NCBI RefSeq assembly: GCF_024700885.2
Contig: NZ_CP117016.1
Strand: one strand, 5' to 3'
Length of the DNA stretch: 64,000 nucleotides
Origin: Escherichia coli
GTDB taxonomy: Bacteria > Pseudomonadota > Gammaproteobacteria > Enterobacterales > Enterobacteriaceae
Part shown: positions 1-64,000 of the stretch, in pieces
Layout: each line of letters starts with the position of its first letter
How positions within the stretch are numbered: position 1 is the first letter of the stretch
The notes under the pieces: model-generated
Seen by the model: the letters and a program-made list of their open reading frames with translations, nothing else
What the model was told of the DNA's origin: nothing
Database searches by the model: none
Position numbers and translations under genes: made by a program

Positions 1-467
1 GTCGCAGCACCCGCACCGTAGCGAGGGTTTGTAAAGCAGTTAGCGGTTCCCCACAGCAGCTTCACGCCGCTCTCTTCTTGCTTGCCTGCAAGGACATCAA
101 CCATTTGCGCAAAATTATTGATGTACTCTTTTAACGACGCGCCCTCAGGGGAAACATCCACATCGTGGAAGCAATAAAATGGCACATGTAACTTGTGGAA
201 AAACTCAAATGCGACATCTGCTTTACGCTTCGCCAACGCCAGTGCCTCACCAGGCTGCTGCCACGGACGATTAAACGCCCCCACACCAAACATGTCCGCC
301 CCGTTCCAGCAGAAGGTGTGCCAGTAGCAGGCGGCAAAACGCAAGTGCTCTTCCATACGCTTGCCCAACACCAGTTCGTCGGGATTATAGTGATGGAATG
401 CTAACGGGTTAGAGGATTTTGAGCCTTCATAACGAACGCGATCGAGCTGGTCAAAATAGGCTTGCAT
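1..467 (-). CDS. xylA: Xylose isomerase, N-terminal part (gene continues beyond window start)
   Basis: Reverse-strand translation from the ATG at 465-467 reads [52 protein letters not shown]..., recognised as the XylA N-terminus. Not in the ORF track because the ORF runs off the window edge. Divergent from xylF. Confidence 0.88.
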
Positions 468-832
468 ATTGAACTCCATAATCAGGTAATGCCGCGGGTG
501 ATGGATGATGTCGTAATATTGGGCACTCCCTTTCAGTTGCTCAATTATGTTATTTCACACTGCTATTGAGATAATTCACAAGTGTGCGCTCGCTCGCAAA
601 ATAAAATGGAATGAGGAAACTGGGTAATTCCTCGAAGAGAAAAATGCAATAAGTACAATTGCGCAACAAAAGTAAGATCTCTGTCATAAATCAAGAAATA
701 AACCAAAAATCGTAATCGAAAGATAAAAATCTGTAATTGTTTTCCCCTGTTTAGTTGCTAAAAATTGGTTACGTTTATCGCGGTGATTGTTACTTATTAA
801 AGCTGTCCTCTACCTACAGAAGGCCCTACACC
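468..832. promoter_or_regulatory. Divergent xylA/xylF promoter-operator region
   Basis: AT-rich 365-bp spacer between divergently oriented xylA and xylF. In E. coli this region is known to carry XylR and CRP sites; individual sites were not mapped here. Confidence 0.5.
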
Positions 833-1825
833 ATGAAAATAAAGAACATTCTACTCACCCTTTGCACCTCACTTCTGCTTACCAACGTTGCGGCACACGC
901 CAAAGAAGTCAAAATAGGTATGGCGATTGATGATCTCCGTCTTGAACGCTGGCAAAAAGATCGAGATATCTTTGTGAAAAAGGCAGAATCTCTCGGCGCG
1001 AAAGTATTTGTACAGTCTGCAAATGGCAATGAAGAAACACAAATGTCGCAGATTGAAAACATGATTAACCGGGGTGTCGATGTTCTTGTCATTATTCCGT
1101 ATAACGGTCAGGTATTAAGTAACGTTGTAAAAGAAGCCAAACAAGAAGGTATTAAAGTATTAGCTTACGACCGTATGATTAACGATGCGGATATCGATTT
1201 TTATATTTCTTTCGATAACGAAAAAGTCGGTGAATTGCAGGCAAAAGCCCTGGTCGATATTGTTCCGCAAGGTAATTACTTCCTGATGGGCGGCTCGCCG
1301 GTAGATAACAACGCCAAGCTGTTCCGCGCCGGGCAAATGAAAGTGTTAAAACCTTACGTTGATTCCGGAAAAATTAAAGTCGTTGGTGACCAATGGGTTG
1401 ATGGCTGGTTACCGGAAAACGCATTAAAAATTATGGAAAACGCGCTAACCGCCAATAACAACAAAATTGATGCTGTAGTTGCCTCAAACGATGCCACCGC
1501 AGGTGGGGCAATTCAGGCATTAAGTGCGCAAGGTTTATCAGGGAAAGTAGCAATTTCCGGCCAGGATGCGGATCTCGCAGGTATTAAACGTATTGCTGCC
1601 GGTACGCAAACTATGACGGTGTATAAACCTATTACATTGTTGGCAAATACTGCCGCAGAAATTGCCGTTGAGTTGGGCAATGGTCAGGAACCAAAAGCAG
1701 ATACCACACTGAATAATGGTCTGAAAGATGTTCCCTCCCGCCTGCTGACACCGATCGATGTGAATAAAAACAACATCAAAGATACGGTAGTTAAAGACGG
1801 ATTCCACAAAGAGAGCGAGCTGTAA
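833..1825 (+). CDS. xylF: D-xylose ABC transporter periplasmic binding protein
   Basis: ORF-track protein from internal Met 27 (MKIKNILLTLCTSLLLTNVAAHA..., signal peptide); 330 aa. Track start at 755 rejected as an upstream extension. Confidence 0.93.
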   Translation: MKIKNILLTLCTSLLLTNVAAHAKEVKIGMAIDDLRLERWQKDRDIFVKKAESLGAKVFVQSANGNEETQMSQIENMINRGVDVLVIIPYNGQVLSNVVKEAKQEGIKVLAYDRMINDADIDFYISFDNEKVGELQAKALVDIVPQGNYFLMGGSPVDNNAKLFRAGQMKVLKPYVDSGKIKVVGDQWVDGWLPENALKIMENALTANNNKIDAVVASNDATAGGAIQALSAQGLSGKVAISGQDADLAGIKRIAAGTQTMTVYKPITLLANTAAEIAVELGNGQEPKADTTLNNGLKDVPSRLLTPIDVNKNNIKDTVVKDGFHKESEL

Positions 1826-1830
1826 GCGTT

Positions 1831-1855
1831 ACGCCCCGGCGCAGAGCGGGGGCGT
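1831..1855 (+). terminator. GC-rich hairpin between xylF and xylG (possible partial terminator or attenuator)
   Basis: acgccccggcgcagagcgggggcgt forms an 8-9 bp GC stem directly after the xylF stop. Weak T tract. Confidence 0.35.
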
Positions 1856-1902
1856 GATTTCTCTCCATGCCGCGTGAATGAATTGGCTTAGGTGGAGTCG
1901 TT

Positions 1903-3444
1903 ATGCCTTATCTACTTGAAATGAAGAACATTACCAAAACCTTCGGCAGTGTGAAGGCGATTGATAACGTCAGCTTGCGGTTGAATGCTGGCGAAATCGT
2001 CTCACTCTGTGGGGAAAATGGGTCTGGTAAATCAACGCTGATGAAAGTGCTGTGTGGTATTTATCCCCATGGCTCCTACGAAGGCGAAATTATTTTTGCG
2101 GGAGAAGAGATTCAGGCGAGTCACATCCGCGATACCGAACGCAAAGGTATCGCCATCATTCACCAGGAATTGGCCCTGGTGAAAGAATTGACCGTGCTGG
2201 AAAATATCTTCCTGGGTAACGAAATAACCCACAATGGCATTATGGATTATGATCTGATGACGCTACGCTGTCAGAAGCTGCTCGCACAGGTCAGTTTATC
2301 CATTTCACCTGATACCCGCGTTGGCGATTTAGGGCTTGGGCAACAACAACTGGTTGAAATTGCCAAGGCACTTAATAAACAGGTGCGCTTGTTAATTCTC
2401 GATGAACCGACAGCCTCATTAACTGAGCAGGAAACGTCGGTTTTACTGGATATTATTCGCGATCTACAACAGCACGGTATCGCCTGTATTTATATTTCGC
2501 ACAAACTCAACGAAGTCAAAGCGATTTCCGATACGATTTGCGTTATTCGCGACGGTCAGCACATTGGTACGCATAATGCTGCCGGAATGAGTGAAGACGA
2601 TATTATCACCATGATGGTCGGACGAGAGTTAACCGCGCTTTACCCTAATGAACCACATACCACCGGAGATGAAATATTACGTATTGAACATCTGACGGCA
2701 TGGCATCCGGTTAATCGTCATATTAAACGAGTTAATGATGTCTCGTTTTCCCTGAAACGTGGCGAAATACTGGGTATTGCCGGACTCGTTGGTGCCGGAC
2801 GTACCGAGACCATTCAGTGCCTGTTTGGCGTGTGGCCCGGACAATGGGAAGGAAAAATTTATATTGATGGCAAACAGGTAGATATTCGTAACTGTCAGCA
2901 AGCCATCGCCCAGGGGATTGCGATGGTACCCGAAGACAGAAAGCGCGACGGCATCGTTCCGGTAATGGCAGTTGGTAAAAATATTACCCTCGCCGCACTC
3001 AATAAATTTACCGGCGGTATTAGCCAGCTTGATGACGCGGCAGAGCAAAAATGTATTCTGGAATCAATCCAGCAACTCAAAGTTAAAACGTCGTCCCCCG
3101 ACCTTGCTATTGGACGTTTGAGCGGCGGCAATCAGCAAAAAGCGATCCTCGCTCGCTGTCTGTTACTTAACCCGCGCATCCTCATTCTTGATGAACCTAC
3201 CAGGGGTATCGATATTGGCGCGAAATACGAGATCTACAAATTAATTAACCAACTCGTCCAGCAGGGTATTGCCGTTATTGTCATCTCTTCCGAATTACCT
3301 GAAGTGCTCGGCCTTAGCGATCGTGTACTGGTGATGCATGAAGGGAAACTAAAAGCCAACCTGATAAATCATAACCTGACTCAGGAGCAGGTGATGGAAG
3401 CCGCATTGAGGAGCGAACATCATGTCGAAAAGCAATCCGTCTGA
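1903..3444 (+). CDS. xylG: D-xylose ABC transporter ATP-binding protein
   Basis: 513 aa with two ABC cassettes (Walker [10 protein letters not shown] and a second GLVGAGRTE); position after xylF. Confidence 0.93.
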
Positions 3445-4603
3445 AGTGAAATTGGCCGTACCGACATCCGGTGGCTTTTCCGGGCTGAAGTCACTGAATT
3501 TGCAGGTCTTCGTGATGATTGCAGCTATCATCGCAATCATGCTGTTCTTTACCTGGACCACCGATGGTGCCTACTTAAGCGCTCGTAACGTCTCCAACCT
3601 GTTACGCCAGACCGCGATTACCGGCATCCTCGCGGTAGGAATGGTGTTCGTCATAATTTCTGCTGAAATTGACCTTTCCGTCGGCTCAATGATGGGGCTG
3701 TTAGGTGGCGTCGCGGCGATTTGTGACGTCTGGCTAGGCTGGCCTTTGCCACTTACCATCATTGTGACTTTGGTTCTGGGACTGCTTCTCGGTGCCTGGA
3801 ACGGATGGTGGGTCGCGTACCGTAAAGTCCCTTCATTTATTGTCACCCTCGCGGGCATGTTGGCATTTCGCGGCATACTCATTGGCATCACCAACGGCAC
3901 GACTGTATCCCCCACCAGCGCCGCGATGTCACAAATTGGGCAAAGCTATCTACCTGCCAGCACCGGCTTCATCATTGGCGCGCTTGGCTTAATGGCTTTT
4001 GTTGGCTGGCAATGGCGCGGAAGAATGCGCCGTCAGGCTTTGGGTTTGCAGTCTCCGGCCTCTACCGCAGTTGTCGGTCGCCAGTCATTAACGGCGATTA
4101 TCGTCTTAGGCGCAATCTGGCTGTTGAACGATTACCGTGGCGTTCCCACTCCTGTTCTGCTGCTGACGTTGCTGTTACTCGGCGGAATGTTTATGGCAAC
4201 GCGGACGGCATTTGGACGACGCATTTATGCCATCGGCGGCAATCTGGAAGCAGCACGGCTCTCCGGGATTAACGTTGAACGCACCAAACTTGCCGTGTTC
4301 GCAATTAACGGATTAATGGTAGCCATCGCCGGATTAATCCTCAGTTCTCGACTTGGCGCTGGTTCACCTTCTGCGGGGAATATCGCCGAGCTGGACGCAA
4401 TTGCAGCATGCGTGATTGGCGGCACCAGTCTGGCTGGCGGTGTCGGGAGCGTGGCTGGAGCGGTAATGGGGGCATTCATCATGGCTTCACTGGATAACGG
4501 CATGAGTATGATGGATGTACCGACCTTCTGGCAGTATATCGTTAAAGGTGCGATTCTGTTGCTGGCAGTATGGATGGACTCCGCAACCAAACGCCGTTCT
4601 TGA
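3422..4603 (+). CDS. xylH: D-xylose ABC transporter permease
   Basis: 393-aa hydrophobic polytopic protein; overlaps the xylG stop; operon position. Confidence 0.93.
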
Positions 4604-4680
4604 TTTTGATAAAAATTTTCTCAAAGCCGGTAATGTATTACCGGTTTTGAGTTTTTGCATGATTCAGCAGGAAAAGAACC

Positions 4681-5859
4681 ATGTTTACTAAACGTCACCG
4701 CATCACATTACTGTTCAATGCCAATAAAGCCTATGACCGGCAGGTAGTAGAAGGCGTAGGGGAATATTTACAGGCGTCACAATCGGAATGGGATATTTTC
4801 ATTGAAGAAGATTTCCGCGCCCGCATTGATAAAATCAAGGACTGGTTAGGAGATGGCGTCATTGCCGACTTCGACGACAAACAAATCGAGCAAGCGCTAG
4901 CTGATGTCGACGTCCCCATTGTTGGGGTTGGTGGCTCGTATCACCTTGCCGAAAGTTACCCACCCGTTCATTACATTGCCACCGATAACTATGCGCTGGT
5001 TGAAAGCGCATTTTTGCATTTAAAAGAGAAAGGCGTTAACCGCTTTGCTTTTTATGGTCTTCCGGAATCAAGCGGTAAACGTTGGGCCACTGAACGCGAA
5101 TATACATTTCGTCAGCTTGTCGCCGAAGAAAAGTATCGCGGAGTGGTTTATCAGGGGTTAGAAACCGCGCCAGAGAACTGGCAACACGCGCAAAATCGGC
5201 TGGCAGACTGGCTACAAACGCTGCCACCGCAAACCGGGATTATTGCCGTTACTGACGCCCGGGCGCGGCATATTCTGCAAGTATGTGAACATCTACACAT
5301 TCCCGTACCGGAAAAATTATGCGTGATTGGCATCGATAACGAAGAACTGACCCGCTATCTGTCGCGTGTCGCCCTTTCTTCGGTCGCTCAGGGCGCGCGG
5401 CAAATGGGCTATCAGGCGGCAAAACTGTTGCATCGATTATTAGATAAAGAAGAAATGCCGCTACAGCGGATTTTGGTCCCTCCAGTTCGCGTCATTGAAC
5501 GGCGCTCAACAGATTACCGCTCGCTGACCGATCCCGCCGTTATTCAGGCCATGCATTACATTCGTAATCACGCCTGTAAAGGGATTAAAGTGGATCAGGT
5601 ACTCGATGCGGTCGGGATCTCGCGCTCCAATCTTGAGAAGCGTTTTAAAGAAGAAGTGGGCGAAACCATCCATGCCATGATTCATGCCGAGAAGTTGGAG
5701 AAAGCGCGAAGTCTGCTGATTTCAACCACCTTGTCGATCAATGAGATATCGCAAATGTGCGGTTATCCATCGCTGCAATATTTCTACTCTGTTTTTAAAA
5801 AAGCATATGACACGACGCCAAAAGAGTATCGCGATGTAAATAGCGAGGTCATGTTGTAG
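4681..5859 (+). CDS. xylR: Xylose operon transcriptional activator (AraC family, periplasmic-binding-like N-domain)
   Basis: 392 aa; C-terminal AraC-type helix-turn-helix (…ISQMCGYPSLQYFYSVFKKAYDTTPKEYR); synteny. Confidence 0.93.
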   Translation: MFTKRHRITLLFNANKAYDRQVVEGVGEYLQASQSEWDIFIEEDFRARIDKIKDWLGDGVIADFDDKQIEQALADVDVPIVGVGGSYHLAESYPPVHYIATDNYALVESAFLHLKEKGVNRFAFYGLPESSGKRWATEREYTFRQLVAEEKYRGVVYQGLETAPENWQHAQNRLADWLQTLPPQTGIIAVTDARARHILQVCEHLHIPVPEKLCVIGIDNEELTRYLSRVALSSVAQGARQMGYQAAKLLHRLLDKEEMPLQRILVPPVRVIERRSTDYRSLTDPAVIQAMHYIRNHACKGIKVDQVLDAVGISRSNLEKRFKEEVGETIHAMIHAEKLEKARSLLISTTLSINEISQMCGYPSLQYFYSVFKKAYDTTPKEYRDVNSEVML

Positions 5860-5875
5860 CGATGATGAGAATTGT

Positions 5876-5955
5876 CGGCGTCGCATCAGGTAACTCAGCA
5901 CAACCACCTGATGCGAGCAAAAGCCTTATCCGACTGACAAGTCGGATAAGGCTCG
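5876..5955. repeat. REP-type palindromic units between convergent xylR and bax
   Basis: Two imperfect palindromes (gcatcagg…cctgatgc and agccttatccgac…gtcggataaggct) typical of enterobacterial REP elements. Confidence 0.55.
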
Positions 5956-5966
5956 AGGAAATGCAA

Positions 5967-6791
5967 TTACATATGCGCCGCGATTAACCGTTGGTTATCC
6001 TGGTACATTGCGAACAGGTAGTTGTTATAACTCTTCCCTTTGGTCGAGTAGCCCTTCAGCTTGTGAATCATCGCTGTGGCAGTCACTTCCTGATCCGCTT
6101 TACGCAGCTGTGCACGCGATTTACGGAACGAAGAGTAAGCCGGGTGCGTATTCAGGTTAGTGACATAGGCGCTCACCGATTCTTTGACAGAACTAAACTG
6201 TGAGTACCCTTTCACTTTACCCGGCGCATTGGTACAACGTCCTTTCATGCATTTCATGCCGAACAGATTGTTGTTGTTGCGCGCCAGCTTTGACGTTCCC
6301 CAACCGCTTTCTGCTGCAGCCATCGTCGCCACCATACTGGTAGGGATAATGTCTACGCGTTCAAGCAAGGTATTCCACGGGATTTTTCGCGTATTACCAG
6401 ACCACTTCACCTTGTAGCGTTTGGCGATGTCTTTCAGACGCGCACGCTCAGCAGGTGACCATTGGCCCTGATACTGTTTTGAAATCAGCCAGTTACGTTC
6501 CGCAGTAATGGCCGCATTTTGGCTGGTAATGTAAGGCATTACAGTCCGGAGAAACGCCTTTTTCCTTGGTGTTCCGGAAGGGTATTTTCGCAAATCAGGA
6601 AGTGAACTACTCTTTGCACTATTGCGAGAATACTCTTGTTTACTGCTTACCTGTTTATTACTAGCTTTAGTTAAGTGGGACTTTTGACTCGCTGTTGTTG
6701 TGTGCGTCTTCGCTAACACCTCACTCGAAAACACCAGAGTGAGTAACATAAGAATCATCGCCCCATATCGTCGTATGGGAGTCAAAATCAT
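5967..6791 (-). CDS. bax: Bax protein (putative glucosaminidase-like, signal peptide)
   Basis: 274-aa ORF on the minus strand with an N-terminal hydrophobic leader; position between xylR and malS. Confidence 0.8.
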   Translation of the reverse strand: MILTPIRRYGAMILMLLTLVFSSEVLAKTHTTTASQKSHLTKASNKQVSSKQEYSRNSAKSSSLPDLRKYPSGTPRKKAFLRTVMPYITSQNAAITAERNWLISKQYQGQWSPAERARLKDIAKRYKVKWSGNTRKIPWNTLLERVDIIPTSMVATMAAAESGWGTSKLARNNNNLFGMKCMKGRCTNAPGKVKGYSQFSSVKESVSAYVTNLNTHPAYSSFRKSRAQLRKADQEVTATAMIHKLKGYSTKGKSYNNYLFAMYQDNQRLIAAHM

Positions 6792-7110
6792 CAGGTCTCC
6801 TGGTCGGATTTAATCATTCCAACACCTTATATTTTTCACAAATTTGAGAGTTGAATCTCAAATCATATCAAAAATAGCTGTCAAGAGCACCCCAAGGAAT
6901 AGTCCAAATCTGAAACTATGTCACGAGTTAACGATTCAGATTGGCGCTAAATCGCAGAAAATGTGGGGTTTATCGCAAAATTCAGCCGTTTTTTGCGCGC
7001 GATCGCTCACCCTTGCTTCTCATCCTGTGGACTTACCGCTCAGGGATGAGTTTTGTCTGGCTTATCGCTGGCAAACTGTCTGAAATCGCAGCAATAAGGA
7101 CTCATCCGCC

Positions 7111-9141
7111 ATGAAACTCGCCGCCTGTTTTCTGACACTCCTTCCTGGCTTCGCCGTTGCCGCCAGCTGGACTTCTCCGGGGTTTCCCGCCTTTAGCGAA
7201 CAGGGGACGGGAACATTTGTCAGCCACGCGCAGTTGCCCAAAGGTACGCGTCCACTAACGCTAAATTTTGACCAACAGTGCTGGCAGCCTGCGGATGCGA
7301 TAAAACTCAATCAGATGCTTTCCCTGCAACCTTGTAGCAACACGCCACCTCAATGGCGATTGTTCAGGGACGGCGAATATACGCTGCAACTAGACACCCG
7401 CTCCGGTACACCAACATTGATGATTTCCATCCAGAACGCCGTCGAACCGGTAGCAAGCCTGGTCCGTGAATGCCCGAAATGGGATGGATTACCGCTCACA
7501 CTGGATGTTAGCGCCACTTTTCCGGAGGGAGCCGCCGTCCGGGATTATTACAGCCAGCAAATTGCGATAGTGAAGAACGGTCAAATAACGTTACAACCCG
7601 CTGCCACCAGCAACGGTTTACTCCTGCTGGAACGGGCAGAAACTGACGCCTCCGCCCCTTTCGACTGGCATAACGCCACGGTTTACTTTGTGCTGACAGA
7701 TCGTTTCGAAAACGGCGATCCCAGTAATGACCAGAGTTACGGACGTCATAAAGACGGTATGGCAGAAATTGGCACTTTTCACGGCGGCGATTTACGCGGC
7801 CTGACCAACAAACTGGATTACCTCCAGCAGCTGGGCGTCAATGCTTTATGGATAAGTGCCCCATTTGAGCAAATTCACGGCTGGGTCGGCGGCGGTACAA
7901 AAGGTGATTTCCCGCATTATGCCTATCATGGTTATTACACCCAGGACTGGACGAACCTTGATGCCAATATGGGCAGCGAAGCCGATCTACGGACGCTGGT
8001 TGATAGCGCGCATCAGCGCGGTATTCGTATTCTCTTTGATGTCGTGATGAACCACACCGGCTATGCCACACTGGCGGATATGCAGGAGTATCAGTTTGGC
8101 GCGTTATATCTTTCTGGTGACGAAGTGAAAAAAACGTTGGGGGAACGCTGGAGCGACTGGAAACCTGCCGCCGGGCAAACCTGGCATAGCTTTAACGATT
8201 ACATTAATTTCAGCGACAAAACAGGCTGGGATAAATGGTGGGGAAAAAACTGGATCAGAACCGATATCGGCGATTACGACAATCCGGGATTTGACGATCT
8301 CACTATGTCGCTGGCCTTTTTGCCGGATATCAAAACCGAATCAACTACCGCTTCAGGTCTGCCGGTGTTCTATAAAAACAAAACGAATACCCACGCTAAA
8401 GTCATCGACGGTTTTACCCCTCGCGATTACTTAACCCACTGGTTAAGTCAGTGGGTTCGCGACTATGGGATTGATGGTTTTCGGGTCGATACCGCCAAAC
8501 ATGTTGAGTTGCCCGCCTGGCAGCAACTGAAAACCGAAGCCAGCGCCGCACTTCGCGAATGGAAAAAAGCTAACCCCGACAAAACATTAGATGACAAACC
8601 GTTCTGGATGACCGGTGAAGCCTGGGGCCACGGCGTGATGCAAAGTGACTACTATCGCCACGGCTTCGATGCGATGATCAATTTCGATTATCAGGAGCAG
8701 GCGGCTAAAGCAGTCGATTGTCTGGCGCAGATGGATACTACCTGGCAGAAAATGGCGGAGAAATTGCAGGATTTCAACGTGTTGAGCTACCTCTCGTCGC
8801 ATGATACCCGCCTGTTCCGTGAAGGGGGCGACAAAGCAGCAGAGTTATTATTATTAGCGCCAGGCGCGGTACAAATCTTTTATGGTGATGAATCCTCGCG
8901 TCCGTTCGGCCCCACCGGTTCGGATCCGCTGCAAGGTACGCGTTCGGATATGAACTGGCAGGATGTTAGCGGTAAATCTGCCGCCAGCGTCGCGCACTGG
9001 CAGAAAATCAGCCAGTTCCGCGCCCGCCATCCCGCAATTGGCGAGGGCAAACAAACGACACTTTCGCTGAAGCAGGGCTACGGCTTTGTTCGTGAGCATG
9101 GCGACGATAAAGTGCTGGTCATCTGGGCTGGGCAACAGTGA
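7111..9141 (+). CDS. malS: Periplasmic alpha-amylase
   Basis: 676 aa with signal peptide and GH13 motifs (GIRILFDVVMNHTG, GFRVDTAKHV); synteny. Confidence 0.93.
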   Translation: MKLAACFLTLLPGFAVAASWTSPGFPAFSEQGTGTFVSHAQLPKGTRPLTLNFDQQCWQPADAIKLNQMLSLQPCSNTPPQWRLFRDGEYTLQLDTRSGTPTLMISIQNAVEPVASLVRECPKWDGLPLTLDVSATFPEGAAVRDYYSQQIAIVKNGQITLQPAATSNGLLLLERAETDASAPFDWHNATVYFVLTDRFENGDPSNDQSYGRHKDGMAEIGTFHGGDLRGLTNKLDYLQQLGVNALWISAPFEQIHGWVGGGTKGDFPHYAYHGYYTQDWTNLDANMGSEADLRTLVDSAHQRGIRILFDVVMNHTGYATLADMQEYQFGALYLSGDEVKKTLGERWSDWKPAAGQTWHSFNDYINFSDKTGWDKWWGKNWIRTDIGDYDNPGFDDLTMSLAFLPDIKTESTTASGLPVFYKNKTNTHAKVIDGFTPRDYLTHWLSQWVRDYGIDGFRVDTAKHVELPAWQQLKTEASAALREWKKANPDKTLDDKPFWMTGEAWGHGVMQSDYYRHGFDAMINFDYQEQAAKAVDCLAQMDTTWQKMAEKLQDFNVLSYLSSHDTRLFREGGDKAAELLLLAPGAVQIFYGDESSRPFGPTGSDPLQGTRSDMNWQDVSGKSAASVAHWQKISQFRARHPAIGEGKQTTLSLKQGYGFVREHGDDKVLVIWAGQQ

Positions 9142-9318
9142 CTTTTCCGGCTTCCCGTTCGTCAGTACCTCGGGAAGCCGCCAACCAGGATAAAATGTCA
9201 GCTCTAATCAGCGTTGCAGGATAAAGCACCGCTCCCTCTTCAACAGAGCGATTTGCACCCCAGCAAATGTAGCGTTATTGTTACCTTCCTTGCTACAGAG
9301 TTCGACAGATATCCCGCT

Positions 9319-10572
9319 ATGACATTCTCCCTTTTTGGTGACAAATTTACCCGCCACTCCGGCATTACGCTGCTGATGGAAGATCTGAACGACGGTTTAC
9401 GCACGCCTGGCGCGATTATGCTCGGCGGCGGTAATCCAGCGCAGATCCCGGAAATGCAGGACTACTTCCAGACGCTACTGACCGACATGCTGGAAAGTGG
9501 CAAAGCGACTGATGCACTGTGCAATTACGACGGTCCACAGGGGAAAACGGAGCTACTCACACTGCTTGCCGGAATGCTGCGCGAGAAGTTGGGTTGGGAT
9601 ATCGAACCACAGAATATTGCACTAACAAACGGCAGCCAGAGCGCGTTTTTCTACTTATTTAATCTGTTTGCCGGACGCCGTGCCGATGGTCGGGTCAAAA
9701 AAGTGCTGTTCCCGCTGGCACCTGAATATATTGGCTACGCTGACGCCGGACTGGAAGAAGATCTGTTTGTCTCTGCGCGTCCGAATATTGAACTGCTGCC
9801 GGAAGGCCAGTTTAAATATCACGTCGATTTCGAACATCTGCGCATTGGCGAAGAGACGGGGATGATTTGCGTCTCGCGACCGACGAACCCAACAGGTAAT
9901 GTGATAACCGATGAAGAGTTGCTGAAGCTGGATGCGCTGGCGAATCAGCACGGGATCCCGCTGGTGATTGATAACGCCTATGGCGTCCCGTTCCCGGGCA
10001 TCATCTTTAGCGAAGCGCGCCCGCTGTGGAATCCGAATATCGTGCTATGCATGAGCCTTTCCAAGCTAGGTCTGCCAGGTTCGCGCTGCGGCATTATCAT
10101 CGCCAATGAAAAAATCATCACCGCCATCACTAATATGAACGGCATTATCAGTCTCGCGCCTGGCGGCATTGGTCCGGCGATAATGTGTGAAATGATTAAG
10201 CGTAACGATCTGCTGCGCCTGTCAGAAACGGTCATCAAGCCGTTCTATTACCAGCGTGTTCAGGAGACTATCGCCATCATTCGCCGCTATTTACCGGAAG
10301 ATCGCTGCCTGATTCATAAACCCGAAGGAGCCATTTTCCTCTGGCTATGGTTTAAAGATTTGCCAATTACCACCGAGCAGCTTTATCTGCGTCTGAAGGC
10401 GCGCGGCGTGCTGATGGTGCCGGGCCACAACTTCTTCCCAGGGCTGGATAAACCGTGGCCGCATACGCATCAATGTATGCGCATGAACTACGTACCGGAG
10501 CCGGATAAAATTGAAGCAGGGGTGAAGATTCTGGCGGAAGAGATTGAACGCGCCTGGGCTGAAAGTCATTAA
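9319..10572 (+). CDS. avtA: Valine-pyruvate aminotransferase
   Basis: 417 aa from internal Met 36 of the track ORF (MTFSLFGDKFTRHSGITLLMEDL…); PLP-aminotransferase lysine context (…SLSKLGLPGSRCG…). Confidence 0.9.
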   Translation: MTFSLFGDKFTRHSGITLLMEDLNDGLRTPGAIMLGGGNPAQIPEMQDYFQTLLTDMLESGKATDALCNYDGPQGKTELLTLLAGMLREKLGWDIEPQNIALTNGSQSAFFYLFNLFAGRRADGRVKKVLFPLAPEYIGYADAGLEEDLFVSARPNIELLPEGQFKYHVDFEHLRIGEETGMICVSRPTNPTGNVITDEELLKLDALANQHGIPLVIDNAYGVPFPGIIFSEARPLWNPNIVLCMSLSKLGLPGSRCGIIIANEKIITAITNMNGIISLAPGGIGPAIMCEMIKRNDLLRLSETVIKPFYYQRVQETIAIIRRYLPEDRCLIHKPEGAIFLWLWFKDLPITTEQLYLRLKARGVLMVPGHNFFPGLDKPWPHTHQCMRMNYVPEPDKIEAGVKILAEEIERAWAESH

Positions 10573-10577
10573 AAATT

Positions 10578-10676
10578 GCCTGATGCGCTACGCTTATCAG
10601 GCCTACATGATTTCTGCAATATATTGAATTTGGAAAAATTTGTAGGCCGGATAAGGCGTTTAAGCCGCATCCGGCA
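10578..10676. repeat. REP elements downstream of avtA
   Basis: gcctgatgcgctacgcttatcaggcctaca and tgtaggccggataaggcgtttaagccgcatccggca are classic REP palindromes. Confidence 0.6.
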
Positions 10677-10723
10677 TAAACAAAGCGCACTATTCCTGCG
10701 TTAAAAAACGCCGGAAAAACGTT

Positions 10724-11197
10724 TCAAACAGGCTGTTGTCGTAGCCGATTTCGCTGCACTTTCTCAACATCCATACACTGCAACGCCTTTGTCGGGCAGG
10801 CTTCAACACAGGCCGGCCCTGTCGCCCGATGCCAGCAGAGATCGCACTTAATCGCCCTCGCCTTTGTACGCGATGAAACGACCTCCATTGCACCAAATGG
10901 ACACGCCAGCATGCAGCTTTTACAGCCAATACAACGTGATTGTTCAACGAAAATATGCCCATGTTCGCGGCGAATAGCGTCTACAGGGCAGACATTCGCG
11001 CACGGCGCATCTTCACACTGATGGCAGGCTACTGCCGTGGTCCAGGTGTGGTCTTTAATAACACGGATACGGGAAATAAACTCGTCTGGTGACAACGCAG
11101 CGCAATCCTGATTCTCCTGATGCGACACTGCGCAAGCCACTTCACAGGTACGGCAACCGATACATTTCGTCGCATCCGCAATAATAAACCGGTTCAT
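10724..11197 (-). CDS. ysaA: 4Fe-4S ferredoxin-type protein
   Basis: Multiple CxxCxxCxxxCP cluster motifs (CIGCRTCEVAC, CIGCKSCMLACP); about 157 aa from MNRFIIAD. Confidence 0.85.
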   Translation of the reverse strand: MNRFIIADATKCIGCRTCEVACAVSHQENQDCAALSPDEFISRIRVIKDHTWTTAVACHQCEDAPCANVCPVDAIRREHGHIFVEQSRCIGCKSCMLACPFGAMEVVSSRTKARAIKCDLCWHRATGPACVEACPTKALQCMDVEKVQRNRLRQQPV

Positions 11198-11298
11198 GAT
11201 CACTCCTTTGCACTAAAACAGCAGAGTGCCAGAGAGCGCGTCTCTACTGCTTTGATCCAACGAAGGAAATGTTAAAGTTTTGGCACTTGTCCAAAGCG

Positions 11299-12147
11299 TT
11301 ATGTGATCGCGCCCTGGTCGTCCCTGACAGTAAATCCCAGTTCATTAGAAATAGCCTGCGCGGTTTCACGCAGTGGTTTCAGGAGATTTTTCTCCCCCAC
11401 CTGTTTCAGACGTGATGTCGAAAGCGAAATCGACACGGCGTACGGCACCCGCCCATGAATATCAAACACCGGAACAGCAATACAGGAGACGCCGAGTTCG
11501 TTTTCTTCTCTGTCCATCGCCGCTCCGCTTTCACGAATGTGCGCCAGTTCGTCGAACATCGCGGGCAGCTCGGTAATGGTATTGCGGGTTAACGGCTGGA
11601 TCTCATTCTGATGGCTTTTCCAGTATGACTTCACGTAGTCCGGGTGACCAAACGCCATGTAGATCTTGCCCATTGCGGAACAGTAGAGCGGCATATGCTG
11701 GCCTATATAGGCACGGGTTCGCAGCATCCCAGTTGTGGGTTCCAGCTTATAAATCAAAATAGCGTGATCGTCTTCGCGGCTGGAGAAGTTAATGGTTTCA
11801 CCAGTGGCGATGTTCAGTGCCTCAAGATGCGGAGCGGCGATATGAATGATATTCAGCGAAGACAGCGCCTTCTGCCCGACGGCAATAAATTTGGTAGTCA
11901 GGCGGTAACTCCCTGCGGCGGGCGCGGTGGTCACATAGCCGCAGGACTGTAATCCCTGCAATAAGCGATGGACGGTACTCTTATTTAAACCAGCCAGTTC
12001 CGAAAGATGCGCCAACGGACAACCGTTTGGATAGTTGCTCAAAATCTCAATCAGCATCAACCCGCGAAACAGACTCTGGCTTCCGGCTGGACGCTCTTTT
12101 TCCTGCGCCATCTCGTTCTCTTTTTTTCCCATCACTTCTTTCCCCAT
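11299..12147 (-). CDS. yiaJ: IclR-family transcriptional repressor of the yiaK-sgbE operon
   Basis: 282 aa; N-terminal HTH (…LSELAGLNKSTVHRLLQGL…); divergent from yiaK. Confidence 0.9.
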   Translation of the reverse strand: MGKEVMGKKENEMAQEKERPAGSQSLFRGLMLIEILSNYPNGCPLAHLSELAGLNKSTVHRLLQGLQSCGYVTTAPAAGSYRLTTKFIAVGQKALSSLNIIHIAAPHLEALNIATGETINFSSREDDHAILIYKLEPTTGMLRTRAYIGQHMPLYCSAMGKIYMAFGHPDYVKSYWKSHQNEIQPLTRNTITELPAMFDELAHIRESGAAMDREENELGVSCIAVPVFDIHGRVPYAVSISLSTSRLKQVGEKNLLKPLRETAQAISNELGFTVRDDQGAIT

Positions 12148-12347
12148 TTTGTCGCGTCCTGATGGTAGCGCAAAGTGTGTCGTAGTTCACGATCTCGACA
12201 GATAATTTATAACCACTTGATTTTTAAGTTTTTTGAAATTCATCAATCAGATTGCTTTGTTAAAAAGCGATCGATATATTTGAAATTAGATTTCGCATAT
12301 TGAAATTTTAAGCCAAAAAAGCGATCAAAAAAACAAGGAAGCCAGGG
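12148..12347. promoter_or_regulatory. yiaJ/yiaK divergent promoter region
   Basis: AT-rich 200-bp spacer with repeated tgaaatt/ttgaaat motifs upstream of yiaK. Operator positions not mapped. Confidence 0.4.
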
Positions 12348-13346
12348 ATGAAAGTGACATTTGAGCAGTTAAAAGCAGCCTTTAATCGAGTCTTAATTTC
12401 ACGCGGCGTTGACAGCGAAACGGCTGATGCCTGTGCCGAAATGTTCGCCCGCACCACCGAATCCGGCGTTTATTCTCACGGCGTCAACCGTTTCCCTCGT
12501 TTCATTCAACAACTGGAAAACGGCGATATCATTCCCGATGCCCAACCCAAACGTATAACCAGCCTCGGCGCAATTGAACAGTGGGACGCTCAGCGTTCGA
12601 TCGGTAACCTGACAGCGAAAAAGATGATGGATCGCGCCATTGAACTGGCTGCCGATCACGGTATTGGTCTGGTGGCACTACGTAATGCCAACCACTGGAT
12701 GCGCGGCGGCAGCTACGGCTGGCAGGCGGCGGAAAAAGGCTATATTGGCATTTGCTGGACCAACTCCATCGCCGTAATGCCGCCGTGGGGCGCAAAAGAG
12801 TGTCGCATCGGCACCAACCCGCTGATCGTCGCCATTCCTTCTACCCCAATCACCATGGTCGATATGTCGATGTCGATGTTCTCTTACGGCATGTTAGAAG
12901 TTAACCGTCTGGCAGGTCGTCAGCTCCCGGTTGATGGTGGCTTTGATGATGAGGGCAATTTGACCAAAGAACCTGGCGTTATCGAGAAGAATCGCCGCAT
13001 TTTGCCGATGGGCTACTGGAAAGGTTCTGGCATGTCGATTGTGCTGGATATGATCGCCACTCTCCTTTCCGACGGCGCATCGGTTGCCGAAGTCACCCAG
13101 GACAACAGCGACGAATACGGCGTTTCGCAAATCTTTATCGCCATCGAAGTGGATAAATTGATCGACGGCCCCACCCGCGATGCAAAGCTGCAACGCATCA
13201 TGGATTACGTTACTACCGCTGAACGCGCTGACGAAAACCAGGCCATCCGCTTACCCGGCCACGAATTTACTACCCTGCTGGCCGAAAACCGCCGTAACGG
13301 CATCACCGTTGATGACAGCGTGTGGGCCAAAATCCAGGCGTTATGA
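12348..13346 (+). CDS. yiaK: 2,3-diketo-L-gulonate reductase
   Basis: 332 aa; Ldh_2-type dehydrogenase; first gene of the yiaK-sgbE operon. Confidence 0.9.
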
Positions 13347-13354
13347 GGAGATAA

Positions 13355-13825
<471 letters not shown>

Positions 13826-13942
13826 TCGAATAATCGTCTACGCCAGAACGCCTGGGTAATGTTATTGCTCTAACTATATTAATAATTTAGGTTGCTGCAC
13901 ATGTAACTTGAATTATGACAAACATAGCCTCAAGGAATAGCT

Positions 13943-14416
13943 ATGAAAAAAATACTTGAAGCAATACTGGCGATTAATCTCGCCGTACTTTCCTGTATTG
14001 TGTTTATAAACATTATTTTAAGATATGGTTTTCAGACAAGCATTTTATCTGTAGATGAATTGTCACGTTATTTATTTGTCTGGTTAACATTTATTGGCGC
14101 GATTGTGGCTTTTATGGATAACGCCCACGTTCAGGTCACCTTTCTGGTGGAGAAACTCTCCCCCGCATGGCAGCGACGAGTCGCTCTGGTTACCCATTCC
14201 TTAATCTTATTTATTTGTGGCGCACTGGCCTGGGGCGCAACGCTAAAAACAATTCAGGACTGGAGCGATTATTCACCGATCCTCGGTTTGCCCATCGGCC
14301 TGATGTATGCCGCTTGTCTGCCCACCAGCCTCGTTATCGCATTCTTTGAACTGCGTCATTTATATCAACTCATCACGCGTAGCAATTCTCTAACGTCGCC
14401 ACCGCAAGGAGCTTAA
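13943..14416 (+). CDS. yiaM: TRAP transporter small permease
   Basis: 157-aa hydrophobic protein immediately before the large permease. Confidence 0.88.
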
Positions 14417-14418
14417 TC

Positions 14419-15696
14419 ATGGCTGTGCTGATTTTTCTGGGCTGTCTGTTGGGTGGTATTGCTATCGGTTTGCCTATTGCCTGGGCACTTTTGTTGTGCG
14501 GGGCGGCGTTAATGTTCTGGCTGGATATGTTTGATGTCCAGATCATGGCACAAACGCTGGTGAACGGAGCCGACAGTTTCTCCCTGCTGGCGATACCGTT
14601 CTTTGTGCTGGCGGGTGAAATTATGAATGCGGGCGGCTTGTCGAAACGCATTGTTGACCTGCCGATGAAACTGGTGGGGCATAAACCTGGCGGGCTGGGC
14701 TACGTCGGCGTGCTGGCGGCTATGATTATGGCAAGCCTTTCCGGTTCTGCCGTTGCAGATACCGCCGCCGTCGCCGCGTTACTGGTGCCGATGATGCGCA
14801 GCGCTAACTACCCGGTCAACCGTGCTGCGGGGCTGATTGCCTCTGGCGGGATTATCGCGCCAATTATTCCTCCTTCCATTCCGTTTATTATCTTCGGCGT
14901 TTCCAGCGGATTATCCATCAGTAAGCTGTTTATGGCGGGCATTGCCCCTGGCATGATGATGGGTGCAACGCTGATGCTTACCTGGTGGTGGCAGGCCAGT
15001 CGCCTTAATTTACCCCGCCAGCAAAAAGCAACGATGCAGGAAATCTGGCACTCTTTTGTCTCCGGTATCTGGGCGCTGTTTCTTCCAGTCATCATTATTG
15101 GCGGGTTTCGCTCCGGTCTGTTTACCCCTACCGAAGCCGGGGCCGTTGCTGCTTTCTATGCGCTGTTTGTCGCCACAGTTATTTACCGTGAAATGACCTT
15201 CGCCACACTTTGGCATGTGCTCATTGGCGCAGCGAAAACGACCTCAGTGGTGATGTTTCTGGTGGCCTCGGCACAAGTTTCCGCCTGGCTGATCACCATT
15301 GCTGAACTGCCGATGATGGTTTCTGATTTACTGCAACCGCTGGTCGATTCACCGCGTCTGCTGTTTATCGTCATTATGGTGGCTATCCTGATTGTCGGCA
15401 TGGTCATGGATTTAACGCCGACGGTATTAATTCTTACCCCGGTATTAATGCCTTTAGTTAAAGAGGCAGGAATCGATCCGATTTATTTCGGTGTCATGTT
15501 TATCATTAACTGCTCAATCGGCTTAATTACACCGCCTATCGGTAATGTGCTTAACGTTATTTCAGGGGTGGCAAAACTCAAATTCGATGATGCAGTCAGA
15601 GGCGTTTTCCCTTACGTCCTGGTTTTATATTCATTATTAGTCGTATTTGTTTTTATTCCCGATCTCATCATCCTCCCTTTGAAATGGATTAATTAA
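14419..15696 (+). CDS. yiaN: TRAP transporter large permease
   Basis: 425-aa polytopic membrane protein (DctM-like). Confidence 0.9.
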   Translation: MAVLIFLGCLLGGIAIGLPIAWALLLCGAALMFWLDMFDVQIMAQTLVNGADSFSLLAIPFFVLAGEIMNAGGLSKRIVDLPMKLVGHKPGGLGYVGVLAAMIMASLSGSAVADTAAVAALLVPMMRSANYPVNRAAGLIASGGIIAPIIPPSIPFIIFGVSSGLSISKLFMAGIAPGMMMGATLMLTWWWQASRLNLPRQQKATMQEIWHSFVSGIWALFLPVIIIGGFRSGLFTPTEAGAVAAFYALFVATVIYREMTFATLWHVLIGAAKTTSVVMFLVASAQVSAWLITIAELPMMVSDLLQPLVDSPRLLFIVIMVAILIVGMVMDLTPTVLILTPVLMPLVKEAGIDPIYFGVMFIINCSIGLITPPIGNVLNVISGVAKLKFDDAVRGVFPYVLVLYSLLVVFVFIPDLIILPLKWIN

Positions 15697-15708
15697 AAGG
15701 AAAATATT

Positions 15709-16695
15709 ATGAAATTACGCTCTGTAACCTACGCATTATTCATTGCTGGCCTGGCTGCATTTAGTACATCTTCAATGGCGGCGCAGTCTTTACGTTTCGG
15801 TTATGAAACCTCACAAACCGACTCGCAACATATTGCGGCGAAAAAATTCAATGATTTATTGCAGGAGAGAACCAAAGGCGAGCTGAAATTAAAACTGTTC
15901 CCGGACAGCACTCTCGGTAACGCGCAGGCGATGATCAGCGGCGTACGTGGCGGCACCATCGATATGGAAATGTCCGGCTCGAATAACTTTGCCGGGTTAT
16001 CACCAGTGATGAACTTGCTTGATGTCCCTTTCCTGTTCCGCGATACCGCTCACGCGCATAAAACGCTCGACGGCAAAGTCGGTGATGATTTGAAAGCCTC
16101 ACTTGAAGGTAAAGGACTGAAAGTACTTGCCTACTGGGAAAACGGCTGGCGCGATGTCACCAACTCCCGCGCACCAGTTAAAACCCCCGCAGACCTGAAA
16201 GGGTTGAAAATCCGCACCAACAATAGCCCGATGAATATCGCCGCATTCAAAGTCTTTGGCGCTAACCCGATCCCGATGCCGTTTGCCGAAGTCTATACCG
16301 GGCTGGAAACGCGCACTATCGACGCTCAGGAACACCCGATCAACGTCGTCTGGTCAGCAAAATTTTTCGAAGTACAGAAGTACCTTTCTCTGACGCACCA
16401 CGCCTATTCGCCACTTCTGGTGGTGATCAACAAAGCGAAGTTTGACGGCTTAACCCCGGAGTTCCAGCAGGCGCTGATCTCATCTGCGCAGGAAGCGGGT
16501 AACTACCAGCGCAAACTGGTTGCCGAAGATCAGCAAAAAATCATCGACGGCATGAAAGAAGCGGGCGTGGAAGTCATCACCGATCTCGACCGCAAAGCCT
16601 TTAGCGACGCACTGGGGAATCAGGTTCGCGACATGTTTGTTAAAGATGTGCCGCAGGGAGCTGATCTGCTGAAAGCCGTGGATGAGGTGCAATAA
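15709..16695 (+). CDS. yiaO: TRAP transporter periplasmic solute-binding protein
   Basis: 328 aa with signal peptide; DctP-like. Confidence 0.9.
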   Translation: MKLRSVTYALFIAGLAAFSTSSMAAQSLRFGYETSQTDSQHIAAKKFNDLLQERTKGELKLKLFPDSTLGNAQAMISGVRGGTIDMEMSGSNNFAGLSPVMNLLDVPFLFRDTAHAHKTLDGKVGDDLKASLEGKGLKVLAYWENGWRDVTNSRAPVKTPADLKGLKIRTNNSPMNIAAFKVFGANPIPMPFAEVYTGLETRTIDAQEHPINVVWSAKFFEVQKYLSLTHHAYSPLLVVINKAKFDGLTPEFQQALISSAQEAGNYQRKLVAEDQQKIIDGMKEAGVEVITDLDRKAFSDALGNQVRDMFVKDVPQGADLLKAVDEVQ

Positions 16696-16698
16696 ACC

Positions 16699-18195
16699 AT
16701 GACGCAATACTGGCTGGGGTTAGATTGTGGCGGTAGCTGGCTGAAAGCCGGGCTGTATGACCGCGAAGGCCGGGAGGCAGGCGTGCAACGCCTGCCGCTG
16801 TGCACATTAAGCCCGCAGCCAGGCTGGGCAGAGCGCGATATGGCAGAACTGTGGCAATGCTGCATGGCTGTCATTCGCGCCCTGCTTACCCATTCCGGCG
16901 TTAGCGGGGAACAAATTGTCGGTATCGGCATCTCCGCACAGGGAAAGGGCTTGTTTTTGCTGGATAAAAACGACAAGCCGCTCGGTAACGCCATTTTGTC
17001 CTCGGATCGCCGGGCGATGGAAATCGTTCATCGCTGGCAGGAAGATGGCATCCCGGAAAAACTCTACCCGCTGACCCGACAAACCTTGTGGACCGGGCAT
17101 CCGGTGTCGCTGTTACGCTGGCTGAAAGAGCACGAACCGGAACGCTACGCGCAAATTGGCTGCGTGATGATGACGCACGACTACCTGCGCTGGTGTTTAA
17201 CCGGCGTCAAAGGTTGCGAAGAGAGCAATATTTCTGAGTCCAATCTCTACAACATGAGTCTTGGGGAATATGACCCGTGCCTCACCGACTGGCTTGGGAT
17301 CGCTGAAATCAACCACGCCCTGCCGCCTGTTGTCGGATCTGCCGAAATCTGCGGGGAGATCACCGCTCAGACAGCCGCACTGACCGGTCTGAAAGCGGGT
17401 ACGCCCGTTGTCGGCGGCCTGTTTGATGTGGTTTCCACCGCACTCTGTGCCGGGATCGAAGACGAATTTACCCTTAATGCGGTGATGGGCACCTGGGCGG
17501 TGACCAGCGGAATAACCCGTGGTTTACGTGACGGTGAAGCGCATCCGTATGTCTATGGTCGCTACGTTAACGATGGTCAATTTATCGTTCACGAAGCCAG
17601 CCCCACCTCTTCCGGCAACCTCGAATGGTTTACCGCACAGTGGGGAGAAATCTCGTTTGATGAGATTAACCAGGCCGTTGCCAGCTTGCCAAAGGCCGGG
17701 GGCGATCTCTTTTTCCTGCCGTTCCTGTACGGCAGCAACGCCGGACTCGAGATGACCAGCGGTTTCTACGGGATGCAGGCCATTCACACCCGCGCACACC
17801 TGTTGCAGGCCATTTATGAAGGGGTGGTATTCAGCCATATGACCCATCTCAACCGGATGCGCGAACGTTTTACTGATGTGCACACCCTGCGCGTCACTGG
17901 CGGCCCGGCGCATTCCGATGTCTGGATGCAAATGCTGGCGGACGTCAGCGGGCTGCGTATCGAACTGCCGCAGGTGGAAGAAACCGGCTGTTTTGGCGCG
18001 GCGCTTGCCGCCCGCGTCGGCACCGGGGTTTATCGCGATTTCAGCGAAGCCCAACGTGATTTACAGCACCCAGTACGCACCCTGCTGCCGGATATGACCG
18101 CACATCAGCTTTACCAACAAAAATACCAACGCTATCAGCATCTCATTGCCGCACTTCAGGGCTTTCACGCCCGCATCAAGGAGCACACATTATGA
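16699..18195 (+). CDS. lyxK: L-xylulose/3-keto-L-gulonate kinase
   Basis: 498 aa; FGGY sugar kinase; operon position. Confidence 0.9.
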   Translation: MTQYWLGLDCGGSWLKAGLYDREGREAGVQRLPLCTLSPQPGWAERDMAELWQCCMAVIRALLTHSGVSGEQIVGIGISAQGKGLFLLDKNDKPLGNAILSSDRRAMEIVHRWQEDGIPEKLYPLTRQTLWTGHPVSLLRWLKEHEPERYAQIGCVMMTHDYLRWCLTGVKGCEESNISESNLYNMSLGEYDPCLTDWLGIAEINHALPPVVGSAEICGEITAQTAALTGLKAGTPVVGGLFDVVSTALCAGIEDEFTLNAVMGTWAVTSGITRGLRDGEAHPYVYGRYVNDGQFIVHEASPTSSGNLEWFTAQWGEISFDEINQAVASLPKAGGDLFFLPFLYGSNAGLEMTSGFYGMQAIHTRAHLLQAIYEGVVFSHMTHLNRMRERFTDVHTLRVTGGPAHSDVWMQMLADVSGLRIELPQVEETGCFGAALAARVGTGVYRDFSEAQRDLQHPVRTLLPDMTAHQLYQQKYQRYQHLIAALQGFHARIKEHTL

Positions 18196-18854
18196 GCCGA
18201 CCACTTCTGCAACTGGCCCTCGACCACTCATCACTTGAAGCCGCGCAGCGCGACGTGATGCTGTTAAAAGACAGCGTCGATATCGTCGAAGCGGGCACTA
18301 TTCTCTGTTTAAACGAAGGGCTTGGCGCGGTGAAAGCCTTGCGCGAACAGTGCCCGGATAAAATCATCGTTGCCGACTGGAAGGTCGCCGACGCGGGTGA
18401 AACGCTCGTGCAACAGGCATTTGGCGCAGGCGCTAACTGGATGACCATCATCTGCGCCGCGCCGCTCGCGACGGTGGAAAAAGGCCACGCCATGGCGCAA
18501 CGCTGCGGTGGTGAAATTCAGATAGAACTGTTCGGCAACTGGACGCTGGACGACGCCCGCGACTGGCATCGTATTGGCGTGCGGCAGGCCATTTATCATC
18601 GCGGTCGTGACGCGCAAGCCAGCGGGCAACAGTGGTGCGAAGCCGATCTGGCACGTATGAAGGCGCTTTCCGATATCGGCCTTGAGCTTTCCATTACCGG
18701 CGGGATTACCCCTGCTGACCTGCCGCTGTTTAAAGATATCCGCGTGAAAGCGTTTATTGCCGGGCGGGCGCTGGCAGGCGCAGCAAATCCGGCGCAGGTG
18801 GCTGGCGATTTCCATGCGCAAATCGACGCTATCTGGGGAGGCGCGCGTGCGTAA
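18192..18854 (+). CDS. sgbH: 3-keto-L-gulonate-6-phosphate decarboxylase
   Basis: 220 aa; overlaps the lyxK stop. Confidence 0.9.
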
Positions 18855-19707
18855 TCATCCGTTAGGTATTTATGAAAAAGCGCTGGCGAAAGATCTCTCC
18901 TGGCCTGAGCGGCTGGTGCTGGCGAAAAGCTGCGGTTTTGATTTTGTCGAAATGTCGGTGGATGAAACCGACGAACGTTTGTCACGCCTTGACTGGAACG
19001 CCGCACAACGTGCTTCACTGGTCACTGCGATGATCGAAACGGGTGTTGCCATTCCGTCAATGTGCCTGTCCGCACATCGTCGCTTTCCCTTTGGCAGCCG
19101 GGACGAGGCGGTGCGCGAACGGGCGCGGAAAATCATGAGTAAAGCGATTCGCCTGGCGCGCGATCTCGGCATTCGCACCATTCAACTGGCGGGTTATGAC
19201 GTCTATTACGAAGACCACGACGAAGGCACCCGGCAACGTTTTGCTGAAGGGCTGGCGTGGGCGGTCGAACAGGCGGCGGCATCACAAGTAATGCTGGCGG
19301 TGGAGATTATGGATACCGCGTTTATGAACTCCATCAGCAAATGGAAAAAATGGGACGAGATGCTCGCCTCGCCGTGGTTCACCGTCTACCCGGACGTCGG
19401 CAACCTCAGCGCCTGGGGCAATGATGTTTCCGCCGAACTGAAACTGGGCATTGACCGTATTGCCGCAATCCACCTGAAAGACACCCGGCCAGTGACCGAG
19501 CAAAGCCCCGGACAGTTCCGTGATGTGCCGTTTGGCGAAGGCTGCGTCGATTTCGTTGGCATCTTCAAAACGCTGCATGAACTGAACTATCGCGGTTCTT
19601 TCCTGATTGAGATGTGGACCGAAAAAGCCAAAGAGCCGGTGCTGGAGATTATTCAGGCGCGGCGCTGGATTGAAGCGCGTATGCAGGAGGCTGGATTTAT
19701 ATGTTAG
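18847..19707 (+). CDS. sgbU: L-xylulose-5-phosphate 3-epimerase
   Basis: 286 aa from an in-frame GTG at 18847 ([15 protein letters not shown]…), 8 nt overlap with sgbH. Track start at 18757 rejected as an extension through sgbH. Confidence 0.85.
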
Positions 19708-20396
19708 AGCAACTGAAAGCCGACGTGCTGGCGGCAAATCTGGCACTTCCCGCTCACCATCTGGTGACGTTCACCTGGGGCAATGTCAGCGCGGTAGACG
19801 AAACGCGGCAATGGATGGTAATCAAACCTTCCGGCGTCGAGTACGACGTGATGACTGCCGACGATATGGTGGTGGTTGAGATAGCCAGCGGTAAGGGGGT
19901 GGAAGGCAGCAAAAAGCCCTCGTCCGACACGCCAACGCATCTGGCGCTCTACCGTCGCTATGCCGAAATCGGTGGCATTGTGCATACCCACTCGCGCCAC
20001 GCGACCATCTGGTCACAGGCCGGGCTGGATCTCCCCGCCTGGGGCACCACGCACGCCGATTACTTCTATGGAGCCATCCCCTGCACGCGCCTGATGACCG
20101 CAGAAGAGATCAACGGCGAGTATGAATACCAGACTGGCGAAGTGATCATTGAAACCCTCGAAGAACGCGGCAGGAGTCCAGCGCAAATCCCGGCGGTTCT
20201 GGTACATTCTCACGGCCCGTTCGCCTGGGGTAAAAACGCCGCCGATGCGGTGCATAATGCCGTAGTGCTGGAAGAGTGCGCCTATATGGGCCTGTTCTCG
20301 CGCCAGCTTGCGCCGCAACTCCCTGCGATGCAAAACGAACTGTTGGATAAGCACTACCTGCGTAAGCATGGGGCCAATGCCTATTACGGGCAGTAA
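19701..20396 (+). CDS. sgbE: L-ribulose-5-phosphate 4-epimerase
   Basis: 231 aa; class II aldolase/epimerase; overlaps the sgbU stop. Confidence 0.9.
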
Positions 20397-20427
20397 TCCC
20401 TCACGCCGGGGCTTCATTGCCCCGGCA

Positions 20428-21243
20428 CTACGAATTGATATGTTCCTTGCTGTAACGTCGCTTCCACGCAGCTGGCGTTAAACCGGTGTGTTTGCGAAAA
20501 ATCTGCCGGAAATAGCCAACGTCATTAAACCCACACAACGCCGCCACTTCCGTGAGCGATCGCGCTTCGCTAATTAACAGCTTTTCGGCTTCGCGCACTC
20601 GCTGGCGATGGATTGCTTCTGTTAACGTCAGATGAAACACCCGCCGATAGACGCGCCCAAGATAATCGGCATTGCAGTACAGCTCGCGGGCTAAAAGCGC
20701 CGTGGAAAGCGGGCGATGATATTGCGTGCGGATCAGTTTCTGCGCTTTCCAGGCAAGCGTGGTACCTGCGGCATCGGCCTGTTCATCAAGACGCGCGTCA
20801 CGGGTGAGTTGCTGCAAAATCAGCAGCACAATAAACTCCAGCGCCGGAGTGCGTTGATGCTTTTCCTGTTCGCTTAAGAACTGGCGAAACAGGGCCACCA
20901 GCGCCTGCGGATCGGCAACCTTCGTTTGTTGCGGCACGCTAAGATGAGTGAGCCAGCGCGGGTCGCTATCCGGCGCTTTAACCTCAAAATGCAGCCAGTA
21001 AAATTTGAGATCGGCGGGAAAATCCTCTACCCCAACATGCTGTCGGTTCGGCCAGAGTAATAAACTCTCTCCCGCATCGACCAGAAATATCCGCTCTTCT
21101 TCCTGAATCGTTAATCGACCTTTTTCGACAAAGATAATTTCCCATGACTCCAGCCGCCTTGCCGGATGCCTCCCTACGCCACGGGAAATAAATAATCCAC
21201 CATTTTGCACTTTAATCGGTAACGTCATGGATAATTCGAGCAT
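20428..21243 (-). CDS. AraC-family transcriptional regulator (accessory)
   Basis: 271 aa; C-terminal AraC HTH (…LTEVAALCGFNDVGYFRQIFRKHTGLTPAAWKRR); N-terminal cupin-like sugar-sensing half. True start may be Met 6. Confidence 0.8.
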   Translation of the reverse strand: MLELSMTLPIKVQNGGLFISRGVGRHPARRLESWEIIFVEKGRLTIQEEERIFLVDAGESLLLWPNRQHVGVEDFPADLKFYWLHFEVKAPDSDPRWLTHLSVPQQTKVADPQALVALFRQFLSEQEKHQRTPALEFIVLLILQQLTRDARLDEQADAAGTTLAWKAQKLIRTQYHRPLSTALLARELYCNADYLGRVYRRVFHLTLTEAIHRQRVREAEKLLISEARSLTEVAALCGFNDVGYFRQIFRKHTGLTPAAWKRRYSKEHINS

Positions 21244-21289
21244 TGATATGTAATTTCCCGCTTATTCATTAATGATTAAACACATTACC

Positions 21290-21308
21290 TTTTGATTATT
21301 AATCAAAA
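21290..21308. promoter_or_regulatory. Perfect 9-1-9 palindrome in the divergent AraC/transporter promoter region
   Basis: TTTTGATTA-T-TAATCAAAA read directly from the sequence; candidate operator. Confidence 0.3.
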
Positions 21309-21468
21309 ACATTAATTTCACCTGATCCATTTCACACTTTTAAATTCAGGTCGGAATCGTCACCTTTTTTTACTCTTTTCTCGCCTTGTTGATATTCCCG
21401 TTCACGGCAGAATTAATCATGTCATTGCAATAAAACTAAAAATTGCTCCCTATTCACGAGGAATATCT

Positions 21469-22869
21469 ATGACCTCTACACCGATTACTACCGCTGATAT
21501 CGCTAAAGGTAAAATTGACGATGCGTTATCTGTACGGGAAAAAATAGGCTACGGCCTGGGTGACGCAGGCGGCACCGTAATAACTTGCCTGATCATGAAC
21601 TTTCTCACCTTTTTCTACACCGACGTTTTTGGCTTAACTCCGGCGCTGGTCGGCACGCTGTTTATTGCACTGCGCGTGTTTGATGCCATCTCCGACCCGG
21701 TGATGGGCGTCATTGCCGACCGGACGCAAAGTCGCTGGGGGCGCTTTCGTCCGTGGCAGTTATGGATTGCCATTCCCATCGGCATTATCGGCATCCTGAC
21801 GTTCACCGTGCCAGATGCCAGCATGGGAGTAAAAATCGCCTGGGCGTTCGGCACTTACCTGCTCCTTTCAGTCGGTTATACCGCCATCAACGTGCCGTAC
21901 TGCGCGCTGATCAACACCATGACCACCCGCCACAATGAAGTGATCTCCTGCCAGTCCTGGCGATTCGTTCTCTGCGGCGTAGCGGGATTTCTGGTTTCGG
22001 TTGGCCTGCCGTGGATGGTGGATCTCTTCGGTCAGGGTAATGCCGCGCGCGGCTATCAACTGGGCGTCGGCGTATTGTGCGCCATCGCTGTGGTGATGTT
22101 CCTGTGCTGTTTCTTCTGGGTTCGTGAACGGGTACCACTCTCCACAATGGGGAAATTTACCCTGCGCGAACATCTTGCCGGGCTGCGAAACAACGACCAA
22201 CTGCTGCTGATGCTGGTCATGTCTTTCCTGCTGATTAACGTCTTTAACATTCGCGGCGGTGGGTATATGTACTTCATTACCTACGTCTTACAAGGCAGTA
22301 CGGGCTACACGTCGCTGTTCTTCACCATGGTCACCTTCGCCTCCATTATCGGCTCGGTGATTGTCAGCCCGTTAACGCGACGTTTCGATACCGTCAAAAT
22401 TTACTACTACACCAACCTGCTCCTCGCCGCGCTGGCGGTGTTGATGTGGTTCCTGCCTTCTGGCCCGGCTTATCAAACGCTGTGGCTGGCGGTGATCCTC
22501 GGTAATGGCGTGATTCTTGGCTTCACATTGCCATTGCACTTCTCATTGATGGCCTTTGCCGATGACTACGGCGAGTGGAAAACCCGCGTACGTTCTTCCG
22601 GCATGAACTTCGCCTTCAATCTGTTTTTCATCAAACTGGCCTGGGCCTCCAGCGCCGGGATCATCAGCCTGCTGTTTATTTTTGTCGCCTACCAGCCAGG
22701 CGTGGAAAACCAGACCACCAGTTCGCTTGGCGGGATCACGGCGATGGAAACATTACTGCCTGCGCTATTCCACCTGCTGCTGGCAGGGGCGATCCGCTTT
22801 TGCAAACTCAATAACCCTATGATGTCACGCATTGCTACCGACCTGCGTCAGCGTCATGTACAGCCTTAA
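21469..22869 (+). CDS. GPH-family (glycoside-pentoside-hexuronide) cation symporter
   Basis: 466-aa 12-TM-like protein with the GPH/MelB-like signature near the N-terminus (…GYGLGDAGG…[13 protein letters not shown]…). Confidence 0.8.
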
Positions 22870-22879
22870 GGAGCACAAG

Positions 22880-24844
22880 ATGAACATTTCGGAAGTCGAT
22901 CTGCATAAACTGACGGTCAGCGATCCGTTCCTCGGTCAGTACCAACAACTGGTCCGCGATGTGGTGATTCCTTATCAGTGGGACGCCTTGAACGATCGTA
23001 TCCCAGAAGCGGAACCCAGCCATGCGATTGAAAACTTTCGCATTGCCGCAGGACTGCAAGACGGTGAATTTTACGGGATGGTGTTTCAGGACAGCGACGT
23101 CGCCAAATGGCTGGAAGCGGTAGCCTGGTCGCTGTGCCAGAAGCCGGATGCCGAACTGGAAAAAACCGCTGACGAGGTAATCGAACTGGTCGCTTCCGCC
23201 CAGTGCGAAGATGGCTATCTCAATACTTACTTTACGGTAAAAGCGCCCGAAGAACGCTGGAGCAATCTGGCGGAGTGTCATGAACTTTACTGCGCCGGTC
23301 ATCTGATTGAAGCCGGAGTCGCCTTCTTCCAGGCCACGGGAAAACGGCGCTTGCTGGAAGTGGTTTGCCGTCTGGCCGATCATATCGACAGCGTATTTGG
23401 TCCAGGTGAAAGTAAGTTACACGGTTATCCTGGTCACCCGGAAATTGAACTGGCACTAATGCGCCTGTATGAAGTGACCGAAGAGCCGCGCTACCTGGCG
23501 CTGACAAACTATTTTGTCGAACAGCGTGGTGCGCAACCGCACTATTACGACCAGGAATATGAAAAGCGCGGGCAGACCTCGCACTGGCACACCTACGGCC
23601 CGGCGTGGATGGTGAAAGATAAAGCCTACAGCCAGGCGCATTTGCCCATCGCACAGCAACAAACCGCCATCGGACATGCAGTACGCTTTGTATATCTGAT
23701 GACTGGCGTCGCACATCTGGCGCGTTTAAGTCACGATGAAAGCAAGCGTCAGGACTGCCTGCGGCTGTGGAACAATATGGCCCAGCGTCAGTTATATATT
23801 ACCGGCGGCATTGGCTCACAAAGCAGCGGCGAAGCGTTCAGCAGCGATTACGATCTGCCGAATGACACGGTATACGCTGAAAGCTGCGCCTCCATCGGCC
23901 TGATGATGTTTGCCCGGCGAATGCTGGAAATGGAAGGCGACAGTCAATATGCCGATGTGATGGAGCGCGCGCTGTACAACACTGTGCTCGGCGGCATGGC
24001 ACTGGATGGCAAACATTTCTTCTATGTGAATCCGCTGGAAGTACATCCAAAATCGCTGAAATTCAACCATATCTACGATCACGTTAAGCCGATCCGCCAG
24101 CGTTGGTTTGGTTGCGCTTGTTGTCCGCCAAATATCGCCCGCGTGCTAACCTCGATTGGTCATTATCTCTACACGCCGCGTGAAGATGCGTTGTATATCA
24201 ACATCTACGCAGGAAACAGCATGGAAGTGCCGGTAGAAAATGGCACGCTGCGCCTGCGGGTTAGCGGAAACTATCCGTGGCAGGAGCAGGTGACGATTGC
24301 GGTTGAATCGCCCCAGCCGGTGCGTCATACGCTGGCTTTACGTCTGCCGGACTGGTGCACACAGCCGCAGATCATATTGAATGGGGAAGAGGTCGAGCAG
24401 GATATTCGTAAAGGGTATTTGCACATTACCCGCGAATGGCAGGAGGGCGATATGCTGAATCTGACTTTGCCGATGCCGGTACGCCGCGTTTACGGTAACC
24501 CGCTGGTGCGTCACGTCGCCGGAAAAGTGGCGATTCAGCGCGGCCCACTGGTGTATTGCCTGGAACACGCCGACAACGGCGAGTCACTGCATAACCTGTG
24601 GCTGCCCGCCGATGCGCCATTTACGACATTTGAAGGTAATGGATTGTTCCGCCATAAGATCTTAATCCAGGCTCCGGGTTACCGGTATGAACAGAGCAAT
24701 CCAGAGCAGCAACCGCTGTGGCATTACGACAGCGCGCCAGCCAAACGCCAGCCGCAAACCCTGACCTTTATCCCGTGGTTTAGCTGGGCCAACCGGGGTG
24801 AAGGCGAAATGCGGATCTGGGTGAATGAGGAAACCAGCGCATGA
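22880..24844 (+). CDS. Glycoside hydrolase family 127-like (DUF1680, beta-L-arabinofuranosidase-type)
   Basis: 654 aa from MNISEV with an aaggag RBS; Cys-rich motif FGCACCPPNIARV and the HELYCAGHLIE region are characteristic of GH127. Family assignment from memory. Confidence 0.75.
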   Translation: MNISEVDLHKLTVSDPFLGQYQQLVRDVVIPYQWDALNDRIPEAEPSHAIENFRIAAGLQDGEFYGMVFQDSDVAKWLEAVAWSLCQKPDAELEKTADEVIELVASAQCEDGYLNTYFTVKAPEERWSNLAECHELYCAGHLIEAGVAFFQATGKRRLLEVVCRLADHIDSVFGPGESKLHGYPGHPEIELALMRLYEVTEEPRYLALTNYFVEQRGAQPHYYDQEYEKRGQTSHWHTYGPAWMVKDKAYSQAHLPIAQQQTAIGHAVRFVYLMTGVAHLARLSHDESKRQDCLRLWNNMAQRQLYITGGIGSQSSGEAFSSDYDLPNDTVYAESCASIGLMMFARRMLEMEGDSQYADVMERALYNTVLGGMALDGKHFFYVNPLEVHPKSLKFNHIYDHVKPIRQRWFGCACCPPNIARVLTSIGHYLYTPREDALYINIYAGNSMEVPVENGTLRLRVSGNYPWQEQVTIAVESPQPVRHTLALRLPDWCTQPQIILNGEEVEQDIRKGYLHITREWQEGDMLNLTLPMPVRRVYGNPLVRHVAGKVAIQRGPLVYCLEHADNGESLHNLWLPADAPFTTFEGNGLFRHKILIQAPGYRYEQSNPEQQPLWHYDSAPAKRQPQTLTFIPWFSWANRGEGEMRIWVNEETSA

Positions 24845-24915
24845 TGCGACGCTTAACGCGTCTTATCAGTATCAACATATCGGTGCGGTTGCCCGCCAAC
24901 CATCGAAACGCGAGA

Positions 24916-25326
24916 TTAAACGCCCGGCAATACACGCCGGGCAGCTTCCGCCAGAAACGCACTTCTGTTGGCATAGTCTGGGTTATTGCGCACGTAGGTA
25001 TCAATCTTGTTCAGTAATCTTTTTGGCATCGTAATATTGATACGTTCAGCCCGACCTTCGAACTGATTCATATTGATATCCACCAGCAACCATTGCCCGC
25101 CAATAAAGTCCTGCGCACGCTGGACCAGATGTGTTTCCACAGAGCCTGGAAGCGGCAACTCTTCATTCATCTCGCATAAGGTTTCGAAGTGCGCGACCAG
25201 TGCACTTCGCGCATCCTGGAAAGCGTAGTCCAGCGTATCACCAGCAAAATAACAGCCTGGAACATCAGGGAAAAAACCGCTGGCGCTGCCGTCAGGATCA
25301 CTGTGGATATAGGCGGGATAAAACAT
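24916..25326 (-). CDS. hicB: HicB-family antitoxin
   Basis: 136 aa; HicB-like N-domain plus C-terminal ribbon-helix-helix-like segment (RINITMPKRLLNKID…RSAFLAEAARR); 16 bp after hicA. Confidence 0.7.
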   Translation of the reverse strand: MFYPAYIHSDPDGSASGFFPDVPGCYFAGDTLDYAFQDARSALVAHFETLCEMNEELPLPGSVETHLVQRAQDFIGGQWLLVDINMNQFEGRAERINITMPKRLLNKIDTYVRNNPDYANRSAFLAEAARRVLPGV

Positions 25327-25342
25327 ATTGCCTCCTGAAATT

Positions 25343-25528
25343 TTAAAATGTTAAACCAGCCTGACGCCCAATTTGCGCCAGCGTACCGGGCTTAATATCT
25401 TTTTTAGGGTGCGGAACCGTCACCAGACCCGGATGAACAGGGTGGCGGAACTGATGACGACTGCCACGGGTTCGAATATGTTCCCAGCCATGCTGCTTCA
25501 GGATGGCGATCACGTCTGCACTTTTCAC
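25343..25528 (-). CDS. hicA: HicA-family mRNA interferase toxin
   Basis: 61 aa; HicA/YcfA-like (…HGWEHIRTRGSRHQFRHPVHPGLVTVPHPKKDIKPGTLAQIGRQAGL). Confidence 0.7.
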   Translation of the reverse strand: MKSADVIAILKQHGWEHIRTRGSRHQFRHPVHPGLVTVPHPKKDIKPGTLAQIGRQAGLTF

Positions 25529-26000
25529 ATCCCTGCCCTTCCATGATTATACACACGATACACACACAATTAGCGATAACAATCACGATAGCGCGATTTA
25601 TATGGGCCGTCAGGGGGATAAAGTTGACTCAGGAATGCCGCTCGGAAGAAGAATAACGGTGTGCAGTAATTGGTAGAAAATATGCGAGGATGCTCGCAAT
25701 TTACATATAACTCATAGTATTAGGTGTTAAAAAATCTGTATTAGATTATCCATGCGATATCGAAGCTAGTCTTGCTATAGCTCCAACTCGTATTCATTGA
25801 ACGTTTAAAACAACCAATAAAAGACACTGTTTTATTTTCTTGATAAATATCAAGTTTGTTTCACCATTGTATTTACAATGTGCAAACATTATTTTTTGTG
25901 TGTTATACATTAACTATGACCAATGATAAAGCGTTAATATATAAATATTTTCTATATTTTTATCAAACGCATTTTTATTAAATATATATAAGGAGTTATA

Positions 26001-27080
26001 ATGTCTATGGAGTTTATAGATAAGCTGAATTCATTATCCGCAAAAATAAAACAACAAGCCGGAGTCATTGAAACGGAGGAAGCTACCAAAAATGCTTTCG
26101 TAATGCCGTTCATTAACAATGTGTTAGGTTATGATGTCTTTGATCCTACCGAAGTTATCCCAGAGTTTGTATGCGATATTGGAACGAAGAAAGGTGAAAG
26201 GATTGACTATGCAATCTTAAAAAATAGCGAGGTTCAGATTCTCATTGAATGCAAAAAAATTGGCGATCCTCTAAATATAAATCATGCTTCACAGCTTTTT
26301 CGATACTTTCATGTAACAAATGCAAGAATATCTATTCTAACCAATGGACAAGTTTATAAATTTTTTACTGATTTAGAAGCACCTAATAAAATGGATGAAA
26401 AACCATTTCTTGAGATAGATCTACTTGACTTAGACGAAACAGTTGTTCCCGAGATAAAGAAGCTTACTAAATCAGCATTTGATTTGGAATCAATAATTAA
26501 TGCTGCAGGTGAATTAAAATATGTTAGTTTAATTAAAAAAGTTCTCCATGCACAAATGAATAATCCTGAAGAGGATTTTGTAAAATTCTTTGCAGCAAGA
26601 ATTTATGAAGGTATGTTAACACAAAAGGTAAAAGATACGTTTGCAAAATTAACAAAGAAAGCTGCCAATCAATATATTAACTCTCAAATAAACGAAAGAT
26701 TGAAATCGGCAATAGGTGGTGGGTCATTATCTGTAATTGATTCGAATTCACACAATGAGGAAGTTGAATGTATTAATAAAGAAGAAACCGATATTGCCAC
26801 TACTATGGAGGAACTTGAAGGATTTCATATTGTTAAAGCTATAGTTCGCGTAGTGCTTGATGCACCACGAATAGTCCACAGAGATACAAAAAGCTATTTT
26901 GGTATACTTGTAGATGACAATAATCGAAAGCCACTCTGTAGATTACATTTCAATCGAAATCAAAAATATATTGGTTTATTTGACTTAGAGAAAAACGAAA
27001 CCCGCCATCCTATTGAATCTCTCGATGATATTTATTCTTTCAGCGATGAGTTGAAAGCGACTGCCGCTTTATACAACTAA
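26001..27080 (+). CDS. Orphan HsdR-N-like PD-(D/E)xK nuclease-domain protein (candidate defence gene)
   Basis: 359 aa; aaggag RBS 5 nt upstream; N-terminal region carries D69 (RIDYAIL) and E83-x-K85 (ILIECKK) in the arrangement of type I restriction enzyme R-subunit N-terminal domains. Strongly AT-rich gene and upstream region. C-terminal about 100 aa of unknown function. Confidence 0.7.
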   Translation: MSMEFIDKLNSLSAKIKQQAGVIETEEATKNAFVMPFINNVLGYDVFDPTEVIPEFVCDIGTKKGERIDYAILKNSEVQILIECKKIGDPLNINHASQLFRYFHVTNARISILTNGQVYKFFTDLEAPNKMDEKPFLEIDLLDLDETVVPEIKKLTKSAFDLESIINAAGELKYVSLIKKVLHAQMNNPEEDFVKFFAARIYEGMLTQKVKDTFAKLTKKAANQYINSQINERLKSAIGGGSLSVIDSNSHNEEVECINKEETDIATTMEELEGFHIVKAIVRVVLDAPRIVHRDTKSYFGILVDDNNRKPLCRLHFNRNQKYIGLFDLEKNETRHPIESLDDIYSFSDELKATAALYN

Positions 27081-27083
27081 AAC

Positions 27084-27116
27084 AAAGGCAGACAACTATT
27101 AACGTTGCCTGCCTTT
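27084..27116. terminator. Bidirectional hairpin terminator between the nuclease-like gene and aldB
   Basis: aaaggcagacaa…ttgcctgccttt inverted repeat in the 40-bp convergent spacer. Confidence 0.5.
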
Positions 27117-27120
27117 CACA

Positions 27121-28659
27121 TCAGAACAGCCCCAACGGTTTATCCGAGTAGCTCACCAGCAGGCACTTGGTTTGCTGGTAATGCTCAAGCATCATTTTGT
27201 GGGTTTCGCGGCCAATGCCTGATTGTTTGTAGCCACCAAACGCCGCATGTGCCGGGTAAGCGTGATAACAGTTGGTCCACACGCGCCCGGCCTGAATGCC
27301 GCGCCCCATCTTATAGGCCAGATTACCGTTGCGGCTCCAGACACCCGCGCCCAGGCCATATTTCGTGTCGTTCGCCAGCTCCAGCGCTTCTTCCATCGTT
27401 TTGAAGGTGGTCACCGCCAGCACCGGGCCAAAAATCTCCTCCTGGAACACGCGCATATTATTCTGACCAAACAGAATCGTCGGTTCGAGGTAGTAGCCGT
27501 CTTTCAGTTCGCCTTCCAGCAGCTTGCGCCGCCCGCCGGTGAGCACATCAGCGCCTTCTTTTTTACCGATATCAATGTAATTGAGGATGGTTTCCAGTTG
27601 CCCGTGCGAAACCTGCGCTCCCATTTGCGTCACGCTGTCGAGTGGGTTACCGCTACGAATGCTTTCGACACGGCGGATGGCGCGTTCCATAAAGCGTTCG
27701 TAGATAGACTCCTGTACTAAAGCACGGCTTGGACAGGTGCAAACTTCGCCCTGGTTAAAGGCAAACAGTGCAAAGCCTTCCAGCGCTTTATCGAAAAAGG
27801 CATCTTCTTCATCCATCACATCAGCAAAGAAGATATTTGGCGATTTGCCGCCCAGCTCCAGGGTTACCGGAATAATGTTTTGCGTAGCGTATTGCATAAT
27901 TTGTTGGCCCACTTCCGTTGAGCCGGTAAACGCCACTTTAGCGATGCGTTTCGAGGTCGCCAGATATTCGCCAATTTCCCCACCTGCACCGTTGACCACG
28001 TTCACCACGCCTGGCGGCAGTAAATCACCGACGATTTCCATTAGCAGCAGTACAGAAAGCGGGGTAAGACGTGCGGGTTTCAGCACCACACAGTTGCCCG
28101 CCGCCAGCGCGGGGGCCATTTTCCAGCTCGCCATCAGCAGCGGGAAGTTCCACGGAATAATCTGCCCCACCACGCCTAACGGTTCGTGGAAGTGATAAGC
28201 CACGGTTTCGCTATCCACTTCACTAATACCGCCTTCCTGCGCCCGAATACACGAGGCGAAATAGCGGAAATGGTCAATCGCCAGCGGCACATCGGCAGCA
28301 CTGGTTTCGCGAATGGGTTTGCCGTTATCCCAGGTTTCAGCGGTCGCTAACAGTTCGAGGTTCTGCTCCATCCGATCGGCGATCTTAAACAGAATCGCCG
28401 CGCGCTCCTGCACCGAAGTATGCGCCCATTTATCTTTCACTTTGTGCGCAGCATCCAGCGCCAGATCGATGTCTCGTTTGCCCGAAGACGCCACTTCGCA
28501 CAGCAGCTGCCCGGTCACCGGCGTCAGGTTCTGGTAATACTCGCCGTCGGCAGGGGCTACCCACTCGCCGCCGATAAAGTTGTCATAACGGGCTTTTAAC
28601 TTAAGAGGAAAACCATACTCGCCGGGCTTAATCTGTGCTGAAGGGGGATTATTGGTCAT
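27121..28659 (-). CDS. aldB: Aldehyde dehydrogenase B
   Basis: 512 aa from [17 protein letters not shown]…; ALDH catalytic motifs (…ELGGKSP…, …[12 protein letters not shown]…). Track ORF has a 30-codon upstream extension, rejected. Confidence 0.9.
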
Positions 28660-28784
28660 GATCGTCTCCTTGCGGTGTGAGGTATAACAAGGGTAGACGT
28701 GGCTGGCGAAATCTTCGCCAACTGGTGATAGCTTTACGACGGCTATCACGAATTTACGGGCAAGGATTACAGAGATAACTAAAA

Positions 28785-28844
28785 CTCTCTCAAAAATCGC
28801 AAATTTTGAGAGAGTTTAAAAAATGGCTGACAATTAGCCAGCCA
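28785..28844 (-). terminator. Tandem hairpins downstream of yiaY
   Basis: ctctctcaaaa…ttttgagagag and tggctg…cagcca inverted repeats between the yiaY stop and the aldB start. Confidence 0.4.
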
Positions 28845-28859
28845 TTGGGGGAATGATGA

Positions 28860-30011
28860 TTACATCGCAGCGCGATAAATCGCCACAATTTCTTCGTGAG
28901 TTGCCTGAATCGGGTTAGTAAACCCACACGCATCTTTCAGGGCATTGGTGGCCAGTACCGCGAAATCCTCTTCTTTCACGTTCAGGTCACGCAGGCCTGC
29001 CGGGATATTCACTTTCTTCGCCAGTTCACGGATGGCATTGATGCACGCTTCTGCGCCTTCCGCGTCATTTTTGCCTGTCACGTTCACGCCCATAGCAGCA
29101 GCACAGTCACGCAGACGCGCAGCGGCGACTTTGCTGTTGAATACCTGAACATGCGGCAGCAGAACGGCGTTACATACACCGTGCGGCAGATTGTAGAAAC
29201 CGCCCAGCTGGTGCGCCATCGCATGAACATAACCCAGAGAAGCGTTGTTGAATGCCATGCCAGCGAGGAACTGGGCATAAGCCATTGCTTCACGCGCTTT
29301 AGCATTGCTGCCATTTTCAACGGCTAACGGCAGGTTTTCGGCAATCATGGTCACCGCTTTCAATGCACAAGCGTCAGTGATCGGCGTGGCAGCAATAGAA
29401 ACATACGCTTCGATAGCGTGCGTTAAGGCATCCATACCCGTTGCGGCGGTCAGTGACTGCGGCATACCAATCATCAGAGAGGAGTCATTGACAGAAAGCA
29501 ACGGAGTGACATGTTTATCAACAATCGCCATTTTGATATGACGCGCTTCGTCAGTGATGATGCAGAAACGGGTCATTTCAGAGGCCGTACCCGCCGTGGT
29601 GTTGATGGCGATCATCGGCAGCTGCGGTTTTGCAGAGCGGTCAACGCCTTCGTAATCGCGAATATCGCCGCCATTGGCTGCCACCAGCGCAATACCTTTT
29701 GCGCAGTCGTGCGGAGAACCACCGCCTAAGGAGATCACGCTATCGCAATTATTTTCTTTAAGTAATTTCAAACCTGCAGCGACGTTTTCCGTGGTGGGGT
29801 TAGGTTGGGTGCCATCATAAATAACGCTAAAAATATTGCGTTCTTCCAGTGCTTTTTGCACATCACCCGCCATACCCAATTTCGTTAACATATTGTCAGT
29901 GACAATTAAGGTACGGGTAAATCCATAATCTGCCATCATATTCATTGCATCATTCAATGAATCAGCACCAATAACATTCACGGAAGGAATAAAAAAGGTT
30001 GAAGCTGCCAT
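28860..30011 (-). CDS. yiaY: Iron-containing alcohol dehydrogenase
   Basis: 383 aa; Fe-ADH family (GGGSPHD-type motif present as …[12 protein letters not shown]…). Confidence 0.9.
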
Positions 30012-30109
30012 AACACACTCCTGAAAGTGTAAAAAAGGGCGGGCAGCTTACTGAGGATTTTCATTCGAAAATATGATCAGTATTATTGTTTATCAAAATT
30101 AATCTAATA

Positions 30110-30147
30110 AAAAGCACATTGTATTCATTAAACAATGTGCTTTTTTT
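30110..30147. terminator. Rho-independent terminator downstream of selB (bidirectional form)
   Basis: aaaagcacattgt-attcattaa-acaatgtgcttttttt: 9-bp stem flanked by A and T runs. Confidence 0.55.
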
Positions 30148-30200
30148 AAATTCATAAGAATTTTGTATTAATTTATTTTAAAACTTAATTAATCATTTCC

Positions 30201-32045
30201 TTATTTTTCCGGAAATAATAATGCGTCGCGCAATAAATGATCATTTCCCCGACGACGCGTAAAACCAATGCGGTCAAAATATTCCAGAATTTGAATTGCC
30301 AGTTTTCGACCAACACCTAAACGATCGCGGAAATCCGCCGCGCAGGTTGAACCACATTCCTGATCGAGATCGCGGATCATATTGGCAAATTCGACAATCC
30401 GATCGTTACGGTAATAACGATCTTTAACGATCGCCGTAATTATCCCCTGCTGGGCCGCCTGGCGTAGAGTCAGGCGCATTGCCTGCTCGTCGGTTCCCGT
30501 CTCTTTTGCCAGGTCTCGCACCCACCACGGTTCGTCACCAAACAGCGGCTCTGCTTTTTGCCAGATGGCCTGCTGCTCTTCGCTGAAGCCCGCTTTGTGA
30601 TCCGGCAGATGCAGCCAGCCGTGATGACTGAGGATGTCGCCGCTTTCGCGCATCTTTTCAATCAGCAACAGTACCAGCGCTTCATCTTCCATTGGCAACG
30701 CCATACGTCGCAGACGTTCGCGCCCAGGACCAGGTTCATCGCGATGTTGCTCATGATAAGTCGCTAATGTGTCGAGAATTTTCCGCTGCCAGCGAGCGGC
30801 AACCGGCGCATTCAACAAGCTATAACCAGCCTGAATATAGCCAGGCTGTTGCAGCAGTTCGCGCATCCCTTCGCCGTTGAGCTGCCGTGCCCAGGCGAAA
30901 TCCGCAAGGTTAACCGCTCCGCGTTCCAGATGAACAGATAACGCATCGGCATCGCTCTGCGCCCGTGCAAGAGACGCCAGCCATTGCAGATATTCCGGCT
31001 TACGCTTACCGCGACGCGGCGGGTTAAGCATCACCACACGCGCCCCCGCCAGCGTGTTGCGGGCCGAGATATCGCGCAGCACTAAGCGATCGTTATCCGC
31101 CAGCCACAGCGGCGTGTCGAACACCAGCTCGGCAAGGTTATCTTCCAGCAGCGAAACGCGTCCCGTAACGTGGCTGGCGGCGTGGTGAATATGCAGCGGC
31201 TGCCACTGGGTCAGCGGTGTATGGGTTTGAAGCTCGACAATCACCCGTGTGAACGGCTCCGGCGGCGCATCGGCAAGCAGCCAGTCGCCACGGTTAATCT
31301 GCTCTTTTTCCGCATCACCCGCGATGTTAAGCGCGATACGCTGCCCGGCATGGGCAGTTTCTGTTGGCTGATTTTGCGCATGTAGCGCACGCACGCGCAT
31401 CGGTTTATTTACACCAGTCAGCCAGAGTGAATCGCCTACCTTCACTTCCCCGCTTAACGCCGTACCGGTGACGACCAGCCCGGCACCTTTTACGGTAAAT
31501 GCACGGTCGATCGCGAGGCGGAAACTATGTTGGCTGGCGTGTTCGCGTTCTGGTAACTGAAGCAGATGCTCGCGCAGGGCATCAATTCCCCGACCTTCGG
31601 TTGCTGCGGTGATAAACAGTTTTGCCTCAGCAAAACCGTATTCCCGTAGCACCTCCTTTACCTGGCGTTCAACCTCATCAACACGCGCTTCGTCCACGCG
31701 ATCGGCTTTGGTCAGCGCCACTGTCAGCATCGGATTACCGGTCAGCTGCAAAATCGCCAGATGCTCACGGGTCTGTGCCATCACGCCGTCATCGCACGCC
31801 ACCACCAACAGCGCGTGATCGATACCACCAACGCCCGCCAGCATGTTGGAAAGAAACTTTTCATGACCGGGTACGTCGATAAAACCAGGCACGCGACCAT
31901 CCGGCTGCGGCCAGTAGGCATAGCCGAGATCGATAGTCATGCCGCGCTTTTTTTCTTCCGGCAGACGATCGGCATTTACGCCAGTAATCGCCTGCAATAA
32001 GGTTGTTTTGCCGTGGTCAACGTGTCCGGCAGTCGCAATAATCAT
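30201..32045 (-). CDS. selB: Selenocysteine-specific elongation factor
   Basis: 614 aa; N-terminal GTPase ([18 protein letters not shown]); overlaps selA by 4 nt. Confidence 0.95.
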
Positions 32046-33433
32046 TTCAACAACATCTCCAAAAACCGTTGCTCATCTTCAAGGCAGCGTAAATCCAGCC
32101 ACAATCGTCCGTCATAAATACGACCAATCACCGGCACTGGCAATTCACGCCAGCGGGCGGCTAATGACTCAAGGTGGCTACCGCGTCCATCATGGGGTGT
32201 AAACGTTAATGCCGCACTCGGCAGGCGATCAACCGGCAGCGAACCACTGCCAATCTGCGAAAGACATGGCATAACCTGTACCGCAAACTCCGCGCCGTAA
32301 TGTGTGGCAAGGGGGGCCTGTAAACGTTGTGCCTGGATTTGAATGACCTCTGCGCTGCGGGTAAGCAGACGCAGGGTCGGTAATTTTTCACTCAGCGCCT
32401 CAGGGTGTAAATAAAGACGCAGCGTGGCTTCCAGCGCCGCGAGGGTCATTTTATCCGCGCGTAATGCACGCTTCAGTGGATGGCTTTGCAGGCGGGCGAT
32501 CATCTCTTTTTTACCAACAATAATTCCAGCCTGCGGCCCGCCTAACAACTTGTCGCCGGAGAAGCTCACCAGACTGACGCCCGCCGCAATCAACTCCTGC
32601 GGCATTGGCTCTTTCGGCAAACCGAACTGGCTAAGATCGACCAGCGAGCCACTGCCTAAATCAGTCACTACGGGAACATCCAGCTCTTTGCCGAGCGCCA
32701 CCAGTTCCGCTTCATCTATCGCTTTGGTGAATCCCTGAATGCTGTAGTTACTGGTGTGTACTTTCATCAACAGCGCGGTATTTTCATTCACCGCCTGACG
32801 ATAATCATTAGCGTGCGTGCGGTTGGTGGTCCCCACTTCGTGTAGGGTGCAGCCTGCCTGACGCATGACATCAGGAATACGAAACGCGCCGCCAATCTCC
32901 ACCAGTTCGCCGCGAGAAACCACCACCTCTTTCCCGCTGGCAGTGGCCGCCAACATCAATAACACCGCCGCCGCATTGTTATTAACGATACAGGCATCTT
33001 CCGCTCCCGTAATGCGGCACAGCAGCTGCGCCAGCGCCCGATCGCGATGTCCGCGTCCGGCGTCGTCCAGATCGTACTCGAGGGTCACTGGCGAACGCAT
33101 AGCCTGCGCAACGGCTTCCACCGCGGCTTCTGCCTGTAAAGCTCGCCCAAGATTGGTATGCAGCACGGTTCCCGTCAGGTTGATCACCGGACGCAGCGCG
33201 CTCTGCGCCTCCTTCGTCAGTCGGGCATCGACTTCTTGCGCCCAGTTTTCACACCATGCGGGCAGCGTCTGGCTGTCACGAATCACTTCTCGCGCTTCGT
33301 CAAGCATCTGACGCAGCAATTCCACTACGCGGGTGTGGCCATAAGTATCACGCAAAGAAAGGAAGGAGCTATCGCGCAATAAGCGATCAATAGCCGGAAG
33401 TTGACTATAGAGGGAACGCGTTTCGGTTGTCAT
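32042..33433 (-). CDS. selA: L-seryl-tRNA(Sec) selenium transferase
   Basis: 463 aa; PLP lysine context (…[13 protein letters not shown]…). Confidence 0.95.
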
Positions 33434-33530
33434 AGGAAACCTGGCTGATCAAGGCCCTCTCACACGGAGAAGGGCGTTTAACATAACCACGGATTGTAAC
33501 GTGAGATGGGTCAGGAGGACATATCGCGCA

Positions 33531-34139
33531 TCAAGCCTTTGGCGGTTCGGTGCGAGCAAAACTTTCGCGGCTAAACAGGTTTTCGACCAGTTTGACTAAG
33601 TGTGGGCGGTCGACACACCAGCCTGGCGCAACGCGGCGGAAATTGAGATATCCGACGGCACAGGCAATGGCGATAGTCGCCAGATTGACCGTATCGGTTT
33701 TGAGCGTGCCATCGACCAGATATCCTTCCAGCACATCCAGACTGCGGTTGATTTTCTCCCGCTGGCGTAACAATTCATCTTCAGACTGCTGCGCCGCCGG
33801 ACGCGCCTGTTCACGCACCGATACCAGCCCGGCATCCATAATGCCATCCGCCAGCGCCTCAATTTTGCGCACCCGCAACGACTCCAGCGGATCGCGCGGC
33901 AACATCGCCGGAGCGACATTCATTAATTCAATATATTCAGCGATGATCGGCGAATCAAACCAACATTCGCCCTCTTCGGTCACCAGCACCGGCACTTTCC
34001 CTAACGGGTTAAATTGCGCCACGCCGTTGTCCGCGTTATAGGGCAGTTCATTAATAAATTCGAAAGTTATGCCCTTTTCTAACAACAGAATAGAAAGTTT
34101 GCGTACAAACGGGCTGGTGTAGCTACCGACGAGTTTCAT
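33531..34139 (-). CDS. yibF: Glutathione S-transferase-like protein
   Basis: 202 aa; GST N- and C-domain pattern; position between selA and rhsA. Confidence 0.88.
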
Positions 34140-34367
34140 GCCGAGTCCTTTGTGCGAGGAAAAATATCAGTATGGCCTGGTGATGGGAAAAAGGGCAGAA
34201 AATGTTGATGGTTTGTTACTTCCCAATAAATCACATATTTATCATGGTGATATAAATATTTTCCTAATTGTTCTTATCTGACAGATATCTCACTTAAGGC
34301 TTTCTTATAAATCTGTAGGGTTTCGCCTGTCAGCAGACAAATAACCCGATAAAACAAGGATGAGCAG

Positions 34368-37300
34368 ATGAGCGGAAAACCGGCGGCGCGTCAGGGCGAC
34401 ATGACGCAGTATGGCGGTAGCATTGTTCAGGGTTCAGCCGGGGTACGTATTGGTGCCCCCACCGGCGTGGCCTGTTCGGTGTGCCCCGGCGGGGTGACGT
34501 CCGGCCATCCGGTCAATCCGCTGCTCGGTGCGAAGGTCCTTCCCGGCGAAACCGACCTTGCCCTGCCCGGCCCGCTGCCGTTCATCCTCTCCCGCACCTA
34601 CAGCAGTTACCGGACAAAAACGCCCGCGCCGGTGGGGAGCCTCGGCCCCGGCTGGAAAATGCCCGCGGATATCCGCTTACAGCTGCGCGATAACACACTG
34701 ATACTCAGTGATAACGGCGGCAGGAGCCTGTATTTTGAGCACCTGTTTCCCGGTGAGGACGGTTACAGCCGCAGCGAGTCACTCTGGCTGGTGCGCGGCG
34801 GCGTGGCGAAACTGGATGAAGGTCACCGGCTGGCCGCACTCTGGCAGGCACTGCCGGAAGAGCTTCGCCTGAGTCCGCATCGTTATCTGGCGACGAACAG
34901 TCCGCAGGGGCCGTGGTGGGTACTCGGCTGGTGTGAGCAGGTGCCGGAGGCGGATGAGGTGCTGCCCGCGCCGCTGCCGCCGTACCGGGTACTGACCGGG
35001 CTGGTGGACCGCTTCGGGCGCACACAGACGTTTCACCGTGAGGCTGGCGGCGAAATCACCGGCGTGACGGATGGCGCAGGCCGTCACTTCCGGCTGGTAC
35101 TGACCACGCAGGCGCAGCGGGCAGAAGAAGCCCGGCAGCAGGCCATTTCCGGCGGGACGGAACCGTCCGCTTTTCCTGATACCCTGCCGGGTTACACCGA
35201 ATATGGCCGGGACAACGGCATCCGTCTGTCTGCCGTGTGGCTGACACACGACCCGGAATATCCGGACAACCTGCCAGCCGCGCCGCTGGTACGCTATGGC
35301 TGGACGCCGCGTGGCGAACTGGCGGCGGTGTATGACCGCAGCAATACACAGGTGCGCAGCTTTACTTACGATGATAAATACCGGGGCCGGATGGTGGCGC
35401 ACCGTCACACGGGCCGACCGGAAATCCGTTACCGTTACGACAGTGACGGGCGGGTGACAGAACAGCTAAACCCGGCGGGCTTAAGCTACACGTATCAGTA
35501 TGAGAAAGACCGCATCACCATCACCGACAGCCTGGACCGCCGTGAAGTCCTGCACACGCAGGGCGAAGGCGGGCTGAAGCGGGTGGTGAAAAAGGAACAC
35601 GCGGACGGCAGCGTCATGCAGAGTCAGTTTGACGCGGTGGGCAGGCTTAAGGCACAGACGGATGCCGCAGGCCGGACGACTGAGTACAGCCCGGATGTGG
35701 TGACGGGACTCATCACGCGCATCACCACACCGGATGGCAGGGCATCGGCATTTTACTATAACCACCACAACCAGTTAACGTCAGCCACCGGGACTGACGG
35801 GCTGGAGTTGCGCCGGGAATATGATGAATCCGGCCGTCTGATTCAGGAAACCGCACACAACGGCGATATCACCCGCTACCGTTATGATAATCCACACAGT
35901 GACTTACCCTGCGCAACGGAAGATGCCACCGGCAGCCGGAAAACCATGACATGGAGCCGTTACGGTCAGTTGCTGACCGTCACTGACTGTTCCGGTTATG
36001 TAACCCGTTATGACCATGACCGTTTTGGTCAGGTGACGGCGGTGCACCGCGAGGAAGGGCTGAGTCAGTACCGCGCATACGACAGCCGTGGACAGTTAAT
36101 TGCGGTGAAAGACACGCAGGGCCATGAAACGCGGTATGAATACAACGCCGCCGGTGACCTGACCGCCGTCATTGCCCCGGACGGCAGCAGAAACGGGACA
36201 CAGTACGATGCGTGGGGAAAGGCCATCCGTACCACGCAGGGCGGTCTGACGCGCAGTATGGAATACGATGCTGCCGGACGGGTCATCCGCCTGACCAGTG
36301 AAAACGGCAGCCACACCACCTTCCGTTACGATGTACTTGACCGGCTGATACAGGAAACCGGCTTTGACGGCCGCACACAGCGTTATCACCACGACCTGAC
36401 CGGCAAACTTATCCGCAGCGAGGATGAGGGGCTGGTCACCCACTGGCACTATGACGAAGCAGACCGCATCACGCACCGCACCGTGAAGGGTGAACCGGCA
36501 GAGCAGTGGCAGTATGATGAACGCGGCTGGCTGACACAAATCAGCCATCTCAGCGAAGGCCACCGGGTGACGGTGCATTACGGGTATGATGAGAAAGGCC
36601 GCCTGACCGGTGAGCGCCAGACGGTGCATCACCCGCAGACGGAAGCACTGCTCTGGCAGCATGAAACCAGACACGCTTACAACGCGCAGGGACTGGCGAA
36701 CCGCTGTATACCGGACAGCCTGCCCGCCGTGGAATGGCTGACTTACGGCAGCGGCTGGCTGGCAGGCATGAAACTCGGCGACACACCGCTGGTGGAGTAT
36801 ACCCGCGACCGCCTGCACCGGGAAACGCTGCGCAGCTTCGGCCGTTATGAACTCACCACCGCTTATACCTCTGCCGGGCAGTTACAGAGCCAGCACCTGA
36901 ACAGCCTGCAGTATGACCGCGATTACACCTGGAACGACAACGGCGAACTCATCCGCATCAGCAGCCCGCGACAGACCCGGAGTTACAGCTACAGCGACTC
37001 CGGCAGGCTGACCGGCGTCCACACCACCACCTCAAATCTGGATATCCGCATCCCGTATGCCACGGACCCGGCAGGCAACCGCCTGCCCGACCCGGAGCTG
37101 CACCCGGACATCACCCTCAGCATGTGGCCGGATAACCGTATCGCCCGTGACGCGCACTATCTTTACCGGTATGACCGTCACGGCAGACTGACGGAGAAAA
37201 CCGACCTCATCCCGGAAGGGGTTATCCGCACGGACGATGAGCGGACTCACCAGTACCATTACGACAGTCAGCACCGGCTGGTGCACTACACGCGGACACA

Positions 37301-38555
37301 ATATGCAGAGCCGCTGGTCGAAAGTCGCTATCTTTACGACCCGCTGGGCCGCAGGGTGGCAAAACGGGTATGGCGGCGTGAACGGGACCTGACGGGCTGG
37401 ATGTCGCTGTCACGGAAACCGGAAGTGACCTGGTACGGCTGGGACGGCGACCGGCTGACCACGATACAGAACGACAGAACCCGCATCCAGACGGTTTATC
37501 AGCCGGGGAGCTTCACGCCACTCATCAGAGTTGAAACCGCCACCGGTGAGCTGGCGAAAACGCAGCGCCGCAGCCTGGCGGATGCGCTTCAGCAGTCCGG
37601 CGGCGAAGACGGTGGCAGTGTGGTGTTCCCGCCGGTGCTGGTGCAGATGCTCGACCGGCTGGAAAGTGAAATCCTGGCTGACCGGGTGAGTGAGGAAAGC
37701 CGCCGCTGGCTGGCATCGTGCGGCCTGACGGTGGAGCAGATACAAAACCAGATGGACCCGGTGTACACGCCGGCGCGAAAAATCCACCTGTACCACTGCG
37801 ACCATCGCGGCCTGCCGCTGGCGCTTGTCAGCACGGAAGGGGCAACAGAATGGTGCGCAGAATACGATGAATGGGGCAACCTGCTGAATGAAGAGAACCC
37901 GCACCAGCTGCAGCAGCTCATCCGCCTGCCGGGTCAGCAGTATGATGAGGAGTCAGGCCTGTATTACAACCGCCACCGCTATTATGACCCGCTGCAGGGG
38001 CGGTATATCACTCAGGATCCGATTGGGCTGAAGGGGGGATGGAATTTTTATCAGTATCCGTTAAATCCGGTTCAGTATATAGATTCAATGGGACTGGCAT
38101 CTAAATATGGACACTTAAATAATGGCGGATATGGAGCGAGACCCAACAAACCGCCTACGCCCGATCCAAGTAAGTTGCCAGACATAGCGAAACAATTAAG
38201 ACTGCCATATCCTATTGACCAGGCCAGTAGTGCGCCTAATGTTTTCAAAACATTCTTCAGAGCATTAAGTCCTTACGATTACACACTGTATTGCAGGAAG
38301 TGGGTAAAACCCAATCTGACTTGTACGCCGCAGGATGATCCCCAGTATCCAGGGATGGAGACAAAGACAGCAAGTGATTACCTGCCACAGACAACTTGGC
38401 CAACAACTCAATTACCACCAGGATATACTTGTGCAGAACCCTATTTATTCCCAGACATTAATAAACCCGATGGGCCAGCAACAGCAGGGATAGATGATTT
38501 GGGTGAAATTTTAGCTAAAATGAAACAGAGAACATCGAGAGGAATAAGAAAATGA
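34368..38555 (+). CDS. rhsA: Rhs-family polymorphic toxin (RhsA locus) with a divergent C-terminal toxin domain
   Basis: 1395 aa; N-terminal PAAR-like region, long YD-repeat core (…YRYD…, …YDxxGR…), the core-end motif …[31 protein letters not shown]…, then an AT-rich, compositionally distinct C-terminal tip of about 155 aa. Confidence 0.9.
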
Positions 38556-39121
38556 AAAGAGCTTTGTTCTTTTTGCTGATGATATTCGTTAGTTTTGGTG
38601 TTATAGCTAATTGCGAAACACAAGCTAAAGATCAAGATTGCTTTACCATTTTCACTAAGGGTACTATTTTTTCCGCGTTTCCTGTCTTAAATAATAAAAC
38701 CATGTGGAGATGGTATCAGAATGAGGACATAGGTGAGTATTATTGGCAAACAGAGCTTGGTATATGTAAAAATAACAAATTCACACCAAGCGGGGCGAGA
38801 CTCTTAATTCTCGTCGGATCACTACGCCTTAATGAAAATCATGCAACCAAAGGAACGTTGCAGGAGTTGCTAAATACAGCAGAAAAAACGGCGTTTCTCG
38901 GCGATCGGTTTAGAAGTTATATAAGAGCGGGTATCTATCAAAAAAAGAGCAGTGATCCAGCTCAGTTGTTGGCAGTCCTTGATAATTCAATCATGGTTAA
39001 ATATTTTAAAGATGAGAAGCCAACTTATGCTCGAATGACAGCACATCTCCCGAACAAAGATGAGTCTTACGAATGTTTAACAAAAGTACAGCATGAACTG
39101 CTTCGTAGTGAAGAAAAATAA
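38552..39121 (+). CDS. Putative cognate immunity protein of the rhsA C-terminal toxin
   Basis: 189 aa; start overlaps the rhsA stop (ATGA); AT-rich; N-terminal hydrophobic leader ([19 protein letters not shown]) suggests export. Role inferred from position only. Confidence 0.5.
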
Positions 39122-39289
39122 AATCTCTTCCTGAGAAAATAAATTAACTATTCGAAAAAATATGTTCTTAATGGGTATCCAGGAACACCAGAAGGTCGAT
39201 TTGGAAAAATGGATTCCGATGGTAAGAATATCATATATTCTGAATGTAATGTTTTACCCACAACTTTTGAGATTCGATAGGTGTAGAGC

Positions 39290-39637
39290 ATGAGAAACTC
39301 ACTAATATTACTTATTATGATATTGTTTACAATATCACACTCAGTATTTGGAAAAGAAAATTCAGCGGAAATTTTAGTAAATAGTCGTGAAATGGCTTTG
39401 GAATTATCATATGTTTATATTAAATATATATACGGGAAAGAAAAAGCAGAATTTCAGAAACCATATAGTATTACAGATGACAATAATTGTTGGAAAATCG
39501 AGGGAAAACAACCGAAGACGTTAGGAGGAAATTTTACAATACTAATAGCGAAAAAAGATGGGCAAGCGTTGGATGTAATACACAAAATAATCCACTGTTC
39601 AGACGATTCAAATATTTTACCAAGGTGTGTTTCGTAA
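39290..39637 (+). CDS. Small secreted immunity-like protein
   Basis: 115 aa; signal-peptide-like N-terminus; paralogous to the frameshifted ORF at 41240-41507. Confidence 0.45.
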   Translation: MRNSLILLIMILFTISHSVFGKENSAEILVNSREMALELSYVYIKYIYGKEKAEFQKPYSITDDNNCWKIEGKQPKTLGGNFTILIAKKDGQALDVIHKIIHCSDDSNILPRCVS

Positions 39638-39799
39638 CTATTTTGTGTACAATATGACTCTACATATCGACGAAAAAACCACTTGATTTGACAGGAACAC
39701 ATTCAAAAAAATTTCTTTTTCATTTCAGGAGCGATTTTCATCTGTTACTTGAAGTATCTGTGAGATTAAGTGACTCCCCCTAACGTCGTACTAAATAGT

Positions 39800-40100
39800 A
39801 ATTACTGGCCATACCGGGAGCAGTATTCGGCGCTTCCCACATGCAGCAGAATAACCGCATCAGCGAAGATGTATTGTATTTTTACTATCACAATGTGTAC
39901 GGACGGTTTATGGAAAAGAATGAACATTAGATACGCGATGCGGCGGCAGGTTACACGGTTATCACTACGATAGCCAATACTGGCTGGTGCATTACCGCCG
40001 TGAACAATAGGACGCCGTACTGCTGGAAATTTCTTACCTTTATGACTCCCCGCGCCGCCGTATTGGGAAACGGGAAGCAATCAAGATGAGGCTGATATAA
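39800..40100 (+). pseudogene. Degraded Rhs core remnant 1
   Basis: Translates in pieces to …QNNRISEDVLYFYYHNVYGRFMEKNEH*… and …HYDSQYWLVHYRREQ*…YLYDSPRRRIGKREAIK…, alignable to rhsA residues …[26 protein letters not shown]…[13 protein letters not shown]…[13 protein letters not shown]…; in-frame stops. Confidence 0.55.
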
Positions 40101-40297
40101 TGTGCGGAATGCCTGAGTATTTTTAGAATAGGGGGGTAATATGTTTGATAGAATATATCTTGGTGATCGAGCAATAAAAAATTGAATTTGATTTATGGAG
40201 TAAACAAATTAGAATTCAGGTTAATTTAATCTCAAGGATAGCCTATGGTACAACAGAATGGAATTTTTATGATAATGAAGACTTAGAAGATGGTTAT

Positions 40298-40540
40298 TTG
40301 GTATTTTCAGATGTTAGTTTCTTCAATATAACTCCTAATGGCTCTATTCCAGATGATTATATAATTTCAATAATTACAGATAATGTCAATGTTGAATATT
40401 TTGAATCAACTATAGTTGCTGTTGGTCAAATTCGAAACACAAATGTTGGTGACATTGATAATATTGGTGAATGTCAAATTTTCATCAGGTATAAAGACAG
40501 CTGGATTGAGAATAAACTCAAAGAAAAAATAATTGAATAA
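40298..40540 (+). CDS. Hypothetical small protein (TTG start in track)
   Basis: 80-aa ORF in the AT-rich spacer after Rhs remnant 1; no recognisable motif. Confidence 0.25.
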   Translation: MVFSDVSFFNITPNGSIPDDYIISIITDNVNVEYFESTIVAVGQIRNTNVGDIDNIGECQIFIRYKDSWIENKLKEKIIE

Positions 40541-40639
40541 CCATGTTATGTATAGACATTTTAGATGGAACGAACCAGAGGAAGGCATGCCTCCGACTTG
40601 GGTTATATGGGCACGGAGTTTTAGTGTAGTGAACTCAAC

Positions 40640-40710
40640 GACGCAAACCGAATAACCTGCCGCTGGCGCTTATCAGCACGTAAGGGACAACAGCGTAGTA
40701 CGTAGAATAA
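40640..40710 (+). pseudogene. Degraded Rhs core remnant 2
   Basis: cctgccgctggcgcttatcagcacgtaagggacaacag… matches the rhsA core segment cctgccgctggcgcttgtcagcacggaaggggcaacag… at about 37810. Confidence 0.45.
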
Positions 40711-40792
40711 TCCTACCCACGTAGTATGGACACAGGCCTAAGCGAGGTTCTGGTTTTCAAATTTTTCGGGAGTTAGATGATTGGAGGAACAG

Positions 40793-41158
40793 ATGATAAG
40801 AATCGCATTTTTAATAACCAATAAATTTCTTGAGATAGATAGTACCACTCTTGCTGGATATGATTTTAGCGGGATGAATCTACATCGTGCCACCCTCAAT
40901 GGTTATTGTCTTGATGGGGCGAAATTTGAAAAAACTCATTTAAGAAATGTAATGATTCAACATACATCAACTAGAAATGCTGTCTTTCGCAATGCGGCTC
41001 TGATGAATGCTATTCTGAATAACTCAGATTTCACTGGAAGTGATTGTAGTAATTCAAGGTCAATAGGTGAAAATTTTAAAGCAATAGATAATCATGGGAA
41101 AGATATAATAAATGGAAAAGGATTGCCTAATGTTTGCAAAATACATGACAACGTATAA
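40793..41158 (+). CDS. Pentapeptide-repeat protein
   Basis: About 121 aa from MIRIAF (ggagga RBS); tandem pentapeptide-like repeats (…ATLNGYCLDGAKFEKTHLRNVMIQHTSTRNAVFRNAALMNAILNNSDFTGSDCSNS…). Confidence 0.5.
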   Translation: MIRIAFLITNKFLEIDSTTLAGYDFSGMNLHRATLNGYCLDGAKFEKTHLRNVMIQHTSTRNAVFRNAALMNAILNNSDFTGSDCSNSRSIGENFKAIDNHGKDIINGKGLPNVCKIHDNV

Positions 41159-41239
41159 GAAAATATTATTCAGAACCTATGTGATTGTATCTTTATTTTT
41201 ACATACAACACATGGGCGCAGTGTAATAATATTATTATA

Positions 41240-41507
41240 ATGCGCAAGTATGAAAGTGAGGGGAAATACACCGTTAGAAATTTGGTCAAAAATAAAGCTA
41301 TAGCATTGGAATTAGCTGAGATGTATGTTAAAAATCGTTATGGACATGATGCCGAAGAAGAAAAAAAAACCATACAAAATCATGGAATTACCAACAAGTT
41401 GGATTGTTGAAGGCACCATTGAATCAGACCAAATTGCTGGTAGGGTTTTTATTATAGAAATAGGCAAAAATGACGGGAGAATTCTAAATTTTGGCCACGG
41501 AAAATAA
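41240..41507 (+). pseudogene. Frameshifted paralog of the 39290-39637 immunity-like gene
   Basis: Frame 1 from ATG 41240 reads MRKYESEGKYTVRNLVKNKAIALELAEMYVKNRYGHDAEEEKK, then an A9 homopolymer (41361-41369) shifts the frame into the track ORF 41325-41507 (…PYKIMELPTSWIVEGT…GKNDGRILNFGHGK). Removing one A restores an intact reading frame of about 88 codons. Confidence 0.5.
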
Positions 41508-41611
41508 GTATGTAAGGATAAACAAACATCGTGTGTGCTGATGGCAGAGTAGGTGGAGGACTCCAGACAGTCAAACGATAGAAAAAGATAGTCTTTATGG
41601 AGGTTCCTGCA

Positions 41612-42454
41612 ATGTCGAATACATACCAGAAAAGAAAGGCAAGTAAAGAGTATGGTTTATACAATCAATGTAAGAAACTAAATGATGATGAATTATTTCG
41701 CTTACTTGATAATCGCAATTCATTGAAAAGGATTTCATCTGCCAGAGTATTGCAGCTAAGAGGTGGGCAAGACGCTGTTAGATTGGCAATTGAATTCTGC
41801 GCTGACAAAAATTATATCCGTAGAGATATAGGAGCATTTATACTCGGGCAAATAAAAGTTTGCAAAAAATGCGAAGATAGCGTTTTTAATATTTTAAAAA
41901 AGATGGCACTGAATGATAAAAGTGCTTGCGTTCGAGCTACAGCAATCGAGTCAACTGCTCAGCGATGCAAGAAAAACCCAATTTATTCACCTAAAATAGT
42001 AGAACAATCTCAAATTACTGCTTTTGATAAATCGGCTAATGTCAGACGTGCTACGGCATTTGCTATTTCTGTTATCAATGATAAAGAAACAATTCCACTA
42101 TTGATTAATCTGTTAAAAGATCCAAATGGAGATGTCAGAAACTGGGCCGCATTTGCAATAAATATCAATAAATATGATAATAGTGATATTAGGGATTATT
42201 TTGTGGAGATGCTTCAGGATAAAAATGAGGAAGTCCGTATTGAAGCAATAATCGGACTTTCCTACAGAAAAGATAAAAGGGTTTTATCTGTTTTATGCGA
42301 TGAGTTAAAAAAAAATACTGTTTATGATGATATCATTGAAGCTGCGGGTGAATTAGGTGATAAAACGCTACTTCCTGTTTTAGATACTATGTTGTACAAG
42401 TTTGATGACAATGAAATTATAACTTCCGTTATTGATAAGCTGAAGCGTTCATAG
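41612..42454 (+). CDS. yibA: HEAT-repeat protein YibA
   Basis: 280 aa from MSNTYQKRKASKEYGLYNQ…; recognised as the K-12 rhsA-adjacent YibA. Track start is 5 codons upstream. Confidence 0.85.
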   Translation: MSNTYQKRKASKEYGLYNQCKKLNDDELFRLLDNRNSLKRISSARVLQLRGGQDAVRLAIEFCADKNYIRRDIGAFILGQIKVCKKCEDSVFNILKKMALNDKSACVRATAIESTAQRCKKNPIYSPKIVEQSQITAFDKSANVRRATAFAISVINDKETIPLLINLLKDPNGDVRNWAAFAININKYDNSDIRDYFVEMLQDKNEEVRIEAIIGLSYRKDKRVLSVLCDELKKNTVYDDIIEAAGELGDKTLLPVLDTMLYKFDDNEIITSVIDKLKRS

Positions 42455-42495
42455 CGTGAGTTGCCTATGCACAGTGAGGTATTCCCGCCGGCACG

Positions 42496-43305
42496 GTGCA
42501 GATGCTCGACCGGCTGGAAAGTGAAATCCTGGCTGACCGGGTGAGTGAGGAAAGCCGACGCTGGCTGGCATCGTGCGGCCTGACGGTGGCGCAGATGCAA
42601 AACCAGATGGACCCGGTGTACACGCCGGCGCGAAAAATCCACCTGTACCACTGCGACCATCGCGGCCTGCCGCTGGTGCTTATCAGCACGGAAGGGGCAA
42701 CAGAATGGTGCGCAGAATACGATGAGTGGGGCAACCTGCTGAATGAAGAGAACCCGCACCAGCTGCAGGGGCGGTATATCACTCAGGATCCGATTGGACT
42801 GAAGGGGGGATGGAATTTTTATCAGTATCCGTTGAATCCGATAACTGATATTGACCCGTTGGGATTAGCGACCTGTTTATACAGCATAACTTTAGGTATG
42901 CTTTCATGCGTTTCAGATACGCCAAGTGATGATAATTCTTATGGTGTGCTTACTATTTCAGTCGCCTCTGGTAATAATGGTAATAATATGCAATGTAAAA
43001 ATAATCCTGGTTGTACACACTTACAAAATAGAGGCCCAATACCTCCAGGGGTATGGAGCTGGAATGTTAATGGTCCTGGAGCAACTAATAGAAAACCTAA
43101 TGGTATACGTTTAGTACCGTCAGCAAATACAGAAACGTATAATCGTGATGGATTTTTAACACATAGTTGTTTAAACGCTTTTGGTCCATCTTTAGGACCT
43201 CGATTCTGTTCCGAGGGTTGTATAACTGGTTCATCTAATGACATGCAAAAATTAAATGAGCTAATATTTTCAGAGCCAGATAGCACATTAACAGTGACGG
43301 ACTAG
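42496..43305 (+). CDS. yibJ: Orphan Rhs C-terminal fragment with Cys/Gly-rich toxin-like tip
   Basis: 269-aa ORF; its first about 100 aa match the end of the rhsA core (…[16 protein letters not shown]…[18 protein letters not shown]), with a 28-codon deletion spanning [12 protein letters not shown]. Symbol from position. Confidence 0.65.
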
Positions 43306-43309
43306 AAAT

Positions 43310-43705
43310 ATGGCAAGGTTATTAACAATTGTGCTTTTTTTCTCTATTTCTGCGAATGCAGTTACTGTAAACCAATTTCAGAGAGAGTTGGATTTGGCAG
43401 ACAAGGCAATATTATGGGCACTAATATCAGCCAGTACCCAAGAGGGACGAAAAGCGTGTTCACTTAGCTATTTTTCATGTAAAGCCGCAGAGGCTGAACT
43501 CGGACTGGCATATATGGCTGCTAATGATAACAAGGCATTTCTCACATCCTTATCTAGAATAATGATGTACAAAATAGATGCTGGACTTTCCGAATCCTAT
43601 ACATGCTATTTATTAAGCAAGGGAAAGATCATAAGACCATATCTGAAGAATCTAAATCCACACCAACTTGTCGCTGATTGCATTGAAACTGTAAATAAAA
43701 GATAA
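43310..43705 (+). CDS. yibG: Small secreted protein, putative immunity partner of the yibJ fragment
   Basis: 131 aa; signal-peptide-like N-terminus (MARLLTIVLFFSISANA); 4 bp after yibJ. Symbol assigned by position only. Confidence 0.4.
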   Translation: MARLLTIVLFFSISANAVTVNQFQRELDLADKAILWALISASTQEGRKACSLSYFSCKAAEAELGLAYMAANDNKAFLTSLSRIMMYKIDAGLSESYTCYLLSKGKIIRPYLKNLNPHQLVADCIETVNKR

Positions 43706-44283
43706 AAATAAAAAAATCATTGATATAGATTCAGTTAATATTTGCAATGATAATAAAAATATAAATTGGAGAGTTAATAGTACTATTGTAGCCATTGATG
43801 ATTCTATAAAATGCATCGATGAATAATAACTTAATTATATTTAAAAATATATTAATGACTCACTCTCCAGGAGTTTTTTAACTTAGTGTTATAATGAATA
43901 CGATAATTAAAAGTGAAGAGAAAAATAGTTGTATACATATATTACATGAACCTACATTGTGATCTATAAATTAAATATTTTTAAATGTGACTGTCATCCT
44001 TCAGATAATAAAGCCATCATCGCAATAGATGGAAAAGCACTCCTGCTCTTTTTTGATTAGAGCCGTGGCAGAGGAACAACTCATATCATCATTGCGATCT
44101 CGACAATGTATGGTCTGATCCTTCGGCAGATCAAGACGGATAAAAAATCCAATGAGTTCACACTCATCCCGAACTTCTTAACATAATGGATATTAACGAA
44201 AAATCATCGCAGCCAATGAAGTAATATGCAAAAATAATTAGTCCTTACAGGGAGCAAAGTTCCATAATCTCCCCCTTCCCTAC

Positions 44284-45420
44284 TCAATGATCCAAATAAA
44301 GATAATGCATCCAACTGGTCATTCTCAGCAGCACCTTCCGCATCACCGAAACATGGCTGAAATGGTCGGAGTAAACTGCCACCTGGGCGTAGATGCCGTC
44401 GGGTAAGGCATCGATATCAGCGTTAGGGTCCAGTTCAATGGTTCCCAGCACACCGTCCGTGCCGGGCACGACCGTTAATGATTGCAATACCCCCTGCGCC
44501 TGATAAGAACCGCCTGGCACGACAGGTAAAATACTGGTCAGTTTGCCGTGGAACACCTGCCCAGGTAGCGCGTTAAACACCACTTCCGCATCATCGCCGG
44601 GTTTCAGACGTAACAGCGAGTTTTGCCGAAATTGGGCGACAATTTGCCGTTTTTGCTCGGGGATGAAAACCATCACCGGACGCAACGGCAAGGCAGCTGC
44701 GTATGTACCTGGGCGGATCAGTACCTGAGTAACGTAGCCATTGCTCGGCGCGCGAATGACAGTCTGCTCAAGGTTATATTTTGCTTCAGTAAGTTGCGCT
44801 CTTAAGCTCACAATCTGCGATTGCTCGCCGTTAACCATACTATCGAGCTGGCTCTGGATCTGCGCCTGCTCCGCCACCGAGCCTTTCACCAGCGCATCCT
44901 GCGCGAGGAAATTTTGCCGCGCATCGTCGATGTCACGTTCCGAGAACGGATTCACCGCCGCCTGGCTGCCTTTCAGATAACGTTGATAATTATTAAACAG
45001 ACGGTCGCGCTCCGCTGAAACCTGGGTGGTGTTGGCCTGCGCTTCAGTGAGCTGCGCGCGCAGCGTCTTTATATTATGCGTCGCCGTCATCAGGTCAGCC
45101 TGAAGTCTGTCAACTCGCGCCTGGTAACGAACCGGGTCGAGCTTAAAAAGCACCTCGCCCTTTTGAATAAGCTGATTATTCTTGTCAGTGACTTCAGTAA
45201 CAATTCCCGTCACCTGTGGCGTGATGGGGATCGCAATCACTGCCTTTTGCGCGGTAAAAGTGTAAGGGTGGTTGTAGTTCATCAACAAAATCAAACCACT
45301 CACCAGAAACACGCCTCCCAGCGCCGCCGTCGCCAGCGTCCACTGATTTACCGGAATGCGGAAGATTTTAAAGACCGCCCACGCCAGCGCCACGTAAGTT
45401 AAAACAATCAATAGATCCAT
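44284..45420 (-). CDS. yibH: HlyD-family membrane fusion protein
   Basis: 378 aa; N-terminal TM segment, coiled-coil region, biotinyl/lipoyl-like hairpin. Confidence 0.88.
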
Positions 45421-45422
45421 AT

Positions 45423-45785
45423 TTAGATCTCCGGGAACGTGGAATAGTCAGTCTTTTTCTCGGCGGCGAGTTGATGCTCCAGCCGGGAAATTCGGTCAGA
45501 AAGTGCGGCGATTTCCGGGTCAGCCGCTTTCTCCTGCGACGCAACATGTGACTGCATACCCCAGCCACGCTCCGGTTGATAGAGCGTCGCCCAGATCCAC
45601 AGAAACGGCCAGATAACATGCAGAGTAAACAGGCTCACCCAGCCCGCCGTATGAATAGCGTCGGCATGGGGATGGTTGCGCTTTTTGGCAATCAGATAAG
45701 GGATGTCATGTATCGCGATGATTCCATAAAAAATCACCAGAAAGACGAAGATCAGCACTCCCAACGCGAAATAGTTTAGAAACAT
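45423..45785 (-). CDS. yibI: DUF3302-type small inner membrane protein
   Basis: 120 aa; two hydrophobic segments; immediately upstream of yibH on the minus strand. Confidence 0.82.
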
Positions 45786-46321
45786 ATCTGCCTCGGATTC
45801 ACGTTTATCGGTGTTGTTTTTTGGCTGGCAGCCAGAAGGGAGTCAGGCTGATATTTTGACAATAATTCGGGTTCGCGATTCTCGCCATAACACCAAAGAA
45901 TAATTTTTAGAGGTGATGAGTTGCTTAGTTACATAACGATTTTATGACGAAGGCATAACATGCTGCAGATCACATCAGGTGAACGCCGTAAGAAAATATC
46001 TTGTGATTCAGATCACAAAGATTCAACAAACTAACAAAACAAAAATGTGACATTACTCACATTTAAATGCCATTTTTAGCGAAAATCGCCGCCTTGTTGC
46101 TTTTTTACACAGTCGTTTTGTGATGAGCATCACGTCAATTACCTCTCTACCCCCTATATTTATGTGACTGATATCACACAAAAGGCCGTCGACTGGACAG
46201 TTAACCGATTCAGTGCCAGATTTCGCAGTATCTACAAGGTCCGGCTACCTCTGCCGCCACATTAACAAAAAACCTCGGGCTTCCAGCCTGCGCGACAGCA
46301 AACATAAGAAGGGGTGTTTTT
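45786..46321. promoter_or_regulatory. mtlA upstream regulatory region
   Basis: 536-bp non-coding region before mtlA. The mtl operon promoter is known to be CRP- and MtlR-regulated; sites not mapped here. Confidence 0.45.
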
Positions 46322-48235
46322 ATGTCATCCGATATTAAGATCAAAGTGCAAAGCTTTGGTCGTTTCCTCAGCAACATGGTGATGCCAAATATCGGCGCGT
46401 TTATCGCGTGGGGTATCATCACCGCGTTATTTATTCCAACAGGGTGGTTACCGAACGAAACGCTGGCGAAGCTGGTCGGGCCAATGATCACTTATCTCCT
46501 GCCGCTGCTGATCGGTTATACCGGTGGTAAGCTGGTAGGCGGCGAACGTGGCGGTGTAGTCGGTGCCATCACCACCATGGGCGTTATCGTCGGCGCAGAT
46601 ATGCCAATGTTCCTTGGTTCTATGATTGCAGGTCCGCTGGGCGGCTGGTGCATTAAGCACTTCGACCGCTGGGTAGACGGTAAGATCAAATCCGGTTTTG
46701 AGATGCTGGTGAATAACTTCTCCGCAGGCATCATCGGGATGATCCTCGCTATTCTGGCATTCCTCGGCATTGGCCCGATTGTTGAAGCCCTGTCCAAAAT
46801 GCTGGCTGCGGGCGTTAACTTCATGGTTGTCCATGACATGCTGCCGCTGGCGTCTATCTTTGTTGAACCGGCGAAAATCCTGTTCCTCAACAACGCCATT
46901 AACCACGGTATCTTCTCGCCGCTGGGTATTCAGCAGTCCCATGAACTGGGTAAATCCATCTTCTTCCTGATTGAAGCTAACCCAGGTCCGGGTATGGGCG
47001 TGCTGCTGGCGTACATGTTCTTTGGTCGTGGTAGCGCTAAACAGTCTGCGGGCGGTGCGGCAATCATCCACTTCCTGGGCGGTATCCACGAAATCTACTT
47101 CCCGTATGTGCTGATGAATCCGCGTCTGATTCTGGCCGTTATCCTCGGTGGTATGACTGGCGTGTTCACGCTGACTATCCTGGGCGGTGGTCTGGTTTCT
47201 CCGGCATCTCCGGGTTCTATCCTTGCTGTACTGGCGATGACACCAAAAGGTGCTTATTTCGCTAACATCGCGGGTGTGTGTGCGGCGATGGCTGTCTCCT
47301 TCGTTGTCTCTGCTATTTTGCTGAAAACCAGCAAAGTGAAAGAAGAAGATGATATTGAAGCAGCAACTCGTCGTATGCAGGACATGAAAGCTGAGTCTAA
47401 AGGTGCGTCTCCGCTGTCTGCGGGCGATGTGACTAACGACCTGAGCCACGTACGTAAAATCATCGTTGCCTGTGATGCCGGTATGGGTTCCAGTGCAATG
47501 GGCGCAGGCGTGCTGCGTAAGAAAATTCAGGATGCAGGTCTGTCGCAGATTTCTGTTACTAACAGCGCGATCAACAACCTGCCGCCAGATGTGGACCTGG
47601 TCATCACTCACCGTGACCTGACCGAACGCGCTATGCGCCAGGTTCCGCAGGCACAGCATATTTCGCTGACCAACTTCCTCGACAGCGGCTTGTACACCAG
47701 CCTGACCGAACGTCTGGTTGCTGCCCAGCGCCATACTGAAAACGAAGTGAAAGTGAAAGACAGTCTGAAAGACAGCTTTGACGATTCCAATGCTAACCTG
47801 TTCAAGCTAGGCGCGGAGAACATCTTCCTCGGTCGCAAAGCGGCCACCAAAGAAGAAGCGATTCGTTTTGCTGGCGAGCAACTGGTGAAAGGCGGTTACG
47901 TTGAGCCGGAATACGTTCAGGCGATGCTGGATCGTGAAAAACTGACCCCGACTTATCTGGGTGAGTCTATCGCGGTGCCACACGGTACGGTTGAAGCGAA
48001 AGATCGCGTACTGAAAACGGGCGTGGTGTTCTGCCAGTACCCGGAAGGCGTGCGCTTCGGTGAAGAAGAAGATGACATTGCCCGTCTGGTGATTGGTATT
48101 GCTGCCCGTAACAACGAGCACATTCAGGTTATCACCAGCCTGACCAATGCACTGGATGATGAATCCGTCATCGAGCGTCTGGCACACACCACCAGCGTGG
48201 ATGAAGTGCTGGAACTGCTGGCAGGTCGTAAGTAA
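46322..48235 (+). CDS. mtlA: PTS mannitol-specific EIICBA component
   Basis: 637 aa; membrane EIIC domain plus EIIB (…[14 protein letters not shown]…) and EIIA (…[10 protein letters not shown]…) domains. Confidence 0.95.
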
Positions 48236-48239
48236 TCCA

Positions 48240-48310
48240 ATCCTACCCTCTCCTCACGGAGAGGGTTTGGGTGAGGGAAAAGCCTCACCCCAGCCCTCTC
48301 GGGTAAAAAC
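48240..48310. repeat. Intergenic palindromic repeat units between mtlA and mtlD
   Basis: ccctctcc-tcac-ggagaggg and gggtgagg…cctcaccc hairpins. Confidence 0.5.
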
Positions 48311-48329
48311 ATTGATGAAGGTTAATACT

Positions 48330-49478
48330 ATGAAAGCATTACATTTTGGCGCAGGTAATATCGGTCGTGGCTTTATCGGTAAACTGCTGGCAGACGCGGG
48401 TATCCAACTGACGTTTGCCGATGTCAATCAGGTGGTACTTGATGCCCTGAATGCCCGTCATAGCTATCAGGTTCATGTGGTCGGTGAAACCGAGCAGGTA
48501 GATACCGTTTCCGGCGTCAATGCCGTCAGCAGCATTGGTGATGATGTCGTTGATCTGATTGCTCAGGTTGATTTAGTCACTACCGCCGTTGGTCCGGTTG
48601 TGCTGGAACGTATTGCTCCGGCAATCGCCAAAGGGCTGGTGAAACGTAAAGAACAAGGTAATGAATCCCCGCTGAACATTATCGCCTGTGAAAACATGGT
48701 ACGCGGCACCACGCAGCTGAAAGGCCATGTGATGAACGCCCTGCCGGAAGATGCCAAAGCGTGGGTAGAAGAACACGTTGGCTTTGTCGATTCCGCCGTT
48801 GACCGCATCGTGCCGCCTTCGGCTTCTGCAACCAACGATCCGCTGGAAGTGACGGTAGAAACATTCAGCGAATGGATTGTTGATAAAACCCAGTTCAAAG
48901 GCGCGCTGCCGAACATCCCAGGAATGGAGTTAACCGACAACCTGATGGCATTTGTCGAACGTAAACTCTTCACCCTGAATACAGGTCATGCTATAACCGC
49001 GTACCTCGGAAAACTGGCCGGTCATCAGACCATTCGTGACGCTATTCTCGACGAGAAAATCCGCGCGGTGGTAAAAGGTGCGATGGAAGAAAGTGGTGCA
49101 GTATTGATCAAGCGCTACGGCTTTGACGCAGACAAACATGCGGCGTACATCCGGAAAATCCTCGGTCGTTTCGAGAACCCGTATCTGAAAGATGATGTAG
49201 AGCGCGTAGGCCGTCAGCCGCTGCGTAAACTGAGTGCTGGCGACCGTCTGATCAAGCCACTGCTCGGAACGCTGGAATATGGTCTGCCACATAAAAACCT
49301 GATTGAAGGTATTGCCGCTGCAATGCACTTCCGCAGTGAAGATGATCCGCAGGCTCAGGAACTGGCAGCACTGATCGCTGACAAAGGTCCGCAGGCGGCG
49401 CTGGCACAGATTTCCGGTCTTGATGCCAACAGCGAGGTTGTATCCGAGGCGGTAACCGCTTATAAAGCAATGCAATAA
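48330..49478 (+). CDS. mtlD: Mannitol-1-phosphate 5-dehydrogenase
   Basis: 382 aa from [17 protein letters not shown] (Rossmann GxGxxG). The 61-codon upstream extension in the track runs through the repeat units and is rejected. Confidence 0.93.
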
Positions 49479-50065
49479 TGGTGGACCAGGCGCAGGATAC
49501 CCTGCGCCCGAATAACAGATTGTCAGATATGCAGGCAACAATGGAACAAACCCAGGCCTTTGAAAACCGTGTGCTTGAGCGTCTGAATGCTGGCAAAACC
49601 GTGCGAAGCTTTCTGATCACCGCCGTCGAGCTTTTGACCGAGGCGGTAAATCTTCTGGTGCTTCAGGTATTCCGCAAAGACGATTACGCGGTGAAGTATG
49701 CTGTAGAACCGTTACTCGACGGCGACGGTCCGCTGGGCGATCTTTCTGTGCGTTTAAAACTCATTTACGGGTTGGGCGTCATTAACCGCCAGGAATACGA
49801 AGATGCGGAACTGCTGATGGCATTGCGTGAAGAGCTAAATCACGACGGCAACGAGTACGCGTTTACCGACGACGAAATCCTTGGACCCTTTGGTGAACTG
49901 CATTGCGTGGCGGCGTTACCACCGCCGCCACAGTTTGAACCTGCAGACTCCAGTTTGTATGCAATGCAAATTCAGCGTTACCAACAGGCTGTGCGATCAA
50001 CAATGGTCCTTTCACTGACAGAGCTGATTTCCAAAATCAGCTTAAAAAAAGCCTTCCAAAAGTAA
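49478..50065 (+). CDS. mtlR: Mannitol operon repressor
   Basis: 195 aa; ATG overlaps the mtlD stop by 1 nt. Confidence 0.9.
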   Translation: MVDQAQDTLRPNNRLSDMQATMEQTQAFENRVLERLNAGKTVRSFLITAVELLTEAVNLLVLQVFRKDDYAVKYAVEPLLDGDGPLGDLSVRLKLIYGLGVINRQEYEDAELLMALREELNHDGNEYAFTDDEILGPFGELHCVAALPPPPQFEPADSSLYAMQIQRYQQAVRSTMVLSLTELISKISLKKAFQK

Positions 50066-50076
50066 GCAACGTCTGC

Positions 50077-50286
50077 TTACTGCCCCTCTACCTGCTTCGG
50101 CCGATAAAGCCGACGATAATACTCCAGACGTTGTAGATATAACGGCACGCTTTCATCAGGTATTCCGGACGGAATCGCGTTACGGGGAGGTAGTTTTTTC
50201 AGATACTCCCGGAACGCCTGGCTCGATGCCATGAAATCTACGGCTTTATCGATAAGAAGCGGAACGTTTTCACCTAATTTGCCCAT
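50077..50286 (-). CDS. yibT: Small protein YibT
   Basis: 69-aa minus-strand ORF convergent with mtlR; position. Confidence 0.65.
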
Positions 50287-50569
50287 GATGATATCTCCGT
50301 ATTACCCCGCGCCGGGAATGCGCGGCCGCCAATTTTAGTTTAGATCCCGGTATAAATGACATTAAGGAAAACGTGCTCAATCCTCAATAATCATCCGTTT
50401 CTATTAACTATCTTTTTTCTTTAAATTTCTTAATTAATCAATAAATTGCGTAGTTTTTAAGCATGTTAATGTTTACGTTATAGAACTATTGCAATGTCAT
50501 CAGTTGTGAACAAAGCACCTGGTCGCGCATACTAGGGGCTATAAATTTATCTTTATCAGAAGCCATCAC

Positions 50570-50932
50570 ATGAAAGAAGTCGAAAAAAACGAAATCAAAC
50601 GTCTCAGCGATCGTCTGGACGCCATCCGCCACCAGCAGGCCGATCTGTCGCTGGTTGAAGCCGCAGACAAATATGCTGAACTGGAAAAAGAGAAAGCCAC
50701 TCTGGAAGCAGAAATTGCTCGCCTGCGCGAAGTTCACAGCCAGAAACTCAGTAAGGAAGCACAGAAGCTGATGAAGATGCCGTTCCAGCGCGCGATTACT
50801 AAAAAAGAGCAAGCTGATATGGGCAAACTGAAGAAGAGCGTTCGCGGACTGGTCGTTGTGCACCCAATGACCGCGCTGGGCCGCGAAATGGGCCTACAAG
50901 AGATGACAGGGTTCTCTAAGACTGCGTTTTAA
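50570..50932 (+). CDS. yibL: DUF2810-type ribosome-associated protein
   Basis: 120 aa; highly charged, coiled-coil-like. Confidence 0.82.
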
Positions 50933-51490
50933 GTTCCTTTCTCGTCGCTGTAATTACAGCCACTCACGATTTACTCGCTCCTGCTGGCACATGCAGGGGC
51001 CTGTTTTAGCGATCGAATATTTATAACGTTCTTAACATTATATATTCAACTCCACCTACACTTCTGAGCGCTCGGAGCAGGCTAAATTCTGAAAATCCGG
51101 TACAAATTAAAGAATGATGTATCAATATTAACAATGAATTGCCGCATATCAATGCTTGAAACATAATTAATTATTTAAATTTTTCTATCAGCATCGCAAA
51201 CTTCGCAATAAAACATCACTCAACTGAATATTTACCTTTCCCTGCCCTGGGCCTTTATCCGGTGAAACATTTGACATTGATTGACACCGATCATTAAAAT
51301 CCGCGCGATTAATATTATTGGCTACAAACCGAAATTGTTTGACACTTAATAACATATTCGCACAACCAATTAATACAAAAATTCTCTAACAAATTTATTT
51401 GTCGGATATGCTCCACTCTAATCATTCATAAAAAAAATGATTGTGCCGTAATTATCAACTGTATCGGGATTATGAAAAGGAATTCATCCT

Positions 51491-52174
51491 ATGAACCTAA
51501 AGAAAACACTGTTAAGCGTGTTAATAATAGTGCCTCTCTGCTTATTGGCAGGGTGTGACTATATTGAAAAAGCGAGTAAGGTCGACGACCTCGTTACACA
51601 GCAAGAGTTGCAAAAAAGCAAAATTGAGGCGCTTGAGAAACAACAGGAACTCGATAAGCGAAAGATAGAACATTTTGAAAAACAACAAACTACTATCATA
51701 AATAGTACCAAGACGCTCGCTGGCGTGGTGAAAGCGGTTAAAGACAAACAGGACGAATTTGTCTTTACAGAATTTAACCCGGCACAAACACAATACTTCA
51801 TTCTAAATAACGGTTCTGTCGGTTTGGCAGGTCGGGTGCTGGCTATTGATGCGGTTGAAAACGGCAGCGTTATTCGTATTTCACTAGTCAATCTATTAAG
51901 CGTTCCCGTATCAAATATTGGCTTTCATGCGACATGGGGCAATGAAAGACCCACCGATGCCAAAGCTCTGGCGAAGTGGCAACAATTACTTTTCAACACC
52001 ACCATGAATTCCACTCTGCAATTAATGCCTGGTCAATGGCAAGACATTAATCTGACATTAAAAGGCGTTTCGCCTAATAACCTGAAGTATCTGAAGTTGT
52101 CCATCAATATGGCAAATCTCCAGTTCGACACTGTTCAATCTGCTGAAACTCGGCAGCGAAAAAACAAAAAATAA
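51491..52174 (+). CDS. Lipoprotein with N-terminal coiled-coil segment
   Basis: 227 aa; lipobox LLAGC after the signal peptide; repeated KQQEL/EKQQ heptad-like segment; AT-rich context; immediately upstream of the autotransporter. Confidence 0.6.
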   Translation: MNLKKTLLSVLIIVPLCLLAGCDYIEKASKVDDLVTQQELQKSKIEALEKQQELDKRKIEHFEKQQTTIINSTKTLAGVVKAVKDKQDEFVFTEFNPAQTQYFILNNGSVGLAGRVLAIDAVENGSVIRISLVNLLSVPVSNIGFHATWGNERPTDAKALAKWQQLLFNTTMNSTLQLMPGQWQDINLTLKGVSPNNLKYLKLSINMANLQFDTVQSAETRQRKNKK

Positions 52175-52217
52175 ATGCAGCTTCTGCGCTTATATCAAGG
52201 AATAGAGAGCATCAATA

Positions 52218-55200
52218 ATGAACAAAATTTTTAAAGTTATCTGGAATCCAGCGACGGGCAGTTACAGCGTTGCCAGCGAAACGGCGAAGAGCCGTGGCAA
52301 AAAGAGCGGACGCAGTAAGCTGTTAATTTCTGCGCTGGTTGCGGGTGGGCTGTTGTCGTCGTTTGGGGCAAGTGCAGATAATTACACTGGGCAGCCAACT
52401 GATTATGGCGATGGCTCAGCAGGTGACGGCTGGGTTGCTATCGGTAAAGGTTCAAAAGCAAATACCTTTATAAACACAAGTGGCGCGAGTACAGCTTTAG
52501 GTTATGACGCGATAGCCGAAGGTGAGTACAGCTCTGCCATCGGGTCAAAAACCCTCGCAAGTGGTGGAGCATCCATGGCGTTTGGGGTTAGTGCAAAAGC
52601 ATTAGGTGACAGAAGTGTCGCGCTGGGTGCATCTTCAACAGCAACTGGCGATCGTTCGATGGCTCTTGGTCGTTACGCAAAGACGAACGGTTTTACATCT
52701 CTTGCTGTTGGGGACTCCTCCCTTGCCGATGGTGAAAAAACTATTGCGTTAGGAAATACGGCTAAAGCTTACGAAATTATGAGCATCGCCCTCGGTGATA
52801 ATGCCAATGCGTCAAAAGAATATTCAATGGCGCTGGGTGCAAGTAGCGCCGCATCTGCGGCTAACGCGATTGCAGTAGGCCGCAACAGTGCTGCTGCTGG
52901 CGTAGACAGCCTCGCATTAGGTAGACAATCACTTGCCAGTGCAGCGAACGCCATTACGATTGGTGCTGAAAGCGAAGCCGCTGAAAATGCGACGGCTGTA
53001 GGTACTAAAGCGAAAGCTCGAGGCAAAAACAGTCTTGCATTAGGTGCAAACAGTGATTCAACAGGTGAAGGTTCTGTTGCCCTGGGATATACAGCAGCGG
53101 CTGCTGGCGCAAGTGCTCTTGCCTTGGGGCAAAATGCGCAAGCATCAAACACAAACACCATTGCATTAGGCCAGAACAGCAGCGCATCAACCGCAAATGC
53201 TATTGCGATCGGTACAGGAAGTTCTGCGGTTGGATCAAACAGTCTTGCATTGGGAAGTTCATCTTCTGCAGGAGGGAATAATTCCGTCGCGATTGGTGCA
53301 AGCTCTACTGCAGATGAAGACAACGTTGTGTCGGTCGGCTCAGGGTCAGCACAGCGTCGCATCGTCAATATGGCGGCAGGTGAAATCTCAACAGACAGTA
53401 AAGAAGCCATTAACGGTTCACAACTTTACGCCATTAGTCGGTCGGTAGCAGACAGGCTGGGAGGCGGAGCAGATGTAGCCAGTAACGGAACAATAAAGGG
53501 GATGTCTTATAAACTGAAGAAAAGGGATTTCAATAACGTTGGTGAAGCACTCCAGTACCTTGACAATGAAACTCTGCACTGGGACTCAGCTAAAGGGGCT
53601 TTCAGCGCCAGTTATATTGTTAAAAATGCTGATGGAACGATTGCCAGTACCGTAGCAGAAAACAAAATCATCAATGTAAAAGATGGCGATATTTCGGCTA
53701 CCAGTAAAGACGCCATTAACGGCTCTCAGCTGAAAACCACCAACGATAACGTAGCGACCAACACCACCAATATCACCAACCTGACTGATTCCGTTGGCGA
53801 CCTTAAAGACGATGCCCTGCTGTGGAATGGCACCGCATTCAGCGCCGCTCACGGTACCGATGCCACCAGCAAAATCACCAACGTCAAAGACGGTGACCTG
53901 ACGGCTGGCAGCACTGACGCGGTAAACGGCTCTCAGCTCAAAACCACTAACGATGCCGTGGCAGCCAACACCACCAATATCGCCACGAACACCACCAACA
54001 TCACCAACCTGACTGACGCTGTTGACAGTCTCGGTGATGACTCTCTGCTGTGGAACGCTACTGCGGGGGCATTCAGTGCCGCGCACGGTACTGATGCCAC
54101 CAGCAAAATCACTAACGTCAAAGACGGTGACCTGACGGCTGGCAGCACTGACGCGGTTAACGGCTCTCAGCTCAAAACCACTAACGATGCCGTGGCAGCC
54201 AACACCACCAATATCGCCACGAACACCACCAACATCACCAACCTGACTGACGCTGTTGACAGTCTCGGTGATGACTCTCTGCTGTGGAATGATGCAGCGA
54301 AAGCATTCAGCGCCGCGCACGGTACTGATGCCACCAGCAAAATCACCAACGTCAAAGACGGTGACCTGACGGCTGGCAGCACTGACGCGGTTAACGGCTC
54401 TCAGCTAAAAACCACTAACGATGCCGTGACAGCCAACACCACCAATATCGCCACTAACACCACCAACATCACCAACCTGACTGACGCTGTTGACAGTCTC
54501 GGTGATGACTCTCTGCTGTGGAACGCTACTGCGGGGGCATTCAGCGCCGCGCACGGTACTGATGCCACCAGCAAAATCACTAACGTCAAAGACGGTGACC
54601 TGACGGCTGGCAGCACTGACGCGGTTAACGGCTCTCAGCTCAAAACCACTAACGATGCTGTGGCAGCCAACACCACCAATATCGCCACGAACACCACCAA
54701 CATCACCAACCTGACTGACGCTGTTGACAGTCTCGGTGACGATTCCCTGCTGTGGAACGCTACGGCGGGGGCATTCAGTGCCGCACACGGTACTGATGCC
54801 ACCAGCAAAATCACTAACGTCAAAGACGGTGACCTGACGGCTGGCAGCACTGACGCGGTTAACGGCTCTCAGCTCAAAACCACCAACGATAATGTGGCAA
54901 CCAACACCACCAATATCGCCACGAATACCACCAACATCACCAACCTGACTGACGCTGTTGACAGTCTCGGTGACGATTCCCTGCTGTGGAACGCTACGGC
55001 GGGGGCATTCAGTGCCGCACACTGTACTGATGCCACCAGCAAAATCACTAACGTCAAAGACGGTGACCTGACGGCTGGCAGCACTGACGCGGTTAACGGC
55101 TCTCAGCTCAAAACCACCAACGATAATGTGGCAACCAACACCACCAATATCGCCACGAATACCACCAACATCACCAACCTGACTGACGCTGTTGACAGTC

Positions 55201-57947
55201 TCGGTGATGACTCTCTGCTGTGGAACGCTACGGCGGGTGCATTCAGTGCCAAACACGGCACCAACGGTACTGACAGCAAAATCACCAACTTACTGGCAGG
55301 CACTGTATCCTCTGATAGCACTGACGCCATTAATGGCTCACAACTTTATGGCTTAGCTGATTCATTTACGTCATACCTTGGCGGTGGTGCTGATATCAGT
55401 GATGCGGGTGTATTAACCGGGCCAACCTACACTATTGGTGGTACTGACTACAATAACGTCGGTGATGCTCTGGCTGCCATTAACACGTCATTTAGCACAT
55501 CACTCGGTGATGCCCTACTCTGGGATGCGACCGCCAAGGGCGGTGACGGTGCGTTTAGCGCCGGTCGCGGAAAAGATAACACGGCCAGCATCATTACTAA
55601 TGTTGCAGACGGTGCAATTTCCTCTACCAGCAGCGACGCTATTAACGGCTCACAGCTCTATGACACCAGCAAGTACATTGCCGATACTCTGGGTGGTGAC
55701 GCAGAAGTCAATGCTGACGGCACAATCACCGCACCGACTTATGCCATCGCTGGCGGCAGTTACAGCAACGTCGGTGACGCGCTGGAAGCGATCGATACCA
55801 CGCTGGATGACGCTCTGTTGTGGGATGCAACAGCCAATGATGGCAATGGTGCATTTAGCGCCGCTCACGGAAAAGATAAAACAGCCAGTGTAATCACTAA
55901 CGTCGCTAACGGTGCAATCTCTGCCACCAGCAGCGATGCCATTAACGGTTCACAACTGTATACCACCAACAAGTACATTGCCGATGCCCTGGGTGGTGAC
56001 GCAGAAGTTAACGCTGATGGTTCTATTACTGCGCCGACTTACACCATTGCAAATGCCGAGTACAACAACGTCGGTGACGCCCTGGATGCGCTCGACGATA
56101 ACGCTCTGCTGTGGGATGCAACAGCCAATGACGGCGCAGGTGCCTACAACGCCAGCCATGACGGCAAGGCCAGCATCATCACAAATGTTGCTGATGGTAA
56201 CATTGGCGAAGGCAGCACTGACGCCATCAACGGTTCTCAGCTGTTTAACACCAATATGCTGATCCAGCAGAACAGCGAAATCATCAATCAGCTTGCCGGT
56301 AACACCAGCGAAACCTACATCGAAGATAACGGTGCGGGCATTAACTATGTACGTACCAACGACAACGGCTTAGCGTTCAACGATGCCAGCGCTTCAGGTA
56401 TTGGCGCTACGGCTGTGGGTTATAACGCTGTCGCCTCAGGCGAAAGCAGCGTAGCCATTGGTCAAGGTAGCAGCAGCTCCGTTGATACGGGTATCGCCCT
56501 GGGTAGCAGTTCCGTTTCCAGCCGTGTAATAGTTAAAGGTTCTCGTGACACCAGCGTGTCGGAAGAAGGTGTTGTGATTGGTTATGACACCACGGATGGC
56601 GAACTACTTGGTGCGTTGTCTATTGGTGATGACGGTAAATATCGTCAAATCATCAACGTAGCCGATGGTTCCGAAGCCCATGACGCCGTTACGGTTCGCC
56701 AGTTGCAAAATGCCATTGGTGCAGTCGCTACCACGCCGACCAAATACTTCCACGCTAACTCAACAGCTGAAGATTCACTGGCTGTCGGTGAAGACTCGCT
56801 GGCAATGGGTGCGAAAACCATTGTTAATGGTGATGCAGGGATCGGTATTGGCCTGAACACTCTGGTGTTAACTGATGCAATCAACGGTATTGCTATCGGT
56901 AGCAACGCGAGTGCAAATCATGCAAACAGTATTGCGATGGGTAGTGGTTCCCAGACCACCCGTGGTGCGCAGACTGACTACACCGCCTACAACATGGACG
57001 CGCCGCAGAATTCTGTCGGTGAATTCTCTGTCGGCAGCGAAGACGGTCAACGTCAGATCACCAACGTCGCGGCTGGTTCAGCGGATACCGATGCGGTTAA
57101 CGTAGGTCAGTTGAAAGTCACTGATGAGCGCGTAGCGCAAAATACCCAGAGCATTACTAACCTGAACAATCAGGTGACGAATCTGGATACTCGCGTTACC
57201 AATATCGAAAACGGCATTGGCGATATCGTAACCACCGGTAGCACCAAATACTTCAAGACCAACACCGATGGCGTAGATGCCAACGCGCAGGGTAAAGATA
57301 GTGTTGCGATTGGTTCTGGTTCCATTGCTGCCGCTGACAACAGCGTCGCGCTGGGTACCGGTTCCGTGGCCAACGAAGAAAACACCATCTCTGTGGGTTC
57401 TTCTACCAACCAGCGTCGTATCACCAACGTTGCTGCAGGTGTTAATGCCACCGATGCGGTTAACGTTTCGCAGCTGAAGTCTTCTGAGGCAGGCGGCGTT
57501 CGTTACGACACCAAAGCTGATGGTTCTATAGACTACAGCAACATCACTCTCGGTGGTGGTAATGGCGGTACGACTCGCATCAACAACGTCTCCGCTGGCG
57601 TCAACAACAACGACGCAGTGAACTATGCGCAGCTGAAGCAAAGCGTGCAGGAAACGAAGCAATATACCGATCAGCGGATGGTTGAGATGGATAACAAACT
57701 GTCCAAAACCGAAAGCAAGTTGAGCGGTGGTATCGCTTCTGCAATGGCAATGACCGGTCTGCCGCAGGCTTACACTCCAGGTGCCAGCATGGCCTCTATT
57801 GGTGGCGGTACTTACAATGGTGAATCGGCTGTTGCTTTAGGTGTGTCGATGGTGAGCGCCAATGGTCGTTGGGTCTACAAATTACAAGGTAGTACCAATA
57901 GCCAGGGTGAATACTCCGCCGCGCTCGGTGCCGGTATTCAGTGGTAA
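52218..57947 (+). CDS. upaG: Trimeric autotransporter adhesin (UpaG/EhaG-like)
   Basis: 1909 aa; extended signal peptide ([21 protein letters not shown]…); many head/neck repeats with INGSQL and NVAAG motifs; C-terminal YadA-type anchor ending …[13 protein letters not shown]. Symbol from recalled location beside lldP; exact allele not determinable. Confidence 0.85.
53845..55260 (+). repeat. In-frame 234-bp tandem repeat array (about 6 units) inside the adhesin gene
   Basis: The 60-mer acgtcaaagacggtgacctgacggctggcagcactgacgcggt(a/t)aacggctctcagctca recurs at 53881, 54115, 54349, 54583, 54817 and 55051, a spacing of exactly 234 bp; each unit encodes a 78-aa repeat. Confidence 0.9.
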
Positions 57948-58244
57948 TGATCCATTAACTTAGTGTGACTAAGGGCAATTCTCTGATGAGGATTGCCCTT
58001 TTCTTTACCAGACATCTCCCTCCACCAAGAATTGGCCCTACCAATTCTTCGCTTATCTGACCTCTGGTTCACAATTCCCCAATTAAAACTCACATCAATG
58101 TTGCCAATGCATAACATTTAGTTAACCATTCATTGTCATTATCCCTACACAACACAATTGGCAGTACCACTTTTACACAACGTGTGACAAGGAGATGAGC
58201 ATCAGACTCATTACACGATGTGCGTGGACTCCAGGAGACCTGCA

Positions 58245-59900
58245 ATGAATCTCTGGCAACAAAACTACGATCCCGCCGGGAATATCTGGCTTTCCAGTCT
58301 GATAGCATCGCTTCCCATCCTGTTTTTCTTCTTTGCGCTGATTAAGCTCAAACTCAAAGGTTATGTCGCCGCCTCATGGACGGTGGCAATCGCCCTTGCC
58401 GTGGCTTTGCTGTTCTATAAAATGCCGGTCGCTAACGCGCTGGCCTCGGTGATTTATGGCTTCTTCTACGGTTTGTGGCCCATCGCGTGGATCATTATTG
58501 CAGCGGTGTTCGTCTATAAGATCTCGGTGAAAACCGGGCAGTTTGACATCATCCGCTCGTCTATTCTTTCGATAACCCCTGACCAGCGCCTGCAAATGCT
58601 GATCGTCGGTTTCTGTTTCGGCGCTTTCCTTGAAGGAGCCGCAGGCTTTGGCGCACCGGTAGCAATTACCGCCGCATTGCTGGTCGGCCTGGGCTTTAAA
58701 CCGCTGTACGCCGCCGGGCTGTGCCTGATTGTTAACACCGCGCCAGTGGCATTTGGCGCGATGGGTATTCCGATTCTGGTCGCCGGGCAGGTAACAGGCA
58801 TCGACAGCTTTGAGATTGGTCAGATGGTGGGGCGTCAGCTGCCGTTTATGACCATTATCGTGCTGTTCTGGATCATGGCGATTATGGACGGTTGGCGCGG
58901 TATCAAAGAGACGTGGCCTGCGGTCGTGGTTGCAGGTGGTTCGTTTGCCATTGCTCAATACCTCAGCTCTAACTTCATTGGGCCGGAACTGCCAGACATT
59001 ATCTCTTCGCTGGTATCACTGCTCTGCCTGACGCTGTTCCTCAAACGCTGGCAACCAGTGCGCGTATTCCGCTTCGGTGACTTGGGGGCGTCACAGGTTG
59101 ATATGACGCTGGCTCACACCGGTTACACCGCAGGTCAGGTGCTTCGCGCCTGGACACCGTTCCTGTTCCTGACCGCCACCGTAACGCTGTGGAGTATTCC
59201 ACCGTTTAAAGCCCTGTTCGCTTCGGGTGGTGCGCTGTATGAATGGGTGATCAATATTCCGGTGCCGTACCTCGATAAACTGGTTGCCCGTATGCCGCCA
59301 GTGGTCAGCGAAGCGACAGCGTATGCCGCCGTGTTTAAGTTCGACTGGTTCTCTGCCACCGGTACCGCCATTCTTTTTGCTGCCCTGCTCTCGATTGTCT
59401 GGCTGAAGATGAAACCATCTGACGCTATCAGCACCTTCGGCAGCACGCTGAAAGAACTGGCTCTGCCTATCTACTCCATCGGTATGGTGCTGGCGTTCGC
59501 TTTTATCTCGAACTATTCCGGACTGTCATCAACGCTGGCGCTGGCACTGGCGCACACCGGCCATGCATTCACCTTCTTCTCGCCGTTCCTCGGCTGGCTT
59601 GGTGTCTTCCTGACCGGATCGGATACCTCATCTAACGCCCTGTTCGCCGCCCTGCAAGCCACTGCAGCACAACAAATTGGCGTTTCTGACCTATTGTTGG
59701 TTGCCGCCAACACCACCGGTGGTGTCACCGGTAAGATGATCTCTCCGCAATCTATCGCTATCGCCTGTGCGGCGGTAGGCCTGGTAGGCAAAGAGTCAGA
59801 TCTGTTCCGCTTTACCGTCAAACACAGCCTGATCTTCACCTGTATGGTGGGCGTGATCACCACGCTTCAGGCTTATGTCTTAACGTGGATGATTCCTTAA
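58245..59900 (+). CDS. lldP: L-lactate permease
   Basis: 551 aa from [18 protein letters not shown]…; polytopic membrane protein. Confidence 0.93.
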
Positions 59901-60676
59901 TGATTGTTTTACCCAGACGCCTGTCAGACGAGGTTGCCGATCGTGTGCGGGCGCTGATTGATGAAAAAAACCTGGAGGCGGGCATGAAGTTGCCCGCTGA
60001 ACGTCAACTGGCGATGCAACTCGGCGTATCGCGTAATTCACTGCGCGAGGCGCTGGCAAAACTGGTGAGCGAAGGCGTGCTGCTTAGTCGACGCGGCGGC
60101 GGGACGTTTATTCGCTGGCGTCATGACACATGGTCGGAGCAAAACATCGTCCAGCCGCTGAAAACGCTGATGGCCGATGATCCGGATTACAGTTTCGATA
60201 TTCTGGAAGCCCGCTACGCCATTGAAGCCAGCACCGCGTGGCATGCGGCAATGCGCGCCACACCAGGCGAAAAAGAGAAAATTCAGCTTTGCTTTGAAGC
60301 AACGCTAAGTGAAGACCCGGATCTCGCCTCACAAGCGGACGTTCGTTTTCATCTGGCGATTGCCGAAGCCTCACATAACATCGTGCTGCTGCAAACCATG
60401 CGCGGTTTCTTCGATGTCCTGCAATCCTCTGTGAAGCATAGCCGCCAGCGGATGTATCTGGTACCCCCGGTTTTTTCACAGCTGACCGAACAACATCAGG
60501 CAGTCATTGACGCCATTTTTGCCGGTGATGCTGACGGGGCGCGTAAAGCAATGATGGCGCACCTTAGCTTTGTTCACACCACCATGAAACGATTCGATGA
60601 AGATCAAGCTCGCCATGCACGCATTACCCGCCTGCCTGGTGACCATAATGAGCATTCGAGGGAGAAAAACGCATGA
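59900..60676 (+). CDS. lldR: GntR/FadR-family L-lactate regulator
   Basis: 258 aa from [17 protein letters not shown]…; ATG overlaps the lldP stop by 1 nt; N-terminal GntR HTH. Confidence 0.88.
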
Positions 60677-61863
60677 TTATTTCCGCAGCCAGCGATTATC
60701 GCGCCGCAGCACAACGCATTCTGCCGCCGTTCCTGTTCCACTATATGGATGGGGGTGCATATTCTGAATACACGCTGCGCCGCAACGTGGATGATTTGTC
60801 AGAAGTGGCGCTGCGCCAGCGTATTCTGAAAAACATGTCTGACTTAAGCCTGGAAACGACGCTGTTTAATGAGAAATTGTCGATGCCGGTGGCGCTGGCT
60901 CCGGTGGGTTTGTGTGGCATGTATGCGCGTCGTGGCGAAGTTCAGGCTGCCAAAGCGGCGGATGCGCATGGTATTCCGTTTACTCTCTCGACGGTTTCCG
61001 TTTGCCCGATTGAAGAAGTCGCTCCAGCTATCAAACGTCCGATGTGGTTCCAGCTTTATGTGCTGCGCGATCGCGGCTTTATGCGTAACGCGCTGGAGCG
61101 AGCAAAAGCAGCGGGTTGTTCGACGCTGGTTTTCACCGTGGATATGCCGACACCGGGCGCACGTTACCGTGATGCACATTCTGGGATGAGCGGCCCGAAC
61201 GCGGCAATGCGCCGCTATTTGCAGGCGGTGACGCATCCGCAATGGGCGTGGGATGTGGGCCTGAACGGTCGTCCACATGATTTAGGTAATATTTCGGCTT
61301 ACCTCGGCAAACCGACCGGACTGGAAGATTACATCGGCTGGCTGGGGAATAACTTCGATCCGTCCATCTCATGGAAAGACCTTGAGTGGATCCGCGATTT
61401 CTGGGATGGCCCGATGGTGATCAAAGGGATCCTCGATCCGGAAGATGCGCGCGATGCAGTACGTTTTGGTGCTGATGGGATTGTGGTTTCTAACCACGGT
61501 GGCCGCCAGCTGGACGGTGTACTCTCTTCCGCTCGTGCATTGCCCGCTATTGCGGATGCGGTGAAAGGTGATATTGCCATTCTGGCAGATAGCGGGATTC
61601 GTAACGGGCTTGATGTCGTGCGTATGATTGCGCTCGGTGCCGACACCGTACTGCTGGGTCGTGCTTTCCTGTATGCGCTGGCAACAGCGGGCCAGGCGGG
61701 CGTGGCAAATCTGCTTAATCTAATCGAAAAAGAGATGAAAGTGGCAATGACGCTGACTGGCGCGAAATCGATTAGCGAAATTACGCAAGATTCGCTGGTG
61801 CAGGGGCTGGGTAAAGAATTGCCTGCGGCACTAGCTCCGATGGCGAAAGGGAATGCAGCTTAA
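60673..61863 (+). CDS. lldD: FMN-dependent L-lactate dehydrogenase
   Basis: 396 aa; alpha-hydroxy-acid oxidase family (…SNHGGRQLD…). Confidence 0.95.
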
Positions 61864-61886
61864 GGGTTAGACGAATATCTGCTATC

Positions 61887-61909
61887 CTGCCCCCGCACTA
61901 AGGGGGCAG
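61887..61909 (+). terminator. GC hairpin between lldD and trmL, overlapping the trmL ribosome-binding region
   Basis: ctgccccc-gcactaa-gggggcag ends 2 nt before the trmL ATG. Confidence 0.35.
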
Positions 61910-61910
61910 T

Positions 61911-62384
61911 ATGCTAAACATCGTACTTTACGAACCAGAAATTCCGCCAAATACTGGCAACATCATCCGTCTTTGCGCTAATACCGGCTTTCGTCTGCAT
62001 ATCATCGAACCAATGGGATTTGCCTGGGACGATAAGCGCCTGCGCCGCGCGGGGCTGGACTATCACGAGTTTACCGCCGTTACGCGTCATCATGACTATC
62101 GCGCGTTCCTCGAAGCAGAAAATCCCCAGCGCCTGTTTGCCCTCACCACGAAAGGTACGCCTGCTCACAGCGCCGTAAGCTATCAGGATGGCGATTATCT
62201 GATGTTCGGCCCGGAAACACGCGGCCTGCCAGCAAGCATTCTTGATGCCCTGCCCGCTGAACAAAAAATTCGCATTCCAATGGTGCCGGACAGCCGCAGC
62301 ATGAACCTGTCCAATGCGGTGTCGGTCGTGGTGTATGAAGCCTGGCGGCAGCTGGGATATCCGGGAGCGGTGTTGAGAGATTAG
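61911..62384 (+). CDS. trmL: tRNA (cytidine/uridine-2'-O)-methyltransferase (SpoU/TrmL)
   Basis: 157 aa; SPOUT methyltransferase motifs (…[11 protein letters not shown]…); position. Confidence 0.9.
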
Positions 62385-62391
62385 TTACTGT

Positions 62392-62423
62392 ATGCCGGAT
62401 AGATGATTACATCGCATCCGGCA
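62392..62423. repeat. REP-type palindrome between convergent trmL and cysE
   Basis: tgccggat…atccggca inverted repeat. Confidence 0.5.
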
Positions 62424-62436
62424 CAATCACAGGACG

Positions 62437-63258
62437 TCAGATCCCATCCCCATATTCAAACGTATGGTTAATACCGTTGAAATGCTGATCCATATCCATT
62501 GACGGTTTATCGCTATCCGGCTTGCCGACAATGCGTGCCGGAACGCCAGCGGCGGTGGTATGCGGCGGCACCGGTTGCAGCACCACGGAACCTGCGCCAA
62601 TCTTCGCGCCGCGCCCAACTTCAATATTGCCGAGGATTTTCGCGCCCGCGCCAATCATCACACCTTCACGAATTTTCGGATGACGGTCGCCACCAGATTT
62701 ACCCGTACCGCCAAGCGTCACAGATTGCAGAATCGATACGTCGTTTTCAATCACCGCCGTTTCACCGACGACGATGCCCGTCGCATGGTCAAGCATGATA
62801 CCGCGGCCAATTTTTGCTGCCGGGTGAATATCAACCTGGAACGTCACAGAAACCTGGTTTTGCAGAAAGATTGCCAGTGCGCGGCGGCCCTGATTCCACA
62901 GCCAGTGACCGATACGATAGGCCTGCAAGGCATGAAAACCTTTCAGATATAACAATGGCGTCGAATATTTATCGACTGCCGGGTCGCGGGTACGCACCGC
63001 CTGAATATCACAGGCCGCAGAGGCGATCATTTCCGGGTCGGCGGCGTAGGCTTCTTCCACCACTTCGCGGATAGCAATGGCAGGCATAATTGGCGATGAC
63101 AGCTTGTTCGCCAGCATGTAGCTCAGTGCACTGCCCAGGTTTTCGTGCTTGAGTAGCGTCGCGTGGTAAAAACTGGCCAGCATTGGCTCACAGTCCGCCA
63201 GGGTTCTGGCTTCAGCTTTAATATTGTTCCAGACAATTTCCAGTTCTTCACACGACAT
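62437..63258 (-). CDS. cysE: Serine O-acetyltransferase
   Basis: 273 aa; left-handed beta-helix hexapeptide repeats near the C-terminus; N-terminus MSCEELEIVWNNIKAEAR. Confidence 0.95.
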   Translation of the reverse strand: MSCEELEIVWNNIKAEARTLADCEPMLASFYHATLLKHENLGSALSYMLANKLSSPIMPAIAIREVVEEAYAADPEMIASAACDIQAVRTRDPAVDKYSTPLLYLKGFHALQAYRIGHWLWNQGRRALAIFLQNQVSVTFQVDIHPAAKIGRGIMLDHATGIVVGETAVIENDVSILQSVTLGGTGKSGGDRHPKIREGVMIGAGAKILGNIEVGRGAKIGAGSVVLQPVPPHTTAAGVPARIVGKPDSDKPSMDMDQHFNGINHTFEYGDGI

Positions 63259-63336
63259 TGCTTACTCCACACGATGAGATAATGACCGGCCCGTTCTGCG
63301 CGGGCCGGGTCATAGCGGTAACAAAGTTCCCTGGGA

Positions 63337-64000
63337 TTAGTGGCTGCTGCGCTCGTCCTTGCGTGCACGACCTAATAACGTCAATGCTGCCTCGCGCGCG
63401 TTTTTTCCGCAATATAATACTTGATAAATTTCCTCGGTTATTGGCATTTCAACGCCGAAGCGATGCGCCAGTTCGCGGACTTCTTTCGTATTGCGGTAGC
63501 CTTCAACCACCTGACCAATCTTCTCCTGCGCGCTTTGTACATCCATGCCCTGACCGAGCATCATGCCAAAACGGCGGTTACGCGACTGGTTGTCGGTACA
63601 GGTCAGCACCAAATCGCCCAGCCCCGCCATGCCCATAAAGGTGGCAGGATCGGCCCCCAGCGCCGCACCAAGACGCGACATTTCAGCCAGCCCACGGGTG
63701 ATCAGCGCCGTACGCGCATTCGCACCAAAACCGATACCGTCGGACATCCCCGCGCCAATGGCGATGACGTTTTTCACCGCGCCGCCAAGCTGCACGCCAA
63801 TGAAATCCGGGTTGCTGTAAACGCGGAAACTTTTGCCGCAGTGCAGCAGCTGCTGGAGATCATCGGCAAAGGTCTGGTCGGTCGAGGCCAGCGAAATAGC
63901 CGTCGGTAAACCTGCCGCCAGTTCTTTCGCAAACGTTGGGCCAGAGATAACCGCCAGCGGAATTTGATCGCCTAACGCCTCACGCGCCACGTCCTGCAAC
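63337..64000 (-). CDS. gpsA: NAD(P)H-dependent glycerol-3-phosphate dehydrogenase, C-terminal part (gene continues beyond window end)
   Basis: Minus-strand ORF open to the window edge; stop at 63337; C-terminal GpsA sequence (…[52 protein letters not shown]). Confidence 0.9.

Follow-up and report, generated by a model that had tools for sequence, protein, structure and literature searches.

A stable, conserved hairpin directly after xylF in the Escherichia coli xylFGHR operon, a candidate barrier that would favor the binding-protein message

The window, by which we mean the whole 64-kb stretch of DNA analyzed here, is Escherichia coli DNA with the xylFGHR genes (Table 1). The xylF reading frame closes with a TAA stop codon at 1823-1825 and the ATG of xylG follows at 1903, leaving a spacer of 77 nt. 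At the 5' end of that spacer is a hairpin, hairpin 1, which is the subject of this article. The junction itself is present as one copy in 5414 of 5426 complete E. coli genomes, where the flanking genes are annotated as xylF and xylG. The RefSeq annotation of K-12 has no feature inside the spacer, and a sequence scan found no promoter-like site in it. Inspection of the sequence shows two matches to RNWUU, the RNase E motif, on the 3' side of the hairpin's GC core, at 1856-1860 and 1880-1884. Since about one such match is expected by chance in 77 nt, we do not count them as evidence.

Table 1. Features of the xyl locus and its surroundings, in window coordinates
Feature	Position	Strand	Basis
xylF CDS, periplasmic D-xylose-binding protein	833-1825	+	ORF list, translation, RefSeq annotation of identical E. 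coli DNA
Hairpin 1	1828-1858	+	RNA folding, rank among window hairpins, Escherichia comparison, compensatory changes in orthologs
Pyrimidine-rich tail UUCUCUCC, weak U-tract	1859-1866	+	Tail score, terminator scan, orthologs
Hairpin 2 (predicted, doubtful), CUCCAUGCCG with the xylG Shine-Dalgarno region GGUGGAG (1891-1897)	1863-1897	+	Minimum-free-energy fold of the spacer
xylG CDS, ABC transporter ATPase, first gene 3' of hairpin 1	1903-3444	+	ORF list, RefSeq annotation
xylH	3422-4603		
Terminator-like hairpin between xylH and xylR	4620-4651	+	
xylR	4681-5859		
Near-perfect palindrome of 14-15 bp, AGCCTTATCCGACT...AGTCGGATAAGGCT	5921-5954		
bax, convergent with xylR	5967-6791	-	
Antisense promoter-like site inside xylG	2274-2246	-	
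Antisense 3' end	~2118	-	Published MG1655 Term-seq
Rho termination region antisense to xylF	~1609	-	Published MG1655 Term-seq
GC-rich region	~34400-37600	both	

Two further observations belong to the neighborhood. The palindrome between the end of xylR and bax is predicted to fold on either strand, at about -24 kcal/mol, and is probably a bidirectional terminator. The second concerns the opposite strand at the junction. The promoter-like site inside xylG reads CTGACA-17-CATAAT (10 of 12 matches), and published Term-seq data for MG1655 place two antisense features here: a 3' end at K-12 position 3732416 and, opposite xylF, a Rho termination region at 3731907. The site and the Term-seq ends together suggest an antisense transcript across the xylF-xylG junction.

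Hairpin 1 is real. In the minimum-free-energy fold it has a lower stem of 10 bp, with 1828-1837 paired with 1849-1858, and an apical region of 11 nt in which a 2-bp helix (1839-1840 with 1846-1847) closes a loop of 5 nt (1841-1845). Within the lower stem is a GC core of seven perfect pairs, ACGCCCC (1831-1837) with GGGGCGT (1849-1855). From the xylF stop codon it is 2 nt to the full stem and 5-6 nt to the GC core. A sequence-only reading of this DNA had placed a GC-rich stem 6 nt after the stop, in agreement with the core as we find it. The same reading gave the stem 8-9 bp, a count that can be reached only by allowing one bulged G.

The hairpin folds at -23.1 kcal/mol in a context of 41 nt (z = -3.28), and none of 200 dinucleotide shuffles folded as well. 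Of the 4242 local hairpin units predicted in the window, counting both strands, it is the 16th by rank, and all 15 ahead of it are longer. Its G+C content is 0.74, against 0.44 for xylF. Rank, shuffles, and composition therefore put it beyond chance expectation. As a separate matter, one GC-rich region elsewhere in the window (Table 1) holds more than 12 local hairpins that rank among the most stable of all, at -20 to -27 kcal/mol.

Seven Escherichia sequences were compared: those of the window, K-12, a divergent Escherichia lineage, and four other strains. Substitutions among the seven are confined to two places, the apical part of hairpin 1 and the loop region of another, predicted hairpin (hairpin 2) farther along the spacer. 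The 10-bp lower stem is identical in six of them, and the seventh (L082, E. coli IAL7254) has a 4-nt deletion, TGAT, at the 3' base of the stem, which brings the GC core directly against TTCTCTCC. Even there the GC core is able to fold, at -19 kcal/mol. In another strain (L083, E. coli CUPF09) xylF is annotated as a pseudogene with an internal stop; the hairpin is intact.

How far does the hairpin extend beyond Escherichia? We took the xylF-xylG spacer from each of 80 loci coding for XylG relatives, one genome per species, and based the statistics on the 70 that are 45 nt or longer. In these, the distance from the xylF stop codon to the start of the strongest local hairpin has a median of 7 nt (interquartile range 3-10) and is within 12 nt in 57 of the 70. 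The median energy of this hairpin is -18 kcal/mol, with 63 of 70 at -14 kcal/mol or stronger. Judged against shuffled versions of themselves, 32 of the 70 spacers surpass 95% of their own shuffles; dinucleotide shuffles of GC-rich spacers often fold nearly equally well, and the median per-locus p is 0.09. The position of the hairpin is kept in more than 20 genera while the stem sequence varies by genus: ACGCCCC/GGGGCGU in Escherichia, GCCCUCUGA/UCAGAGGGC in Citrobacter, GCCCCUGC/GCGGGGGC in Enterobacter, and CGCCCGUG/CACGGGCG in Buttiauxella, with stems unrelated in sequence in Aeromonas and the Pasteurellaceae. Pectobacterium, Dickeya, Sodalis, and some others have a longer spacer with the hairpin placed deeper in it. 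At the other extreme, the spacers of Pantoea (loci L059, L061, L064-L068, and L070) and of two Serratia (L062 and L073) are only 23-29 nt long and hold a mini-hairpin at most, so the element is dispensable in some lineages.

Pantoea has an arrangement of its own. The last xylF codon and the stop codon (CUCUGA or CUCUAA) are predicted to pair with GGAG, the xylG Shine-Dalgarno sequence, and this pairing would enclose a mini-hairpin of 4-5 bp. In the predicted fold it looks like translational coupling in place of the large hairpin.

Has selection acted on the pairing itself? The usual tools were of little help. MAFFT with RNAalifold gave no consensus structure on whole spacers, because loop lengths differ, and on trimmed hairpins it misaligned the 3' arm. 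From five Escherichia sequences we built a covariance model, which recovered only Escherichia and weak matches in Klebsiella, Raoultella, and Siccibacter. Because standard alignment failed and the Escherichia model was too sequence-specific, we counted pairs with a script of our own, anchored on GCCC and GGGC and moving inward. A GCCC...GGGC core is common to 36 distinct Enterobacteriaceae sequences, in the first part of the spacer. Counting inward from these anchors, the inner pairs are canonical in 35/36, 31/36, 27/29, and 20/25 sequences, and each inner position shows three to five pair types out of C-G, G-C, U-A, A-U, and G-U. Sliding the partners by 1-3 nt makes pairing far rarer than in the true register. 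Taken over six positions, pairing is seen in 154 of 198 cells, where 2000 column shuffles gave 111 on average and never more than 130; this shuffle count is not a probability and overstates independence, as the orthologs are phylogenetically related. The loops are hypervariable, with seven different loop triplets in the Enterobacter group, for example. Changes on both sides of the stem combined with hypervariable loops are, as far as sequence comparison goes, the signature of a maintained stem.

The covariation also has a polarity. Against five A-C mismatches there are 23 G-U pairs. In 52 of 70 loci, the window included (-22.5 versus -16.8 kcal/mol), the hairpin folds more stably as the sense strand than as the reverse complement. 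The selected structure is therefore RNA of the mRNA strand and not a double-stranded DNA site.

Nor is the hairpin a member of a repeat family. With a 44-nt query over hairpin 1, each of 5414 genomes gives a single location at E <= 10. Since the element is single-copy, identity with REP or BIME repeats is rejected. Rfam covariance models give no match in or near 1826-1902, even at E <= 10. A published description of the xylF hairpin was not found by a literature search whose scope did not take in the older xyl sequence papers.

What might such a structure do? The best-known precedent is the structure between malE and malF (Newbury et al. 1987), which is proposed to block 3'-to-5' exonucleases after a downstream endonucleolytic cut and so to raise the amount of binding-protein mRNA relative to that for the membrane components (PMC5927463). 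The likeness to xylF is close. In both cases a stable spacer hairpin comes right after the first gene of an ABC operon, and that gene codes for the periplasmic binding protein. The two differ in make-up, the malE-malF structure consisting of multi-copy REP repeats whereas the xylF hairpin is unique in the genome and has a sequence of its own. They differ too in how they are known, for differential decay has been demonstrated for malEFG and we infer it for xylFGH.

A broader precedent comes from the study of differential operon decay by Dar and Sorek (2018, PMC5927463), in which protective 3' structures proved to be conserved among enterobacteria. In every E. coli ABC transporter operon examined in that work, the stabilized gene was that of the substrate-binding subunit (PMC5927463). 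The xyl operon lies outside the dataset because the cultures were grown in LB without xylose. The xylF hairpin resembles the structures of Dar and Sorek in being stable, in lying at the boundary after the favored gene, and in being conserved in related enterobacteria. Many of theirs are inside the downstream ORF, whereas the xylF hairpin is in the spacer. Two of the features by which such protective structures are recognized are found here: a stable RNA structure directly 3' of the favored cistron, and conservation in related species, seen in 63 of 70 spacers and in the compensatory changes. For a third, a longer half-life or higher level of the upstream segment, the evidence is indirect and consists of the EHEC fold changes given below.

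Closer to home are two other sugar transporters of K-12. The araF-araG spacer (L086 2071-2142, minus strand) and the mglB-mglA spacer (L087 3291-3353, minus strand) each carry a GC-rich hairpin after the binding-protein gene, the spacers folding at -23.7 and -20.2 kcal/mol, respectively. Both operons share with xyl the gene order binding protein, ATPase, permease, and their spacers are 60-69 nt long. Their hairpins, GC-rich and of 9-11 bp, are unrelated in sequence to that of xylF and start 11-17 nt after the stop codon, compared with 2-5 nt for xylF. Behind the mglB hairpin the tail is richer in U (UUAUUGUAU); the araF hairpin lacks such a tail. The design thus recurs in paralogous sugar ABC operons.

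From the conserved, stop-proximal hairpin, the enterobacterial ABC precedents, and the araF and mglB counterparts, we take an exonuclease barrier as the primary explanation. Hairpin 1 is probably an intercistronic 3' protective structure of the malE-malF type, blocking exonucleases and stabilizing xylF mRNA. By analogy, it would work as the malE-malF and Dar-Sorek structures and the araF and mglB counterparts do. It fits the malE-malF paradigm because the part that is conserved is the hairpin near the stop codon, not a U-tract.

The sequence of events may be pictured as follows. Transcription from the xylF promoter would read through into xylG, xylH, and xylR, and hairpin 1 would form in the xylFGH(R) mRNA immediately 3' of the xylF stop codon. 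An endonuclease, presumably RNase E, would cut in the spacer or in the less protected xylG or xylH segment. The 3'-to-5' exonucleases PNPase and RNase II would then degrade back to the GC-rich stem and stall, leaving a long-lived, xylF-only message of about 1.1 kb. With xylF mRNA in excess, the periplasmic binding protein would outnumber the ATPase, the permease, and the regulator. A minority of polymerases may in addition terminate at the weak UUCUCUCC tail in Escherichia, mainly those without a closely following ribosome. The decay pathway, the RNase E step, and the size of the effect on the xylF message are what we infer from the precedents.

Published expression data bear on the outcome of this scheme. 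RNA-seq of the EHEC strain EDL933 compared bovine digestive contents with M9-glucose (Table 3 of PMC6199705). The four log2 fold changes given for xylF were 4.83, 3.48, 5.77, and 2.54. Those of xylG were not significant, not significant, 2.08, and not significant, and those of xylH not significant, 2.03, 2.07, and not significant (PMC6199705). araF was likewise above araG (PMC6199705). These values, which are fold changes against a glucose baseline and not absolute coverage, are consistent with a step-down after xylF. For absolute xylF and xylG levels on xylose, the literature search gave fold changes only. The MG1655 Term-seq tables, from LB and glucose cultures with the operon off, list no sense-strand 3' end for xylF (PMC7815308), and they are uninformative on hairpin 1 because the xyl operon is uninduced under those conditions. 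The sequence-only reading had proposed that the binding-protein gene is expressed above the ATPase and permease genes; the comparative evidence and the EHEC fold changes fit this, and the proposal is partly supported overall.

The same step between xylF and xylG/xylH would be explained equally well if hairpin 1 and UUCUCUCC were mainly a partial Rho-independent terminator, such that fewer transcripts reach xylG, xylH, and xylR. This is the strongest of the alternatives, though we regard it as unlikely to be the main function. The window holds a terminator-like hairpin with which to compare, that between the stop codon of xylH and the start of xylR. Its 14-bp stem begins 16 nt past the stop codon, closes a 4-nt loop, and is followed by TTTTT. 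The terminator scan calls it, with a tail score of -4.71, and going by the predicted structure, fewer transcripts from the xylF promoter would continue into xylR.

In both elements the mRNA strand has a GC-containing stem-loop and then a stretch rich in pyrimidines or U. The xylF hairpin has the strong GC-rich stem-loop of a terminator (10 + 2 bp, -23.1 kcal/mol), with UUCUCUCC directly after the full stem. In place of the UUUUU run and the 4-nt loop, though, it has an interrupted tail and the 11-nt apical region. U occupies only four of the first eight tail bases, and the consensus terminator scan, which requires at least five T in eight, does not call it. The tail score of -3.52 is among the best 3% of tails after window hairpins of -10 kcal/mol or stronger, and falls short of the xylH-xylR terminator.

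The position of the hairpin also tells against efficient intrinsic termination. In E. coli, the tR2 terminator is almost fully repressed by a translating ribosome when it lies 8-9 bp from a stop codon, and it reaches full efficiency only beyond about 30 bp (PMC4824070). The stem of hairpin 1 lies 2 nt, and its GC core 5 nt, after the TAA, and efficient termination is disfavored because this is too close. By definition, the xylF hairpin is only partly an intrinsic terminator.

Orthologs are of the same tenor. Their tails score a median of -1.96, no different from the background of -1.83, and no more than 6 of 70 get to -3.4, so the idea of a conserved U-tract is rejected. A few others, such as Raoultella and locus L034, do score -3.4 or better, and U-rich sequence adjoins the stem in Klebsiella pneumoniae (AUUUUCAUCC) and in Rodentibacter (AUUUUAU); Enterobacter, by contrast, has GCAUCGAC. 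Expression of xylR reportedly depends on read-through from the xylF promoter, a result said to go back to Song and Park in 1997, and this too would sit poorly with a terminator after xylF. Of the two mechanisms in the sequence-only reading, RNA stability has come out the better supported, the hairpin being conserved and the U-tract not. Partial termination is weakened by the poor and unconserved U-tract, the missing scan call, and the nearness of the stop codon. A possible role for it is as an Escherichia-specific addition to the decay barrier.

A third explanation makes a virtue of that nearness. Because the stem begins only 2 nt after the xylF stop codon, a ribosome could gate hairpin 1, which would then be a translation-gated attenuator. 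With a ribosome close behind RNA polymerase, the hairpin would be prevented from forming and transcription would read through. With xylF translation slowed, hairpin 1 would form and either terminate transcription or expose the downstream RNA. Translational repression of xylF would in this way be passed on to xylG, xylH, and xylR. Spot 42, the catabolite-repression sRNA, is a conceivable source of such repression, since its reported target list includes xylF (PMC3295665). We find the attenuator improbable as an account of hairpin 1.

Somewhat less probable again is translational control, in which hairpin 1 and hairpin 2, along with base pairing of the xylF stop region to the xylG ribosome-binding site, would together lower or couple xylG translation without altering mRNA amounts. 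The idea has things to recommend it. The minimum-free-energy fold of the spacer contains hairpin 2, in which CUCCAUGCCG (1863-1872) pairs with GGUGGAG in the xylG Shine-Dalgarno region; in Pantoea the end of xylF is predicted to pair with the corresponding site; and there is precedent in protective structures that also block initiation at the next gene (discussed in PMC5927463). We set the accessibility of the Shine-Dalgarno sequence against controls in which the upstream spacer was shuffled. In E. coli, its probability of being unpaired is 0.30 in the native sequence versus 0.40 in the shuffled (p = 0.35), and over the 70 loci the means are 0.28 versus 0.26. That hairpin 2 occludes the xylG Shine-Dalgarno sequence is accordingly rejected, the effect being no stronger than in shuffled controls, and for that reason we do not count hairpin 2 as a feature. 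Translational control would also leave the covariation of hairpin 1 unexplained.

That hairpin 1 has no function of its own, as a chance palindrome, the relic of a repeat element, or a protein-bound palindrome in double-stranded DNA, is very unlikely: shuffled GC-rich spacers do fold well (median p 0.09) and some lineages lack the hairpin, but it is single-copy and hence neither REP nor BIME, more than 20 genera keep its position, with compensatory changes in the stem and loops that are hypervariable, the excess of G-U over A-C and the sense-strand bias oppose a DNA site, and E. coli substitutions avoid the lower stem, where the sole change is the 4-nt deletion in one strain.

To return to the exonuclease barrier, the xylF hairpin most likely keeps the xylF message above those of the transporter genes that follow it, a commonplace arrangement in the ABC-transporter operons of bacteria. 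It would help to set, from one promoter, a ratio of abundant XylF to scarce membrane, ATPase, and regulator proteins. That binding-protein ratio is relevant to the engineering of xylose uptake, and the hairpin to the annotation of RNA elements inside operons. No concept is changed by it. What the xylF hairpin offers is a clean addition to the malE-malF paradigm, single-copy and supported by covariation.

Follow-up and report, generated by a model that had tools for sequence, protein, structure and literature searches.

The classical translationally coupled overlapping gene pairs of E. coli operons include trpE/trpD and trpB/trpA. The enzyme pair of sgbH and sgbU is encoded a second time in E. 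coli, in the same order, by ulaD-ulaE of the L-ascorbate (ula) operon. In K-12, sgbU (b3582, WP_001350555.1) is described with a GTG start, an 8-nt overlap with sgbH, a 7-nt overlap with sgbE and a product of 286 aa; the GTG start and the sgbH overlap are thus already known, as the standard annotation of sgbU in K-12 and RefSeq. Here we examine the same junction in another E. coli genome, within a stretch of 64,000 nt that we call the window, and find it to match K-12 in each of these respects. We hold with high confidence that the main start of sgbU is this GTG (here GTG18847, after its first nucleotide in the window), yielding the 286-aa protein.

The sgbH/sgbU junction in the window

The two genes lie on the plus strand, as do all the features of the junction given below. 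The upstream gene, sgbH (18192..18854; named ulaD by PGAP), encodes a 3-keto-L-gulonate-6-phosphate decarboxylase of 220 aa (WP_000089469.1) that ends in ...IWGGARA* and matches NCBIfam NF009831 over its full length (E 9.5e-135). Its reading frame closes with ATC TGG GGA GGC GCG CGT GCG TAA, the TAA stop codon falling at 18852-18854. The downstream gene, sgbU (18847..19707), encodes an L-ribulose-5-phosphate 3-epimerase (L-xylulose-5-phosphate 3-epimerase) of 286 aa (WP_001469354.1). By direct reading of the window, a GTG (decoded as fMet) stands at 18847-18849 in the sgbU frame, which continues GTG CGT AAT CAT CCG TTA GGT ATT TAT GAA AAA GCG CTG; the ORF opened by this GTG has 286 codons and ends at 19707. 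The downstream start therefore overlaps the upstream stop on the same strand: the genes have in common the octamer GTGCGTAA (18847-18854), the last 8 nt of sgbH, in which the sgbH stop is formed from sgbU codons 2-3 (CGT AAT, Arg-Asn). The Shine-Dalgarno sequence for sgbU, GGGGAGG at 18835-18841, leaves a 5-nt spacer to the GTG and lies inside the upstream coding sequence, being built from the Trp-Gly-Gly codons of SgbH (TGG GGA GGC).

The initial annotation had placed the sgbU start at the GTG 8 nt before the sgbH stop, and had noted that the longest ORF in the sgbU frame begins inside sgbH. Both statements are correct: RefSeq, family profiles, orthologues, the Shine-Dalgarno sequence and selection agree on the former, and the longest ORF does open inside sgbH, at 18757, with 316 aa. 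It had also taken the codon at 18757 for an ATG, and here it was mistaken; 18757-18759 is TTG, and the only upstream in-frame ATG is at 18814-18816, 33 nt 5' of the GTG.

The RefSeq/PGAP coding sequence for sgbU in the window strain is exactly 18847..19707. The identical start and 8-nt overlap are annotated in K-12 MG1655 and in six further E. coli genomes, which were picked across the identity range. A 1.7-kb query around the junction matched E. coli strain 1190 (NZ_CP023386.1) at 100% identity and further E. coli genomes, in their thousands, at 93.5-97%. Window coordinates taken over from NZ_CP023386.1 are exact at sgbU and 1 nt off at mtlD/mtlR and lldP/lldR, from which it follows either that there is a 1-nt indel relative to NZ_CP023386.1 within 19800-49477 or that the window comes from a near-identical genome.

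Protein families place the N-terminus at the same point. When the 316-aa ORF was scanned against NCBIfam, TIGR00542 and NF009689 both matched from residue 32, the codon after the GTG, so that the family profiles begin at the RefSeq start. Both matches are full-length and exceed the curated cut-offs: TIGR00542 scored 516 bits (cut-off 272; profile positions 1-279 of 279; E 1.9e-155) and NF009689 509.5 bits (cut-off 200; profile positions 2-285 of 286, with position 2 aligned to the codon after the GTG). An alignment of SgbU orthologues, the check proposed in the initial annotation, gave the same answer. All 26 orthologues, from about 20 genera (among them Enterobacter, Pantoea, Kluyvera, Mangrovibacter, Hafnia, Budvicia, Yersinia, Serratia, Erwinia and Xenorhabdus), share the N-terminus placed at the GTG; they begin M-R, and R2, H4, P5 and G7 through L13 are invariant. 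K-12 departs from this pattern at residue 5, which is Gln (CAG) there, whereas it is Pro in the window (18859-18861) and in all 26 aligned orthologues. Among relatives, a structure has been solved only for the paralogue UlaE (3CQH, E 2.9e-107), and residue 16 of its chain aligns with residue 3 of SgbU; SgbU, like the solved UlaE, has its N-terminus a few residues before PLGIYEKAL. A decarboxylase gene (SgbH/UlaD) lies upstream and a 4-epimerase gene (SgbE/UlaF) downstream. SgbU is predicted from homology and annotation to be the 3-epimerase converting L-xylulose 5-phosphate to L-ribulose 5-phosphate.

The neighboring junctions are similarly compact. The initial annotation listed overlaps of 1-4 nt at four other junctions of the window. 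This holds for lyxK/sgbH (ATGA, 4 nt, 18192..18195, plus strand), for mtlD/mtlR (1 nt, TAATG at 49476-49480) and for lldP/lldR (1 nt, TAATG at 59898-59902), but not for sgbU/sgbE, where the overlap is 7 nt (ATGTTAG, 19701..19707, plus strand). By annotation, lldR/lldD and selA/selB overlap by 4 nt each. The annotated overlap of xylG/xylH, at 23 nt (window about 3422-3444, record 224745-224767), is unusually long for the window. In the yiaK-S (sgb) operon, lyxK, sgbH, sgbU and sgbE are packed with overlaps of 4, 8 and 7 nt, an arrangement that suits stoichiometric, coupled synthesis.

Beyond these junctions, several features of the window stand apart from sgbU. Between sgbE and aldB (window 20428-27100) are genes for a HicA/HicB toxin-antitoxin pair, a type I restriction endonuclease, a GH127 glycoside hydrolase, an MFS transporter and an AraC-type regulator; of these, all that K-12 retains here is a set of pseudogene fragments of the regulator. 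Between yibL and lldP (window 52200-58000, record 170243-175972) lie a DUF3251 gene and a gene of 5.7 kb whose product is a YadA-like trimeric autotransporter adhesin. An RHS element occupies about 34400-44000, headed by a 4.2-kb RHS core protein gene, behind which come several toxin and immunity genes that are frameshifted or partial (tlde1-domain, Imm57, NTF2-fold immunity, and pentapeptide repeat fragments).

The sgb genes themselves are not universal in the species. The sgbH-sgbU region found no match in 570 of 5426 complete E. coli genomes, one match (H30) consisted of a truncated sgbH beside a MipA/OmpV gene, and the sgbH of E. coli 1002W03 (L086 93-755) has an internal stop and is annotated as a pseudogene. 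In part of E. coli the sgb operon is dispensable and decaying.

Upstream start codons and the frame under selection

Two codons upstream of GTG18847 could in principle serve as the start, and they differ in what can be said for them. The TTG at 18757..18759, at -90, is the first start codon after an in-frame stop and opens the 316-aa ORF. It has no Shine-Dalgarno sequence, its upstream region giving a duplex of only -0.1 kcal/mol with the 16S 3' end, against -11.3 kcal/mol for GTG18847. Moreover, close relatives have stops in its frame (E. coli SCPM-O-B-8794 at -48, E. albertii at -63) that cut it off, which effectively refutes it; we assign this start a negligible probability.

The ATG at 18814..18816 would give a protein of 297 aa, extended N-terminally by 11 residues. 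As a start codon ATG is stronger than GTG, and a minority annotation in nr does use this one (cluster P0002, 297 aa, 38 members), whereas the large protein-database clusters of SgbU are of 286 aa with 1172-2349 members each. The ATG is furthermore present in 10 of the 10 Escherichia sequences sampled, so no loss within the genus excludes it. In the other frame, however, this ATG is part of CAT GCG, the codons for His-Ala in FHAQI, a conserved motif of SgbH, and the ATG is missing from several Klebsiella, Raoultella and Citrobacter loci that have the same 8-nt junction (L011, L014, L016, L019 and L022). Pairing of its upstream region with the anti-Shine-Dalgarno sequence is weak (-5.9 kcal/mol; spacer length about 11 nt), and the extension is covered by no family profile or orthologue. 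As the main start we consider ATG18814 very unlikely.

Variation among strains bears on both of these upstream codons. We compared 10 Escherichia sequences, namely the window, K-12, E. albertii and seven other E. coli. Over the 102 nt upstream of the GTG, codon variants were 17 synonymous and 7 nonsynonymous in the sgbH frame, against 4 synonymous and 22 nonsynonymous in the sgbU frame; from +9 to +110 the sgbU frame had 9 synonymous variants and 1 nonsynonymous. Third positions of sgbH codons, which would be second positions in an extension in the sgbU frame, account for 18 of the 25 upstream variable sites, and third positions of sgbU codons for 7 of the 8 downstream ones. The would-be extension accordingly differs between strains (reading STPSGEAS in some): the 11 residues from ATG18814 vary radically through changes that are synonymous in sgbH, and the 30 residues from TTG18757, which carry the 4 synonymous and 22 nonsynonymous variants, likewise match no profile. 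Judged by these counts, the reading frame under purifying selection switches at GTG18847.

A further possibility is that GTG18847 is the main start and that a minor proteoform begins at an upstream codon, either ATG18814 or a GTG at -6 found in K-12. INRI-seq, a cell-free form of retapamulin profiling with synthetic transcripts that span -30 to +150 (PMC9825163), lists two non-annotated peaks for K-12 sgbU in its Table S3: a CTG at -14 (3 of 5 replicates, 37.0 CPM) and the in-frame GTG at -6 (2 of 5 replicates, 35.7 CPM). As far as this table goes, it shows that ribosomes load in vitro at the sgbU Shine-Dalgarno region without upstream translation. Peaks are assigned to codons at 15 +/- 3 nt in this method, and near-start calls also appear beside well-established starts (thrA +6; PMC9825163). 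With their 5' ends cut at -30, the transcripts were translated in vitro, and the in vivo Ribo-RET value for sgbU in the comparison table of the same study is 0. The -6 GTG itself is specific to K-12 (L002 1747-1770), where it arises from a GGC to GGT change that is synonymous in sgbH; it abuts the Shine-Dalgarno sequence with zero spacer (GGAGGTG), and the window strain has GCG, not GTG, at this position. We regard dual initiation as very improbable, about as much so as a main start at ATG18814. If it were true, some of the 3' end of sgbH would code in two frames.

Other published sources had little to offer on this point. The TRAINSPOTTER N-terminomics supplements have no entry for sgbU, sgbH or sgbE, and in the parts of those supplements and of the INRI-seq comparison table available to us we found neither an in vivo N-terminal peptide nor a start-site footprint for SgbU. 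A full-text literature search found no papers on the sgbU start codon, and a search on SgbH, SgbE and L-xylulose returned only regulon and genome papers.

We also considered a programmed frameshift or gene fusion, and rejected it, as the SgbH-SgbU and SgbU-SgbE fused proteins in the databases are metagenome singletons and probable sequencing frameshifts. These singletons (P0007, P0008 and P0012) combine the SgbH domain PF00215 with the SgbU domain PF01261, or the latter with the SgbE domain PF00596, and most likely reflect assembly frameshifts at the 8-nt and 7-nt overlaps.

For the window strain, then, the 286-aa model of SgbU starting at GTG18847 is the right one, and neither the 297-aa nor the 316-aa alternative should replace it.

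The junction across species

Since predicted N-termini could share a single annotation bias, we compared the DNA itself at 80 loci, one per species, taken from genome assemblies. In alignment with the E. coli GTG, 62 of the 80 loci have ATG and 9 have GTG (68-71 of 80 for the two together); the GTG users are E. coli, E. albertii, one other enterobacterium and several Pasteurellaceae. At the remaining 9 loci (Pantoea species, Hafnia and Erwinia mallotivora) an ATG stands 1-4 codons upstream. An in-frame stop occurs 6-30 nt upstream of the start at 25 loci, and at 21 of these there is no start codon between the stop and the start, so that no longer form is possible there. Some of the stops are very close: -24 in Kluyvera and in Kosakonia oryzendophytica, -21 in Enterobacter sp. 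ENT03, -9 in Brenneria, and -6 in Cedecea and at the second Klebsiella indica locus.

A SgbH-like gene lies upstream at 62 of the 80 loci, and at every one of these 62 the start codon falls within -3 to +8 nt of the sgbH stop. As far as these genomes can tell, the tight sgbH/sgbU junction is no chance feature. Its exact form nevertheless varies. The 8-nt overlap, ATGCGTAA or GTGCGTAA, is found in Escherichia, Klebsiella, Raoultella, Citrobacter, one of the two Pluralibacter loci and Tolumonas, all but the first of which have the form ATGCGTAA; this type arises because sgbU codons 2-3 (CGT AAY, Arg-Asn) give G CGT AA when read in frame with sgbH. An ATGA overlap of 4 nt is found in Hafnia, Brenneria, the second Pluralibacter locus, Erwinia mallotivora and most Pantoea, and one of 1 nt (TAATG or TGATG) in Kluyvera, Superficieibacter, Kosakonia, Mangrovibacter and Xenorhabdus. 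In Enterobacter, Lelliottia, Serratia, Erwinia and Yersinia the genes are separated by a spacer of 1-3 nt. Most loci with a SgbH-like upstream gene retain TGGGGA(G) 5' of the start, with TGGAGA or TGGAGG in Serratia and Pectobacterium.

The junctions of Klebsiella, Citrobacter and Raoultella resemble that of Escherichia both in the 8-nt overlap and in the Arg-Asn second and third codons that form the sgbH stop, but these genera start with ATG, whereas Escherichia (E. coli and E. albertii) starts with GTG and has Arg in place of His as the penultimate SgbH residue. Because Escherichia differs from these neighbors only by ATG to GTG, we take the GTG to be a derived, weaker start at a conserved position. 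The Escherichia-specific GTG derives from an ancestral ATG, ATGCGTAA becoming GTGCGTAA, and this one A-to-G change also puts Arg in place of His next to the end of SgbH. Beyond annotation hygiene the start-site result has little significance; one minor biological point is that Escherichia has weakened the ancestral sgbU ATG to GTG.

Probable translational coupling and comparison with known pairs

Ribosomes translating sgbH would terminate 5-8 nt past the sgbU start, and might then either re-initiate at sgbU or keep its start site unfolded for new 30S subunits. Such coupling would tie together the yields of the consecutive pathway enzymes of lyxK-sgbH-sgbU-sgbE. Given the overlap and what is generally known of overlapping operon genes, translational coupling of sgbH and sgbU is a reasonable inference. 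The RNA around the junction has a predicted fold of -27.2 kcal/mol, no more stable than shuffled sequences (z = +0.92); with so unremarkable a fold, nothing suggests obligatory coupling through a masking hairpin, or a start site that needs unfolding.

The ulaD-ulaE junction is alike in its parts. UlaD, like SgbH, has Trp-Gly at its end, and the ulaE Shine-Dalgarno sequence lies at or just after those codons; UlaE, like SgbU, starts a few residues before PLGIYEKAL. The two junctions differ in that ulaE starts with ATG, after a 9-nt spacer from the ulaD stop (TAA GGAGCGGAT ATG), where sgbU overlaps sgbH. The K-12 ulaE start reads ATG TTG TCC AAA CAA ATC CCG CTT GGC, making the N-terminus of UlaE two residues longer than that of SgbU.

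With the class of trpE/trpD and trpB/trpA, sgbH/sgbU shares the same-strand arrangement, the start that overlaps the stop, and the Shine-Dalgarno sequence inside the upstream coding sequence. It departs from the classical coupled pairs in the length of the overlap, 8 nt as against the common 1 or 4 nt. The sgbH/sgbU junction belongs, all the same, to the ordinary class of operon genes that overlap and are probably coupled.

Follow-up and report, generated by a model that had tools for sequence, protein, structure and literature searches.

Why does the interval between sgbE and aldB hold different genes in different E. coli strains? In MG1655, yiaT-yiaU-yiaV-yiaW lie between the two genes, as had been stated in a first-pass annotation. 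In the E. coli DNA analysed here (the window, a stretch of 64,000 nt), the gap from the sgbE stop to the aldB stop is exactly 20397-27120, and it contains an AraC-type regulator, a GPH symporter, a GH127 enzyme, hicB, hicA and a 359-aa PD-(D/E)XK nuclease (as shown in Table 1), all of them found as that annotation had named them. It had read the interval as a replacement island carrying different cargo. The reading preferred here is another one: the interval is very probably the remainder of an old Enterobacteriaceae gene array, and the present alleles would be deletion derivatives of this array that were then recombined.

Gene content and composition of the interval

First of all, sgbE (araD in PGAP) flanks the variable interval on its left in every allele class except the O157-type, which has a yiaK-sgbE deletion. 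The spacer between sgbE and the AraC gene, with its hairpin GCCGGGGC...GCCCCGGC, is conserved in K-12-type genomes and differs from that of one K-12-like genome (L005) by 1 nt, the rest being identical. At the other end, the nuclease gene and aldB share a terminator hairpin (GGCAGACAAC...GTTGCCTGCC). Integrase, transposase and flanking direct repeats, already reported as missing at the borders, were found nowhere in 20397-27120, and neither were tRNA and Rfam RNA.

Table 1. Features of the sgbE-aldB interval and its flanks (positions in the window; a point marks features given without strand)
Feature	Position	Strand	Basis
sgbE (PGAP: araD), L-ribulose-5-phosphate 4-epimerase, conserved left flank	19701..20396	+	WP_000893130.1
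sgbE/AraC convergent spacer, 31 bp, hairpin	20397..20427	.	sequence read
AraC-family regulator, 271 aa	20428-21243	-	AraC-family matches
Segment cleanly deleted from K-12-type genomes, 4,021 bp	20532..24552	.	junction comparison
GPH (glycoside-pentoside-hexuronide) cation symporter/MFS, 466 aa	21469-22869	+	TIGR00792, 331.7 bits (cutoff 231)
GH127 beta-L-arabinofuranosidase homologue, 654 aa	22880-24844	+	PDB and motif matches
Partial REP element over the GH127 stop codon; left breakpoint of the yiaTUVW deletion	24839..24868	.	REP match
Filler, 22 bp, replacing 3,824 bp (yiaT-yiaU-yiaV-yiaW and 104-aa ORF) of a near-full allele	24869..24890	.	
hicB antitoxin, 136 aa, HicB fold and C-terminal ribbon-helix-helix	24916-25326	-	PF15919, PDB
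hicA toxin, 61 aa, GTG start	25343-25528	-	PDB, PHROG
AT-rich divergent spacer, hicA to nuclease, GC 0.32; cassette boundary inside at 25701/25702	25529..26000	.	
Nuclease cassette, 1,416 bp	25702..27117	.	allele comparison
PD-(D/E)XK nuclease, 359 aa, uncharacterised family	26001-27080	+	
Nuclease/aldB convergent terminator hairpin, common to both genes	27081..27120	.	sequence read
aldB aldehyde dehydrogenase, conserved right flank	27121..28659	-	

The description of the interval as two compositional halves holds in part. An AT-rich part exists, but it covers only 25529-27080 (33% GC), that is, the hicA-nuclease spacer and the nuclease gene (GC 0.33); hicB (0.50) and hicA (0.53), which had been counted with it, lie outside and are close to the AraC gene (0.525). 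In function, the homologies would divide the interval into three independent units: a sugar module, a HicAB pair and a stand-alone nuclease.

The GH127 enzyme is homologous over its full length to the beta-L-arabinofuranosidases of Geobacillus (PDB 4QJY, E=2e-235) and Bifidobacterium longum (HypBA1, PDB 3WKW, E=2e-151). The motifs AESCA and CACCPPN are seen in its translation, and ESC and CACCPPN correspond to the Zn/Cys catalytic site of HypBA1. Unlike these two enzymes, it is an Enterobacteriaceae orthologue placed in an operon with the AraC regulator and the GPH symporter, and its substrate is putative; the match to the NCBIfam aceric acid hydrolase model is 455 bits, under the cutoff of 950. 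Together, the three genes may form a module for taking up and hydrolysing beta-L-arabinofuranosides under regulation.

The hicBA genes resemble the type II HicAB systems of Burkholderia pseudomallei (6G26/4C26) and Yersinia pestis (HicA3B3, 4P78): hicA is upstream of hicB with a gap of 16 bp, HicA has 61 aa, and HicB joins an N-terminal HicB fold to a C-terminal ribbon-helix-helix. PF15919 (precomputed for 99%-identical proteins) and PDB entries 6G1N (1e-24) and 4P78 (5e-21) match HicB; HicA matches PDB 4C26 (8.6e-17) and PHROG 353 "toxin" (1.9e-19), and its Enterobacter orthologue has PF07927. The pair is a predicted type II toxin-antitoxin system. It resides on the chromosome, and its neighbourhood is the same one in Escherichia, Enterobacter and Pseudescherichia; the hicAB pair of K-12 is at another locus.

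In the nuclease, an HsdR-N-terminal-type domain is followed by a helical middle and then by an alpha/beta domain at the C-terminus. It resembles HsdR of type I enzymes as well as type IIG/IIL nuclease domains (3H1T, 2W00, BpuSI 3S1S, DrdV 7LO5), with matches to Pfam HSDR_N and HSDR_N_2. Unlike these enzymes, it has only 359 aa, lacks an SF2 motor and a methyltransferase domain, has no hsdM/hsdS neighbours and carries a C-terminal alpha/beta domain of its own. The PGAP name "type I restriction endonuclease" claims more than the protein warrants; it would be a stand-alone PD-(D/E)XK endonuclease, possibly a defence nuclease.

Alleles and deletion scars in E. coli

Among 5,426 complete E. coli genomes, the GH127 module is present in 2,313, yiaTUVW in 3,724 and hicBA in 505. 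At least seven allele classes were seen, and those of 188, about 301, 16, about 1,245, 569, 2,460 and 481 genomes cover about 97% of the total. The window arrangement including the nuclease accounts for 188 and the K-12 arrangement for 2,460, so the interval is strain-variable and accessory as first proposed, and its content is not the same in K-12 and most genomes.

This variability, the lack of yiaTUVW in the window and of the window genes in K-12, and the 33% GC of the nuclease segment against about 54% in its neighbours are what would be expected if a horizontally acquired sugar module and an AT-rich hicAB/nuclease half had displaced yiaTUVW at a recombination hotspot. However, the two sets do not exclude each other. 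The GH127 module occurs together with yiaTUVW in about 1,245 of the E. coli genomes (two independent estimates agree, 1,239 vs 1,248) and in Citrobacter, and 16 of the 5,426 genomes have yiaTUVW with intact hicBA, yiaW adjoining hicBA. The two of these 16 that were inspected (L101 and L102) read sgbE-AraC-MFS-GH127-yiaTUVW-ORF-hicBA-aldB.

Moreover, K-12 retains remnants of the AraC, GH127 and hicB genes. The pseudogenes ysaC (b4648) and ysaD (b4649), as annotated in MG1655, are the surviving 3′ 102 bp of the AraC regulator and the surviving 3′ part of GH127 (window 24553-24742). Between them the K-12-type junction is blunt (...CATTAAACC/GTATTGC..., the slash marking the break) and shows no microhomology; this 4,021-bp deletion junction occurs in 2,460 genomes and the segment itself in 2,313. 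A third remnant, from hicB, lies without annotation at NC_000913.3:3754721-3754822. In K-12-type and type C genomes this scar consists of the last 28 codons of hicB and 29 bp downstream (24887-24999), and it sits between yiaW and aldB. Displacement by an island is therefore contradicted by the coexistence of both sets and by the scars, and it is left with a very small probability.

The window allele bears a scar of its own. Its partial REP element matches the REP 3′ of GH127 in two other genomes (L101 and L003), and the point at which yiaTUVW was cut away on the left coincides exactly with the end of the REP (...GCGTCTTATCA/), followed by the filler. The filler is identical in a second genome (L002), which points to one deletion event common to the nuclease-plus and nuclease-minus hicBA alleles. 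In alleles without the nuclease, a 101-bp REP-containing sequence occupies the place of the cassette. Presence and absence of yiaTUVW and of the nuclease occur in all four combinations, with identical junctions in each. The "empty" alleles retain only the last 24 nt of hicB (about 24923-24946); since these encode AARRVLPG, the conserved C-terminus of HicB orthologues, they are genuine hicB sequence. The 46 bp of the "empty" scar do not differ between E. coli and E. albertii, although the flanks are 7% different; this and the four combinations speak for recombination.

Synteny in other genera and the nuclease cassette

The same genes are found at the same place outside E. coli. AraC-GPH-GH127 has the same position and order in Citrobacter, Enterobacter, Leclercia, Kluyvera, Pseudescherichia and Superficieibacter; the regulator has orthologues of 68-77% aa identity at this position in Citrobacter, Enterobacter, Kluyvera and others, and the symporter has syntenic orthologues of 87-91% in six other genera. 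Two Citrobacter genomes (L009 and L023) read aldB-yiaW-V-U-T-GH127-MFS-AraC-sgbE, and in C. freundii (L093) the array is the same except that the nuclease separates yiaW from aldB. Enterobacter (L094) has sgbE-AraC-MFS-GH127-nuclease-hicB-hicA-yiaT-yiaU-aldB, Superficieibacter (L106) AraC-MFS-GH127-nuclease-(104-aa ORF)-aldB, Salmonella (L104) nuclease-aldB and Pseudescherichia (L097) aldB-hicA-hicB. A cryptic Escherichia (L100) reads aldB-nuclease-hicAB-yiaWVUT and aligns collinearly to window 24887-28700 with 93.6% identity. Every supposed cargo gene is thus syntenic in other genera, so the content would be vertically inherited; it is long resident and common to E. coli, Citrobacter, Enterobacter and Salmonella. 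Judged by this synteny, the sugar module, typical in GC, is ancestral at the locus.

For the nuclease, another origin can be considered. The GH127 module and yiaTUVW would still be ancestral, and the nuclease, possibly with hicBA, would be a mobile defence-type gene gained repeatedly at the 3′ flank of aldB. Its distribution is patchy (it occurs in 188 of the 5,426 E. coli genomes and is missing from Citrobacter L009 and L023), its GC is atypical, and its full-length match to PHROG 4225 indicates relatives in phages. Nevertheless, the nuclease orthologue has a low GC (33-35%) in each of the genera examined, and its aa identity (82% in Citrobacter, 78% in Enterobacter) falls with genus distance as does that of GH127 (87% and 81%) and HicB (78%); judged by this parallel divergence, it is not a recent import. 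The orthologue adjoins aldB in C. freundii, Salmonella and cryptic Escherichia, and is one small ORF away in Superficieibacter. In the first three and in E. coli it occupies one slot, 35-40 bp or less from the aldB stop. E. coli and the cryptic clade (L100) share both boundaries of the cassette, and target-site duplications and mobility genes were found nowhere at the nuclease. The CCTTTCACATCA variant of the terminator (27081-27120), aldB-proximal, recurs in E. coli and E. albertii where the allele is "empty", which suggests that this allele had a nuclease-bearing ancestor.

Two observations favour later movement. When the window is compared with the cryptic clade, the nuclease has 95.5-98.5% DNA identity and the flanks 88.5-94%, and 181 of about 188-191 E. 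coli carriers have at least 99% identity; a fairly recent transfer within Escherichia would also fit. Enterobacter carries nuclease-hicBA not beside aldB but flanked by GH127 and yiaT, so at least one rearrangement or re-insertion is required. Ancestral presence also needs several independent losses, since Citrobacter L009 and L023 lack hicBA and the nuclease. Taken together, repeated gain is considered unlikely, though less so than displacement by an island.

Proposed loss from one array and comparison with known systems

With deletion from one array as the preferred reading, the Escherichia ancestor would have carried sgbE-AraC-GPH symporter-GH127-yiaT-yiaU-yiaV-yiaW-(104-aa ORF)-hicB-hicA-nuclease-aldB. 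Among the sampled genomes, none has this array complete: the cryptic Escherichia L100 has the right part, with the left rearranged (yiaT beside sodA), and E. coli L101 lacks the nuclease. The window allele would be the array minus yiaTUVW and the small ORF, with 3.8 kb lost, its left break at the REP and 22 bp of filler left. In K-12, a 4,021-bp deletion with a blunt junction would have removed the AraC-GH127 segment, most of hicBA and the nuclease would also have gone, and other lineages would have shed more, down to the 24 nt of hicB in the "empty" allele. Some deletions probably occurred at REP elements, and the alleles would then have passed between lineages by homologous recombination via the conserved flanks. 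The seeming exchange of cargo would arise because the deletions from one larger ancestral array were reciprocal; this would also explain the lack of mobility genes and border repeats, and with homologous recombination no mobility genes would be required.

The locus shares with a classical genomic island or integration hotspot its strain-variable content between conserved genes and one segment of atypical GC, but it lacks integrase, tRNA, direct repeats and transposase. The sgbE-aldB variability is best seen as ordinary differential gene loss, in which K-12 and the window strain each lost different parts. As in other segmentally variable regions of this kind, and as marked here by ysaC/ysaD of K-12, conserved core flanks enclose strain-alternative contents, pseudogene remnants mark the deletions, mobility genes are absent, and alleles would be exchanged by homologous recombination. 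To the ysaC/ysaD picture, the present comparison adds the unannotated hicB scar of K-12 and one deletion scar common to E. coli and E. albertii.

Gene content and base composition of the interval

The interval 20397-27120 is the exact gap between the sgbE stop codon and the aldB stop codon, and the features in it are listed in the table below. E. coli strain elppa4 is 100% identical to the window over 9 kb, and its RefSeq annotation is concordant.

Features between sgbE and aldB in the window
Feature	Coordinates	Strand	GC	Family
AraC-family regulator	20428-21243	-	0.525	
GPH symporter	21469-22869	+	0.544	TIGR00792
GH127 enzyme	22880-24844	+	0.546	
hicB	24916-25326	-	0.504	
hicA	25343-25528	-	0.527	
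hicA-nuclease spacer			0.324	
359-aa nuclease-like protein	26001-27080	+	0.331	

The first-pass annotation had split the interval into a sugar module of typical composition and an AT-rich half holding hicAB and the nuclease-like gene. The composition of the sugar-module genes was as described, but the atypical GC (0.32-0.33) is confined to about 1.55 kb (25529-27080), that is to say, to the nuclease gene and its spacer, while the other 5.1 kb or so, hicAB included, lies at 0.50-0.55 per gene. Low GC taken alone is also a poor indicator that a gene arrived recently, given that nuclease orthologues from five genera are just as AT-rich (GC 0.33-0.35 in every genus examined). Short AT-rich stretches also occur in the AraC/symporter divergent promoter region (21000-21600, GC about 0.38-0.40) and between yiaY and selB (29800-30200, GC about 0.32-0.35).

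In agreement with the first-pass annotation, neither the ORF list nor the RefSeq annotation of elppa4 contains an integrase, recombinase or transposase within the interval or at its borders, and the repeat search at the borders returned no flanking direct repeats (att sites), only short pairs at chance level. No tRNA or tmRNA gene was found in 15000-33000, and no Rfam family in the interval.

Allele classes, junctions and scars in E. coli

The census covered 5,426 complete E. coli genomes, with modules counted at a coverage of at least 80%. A single 9-kb query yields coarse coverage classes only; the census rests on module-specific and junction-specific queries. The GH127 module (window 20532-24552) is carried by 2,313 genomes, yiaTUVW by 3,724, hicBA by 505 (in every case as a single chromosomal copy) and the nuclease cassette (25702-27117) by 188, with at least 99% identity in 181 of 191 carriers. 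Junction queries recovered the K-12-type deletion in 2,460 genomes, GH127 directly abutting aldB in 569, an 'empty' sgbE|aldB junction in 481 and yiaW adjoining intact hicBA in 16. By subtraction, hicBA stands without nuclease or yiaTUVW in about 301 genomes, and GH127 together with yiaTUVW and only a hicB scar in about 1,239-1,248, on which two independent estimates agree. Combined, these classes cover about 97% of the sample. The locus is thus strain-variable, as had been proposed, but the idea of two alternative cargos fails on the last class, in which both occur together.

Among the annotated comparison loci, L001 represents the window-type allele, L002 the hicBA-only, L004 the GH127-only, L005 the K-12-like and L006 the 'empty' allele; L003 and L007 carry GH127 with yiaTUVW, and L101 and L102 are near-full. 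In L007 (O157-like strain FORC_044), the AraC-type regulator belonging to the GH127 module has a yiaJ remnant directly next to it (2868-3010), and yiaK through sgbE is gone in O157-type genomes. In L004 (strain BRG214, 4880-6849) the GH127 gene is frameshifted, so the module may be decaying in that lineage. Genomes outside the main classes include IS1-mediated deletions; single-strain cases are seen at L008 (5475-8001) and L089 (6344-7041), one spanning yiaL to the inside of aldB and another removing the 3' part of the nuclease gene, aldB and yiaY.

When the interval was aligned against the E. coli panel, the junctions pointed to deletion derivatives of one array rather than to alternative cargo sets. 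K-12-type genomes lack window 20532-24552 through a 4,021-bp deletion with a blunt, repeat-free junction, which leaves the 3' end of AraC and a decayed 3' fragment of GH127 (88.9% identity), annotated in MG1655 as the pseudogenes ysaC (b4648) and ysaD (b4649). In all yiaTUVW-bearing E. coli examined, a hicB scar consisting of the last 28 codons and 29 bp downstream lies between yiaW and aldB; it is about 82% identical to window 24887-24999 and has an 11-bp deletion. The MG1655 copy (NC_000913.3:3754721-3754822; L103 8722-8823), 81.6% identical over 114 bp, is unannotated, and in other K-12-type genomes RefSeq places a truncated 47-aa 'hypothetical protein' ORF beside it. The yiaTUVW slot itself falls between window 24868 and 24891, with GH127 on one side and hicB on the other; the 3,824-bp deletion of these genes is common to the window and the hicBA-only L002, its left breakpoint coincides with a REP end, and the 22-bp filler is identical in both. 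Window and cryptic Escherichia (L100) agree in the boundaries of the nuclease cassette, and nuclease-less alleles have in its place 101 bp with a REP-like hairpin. REPs lie at the breakpoints not only of the yiaTUVW deletion and of the filler of the hicBA deletion but also of the type D and nuclease-less alleles. As a general deletion mechanism, REP-REP recombination is only partly supported, since the 4-kb deletion of K-12 is blunt and repeat-free.

The 'empty' allele retains the 24 nt GCCCGGCAATACACGCCGGGCAGC, which correspond to the final hicB codons and encode AARRVLPG. Because this peptide is kept in HicB orthologues (76-86% identity) from other genera, the hairpin formed by the 24 nt is evidently genuine hicB sequence. 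A similar GCCCGG...CCGGGC hairpin after aldB in Citrobacter had prompted another reading, namely an ancestral aldB terminator into which hicB reads, which was rejected on the conservation of AARRVLPG. Moreover, the 46-bp sgbE|aldB spacer, hicB scar included, is identical base for base in the E. albertii type strain (L022 3030-3081) and E. coli 'empty' strains (L006 2397-2442), whose flanks are 92.9% identical; the choice lies between an old deletion allele shared across species and an old introgression.

A second presence/absence polymorphism was observed next door, between aldB and yiaY, where a 431-aa Fic-family gene is present in many E. coli (L003, L004, L006, L007), E. albertii (L022) and cryptic Escherichia (L100) and absent from the window (28660-28859 intergenic), L002, L005 and K-12; L003 12472-13705 and L007 13053-14348 may serve for comparison.

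Gene orders in related taxa and the history of the locus

The outgroup contexts comprise about 12 useful loci among the AldB matches listed, which were mostly from distant taxa, together with exact-protein look-ups.

Gene orders around aldB in other taxa
Taxon (locus)	Gene order
Citrobacter sp. FP75 (L009), C. werkmanii (L023)	aldB-yiaW-V-U-T-GH127-MFS-AraC(-sgbE-sgbU)
C. freundii (L093)	array as in L009/L023, plus nuclease orthologue (82% aa) between yiaW and aldB
Enterobacter cloacae (L010), Pseudescherichia (L012), Kluyvera (L013)	aldB-GH127-MFS-AraC
Leclercia (L011)	aldB-yiaU-yiaT-GH127-MFS-AraC
Enterobacter sp. (L094)	sgbE-AraC-MFS-GH127-nuclease-hicB-hicA-yiaT-yiaU-aldB
E. asburiae (L090-92)	ysaA-nuclease-yiaT-yiaU-aldB
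Superficieibacter (L106)	AraC-MFS-GH127-nuclease-(104-aa ORF)-aldB
Salmonella (L104)	nuclease-aldB
Pseudescherichia (L097)	aldB-hicA-hicB
Cryptic Escherichia (L100)	aldB-nuclease-hicA(frameshifted)-hicB-ORF-yiaW-V-U-T

Genes of the interval thus occupy the same neighbourhood in Citrobacter, Enterobacter, Salmonella, Superficieibacter, Pseudescherichia and cryptic Escherichia, and window 24887-28700 aligns collinearly with L100 (93.6% identity). Together with the AraC, GH127 and hicB remnants kept by K-12, this argues strongly against the description of the interval as a replacement island. The apparent replacement arose because K-12 was the sole strain compared: when one strain is set against K-12, reciprocal deletions resemble an island swap. 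In L100 (12363-16411), yiaT is followed by sodA, kdgT, yiiM and cpxA in place of GH127 and sgbE, a sign of a large rearrangement that has one of its breakpoints here. Beyond selAB lies yibI-yibH (L101 1134-2635; Citrobacter L009 3057-4549), a paralogue of yiaW-yiaV with about 70% DNA identity, which also occurs in Citrobacter, Leclercia, Kluyvera and Enterobacter and could serve as a substrate for ectopic recombination.

The simplest history suggested by these comparisons is a single ancestral array, sgbE-AraC-MFS-GH127-yiaTUVW-ORF-hicBA-nuclease-aldB, from which today's alleles arose by independent deletions. Loss of yiaTUVW would then give the window allele, and loss of both AraC-GH127 and hicBA-nuclease the K-12 allele. 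The deletions probably came about by illegitimate recombination with some involvement of REPs, and by no single mechanism, given that the K-12 deletion is blunt although REPs lie at several breakpoints. The entire array is present in none of the sampled genomes, and the internal gene order of Enterobacter differs from it.

Recombination between alleles is indicated in two ways. Firstly, yiaTUVW and the nuclease gene occur in all four combinations, both in L100, yiaTUVW only in L101, nuclease only in the window and neither in L002, with identical junctions in each. Secondly, sgbE and aldB of L004 and L006 are 99.2-99.3% identical, yet L004 keeps GH127 and L006 only the hicB scar.

An unlikely alternative is that the nuclease gene is a mobile one. 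E. coli and the cryptic clade are closer to each other in this gene than in its flanks, so some transfer of the gene within Escherichia is possible. Across genera, the divergence of its protein (82% aa identity to the window protein in Citrobacter, 78% in Enterobacter) is in line with that of GH127 (87% and 81%, respectively), HicB (78%) and YiaU (84%, 71%). Differential deletion from one array remains the preferred explanation, and such differential loss is an already known kind of variation; no description of the sgbE-aldB variable locus was found in the literature searched. General concepts are left unchanged by these findings.

Predicted proteins and their known relatives

The 359-aa protein belongs to the PD-(D/E)XK nuclease superfamily by its fold and its conserved D...(D/E)-x-K motif. 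Among 76 diverse homologues, E55, D69 and E83 are conserved without exception and K85 almost without exception. Pfam matches (HSDR_N and HSDR_N_2) cover residues 27-129 only. In the AlphaFold model (pLDDT 92.3), the PD-(D/E)XK domain spans residues 1-155 and a helical region residues 162-238; a disordered linker leads to an alpha/beta domain at the C-terminus (269-358), which is private to the family and may bind nucleic acid. At E<=1e-3 the family has 5,310 representative clusters, all of about 350-370 aa and aligning end to end, and the alignment to PHROG 4225 'endonuclease' extends along the whole protein. PADLOC returned a weak partial match to the N-terminus of type IIG REase-MTase (5.9e-7, residues 50-208) and a weak match to the candidate PDC-S26 (0.004). 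Foldseek against PDB gave an E of about 0.01 at best, the family profile run against PDB sequences nothing meaningful, and the NCBIfam search no match for the nuclease, HicA or HicB.

RefSeq/PGAP names this protein 'type I restriction endonuclease', which is a misleading over-annotation. RecA-like domains of an SF2 helicase/translocase motor are absent from the model and from the Pfam results, and no hsdM or hsdS partner lies beside it (the neighbours are hicA and aldB) or at the orthologues inspected in other genera; lacking motor and partner, the protein does not qualify as a type I restriction enzyme (HsdR). It may reasonably be guessed to be a stand-alone defence nuclease. It is speculated, with considerable doubt, that this is a single-gene anti-phage/anti-plasmid family that has held one aldB-adjacent slot since before the split of Escherichia, Citrobacter, Enterobacter and Salmonella, keeping about 33% GC. 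If so, its long stay in that slot, often beside hicAB, would be unusual for a defence gene, and its patchy retention (3.5% of E. coli genomes) would be the outcome of balancing selection. The uncharacterised family may be the one item deserving follow-up.

The hicAB pair is predicted to be a HicAB type II toxin-antitoxin, with a HicA-fold toxin (PDB 4C26, 8.6e-17) adjacent to a HicB (PDB 6G1N, 1e-24) bearing a DNA-binding C-terminal domain. A 16-bp gap separates the two genes, which share a strand; the RHH-like C-terminus of HicB, RSAFLAEAARRVL, is conserved, and both proteins match PHROG toxin and antitoxin families.

As judged from homology, the GH127 enzyme, the GPH symporter (331.7 bits against the curated TIGR00792 cutoff of 231.35) and the divergent AraC-type regulator most likely serve the import and cleavage of beta-L-arabinofuranosides. 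K-12 lacks an apparently intact predicted module of this kind, while 43% of E. coli genomes have one, and its presence or absence may bear on plant glycan use in the gut. The translation of the GH127 gene contains AESCA and CACCPPN, which correspond to the catalytic Cys/Zn-site motifs of HypBA1. With matches to 4QJY (E=2e-235) and HypBA1 (3WKW, 2e-151) over residues 11-650 and both the ESC and CACCPPN motifs kept, the enzyme is a strong full-length homologue of characterised beta-L-arabinofuranosidases. Its score as an aceric acid hydrolase falls below the NCBIfam cutoff.

Follow-up and report, generated by a model that had tools for sequence, protein, structure and literature searches.

The palindrome in the spacer between an AraC-family regulator gene and a divergent sugar operon in Escherichia coli raises the question of what selection has maintained at this spot, a symmetric operator or an element whose symmetry is incidental. 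We considered this question for a stretch of 64,000 nucleotides of an E. coli chromosome (here called the window), in which the regulator gene lies on the minus strand and the operon, made up of a symporter gene followed by a GH127 gene, lies on the plus strand (Table 1). The regulator has the N-terminal ligand-binding cupin and the C-terminal double helix-turn-helix of the AraC family, with Pfam matches to AraC_binding at residues 26-132 and to HTH_18 and HTH_AraC at residues 184-263, all above the gathering cutoffs. The divergent spacer (21244-21468) is 225 bp long and 68% A+T. Regulator, symporter and hydrolase form an accessory module that is uncharacterised in E. coli. It is carried by about 2320 of 5426 complete E. 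coli genomes (about 43%), O157:H7 and BL21(DE3) among them, and we found no literature specific to it.

In the window the module sits after yiaMNO-lyxK-sgbHUE, and its context depends on the strain. In the window (13943-28749) its neighbours are sgbE before it and, after it, hicBA, a restriction-endonuclease-like ORF and aldB. In E. coli O157:H7 EDL933 (NZ_CP008957.1 4575391-4580825, with the spacer at 4576349-4576573) the AraC gene directly adjoins a pseudogene that is a remnant of yiaJ, the yiaK-sgbE operon is missing, and yiaT-yiaU come after the module.

Table 1. Features of the module and of its divergent spacer, with positions in the window
Feature	Position	Strand	Remarks
AraC-family transcriptional regulator gene	20428-21243	-	271 aa; Pfam AraC_binding cupin and HTH_18
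Conserved TTW (WAA on the minus strand)	21285-21287	-	No change at 21286; four neutral bases before the core
Perfect 19-bp palindrome, TTTTGATTA-T-TAATCAAAA	21290-21308		9-bp arms, 1-bp centre
Conserved asymmetric core, TTGATTATTAA	21292-21302		From alignment and parsimony
Predicted -10 hexamer of the regulator gene, AATAAT	21295-21300	-	Best -10 candidate on the minus strand in the window
Remainder of the right arm	21303-21309		21303 and 21304 unconstrained, 21305-21309 restricted to A/T (3-9 changes); makes the dyad complete in E. coli
Block A, GATC-N4-TCACACTTTT	21323-21341		Near-invariant in 76/76 spacers; about -36 to -53 relative to the predicted start of the regulator
Blocks B1 (AGGTCGGAATCGTCACCTTTTTTT, 21348-71) and B2 (ACTCTTTTCTCGCCTTGTTGAT, 21372-93)	21348-21393	+	Strongly conserved; abut or overlap the symporter -35
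Predicted symporter -35, TTGTTG	21386-91	+	0-1 changes, as for the symporter -10
Predicted symporter -10, CAGAAT (CA[G/A]AAT conserved)	21408-21413	+	16 bp from TTGTTG
GPH-family (MFS_2) glycoside-pentoside-hexuronide:cation symporter gene	21469-22869	+	466 aa
GH127 (beta-L-arabinofuranosidase-like) glycoside hydrolase gene	22880-24844	+	

The palindrome reads TTTTGATTATTAATCAAAA in the window, and the preliminary description, which had reported a perfect 19-bp palindrome between the AraC-family and symporter genes, was exact in its sequence, coordinates, arms, centre and spacer length. It is the only perfect palindrome in the window with arms of at least 9 bp (gap 0 or 1). When the spacer alone was shuffled with dinucleotides preserved (20,000 shuffles), an arm of at least 9 bp appeared with P = 0.0048. 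Dinucleotide-preserving shuffles of the whole window contained a mean of 0.64 palindromes this long and at least one in 49% of cases, which indicates that the palindrome is notable by its location and not by its existence.

To place the palindrome in a comparative setting, we scanned one genome per species with the regulator protein and obtained 79 loci from Enterobacteriaceae and Erwiniaceae, with 61-94% protein identity; in about 75 of the 79 the symporter and GH127 genes are divergently upstream, as in E. coli. The symporter and/or GH127 matches are truncated or fragmented at three loci (L067, L072 and L076), which suggests that the module is decaying in some species. We aligned 75 orthologous spacers with that of the window (76 sequences, MAFFT profile) and counted the changes in each column by Fitch parsimony on a regulator-gene tree of 60 species. 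Counts at single sites refer to the 63 unique spacers that carry the conserved box at the palindrome, anchored with at most one mismatch to TGATTATT, a choice that is slightly circular and with which the independent MAFFT profile agrees. Lineages were counted as clusters at 20% nucleotide divergence, of which 28 carry the box.

Conservation across the palindrome is asymmetric. The octamer TGATTATT (21293-21300) is invariant in 63 of 63 unique box-carrying spacers and has no change on the 60-species tree, on which the flanks of the core have 17-20 changes, the neutral rate. Further to the right, 21301 is A in 50 spacers and C in 12, 21302 is A in 59, 21303 is T in 32, C in 26 and A in 5, and 21304 is G in 26, A in 15, C in 15 and T in 7. 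The similar conservation of both half-sites that is expected of a dimer operator is absent, because the partners in the dyad are in opposite regimes: G21294 and C21304 have 0 and 20 changes, the latter position being fully neutral, and A21295 and T21303 have 0 and 13. The outer bases of the left arm, 21290 and 21291, are neutral (17 and 20 changes), and their partners in the right arm, 21308 and 21307, are restricted to A/T (4 and 5 changes). The complementarity of each arm pair agrees with the expectation from column frequencies at nine pairs (e.g. 0.24 vs 0.24 and 0.51 vs 0.51), with pair 8 alone slightly above it (0.57 vs 0.43), and no compensatory changes between the arms were seen across the orthologous spacers. 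The unit under selection would therefore be the left half and centre of the palindrome rather than the palindrome.

The distribution of the dyad among lineages is patchy. Among the 76 spacers the perfect 19-mer is present only in the window, in E. whittamii, in another Escherichia species and in Citrobacter amalonaticus, and arms of 7-10 bp are found in Yokenella and five species of Enterobacter. In most of the remaining species TTGATTATT(A/C)A is followed by a non-complementary right side (such as AATGAAT, AATAAAT, AACGATAAA or CACGATAAA), and 11 spacers of the Buttiauxella/Cedecea type are without the box and have AGTGTAGATAAA and 19 extra bases in its place, with blocks A and B kept. Ten sequences have arms of at least 7 bp, against 2.7 expected from a column shuffle, a control that ignores relatedness. 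Counted by lineage, such arms occur in 4 of the 28 box-carrying clusters (Escherichia, C. amalonaticus, one Enterobacter cluster and Yokenella), where the per-pair frequencies, multiplied together (0.043 per lineage), predict about 1.2; this is a mild excess, with a Poisson P of ~0.03, or 0.12 if Escherichia and C. amalonaticus represent one origin. The excess of long arms over the shuffles is thus due to three or four lineages. Within the Enterobacter cluster, whose members diverge by at most 20%, five species are palindromic and six are not, and they differ exactly at 21304. The asymmetric constraint, the complementarity at the expected level and the mixed Enterobacter alleles indicate that the dyad is not what selection maintains across the family. 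Judged from the alignment, its symmetry is most likely a lineage-specific accident: in Escherichia and C. amalonaticus the unconstrained 21303-21304 would happen to be TC, and the A/T-restricted flanks to be a T-run and an A-run, which together would yield a perfect dyad.

Two other repeats in the spacer of the window were rejected as meaningful elements. An imperfect direct repeat of 23 nt (21265-21287 and 21292-21314, 78% identity, 27-bp period), which holds a second near-palindrome, TTATTCATTAATGATTAA, is specific to E. coli, and even E. whittamii does not share its first copy. The 8-mer ATTAATCA is found at 21298-305 and again at 21412-19 and was considered as a pair of looping sites; only GCA(G/A)AAT of the second copy is kept outside E. 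coli, to which the full copy is specific.

Read on the strand of the regulator gene, the core is TTAATAATCAA and would contain the -10 element of the AraC-family gene's own promoter (21300->21295). The hexamer differs from TATAAT at a single position (a 5/6 match) and retains A-11 and T-7; it has the top -10 score in the spacer of the window and lies on the strand of the regulator gene upstream of its start codon. Its sequence and position are conserved in the orthologous promoters, with all 63 unique spacers invariant, and it is the only -10-like hexamer on that strand whose position is constant across species; it is the top-scoring -10 in only 22 of the 76 spacers, which are A+T-rich. A simple consensus scan for promoters found none. 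In the clade that is without the box, the conserved motif that replaces it also has a -10-like hexamer (TACACT) on the same strand. There is no conserved -35 at 21318-21323 in the orthologous spacers, and block A starts exactly there. As the predicted promoter has no -35 and lies directly beside near-invariant block A (21323-41), it is probably activator-dependent, with a class II-like geometry, and the activator, acting from about -40, may be CRP or the regulator itself. Transcription of the regulator gene would start near 21286-21288, which makes the conserved TTW triplet a candidate start region of the regulator mRNA, and would leave a 5'UTR of about 45 nt.

The distances between these elements are nearly fixed. 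The core lies 49 bp from the ATG in 49 of 64 species and 48-50 bp from it in 63 of 64; it is 31 bp from GATC in 60 of 64, 39 bp from TCACA in 59 of 64 and 114 bp from the symporter -10 block in 59 of 64, and the distance from TCACA to the symporter -10 block is 75 bp in 74 of 76 spacers. The 5'UTR of the symporter varies in length, from 52 to 93 bp. In Buttiauxella izardii (L061) it has an insertion of ~140 bp with REP-like inverted GC-rich repeats, and the spacer is 383 bp long, against ~240 bp in relatives. Many species share a short palindrome, TTTGCAAA or ATTTGCAAAT, in the 5'UTR or start region predicted for the symporter (spacer ~182-190), and its E. coli counterpart is CATTGCAATA (window 21424-21433).

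We regard as the best explanation, about evenly poised between being right and being wrong, that the conserved core is the -10 region of an activator-dependent promoter of the regulator gene and that the palindrome is incidental to it. The hexamer resembles the -10 elements of class II activator-dependent sigma-70 promoters in that it has A-11 and T-7, faces its gene from ~45-57 nt before the start codon and comes without a -35, and, as in class II promoters, a conserved block that looks like a protein site is centred ~40 bp upstream. Unlike in a plain -10, conservation here extends to C-6, A-5, T-14 and T-17. The preliminary description had taken the palindrome for a plausible operator. The spot does carry a functional cis-element, with an 8-11 bp core that is invariant across genera between saturated flanks; that the 19-bp dyad is the operator is unsupported, given the asymmetric constraint, the complementarity at expectation and the presence of the palindrome in 3-4 of 28 lineages, and the core fits a -10 better. 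Its accompanying caution, that palindromes of this type are not the usual sites of AraC-family proteins, was sound.

The sites of the regulator are more likely to be sought among the conserved blocks at 21323-21393 than at the palindrome, as far as the pattern of conservation can tell. Blocks B1 and B2 are most likely the binding region of the AraC-family activator, and block A may be either a regulator site or a CRP-like one. Of the 10 positions in the CRP consensus TGTGA-N6-TCACA, block A shares 8 in E. coli, where the CRP-like sequence is CCTGATCCATTTCACA, and about 7 in the family consensus. By itself this CRP-like match is no better than chance (31 hits in the window vs 26.5 expected). 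A GATC (Dam) sequence at 21324-21327 is invariant in 76 of 76 spacers with no change on the tree, which exceeds what a CRP half-site needs and is not the usual CRP pattern.

The main rival to the promoter reading is that the core is the site, ~20-25 bp long (TTW-N4-TTGATTATTMA-NN-AWWAA), of a protein that reads DNA asymmetrically, again with an incidental palindrome. As the whole explanation of the core, with either a monomer of the module's AraC-family regulator (autoregulation from an araO1-like site or from a distal looping half-site) or an IHF-type nucleoid or global protein as the candidate, we consider this possible and hold it tentatively; that such a site is superimposed on the -10 is likely. 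The invariance goes beyond the hexamer, to 21293-94, 21302, 21305 and 21286, and its 8-11 contiguous bases are more than a -10 normally needs, which makes a superimposed protein site probable or even the whole explanation. An asymmetric site may overlap the hexamer because conservation continues for a few bases past it and recurs at intervals of ~10 bp: the constrained segments are centred at ~21286, 21297 and 21307, that is, 10-11 bp apart and on one helix face, a spacing that is compatible with, though not specific to, an asymmetric AraC-type site of about 17-20 bp with contacts in two adjacent major grooves. The element has about the size of one AraC-family monomer site, and variants of its right half are kept within groups, such as TTGATTATTCACGATAAA across the Citrobacter freundii complex, Klebsiella and Raoultella. 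Against the regulator as the protein concerned, the box lacks the likeness to the regulator's other sites that is expected of an AraC/XylS site: the position weight matrices of blocks A, B1 and B2, which are regulator sites by inference, score -14 to -28 on the box, below the medians of shuffled spacers, and the box was rejected as a further copy of these blocks. The 11 Buttiauxella/Cedecea-type loci that keep blocks A and B without the box also argue that the regulator does not need it.

The case for IHF is similarly divided. The core consensus of IHF sites is WATCAA-N4-TTR, and the minus strand of the box resembles it in having AATCAA, then four neutral bases and a conserved triplet, and in being flanked on its other side by a tract restricted to A/T. 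The triplet, however, is WAA and not TTR, with an invariant A where the second T is required, and the invariant 21298-21300 are unexplained by IHF; the box was rejected as an IHF site on account of the triplet.

A further reading is that the full dyad serves as a genuine operator of a dimeric regulator in a few lineages, namely Escherichia with C. amalonaticus and, independently of these, Yokenella and some Enterobacter. Such an operator would overlap the -10 of the regulator gene and repress it. We consider this unlikely, and it is about as doubtful that evolution in the Escherichia / C. amalonaticus lineage has turned the box into a true symmetric operator, to which a dimeric repressor encoded outside the module, or the AraC-family protein in an atypical inverted-repeat mode, would bind. 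If true, the symmetric operator would add a lineage-specific layer of control over the regulator gene. The main reason for keeping this reading is an island of 26 bp (21284-21309), including the whole palindrome, that is 100% identical between E. coli and C. amalonaticus in flanks that are 45-54% identical, which suggests extra constraint in this lineage. Such a perfect dyad is also improbable within the spacer (P ~0.005), and the number of lineages with arms of at least 7 bp tends in the same direction, as does the locus L017, in which 10-bp arms involve changes on both sides relative to E. coli. On the other hand, about half of random windows of 64 kb hold such a palindrome, conservation is not symmetric and there is no covariation across the family, and the very base on which the dyad depends varies among closely related species of Enterobacter.

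Variation within E. coli is compatible with this reading without deciding it. The 45-mer 21277-21321 is identical in 2134 of 2320 genomes, and the island 21284-21309 is intact in 2203 and has one change in the other 117; of the flanking 30-mers, one is unchanged in 2223 genomes and the other in 1758. The commonest allele among the loci sampled (L085, L086, L087 and L083), found in two of three sampled genomes, is C21289T, which lengthens the arms to 10 bp and the palindrome to 21 bp. One isolate has T21300G, which alters an otherwise invariant base of the core, another has C21304A and an extra A, which break the right arm, and changes at 21310 and 21316 fall outside the palindrome. Diversity within E. 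coli is too low to show selection on the palindrome.

The perfect dyad of E. coli resembles the dyad operators of CRP/FNR, LacI/GalR, TetR and IclR proteins in its operator-like size and in its TTGAT...ATCAA half-sites, but it fits no known dimer consensus. Read as FNR-type half-sites it is TTGAT-N5-ATCAA, with N5 in place of the N4 of FNR-type operators and a symmetry that is neither conserved nor compensated, and the CRP-type reading is TTTGA-N7-TCAAA. Searches with up to one mismatch for FNR and up to two for CRP gave no hit at 21290-21308, and in both cases the spacing is wrong. We identified no cognate dimeric regulator for the dyad. The nearby region of the IclR-type YiaJ offers no counterpart either, since the TTGAAATT repeats of the yiaJ-yiaK spacer are unlike the palindrome. 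A comparison by eye, to be taken as a lead only, with the Fur box, the ArgR box and other consensus sequences gave no fit.

It is very improbable that the palindrome acts through nucleic-acid structure, as a DNA cruciform or a transcript hairpin: folding of the single strand yields an 8-bp stem (-4.6 kcal/mol, z = -3.7 vs shuffles), but this stem is weak, almost all A-T and closed by a 3-nt loop, is not conserved and has no compensatory changes, the region 21100-21600 has no match to Rfam families, and, if the promoters are as predicted, transcription of both genes would start downstream of the element.

With the core read as part of the regulator's predicted promoter, the locus is an ordinary member of a well-known kind of regulatory region. 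In araC-araBAD, AraC binds O1, O2, I1 and I2 and a CRP site is shared between the two promoters, and melR-melAB and rhaSR-rhaBAD are similar. As in araC-araBAD, an AraC-family gene is divergent from an operon for sugar transport and catabolism that it presumably controls; the spacer is compact and free of indels, with conserved blocks that abut the -35 of the operon and a block with a TCACA half-site between the promoters (here predicted ones); and the predicted promoter of the regulator lacks a -35 and has a conserved site beside it. Unlike in araC-araBAD, blocks A, B1 and B2 do not form an evident set of 21-bp direct repeats and the sites are predicted from sequence, and the regulator is only a distant relative of AraC (61.5 bits vs a 208-bit cutoff).

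The importance of these results beyond the locus is small. The comparative map, with both predicted promoters, a rigid regulatory core of ~125 bp and blocks A, B1 and B2, could guide the study or engineering of the induction of the module. The locus also illustrates that a perfect palindrome in an A+T-rich spacer can arise as a by-product of an asymmetric conserved element.

Two further observations concern recognition sequences elsewhere in the window. A perfect FNR consensus, TTGATAAATATCAA, lies at 25840-25853, between the hicA toxin gene and an ORF annotated as a type I restriction endonuclease. At 46002-46178, four CRP sites of near-consensus sequence (TGTGATTCAGATCACA, TGTGACATTACTCACA, TGTGATGAGCATCACG and TGTGACTGATATCACA) form a cluster just upstream of an ORF of 637 aa (46322-48235) that has the size of MtlA, and this cluster is presumably the known multi-CRP promoter of mtlA.

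Follow-up and report, generated by a model that had tools for sequence, protein, structure and literature searches.

What does a gene named after a type I restriction system do where it stands alone? In the window, a stretch of 64,000 nucleotides from Escherichia coli, a solitary nuclease coding sequence lies at 26001..27080 on the plus strand (open reading frame call and annotation). Its 359-aa product, WP_000061479.1, carries the PGAP label 'type I restriction endonuclease'. An earlier note on this DNA had read it as an orphan nuclease of HsdR-N type and a candidate single-gene defence determinant.

The nuclease domain and its catalytic motif

Two Pfam families were found in the protein, HSDR_N (PF04313; residues 52-129, E 3.7e-8) and HSDR_N_2 (PF13588; residues 27-123, E 5.3e-8), with no match past residue 130. 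Pfam, conservation, Foldseek and AlphaFold2 together place an N-terminal helix and an HsdR-N/RecB-type PD-(D/E)xK core at residues 1-140 (26001..26420, plus strand). Foldseek matched this domain to the HsdR fragment 3h1t with a probability of 1.00, and AlphaFold2 modelled it with a pLDDT of 90-98. No significant match came out of the PDB when it was searched by sequence with the protein, with the family profile or with the C-terminal profile. The catalytic codons are at 26163-26165 (E55), 26205-26207 (D69), 26247-26249 (E83) and 26253-26255 (K85), and a QxxxY motif (Q98...Y102) is at 26292-26306, all on the plus strand. E55 sits with D59 in PEFVCD, D69 in RIDYAIL and E83-C-K85 in LIECKK. Across 75 homologues, each from a different 50%-identity cluster, K30, E55, D69 and E83 are invariant, and K85, Q98, R101 and Y102 are kept in at least 90%; judged on these columns, conservation of the catalytic residues is far above chance. 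The acidic/lysine arrangement and the residue numbers given in the earlier note are thus borne out by Pfam and the invariant columns, and the homology check that it had proposed finds E55, D69 and E83 unchanged throughout and a motif that is intact, not degenerate.

The note had also held that helicase and translocase domains are absent. We found none by Pfam or in the AlphaFold2 model, and the protein has only 359 aa; Pfam gave no methyltransferase match either. The window is collinear with NZ_CP083512.1 at an identity of at least 99.96%, and we read the annotation of that sequence over the whole span. No hsdM, hsdS or DNA methyltransferase is annotated anywhere in it, which agrees with the note on hsdM and hsdS. 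Sequence and model comparisons therefore support the view that the product is an orphan HsdR-N-type PD-(D/E)xK nuclease with its catalytic motif intact, and not a type I R subunit.

One might still see in the gene a degenerate type I remnant, a truncated hsdR that does nothing by itself, as the PGAP name suggests and as would fit the fact that its only Pfam matches are to HsdR N-terminal families. However, the full-length architecture of about 350-370 aa, including the family's own C-terminal domain, is found in more than 1000 clusters, and AlphaFold2 models the 359-aa protein with a pLDDT of 92.5. No trace of a helicase is left in it, and hsdM and hsdS are absent from the vicinity. Among Enterobacteriaceae orthologs dN is 0.11-0.16, far below dS, which is saturated; by this measure the gene is functional and under purifying selection. 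The cluster-wide architecture, the conserved columns and the comparison of dN with dS effectively refute a truncated hsdR. The PGAP label is a misnomer and a systematic misannotation.

The islet, its neighbours and its distribution

The gene is the only one in an AT-rich islet of 1.4 kb, with a G+C of 0.25-0.39 over about 25550-27200 against about 0.50-0.58 in the flanks. Homology to an E. coli allele that has hicAB and lacks the nuclease gene stops at about 25700. The earlier note had described the gene and about 450 bp upstream as AT-rich; the AT-richness stands, but only about 300 bp upstream belongs to the islet, because the alleles place its limits at about 25701-27119. This non-coding head (25701..26000, plus strand; G+C 0.25-0.29) holds short palindromes found by an inverted-repeat search (e.g. 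25857-25888) and, as read from the sequence, a ribosome-binding site AAGGAG at 25990-25995 on the plus strand. A simple scan found no sigma-70-like promoter upstream of the start codon, and the AT-rich DNA of the islet might be silenced in E. coli; both points weigh against the defence reading. At the other end, a hairpin with a 13-bp stem (27084..27116, no strand assigned) is a terminator-like site between the nuclease stop codon (27078-27080) and that of aldB, and is likely to be a terminator common to both genes.

The neighbours are hicB and hicA (24916-25528, minus strand), GH127 and aldB, as annotation confirms for all the names given in the note. The remaining window consists of housekeeping genes and an Rhs element 7-8 kb from the nuclease gene, and this copy is not inside a prophage. 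The clustering with hicAB had been taken as the mark of a defence island, an argument that does not hold: hicAB is independent of the nuclease gene, the window is housekeeping in content, no neighbour is shared among loci and no credible PADLOC match was obtained. HicAB does occur within about 3 kb of the gene in several lineages (E. coli, Pseudomonas, Porphyromonas phages and three IMG/VR contigs). We rejected a functional link, since the E. coli alleles show hicAB and the nuclease gene to have been inserted independently and most loci are without HicAB. Over 69 genome loci, the most widely shared neighbouring family recurs in seven, all of them syntenic Pseudomonas; the nuclease gene has no conserved partner gene. 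The note had suggested looking for homologs beside other defence genes, and we ran PADLOC on a small sample of 27 neighbours from nine diverse species. The sole match was a generic methyltransferase (mad2, E 1.7e-6), which is not credible, and no enrichment was seen. The gene belongs neither to a defence island nor to a type I restriction system.

The family is large, with 1210 clusters (at 50% identity) matched at E<=1e-30. At least 528 viral contigs carry a member, as do species from at least five phyla. Members are found on plasmids too, where a Kocuria copy adjoins DUF4041 and RES genes. Within E. coli the islet is present in 191 of 5426 complete genomes (3.5%); MG1655 is one of the strains without it. 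In 70 of 80 species the gene has a G+C at least 5 points lower than the flanking DNA, with a mean of -10 points. The islet is accessory and compositionally foreign, but horizontal acquisition, as proposed in the earlier note, needs qualifying. Citrobacter and Escherichia sp. ESNIH1 have orthologs at the same gene-aldB junction, E. albertii also carries the gene and dS is saturated, all of which makes the locus an old one in the clade.

Could the protein then be a housekeeping nuclease, or a structure-specific one for DNA repair or recombination (at forks, flaps or mismatches) that phages have borrowed? Identity is 55-60% between E. coli and Actinobacteria homologues, unusually high for a defence gene, and 40-60% across phyla; in Enterobacter and Citrobacter the gene keeps a stable position amid metabolic genes. 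Both observations count against a defence role and in favour of repair, as does the lack of defence genes among the 27 neighbours; housekeeping genes as chromosomal neighbours likewise count against defence. Many PD-(D/E)xK/RecB-type nucleases are known to be repair enzymes. Yet only 3.5% of E. coli genomes carry the gene, its composition is foreign in those 70 of 80 species, it has no conserved repair-gene neighbours, and split pseudogene copies occur. Its phage copies sit with repressor and integrase and not in the early recombination/replication module. On balance we consider a repair or housekeeping role unlikely.

The phage immunity region and the C-terminal domain

In temperate phages of several phyla the immunity region has the order repressor, nuclease gene, integrase. 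Carriers include IPP25 of S. pneumoniae, Juicebox of Corynebacterium and FNU_1P of Fusobacterium. We inspected eight annotated phage genomes; in seven, the gene follows a repressor or ImmA protease in the same orientation, and an annotated integrase is found further downstream on the same strand in four of those phages. Among 80 IMG/VR loci, 28 encode a repressor-like protein as the neighbour closest to the gene and co-oriented with it, and an integrase is downstream in 20 of the 80 versus upstream in 3. For IMG/VR contigs of at least 20 kb, a contig end falls within 6 kb downstream in 30 of 54 cases versus upstream in 10 of 54. Because temperate phages carry the gene beside the repressor, it is probably a one-gene weapon against phage or plasmid DNA.

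Such tight placement between repressor or ImmA and integrase would also suit a protein that serves the prophage or mobile element and not the host, by addiction or stabilisation, by degrading host or competitor DNA on induction, or by helping excision or immunity switching. The recurrence of toxin-antitoxin genes nearby (HicAB in several lineages, RES on the Kocuria plasmid) points the same way. However, most copies in chromosomes stand alone, outside any prophage, and no antitoxin-like partner is conserved. These solitary copies are under purifying selection, and the protein is therefore useful without a phage. We regard service to the element as improbable, and rank it below repair.

AlphaFold2 lays the protein out as nuclease domain, helical domain, disordered linker and small alpha/beta domain. 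The helical middle domain (residues 146-239; 26436..26717, plus strand) has predicted helices at 146-153, 162-187, 191-201 and 208-239. The acidic, hypervariable linker (residues 240-266; 26718..26798, plus strand) was delimited by pLDDT and identity; pLDDT is below 50 at residues 242-252 and 257-261, and mean identity to the query is 9% versus 47-56% in the folded domains. The last 93 residues (267-359; 26799..27077, plus strand) form an alpha-beta5-alpha domain, which the model shows as compact, with a frataxin/YjbR/MotA-CTD-like fold. Its motifs are TTxEExEGF, RD..SY and DDNNRKPxCRL, and its sequence is acidic, not basic. With an identity of 47%, against 56% for the nuclease domain, it is about equally conserved. 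Pfam run on this domain alone found no family, in line with the earlier note, which could assign no motif to the C-terminal third. A search for other architectures gave mostly short fragments, and the one case examined, from Deefgea, is one piece of a split pseudogene. The best 50 matches listed in AFDB50 all belong to the same nuclease family. On these searches the domain is private to this family.

Several relatives bear extra modules: a C-terminal RAMA domain (E 1.4e-13), a SeqA-C-like domain (best E 5.5e-5; PDB SeqA chains E 0.08-1.2) or an N-terminal TerD domain (E 1.8e-25). Of these modules, RAMA and SeqA-C have an association with DNA that contains methyl-adenine. All three are missing from the E. 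coli protein, a point against a defence reading. For C-terminal fragments of the family, at 52-68% identity, JGI uses the name 'predicted type IV restriction endonuclease'. DefenseFinder reportedly includes a PICI-borne system named 'FS_HsdR_like'.

The family is thus already in databases, and not new there. PHROG 4225, 'endonuclease', matches over the full length (E 2.5e-130; residues 3-356 versus profile 2-352 of 357), next to the PGAP and JGI entries. PADLOC-DB v2 has no model specific to it, and NCBIfam no family above cutoff, which counts against a defence role. Within PADLOC, REase_MTase_IIG matches weakly over the nuclease and the first part of the helical connector (E 5.9e-7; residues 50-208 versus profile 61-217 of 1011) and the single-gene candidate PDC-S26 marginally (E 0.004, residues 62-308). 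Steczkiewicz et al. 2012 grouped PF04313, PF13588, COG4748 and COG2810 together (PMC3424549), and this grouping and the JGI naming tie the family, indirectly, to the stand-alone HsdR-N COGs COG2810 and COG4748. In the searchable literature we found no experimental test of any member; the searches gave only annotations and one correlative mention, of a phage-resistant C. jejuni strain that has a 347-aa HsdR-N protein (PMC8713573). Two candidate members were set aside: a Cupriavidus 'predicted type IV' enzyme, whose paper gives no sign of membership, and the enzymes of a Borrelia review, where the ones named are bbe02 and bbq67.

We examined these features against two ways in which a single gene could exclude phages. 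In the first, the protein would be a trigger-gated abortive-infection or Shedu-like nuclease, auto-inhibited by its C-terminal domain or linker until a phage protein, free DNA ends or replication intermediates set off indiscriminate DNA degradation. It would need one gene and no methyltransferase, would be compatible with any host methylome, fitting the spread across phyla, and would find itself in the home of Rex-type exclusion genes. The hypervariable, acidic, disordered linker adjoins an invariant TTxEE motif, and the acidic character of the C-terminal domain would also fit. On the other hand, neither Shedu nor any of PADLOC's Abi models resembles the protein, and the RAMA and SeqA-C-like fusions point to the reading of DNA modification, not to protein sensing. 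We see this as possible, though doubtful.

In the second, which we prefer and to which we give a probability of about one half, the protein would be a nuclease that restricts or excludes phage or plasmid DNA as it enters the cell, independently of any methyltransferase. The evidence is best read as a single gene acting against phages or plasmids, mainly on the basis of the prophage immunity position and the fusions to RAMA, SeqA-C-like and TerD domains. The enzyme would be a self-contained, Mg2+-dependent DNA endonuclease cutting with its N-terminal HsdR/RecB-type domain (E55, D69, E83-x-K85, Q98xxxY102), which the helical domain and the flexible acidic linker join to the C-terminal domain. 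The latter would recognise a feature absent from resident DNA, most likely a base modification (type IV-like), alternatively a DNA structure or end, and this recognition would license cutting. The gene is accessory cargo of the phage immunity region, where it would be co-transcribed with the repressor in the lysogen; in chromosomes and on plasmids it survives as AT-rich islets of a single gene.

A bolder and more speculative idea, which we hold only tentatively, goes beyond a type IV enzyme. The C-terminal domain could be a new sensor for a universal hallmark of invading DNA, or a dock on a conserved host machine, and the family could then be the founder of an immune system in its own right, made of one protein and carried in prophage immunity regions across bacterial phyla. 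A sensor or dock of this kind would explain the 55-60% identity between Proteobacteria and Actinobacteria.

Significance and comparison with known systems

New here are the position in immunity regions, the absence of a conserved partner, the low G+C in 70 of 80 species, the relatives with extra domains and the description of a C-terminal alpha-beta5-alpha domain, frataxin/YjbR/MotA-CTD-like in the model, that has no Pfam family. If the restriction reading is true, the gene would be among the most widespread single-gene immunity determinants and a regular component of prophage immunity regions, one for which current defence catalogues (PADLOC v2) have no model. It would also correct the 'type I restriction endonuclease' misannotation and offer a compact two-domain model for self/non-self discrimination without a methyltransferase.

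Compared with HsdR (EcoR124I, 2w00; Vibrio vulnificus, 3h1t), the nuclease has the same PD-(D/E)xK fold and the same acidic/D/ExK/QxxxY motifs; the QxxxY motif of the RecB family is present in EcoR124I HsdR. It differs in having no SF2 motor, HsdM or HsdS, in being about one third the size of HsdR and in bearing its own helical and C-terminal domains. Type IIG/IIL enzymes (MmeI/BpuSI type) likewise have an N-terminal nuclease and then a helical connector, but the nuclease is without their methyltransferase and target-recognition domains and matches only the first fifth of the profile. Shedu SduA and PDC-S26 are also single-gene nucleases with an extra regulatory or sensor domain, although no Shedu model matches and PDC-S26 does so only marginally. 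The exclusion genes of prophage immunity regions (rexAB of lambda, which follows cI, and sie- and Abi-type morons) have no sequence or fold kinship to the nuclease; the likeness is positional only, in the same place and orientation toward the integrase or prophage end. DpnI, PvuRts1I/AbaSI and the MspJI family differ in their readers, as the C-terminal domain belongs to none of the SRA, winged-helix, YTH and EVE types, yet they resemble the nuclease in joining a nuclease and a small separate domain in one polypeptide with no methyltransferase, a likeness extended by the relatives with RAMA or SeqA-C-like modules and by the type IV name that JGI gives.

The nuclease gene and its product

The window is E. 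coli chromosomal DNA, collinear with strain elppa4 (NZ_CP083512.1) at an identity of at least 99.96%. The nuclease ORF (26001-27080, + strand) encodes 359 aa and is named by PGAP as a 'type I restriction endonuclease' (WP_000061479.1). On its left lie, in order, sgbE/araD, an AraC-family regulator, an MFS transporter, a GH127 hydrolase and hicB with hicA (both minus strand); aldB, yiaY, selB and selA (minus) follow on its right. No hsdM, hsdS or DNA methyltransferase gene is annotated over the span of the window in the collinear record, in line with the earlier note, which saw neither hsdM nor hsdS. The AT-richness it described for the gene and its upstream region was also evident, with a G+C of 0.25-0.39 across ~25550-27200 against ~0.50-0.58 in the flanks. 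The ATG is preceded by a good ribosome-binding site (AAGGAG, 25990-25995), and a hairpin with a 13-bp stem (27084-27116) lies between the stop codons of the nuclease gene and aldB. A simple scan found no sigma-70 site upstream of the gene. Short palindromes in the AT-rich leader (25857-25888, 25903-25944, 25840-25853; TGTTTCACCATTGTA/TACAATGTGCAAACA; TTGATAAATATCAA) are possible operator sites.

Two further AT-rich intergenic stretches (G+C 0.29-0.39; 21050-21500 and 29900-30350) correspond to the divergent AraC-regulator/MFS promoter region and the yiaY-selB spacer. An Rhs element (~34370-43830) lies 7-8 kb from the nuclease gene; its 4188-bp RHS core protein gene is followed by orphan toxin/immunity fragments (NTF2-fold immunity proteins, a tlde1-domain protein, Imm57 and frameshifted RHS pieces), and the region is inter-bacterial competition cargo. 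A 5.7-kb YadA-like adhesin gene (~52220-57950) contains tandem repeats of ~234 bp (53754-55258), seen as staggered self-matches of 88-95% identity.

Pfam matched HSDR_N to residues 52-129 of the nuclease (E 3.7e-8) and HSDR_N_2 to residues 27-123 (E 5.3e-8), with no match beyond residue 130. Across 75 aligned homologues, one per 50%-identity cluster, K30, E55, D69, E83 and E271 were invariant and K85, Q98, R101, Y102, T267, T268, D295 and R314 were at least 90% conserved. The motifs of the RecB/HsdR type (acidic residue, D, ExK, QxxxY) are thus all in place, which bears out the original description of an orphan HsdR-N-type nuclease with an acidic/lysine motif; QxxxY is a RecB-family motif found in EcoR124I HsdR. 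With this alignment as input, AlphaFold2 gave a model (mean pLDDT 92.5) in four parts: a nuclease domain (residues 1-140), a helical domain (146-239), an acidic disordered linker (240-266, pLDDT <50) and a compact C-terminal domain of alpha-beta5-alpha topology (267-359). In a Foldseek search of the PDB, matches of the N-terminal domain were the Vibrio HsdR fragment 3h1t, with probability 1.00, and other folds of the restriction-endonuclease type. The PADLOC type IIG profile aligned to residues 50-208 (E 5.9e-7), so the nuclease and the helices next to it look like the head of MmeI-type enzymes. By domain, identity to the query averaged 56% in the nuclease core, 37% in the helical domain, 9% in the linker and 47% in the C-terminal domain; the third to which no motif had been assigned is therefore a real, constrained domain. 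A truncated-hsdR relic was excluded. A nuclease gated by a trigger or a structure (Shedu/Abi-like), for which the acidity of both linker and C-terminal domain would be fitting, is the main rival to the solitary restriction or exclusion nuclease that we favour.

The aldB locus and other chromosomal contexts

Alignment of alleles placed the islet at ~25701-27119, where it takes the place of ~95 bp of REP-like sequence present in gene-less alleles. At least three alleles of the GH127-aldB intergenic region occur in E. coli (hicBA plus the gene, hicBA only, neither), and the region (24916-25700, 27084-27119; loci L005, L006) looks like a small insertion hot spot. Since some alleles carry hicBA and no nuclease gene, the two are independent insertions. 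The islet was present in 191 of 5426 complete E. coli genomes, always chromosomal, 98-100% identical and single-copy in all but one genome; E. albertii also carries it. The Citrobacter freundii ortholog sits between yiaW and aldB, and that of Enterobacter between ysaA and yiaT. In Citrobacter, Escherichia sp. ESNIH1 and a MAG, homology at the nucleotide level extends without a break from 28 bp before the start codon, across the gene and on into aldB. Enterobacteriaceae orthologs gave dN of 0.11-0.16 with saturated dS. The gene is therefore an old resident of the aldB junction that is under purifying selection and that most E. coli have lost; the argument for a recent acquisition does not hold. 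Its G+C is still 33-35% in genomes of 50-56%; across species it lay at least 5 points below the flanks in 70 of 80 genomes (mean -10 points).

The earlier note had also argued from hicAB for a defence island, and proposed checking whether homologues recur beside defence genes. The argument did not hold. When four genes on each side were clustered at 69 loci, the commonest neighbour family reached 7 loci, all syntenic Pseudomonas; no family exceeded this, and therefore there is no partner gene. A PADLOC scan of 27 neighbouring proteins from nine diverse species gave no credible defence match. The chromosomal context does not fit a defence island.

Pseudomonas chromosomes, Porphyromonas phages and three IMG/VR contigs have HicA/HicB homologues at ~0-3 kb from family members, and in Enterobacter the ortholog is directly followed by a 24-aa hicB remnant with 92-96% identity to the C-terminus of E. 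coli hicB (loci for proximity and remnant: L007-L010 at 9113-9184; L021, L027, L029, L040; L003; L169, L176, L179). HicAB is more frequent near the family than we would expect by chance; most loci are without it. On the mobilisable Kocuria rosea plasmid NZ_CP126486.1 (3690-10396 of locus L103) the homologue adjoins a DUF4041-domain gene and has a RES-domain toxin gene nearby; of the neighbourhoods seen, no other resembles a defence or toxin-antitoxin cluster.

The family and its domain fusions

HMMER against 1.84 billion cluster representatives retrieved 5310 proteins at E<=1e-3 and 1210 at E<=1e-30, nearly all of 340-390 aa and matching end-to-end; PHROG 4225 ('endonuclease') matched over the full length (E 2.5e-130). 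Identity to the E. coli protein was 78-85% in Citrobacter, Enterobacter and Salmonella, ~70% in Pseudomonas, 55-60% in Arthrobacter and other Actinobacteria, and 36-50% in phages of Porphyromonas, Corynebacterium, Enterococcus, Streptococcus, Fusobacterium and clostridia. A Deefgea sp. chromosome (locus L185, 2356-3447) carries a member broken up into three ORFs, one with HSDR_N (130 aa), one of 51 aa and one from the C-terminus (148 aa), and the many short 'C-terminal-domain only' database proteins may include similar disrupted or contig-cut copies rather than stand-alone proteins.

Some longer relatives carry an N-terminal TerD domain (E 1.8e-25, 6.5e-17), joined to the full nuclease architecture by a Pro/Ala-rich linker in the metagenomic proteins P0123, P0220 and P0243. 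Others have, at the C-terminus, a RAMA domain (E 1.4e-13) or a module like the SeqA DNA-binding domain (best single-sequence Pfam E 5.5e-5; four SeqA chains in the PDB, E 0.08-1.2). Both RAMA and SeqA-C have an association with adenine-methylated DNA; TerD is associated with loci for Ter stress or phage resistance. The TerD fusion links the family to Ter-type biology of stress or phage resistance. Together the fusions tie it to restriction-type biology and suggest that the reading of DNA modification is relevant in at least some members.

JGI labels family fragments 'predicted type IV restriction endonuclease', a PD-(D/E)xK survey by Steczkiewicz et al. grouped PF04313 and PF13588 with COG4748 and COG2810 (PMC3424549), and COG4748 was counted as a restriction endonuclease in Tn7 cargo (PMC8649781). 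The family is therefore already catalogued, and known to bioinformaticians as a stand-alone HsdR-N nuclease; in the literature searched we found no experiments on any member. A 347-aa HsdR-N protein in a phage-resistant C. jejuni strain is a candidate member, the association being correlative only (PMC8713573).

Position in phages and proposed role

The phage picture differs from the chromosomal one and is consistent. The gene follows a repressor or ImmA protease on the same strand in S. pneumoniae phage IPP25, Corynebacterium phage Juicebox, Fusobacterium phage FNU_1P, Enterococcus phage EG-TP1, Lacticaseibacillus phage P7.1, Acetoanaerobium phage ANDSL2_ph1 and Klebsiella phage KpF5 (whose relative is 31% identical), with an annotated integrase further downstream in four of the seven. 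Only the Porphyromonas phages were an exception among those inspected, the gene there following HicA-HicB within the structural module. At least 528 IMG/VR contigs encode the family. Among the 80 best loci, position -1 was a co-oriented repressor-like protein (PHROG 4, PHROG 4583) in 28, an ImmA-like protease and integrase also recurred, and an integrase was detected on the downstream side of 20 and on the upstream side of 3. On contigs of at least 20 kb, the downstream end lay within 6 kb in 30 of 54 and the upstream end in 10 of 54.

Unusual conservation across phyla and a stable location in Enterobacter would agree with a housekeeping repair role; it is less likely because only 3.5% of E. 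coli genomes have the gene, its composition is foreign and it holds the position described in phages. A solitary nuclease for restriction or exclusion, needing no methyltransferase, is the explanation that asks for least. Single-gene defence, as first proposed, is a reasonable idea, on grounds better than those first offered; we put the probability of a defence role at roughly one half. On this reading temperate phages carry the gene as lysogen-expressed cargo, and it survives as one-gene islets. In the type IV-like mechanism that we favour, the C-terminal domain would recognise a feature absent from resident DNA and so license cutting; dependence on modification specifically is rather less probable than the defence role. 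The place of the gene in phages is that of lysogen-expressed genes, the same position as is held by rexAB in lambda.

Follow-up and report, generated by a model that had tools for sequence, protein, structure and literature searches.

A YbfO-type toxin tip and an overlapping, predicted exported immunity gene on a complete Rhs gene at the rhsA locus of Escherichia coli

Complete Rhs genes end in exchangeable C-terminal tips, and one such tip is found at the rhsA locus of the E. coli DNA described here. [quoted passage not shown] The genes upstream are selB, selA and yibF (minus strand), which assigns the Rhs gene to the rhsA locus. An identical locus occurs in E. coli MLI114, where RefSeq labels the rhs gene 'RHS element core protein'. 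The features needed for what follows are these:

34368..38555, plus strand: full-length clade I Rhs gene at the rhsA locus (open reading frame, 1395 amino acids)
34503..34736, plus strand: DUF6531 (PF20148), residues 46-123 of the Rhs protein (Pfam, E = 4.4e-18)
38016..38096, plus strand: putative aspartyl-autoprotease signature DPIGL-(17 residues)-DSMGL, residues 1217-1243, read from the sequence
38097..38552, plus strand: YbfO-type toxin tip, residues 1244-1395, 152 amino acids, recognized by the drop in GC content, the match to YbfO and the family alignments
38537-38543, plus strand: Shine-Dalgarno-like GAGAGGA within the end of the toxin coding sequence, read from the sequence
38552..39121, plus strand: ybfC-family immunity gene, 189 amino acids, an open reading frame in ATGA overlap with the rhs stop
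38552..38608, plus strand: predicted Sec signal peptide, residues 1-19 of the immunity protein, from the heuristic leader anatomy of 22 family members

The first 1243 residues of the Rhs protein are covered by the RHS_core equivalog of NCBIfam (2620 bits, the cut-off being 2000); the same library places Rhs_assc_core at residues 1166-1243 and gives nine YD-repeat matches. This core is identical to that of K-12 RhsA at 1193 of 1243 positions. Near the N-terminus, a weak and partial Pfam match to PAAR_motif is located at residues 2-20 (E = 0.24). [quoted passage not shown] Promoter and terminator scans remained at chance level, and Rfam returned no match.

Release of the C-terminal toxin by autocleavage has been mapped in Photorhabdus Rhs1, which carries two DPLGL motifs 17 residues apart and whose toxin starts directly after the second (PMC8636562). 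In the window protein, the corresponding motifs are DPIGL (residues 1217-1221) and DSMGL (residues 1239-1243), the latter with serine in place of proline. Given that spacing and position match the mapped site in Rhs1, cleavage is predicted after L1243 and would release a toxin of 152 residues beginning at A1244 (nucleotide 38097). The preliminary description of this DNA counted about 155 codons beyond the conserved motif of 18 residues that begins with DPIGL (residues 1217-1234, nucleotides 38016-38069); the frame does continue, but for 161 codons, or for 152 when counted from the end of DSMGL.

The composition of the sequence changes at this boundary. The core has a GC content of 0.616, against 0.436 for the tip and 0.375 for the downstream open reading frame, and GC3 drops from 0.72 to 0.34. 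An AT-rich tip unlike the core had been described from the letters of the sequence, and its interpretation as a polymorphic Rhs C-terminus agrees with its position after the autocleavage motifs and beyond the end of RHS_core at residue 1243. The tip had also been called divergent, which is correct with respect to K-12 rhsA, whose tip shares no similarity with it (best local match 12/33), but does not hold with respect to K-12 ybfO, whose C-terminus is identical to the tip at 149 of 152 positions.

The same relationship extends to the neighbouring gene. Over its full length, the downstream open reading frame is identical to K-12 YbfC at 174 of 189 positions (92%), and a database cluster with 92% identity to it is named 'protein YbfC'. 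In K-12, ybfO (b0703) lies directly upstream of ybfC (b0704) at the rhsC locus, with the gene order and the 4-nucleotide ATGA overlap found in the window. The two configurations differ in their surroundings: in K-12, the tip belongs to an orphan fragment of 477 amino acids, labelled a pseudogene, downstream of rhsC-ybfB, whereas in the window it is in frame with a complete rhs gene at rhsA, and the pair is followed by genes for an NTF2-type immunity protein and a DUF6258 protein in the window as opposed to ybfQ/ybfL in K-12. From these comparisons, it is very highly probable that the window tip and its neighbour constitute a Rhs toxin/immunity module of the ybfO/ybfC type. This module is already known in K-12 and is not new to E. 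coli. The sequences indicate that rhsA acquired the ybfO-ybfC pair by recombination within the conserved core, an event of a known kind, namely tip exchange.

Within the species, the module is widespread. Of 5426 complete E. coli genomes, 3613 contain both tip and immunity gene by megablast, and in 844 the immunity gene is accompanied by the NTF2-type immunity gene that comes after it. The whole arrangement of the window, from the tip through yibA, is found in 272 of the 5426 (about 5%), a set that corresponds to the alleles at least 99% identical. Most genomes, including K-12, carry the tip on an orphan fragment labelled a pseudogene. The preliminary description thus overrated the novelty of the locus, because the module is that of K-12 ybfO/ybfC and occurs in about two-thirds of E. 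coli, and because rhs loci are well known to exchange their tips.

A close parallel to the window is found in O157:H7. There, RhsC (z0847), with the putative immunity gene z0853, has the same tip on a full-length Rhs protein, followed by ybfC, the NTF2-type immunity gene and the DUF6258 gene; in strain 380-94, this full-length rhsC lies beside kdp-ybfA. The O157:H7 locus is thus on the kdp-ybfA side, as against selA-yibF for the window, and DNA identity between the alleles is about 96%. When the RhsC tip of O157 and the gene after it were analysed in silico, no significant toxin or immunity motif was reported (PMC7216683). The ybfC gene is frameshifted in strain 380-94 and intact in the window. 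A frameshifted ybfC behind an intact toxin gene fits a toxin that is harmless in the cytoplasm of its producer and fits a silent system equally well.

Pairing of tip and YbfC homologue is conserved far beyond E. coli. Close homologues of the tip (66-98% identical) are found in Escherichia, Salmonella and Phytobacter, and those of the immunity protein (58-98% identical) extend to Citrobacter, Kluyvera and Pseudocitrobacter. Four distant loci were inspected at the DNA level, one in Delftia tsuruhatensis (L005) and three others (L006, L007 and L009), and at each of them the tip is directly followed by a YbfC homologue of 185-197 amino acids with a hydrophobic leader. The window immunity protein matches the Delftia open reading frame with 28% identity (BLASTP, E = 7e-23). 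The directly downstream position is thus common to the window, K-12, O157 and the four distant loci. Six loci give 15 pairs, over which the identity of the toxins is correlated with that of the immunity proteins (r = 0.90); the toxin is the more conserved partner in all 15. At the level of sequence, the pairing in K-12 and the four distant loci, together with this correlation, bears out the proposal that the downstream open reading frame is the cognate immunity gene. The main Rhs gene of L005 has a VgrG gene in front of it, and VgrG, DUF2169 and PAAR-like genes lie near the pair at L009; these neighbours tie the toxin family to type VI secretion. K-12 carries the ybfO-ybfC module and is not known to have any T6SS.

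The question arises whether the module is still functional. It might be a decaying relic, with a tip that is not toxic and an open reading frame that does not protect, both carried along by recombination among rhs cores. Such decay is suggested by the orphan, pseudogene-labelled fragment that bears the tip in most genomes, K-12 included, by the frameshift of ybfC in one O157:H7 genome and by the frameshifted orphans that crowd the rest of the window locus. These signs are set against the state of the window module, in which both open reading frames are intact and the tip is in frame with a complete Rhs gene, and against omega values, estimated relative to the K-12 copies, of 0.10 (tip), 0.26 (immunity gene) and 0.09 (core next to the tip). 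Furthermore, the pair is kept at 24-63% identity across orders of Proteobacteria, and rhsC and ybfC are transcribed in STEC, where they are among the genes with higher expression in HUS-associated strains (PMC6033998). Purifying selection and conservation of the pair from Enterobacteriaceae to Delftia indicate that the tip and immunity reading frames are real genes and not chance. A relic is accordingly considered quite improbable.

The gene of the second partner overlaps that of the toxin and begins with a leader of the kind expected of an exported protein. Its ATG at 38552 overlaps the TGA stop of rhs at 38553-38555 (...aaaATGAaaag), confirming the ATGA overlap noted earlier, and GAGAGGA lies 8 nucleotides 5' of this ATG. 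Together, the ribosome-binding-like sequence and the overlap suggest translational coupling of the immunity gene to the toxin. A hydrophobic leader had also been recognized, and it withstands comparison with the family. In the window protein, it consists of two basic residues, an uncharged stretch of 16 residues (KD10 = 3.22) and a V-I-A site before N20, within NCE, where cleavage by signal peptidase I is predicted (19|20). By the same heuristic, all 22 leaders of the family have n-h-c anatomy, with 1-2 basic residues, 10-18 uncharged residues, KD10 values of 2.4-3.5 and a small-x-small site at residue 19. In the literature, ybfC has been entered as a 'putative secreted protein' (PMC6033998) and elsewhere stands without functional annotation (PMC11954222). 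No functional study of ybfO or ybfC was found in the literature searched by gene names, peptide motifs and locus tags.

The cysteine that follows the leader deserves attention, as it is found directly after the leader in 18/18 enterobacterial members. The immunity protein might thus be a lipoprotein acylated on Cys21 and anchored in the membrane, in which case the toxin would act at the membrane surface. A loose lipobox is indeed seen in 7/22 family leaders, of the IAAC, MASC and ISAC types. The window protein itself was rejected as a member of the lipoprotein class: its VIAN|C does not match the lipobox [LVI][ASTVI][GAS]C, nor does VIAD|C of K-12 YbfC, since N or D at -1 breaks the motif. The signal-peptidase I site at residue 19 is common to all 22 leaders, those of the seven included, and the distribution of cysteines points in the same direction. 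C30 and C175 are invariant in the wider alignment, while C21 occurs solely with C72, both being present in the enterobacterial clade and in L009 and neither in L005 (Delftia), L006 or L007, which have no cysteine at the position after the leader. This joint presence and absence is the pattern expected of two disulfides, C30-C175 being the invariant pair, and not of an acylated Cys21. Acylation of the immunity protein is therefore unlikely, though it is the least unlikely of the four alternatives weighed here.

A soluble protein is also what structure prediction suggests. Tip, linker and mature immunity protein were modelled with AF2 as one fused chain from a block alignment of 42 rows, and the immunity part is predicted to be an all-beta sandwich with pLDDT mostly 79-95. 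Its closest neighbour in the AlphaFold DB is annotated 'Periplasmic protein'. [quoted passage not shown] When 1.84 billion representative proteins were searched with a profile, only 28 were found, and the credible matches among them are without exception Rhs C-termini, with identities reaching down to about 28-50%. One non-Rhs match, a repeat protein of 2084 amino acids (P0097), was dismissed as a chance likeness of its 'NNYTLYVRN' repeats to a tip segment of 11 residues. The tip comprises a variable, proline-rich linker (about residues 1-45), a conserved core of about 105 residues with three invariant cysteines and a basic C-terminal R-K. Among 24 members, the signature consists of SPYDY (58-62), Y65-C66, W69, C76, P85-G86, D94, P97, P107, G109, C112, P115, F118, A130, D134 and the terminal R-K; the invariant cysteines are C66, C76 and C112, and 22-23 of 23 members have kept R151-K152. 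Invariant polar residues are few (D61, D94, D134 and S58), a meagre set for an enzyme. With an odd number of cysteines, metal binding or a nucleophilic role could be conceived in place of disulfides. The family alignments contain no conserved histidine, GxSxG is absent from the tip sequence, and the tip has no hydrophobic segment, its highest 19-residue Kyte-Doolittle mean (KD19) being 0.14.

That the tip has no motif that can be named had been stated from the sequence, and library searches agree. Pfam has no match to the tip or the immunity protein, either alone or through any member of the two family alignments, and NCBIfam, PADLOC and PHROGs have none for either protein. Sequence and profile searches of the PDB with four alignments gave noise only (E of at least 0.15). 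The preliminary description had also proposed structure prediction of the tip, which was partly informative. Alone, from 10 sequences, the tip reaches a pLDDT of 45, too low to be of use; in the fused model, residues 61-120 are predicted to form a helix and three strands bearing the three cysteines (pLDDT 61-82), and the remainder of the tip stays below 50. A C-terminal helix is modelled at residues 133-148, with a poorly conserved sequence. No fold match was found for this moderately confident model.

Most characterised Rhs tips act in the cytoplasm, as nucleases or ADP-ribosyltransferases. The window toxin might do so as well, with YbfC either blocking its entry from the periplasmic side or not being the immunity protein at all. 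The modelled order of helix, three strands and C-terminal helix is common among small cytoplasmic toxins, and one homologue record bears the automatic name 'putative deoxyribonuclease RhsC'. Yet when 17 members of the toxin family were compared with Pfam, no nuclease or other family was matched, and a conserved histidine is lacking in the alignments. The sole conserved neighbour of the tip is the YbfC homologue, predicted to be of the exported type, and no locus inspected has a cytoplasmic immunity candidate between the two. In addition, with a maximum KD19 of 0.98, the Rhs protein lacks any transmembrane segment by which the inner membrane could be crossed. A cytoplasmic target is thus very unlikely, the most remote of the alternatives.

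Known periplasmic activities have also been considered for the tip. Effectors of the T6SS that act in the periplasm are paired with Sec-exported immunity proteins, as in the Tae/Tai amidases, Tge/Tgi muramidases, Tle/Tli lipases and Tlde1/Tldi1. The window module follows the same logic, with a predicted signal peptide on the immunity protein and an expected meeting of the partners in the periplasm; however, its tip has no sequence or profile similarity to Tae, Tge, Tle or Tlde1 (Pfam; hhalign for Tlde1). A papain-like or NlpC-P60 amidase of the Tae kind was rejected, as there is no conserved Cys-His pair and no Pfam match among the 17 members. For Tlde1, a YkuD-like L,D-transpeptidase, hhalign against a Tlde1-type tip located elsewhere in the window (42898-43302) gave a probability of 0.06% and E = 0.74. 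A resemblance of a stretch of 11 tip residues to the colicin M motif DxYDx5HR was dismissed, as this stretch lacks the first Asp of the motif and its His, and R67 is not kept across the family. A pore-forming or ionophoric toxin was likewise set aside for want of a membrane-spanning hydrophobic helix in the tip. With no conserved histidine, no GxSxG, no hydrophobic segment and no similarity to Tlde1, the tip gives no support for pore formation or for membership of a known class of periplasmic effectors.

Membrane damage might nevertheless be achieved without enzymatic activity. The helix predicted at residues 133-148 and the R151-K152 tail, retained in nearly every member, could allow the tip to disrupt the inner membrane from its outer face. 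The sequence of this helix is poorly conserved, though, and the tip nowhere approaches the hydrophobicity of a membrane segment. Pore-formers are usually countered by integral membrane proteins, unlike the soluble-looking beta-sandwich modelled for the window immunity protein. Disruption of the membrane by the tip is therefore rather improbable, a little less so than the relic and a little more so than the acylated immunity protein. Each of the four alternatives, namely the lipoprotein, the relic, the cytoplasmic target and the membrane disruptor, is less likely than a toxin acting in the periplasm.

The reading that is preferred, and that is considered probable, is that of a periplasm-acting and probably disulfide-dependent Rhs toxin, countered by a soluble periplasmic immunity protein with a beta-sandwich fold. 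According to this proposal, the tip of 152 residues would be housed in the Rhs cage and released by a cut after DSMGL (L1243), then delivered to the periplasm of a neighbouring cell, presumably via the T6SS. In the target periplasm, it would fold with the help of disulfides from its three invariant cysteines and harm a target exposed to this compartment. As the tip is hydrophilic, an attack on the cell envelope by enzymatic action or by binding is favoured over pore formation; that the activity is such an attack on an envelope component is put forward with low confidence. The immunity gene would be translated in coupling with the toxin, and its product exported by the Sec pathway, cut at 19|20 and folded into a soluble, disulfide-bonded beta-sandwich that would bind and neutralise incoming toxin in the periplasm.

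A broader proposal can be formulated, although it is doubtful at present. The YbfO-type tip might found a new class of antibacterial toxins that are small, depend on cysteines and act in the periplasm, their fold and target being unlike those of the known amidases, muramidases, lipases, L,D-transpeptidases and pore-formers, and ybfC, carried by about two-thirds of E. coli, might be an immunity gene of species-wide extent.

This locus is a classic example of rhs loci exchanging their tips and leaves the view of Rhs systems unchanged. Its interest is that ybfO and ybfC, K-12 genes without assigned function, are linked to a configuration in which the toxin is part of a complete Rhs protein, at rhsA in about 5% of complete E. 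coli genomes and at rhsC in others, for example O157:H7. It also yields a prediction, namely that the toxin is periplasmic and YbfC its exported antidote. As the module is present in 67% of E. coli genomes, most conspecifics are probably immune already, which bears on the purpose of such a weapon. Common laboratory hosts (K-12 and B strains) carry ybfC, so naive tests of toxicity could read false negative.

The architecture of the locus conforms to a known pattern. In Enterobacteriaceae, tips are displaced and exchanged, so that one tip can occur at several clade I rhs loci, with dissociated pieces of core and tip found further downstream (Jackson et al. 2009, PMC2935791). The window shares with this pattern a GC-rich core followed by an AT-rich tip, as well as core repeats downstream. 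It differs from E. coli clade I loci in general, which are without dissociated tips (PMC2935791), in that several orphan pieces are present. The repeats of core sequence are located at 42495-42869, and a relic of 54 nucleotides at 40656-40709.

Downstream of the ybfC-family immunity gene that overlaps the end of the main rhs gene, the window carries further Rhs-associated genes and fragments, listed below together with yibA and, further downstream, a large ORF.

Features of the window (RefSeq annotation is that of the identical MLI114 locus)
39290-39637, + strand: gene for an NTF2-fold immunity protein (YbbC/YhhH-like) of 115 aa; ORF and RefSeq annotation
40656-40709, + strand: 54-nt rhs core relic (3′ end), 85% identical to 37811-37864
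40781-41158, + strand: pentapeptide-repeat ORF, 3′ of the relic
~41240-41507: further NTF2-fold immunity gene copy, frameshifted
41597-42454, + strand: yibA, encoding a HEAT-repeat protein (match to NCBIfam PRK09687, 455 bits)
42495-43305, + strand: orphan Rhs C-terminal fragment; core 3′-end repeat and RefSeq
42496-43305, + strand: ORF ending in a tip annotated 'tlde1 domain-containing' (RefSeq)
43310-43826: Imm57 immunity gene following this ORF, frameshifted (RefSeq)
52218-57947, + strand: ORF of 1909 aa partially matching trimeric autotransporter adhesin models

No toxin gene directly precedes the intact NTF2-fold gene, which is therefore an orphan immunity gene, putatively exported given the hydrophobic leader at the N-terminus of its product. 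The core relic and the pentapeptide-repeat ORF, annotated in RefSeq as two pseudogene pieces, are possibly the remnant of another displaced tip.

In K-12, yibA lies immediately 3′ of rhsA, whereas in the window it is kept ∼3 kb downstream. The main rhs gene lacks the K-12 rhsA tip, which was not recognised in any annotated feature from there to yibA either; yibA is therefore apparently an orphan, and looks like what remains from an earlier tip. In the orphan Rhs fragment, the core 3′ end (37640-38098) is repeated with 98% and 86% identity.

At the rhsC locus of O157:H7 strain 380-94 (positions 8001-8571 of that DNA), ybfC is frameshifted behind an intact full-length rhsC with a YbfO-type tip. 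The frameshift results from a T9 run within the signal-peptide codons, the same place being T5 in the window; it could mean that the gene is truly inactivated, that the run varies because it is prone to slippage, or that the assembly is wrong here.

The predicted YbfC-like β-sandwich has uncharacterised structural relatives in Planctomycetes (Roseiconus, Stieleria) and Lentisphaera, found as AFDB50 matches in the AlphaFold database with 12-28% identity and target TM-scores of 0.52-0.69. The models partially matching the 1909-aa ORF are Vomp, EmaA, Ata, YadA and BimA.
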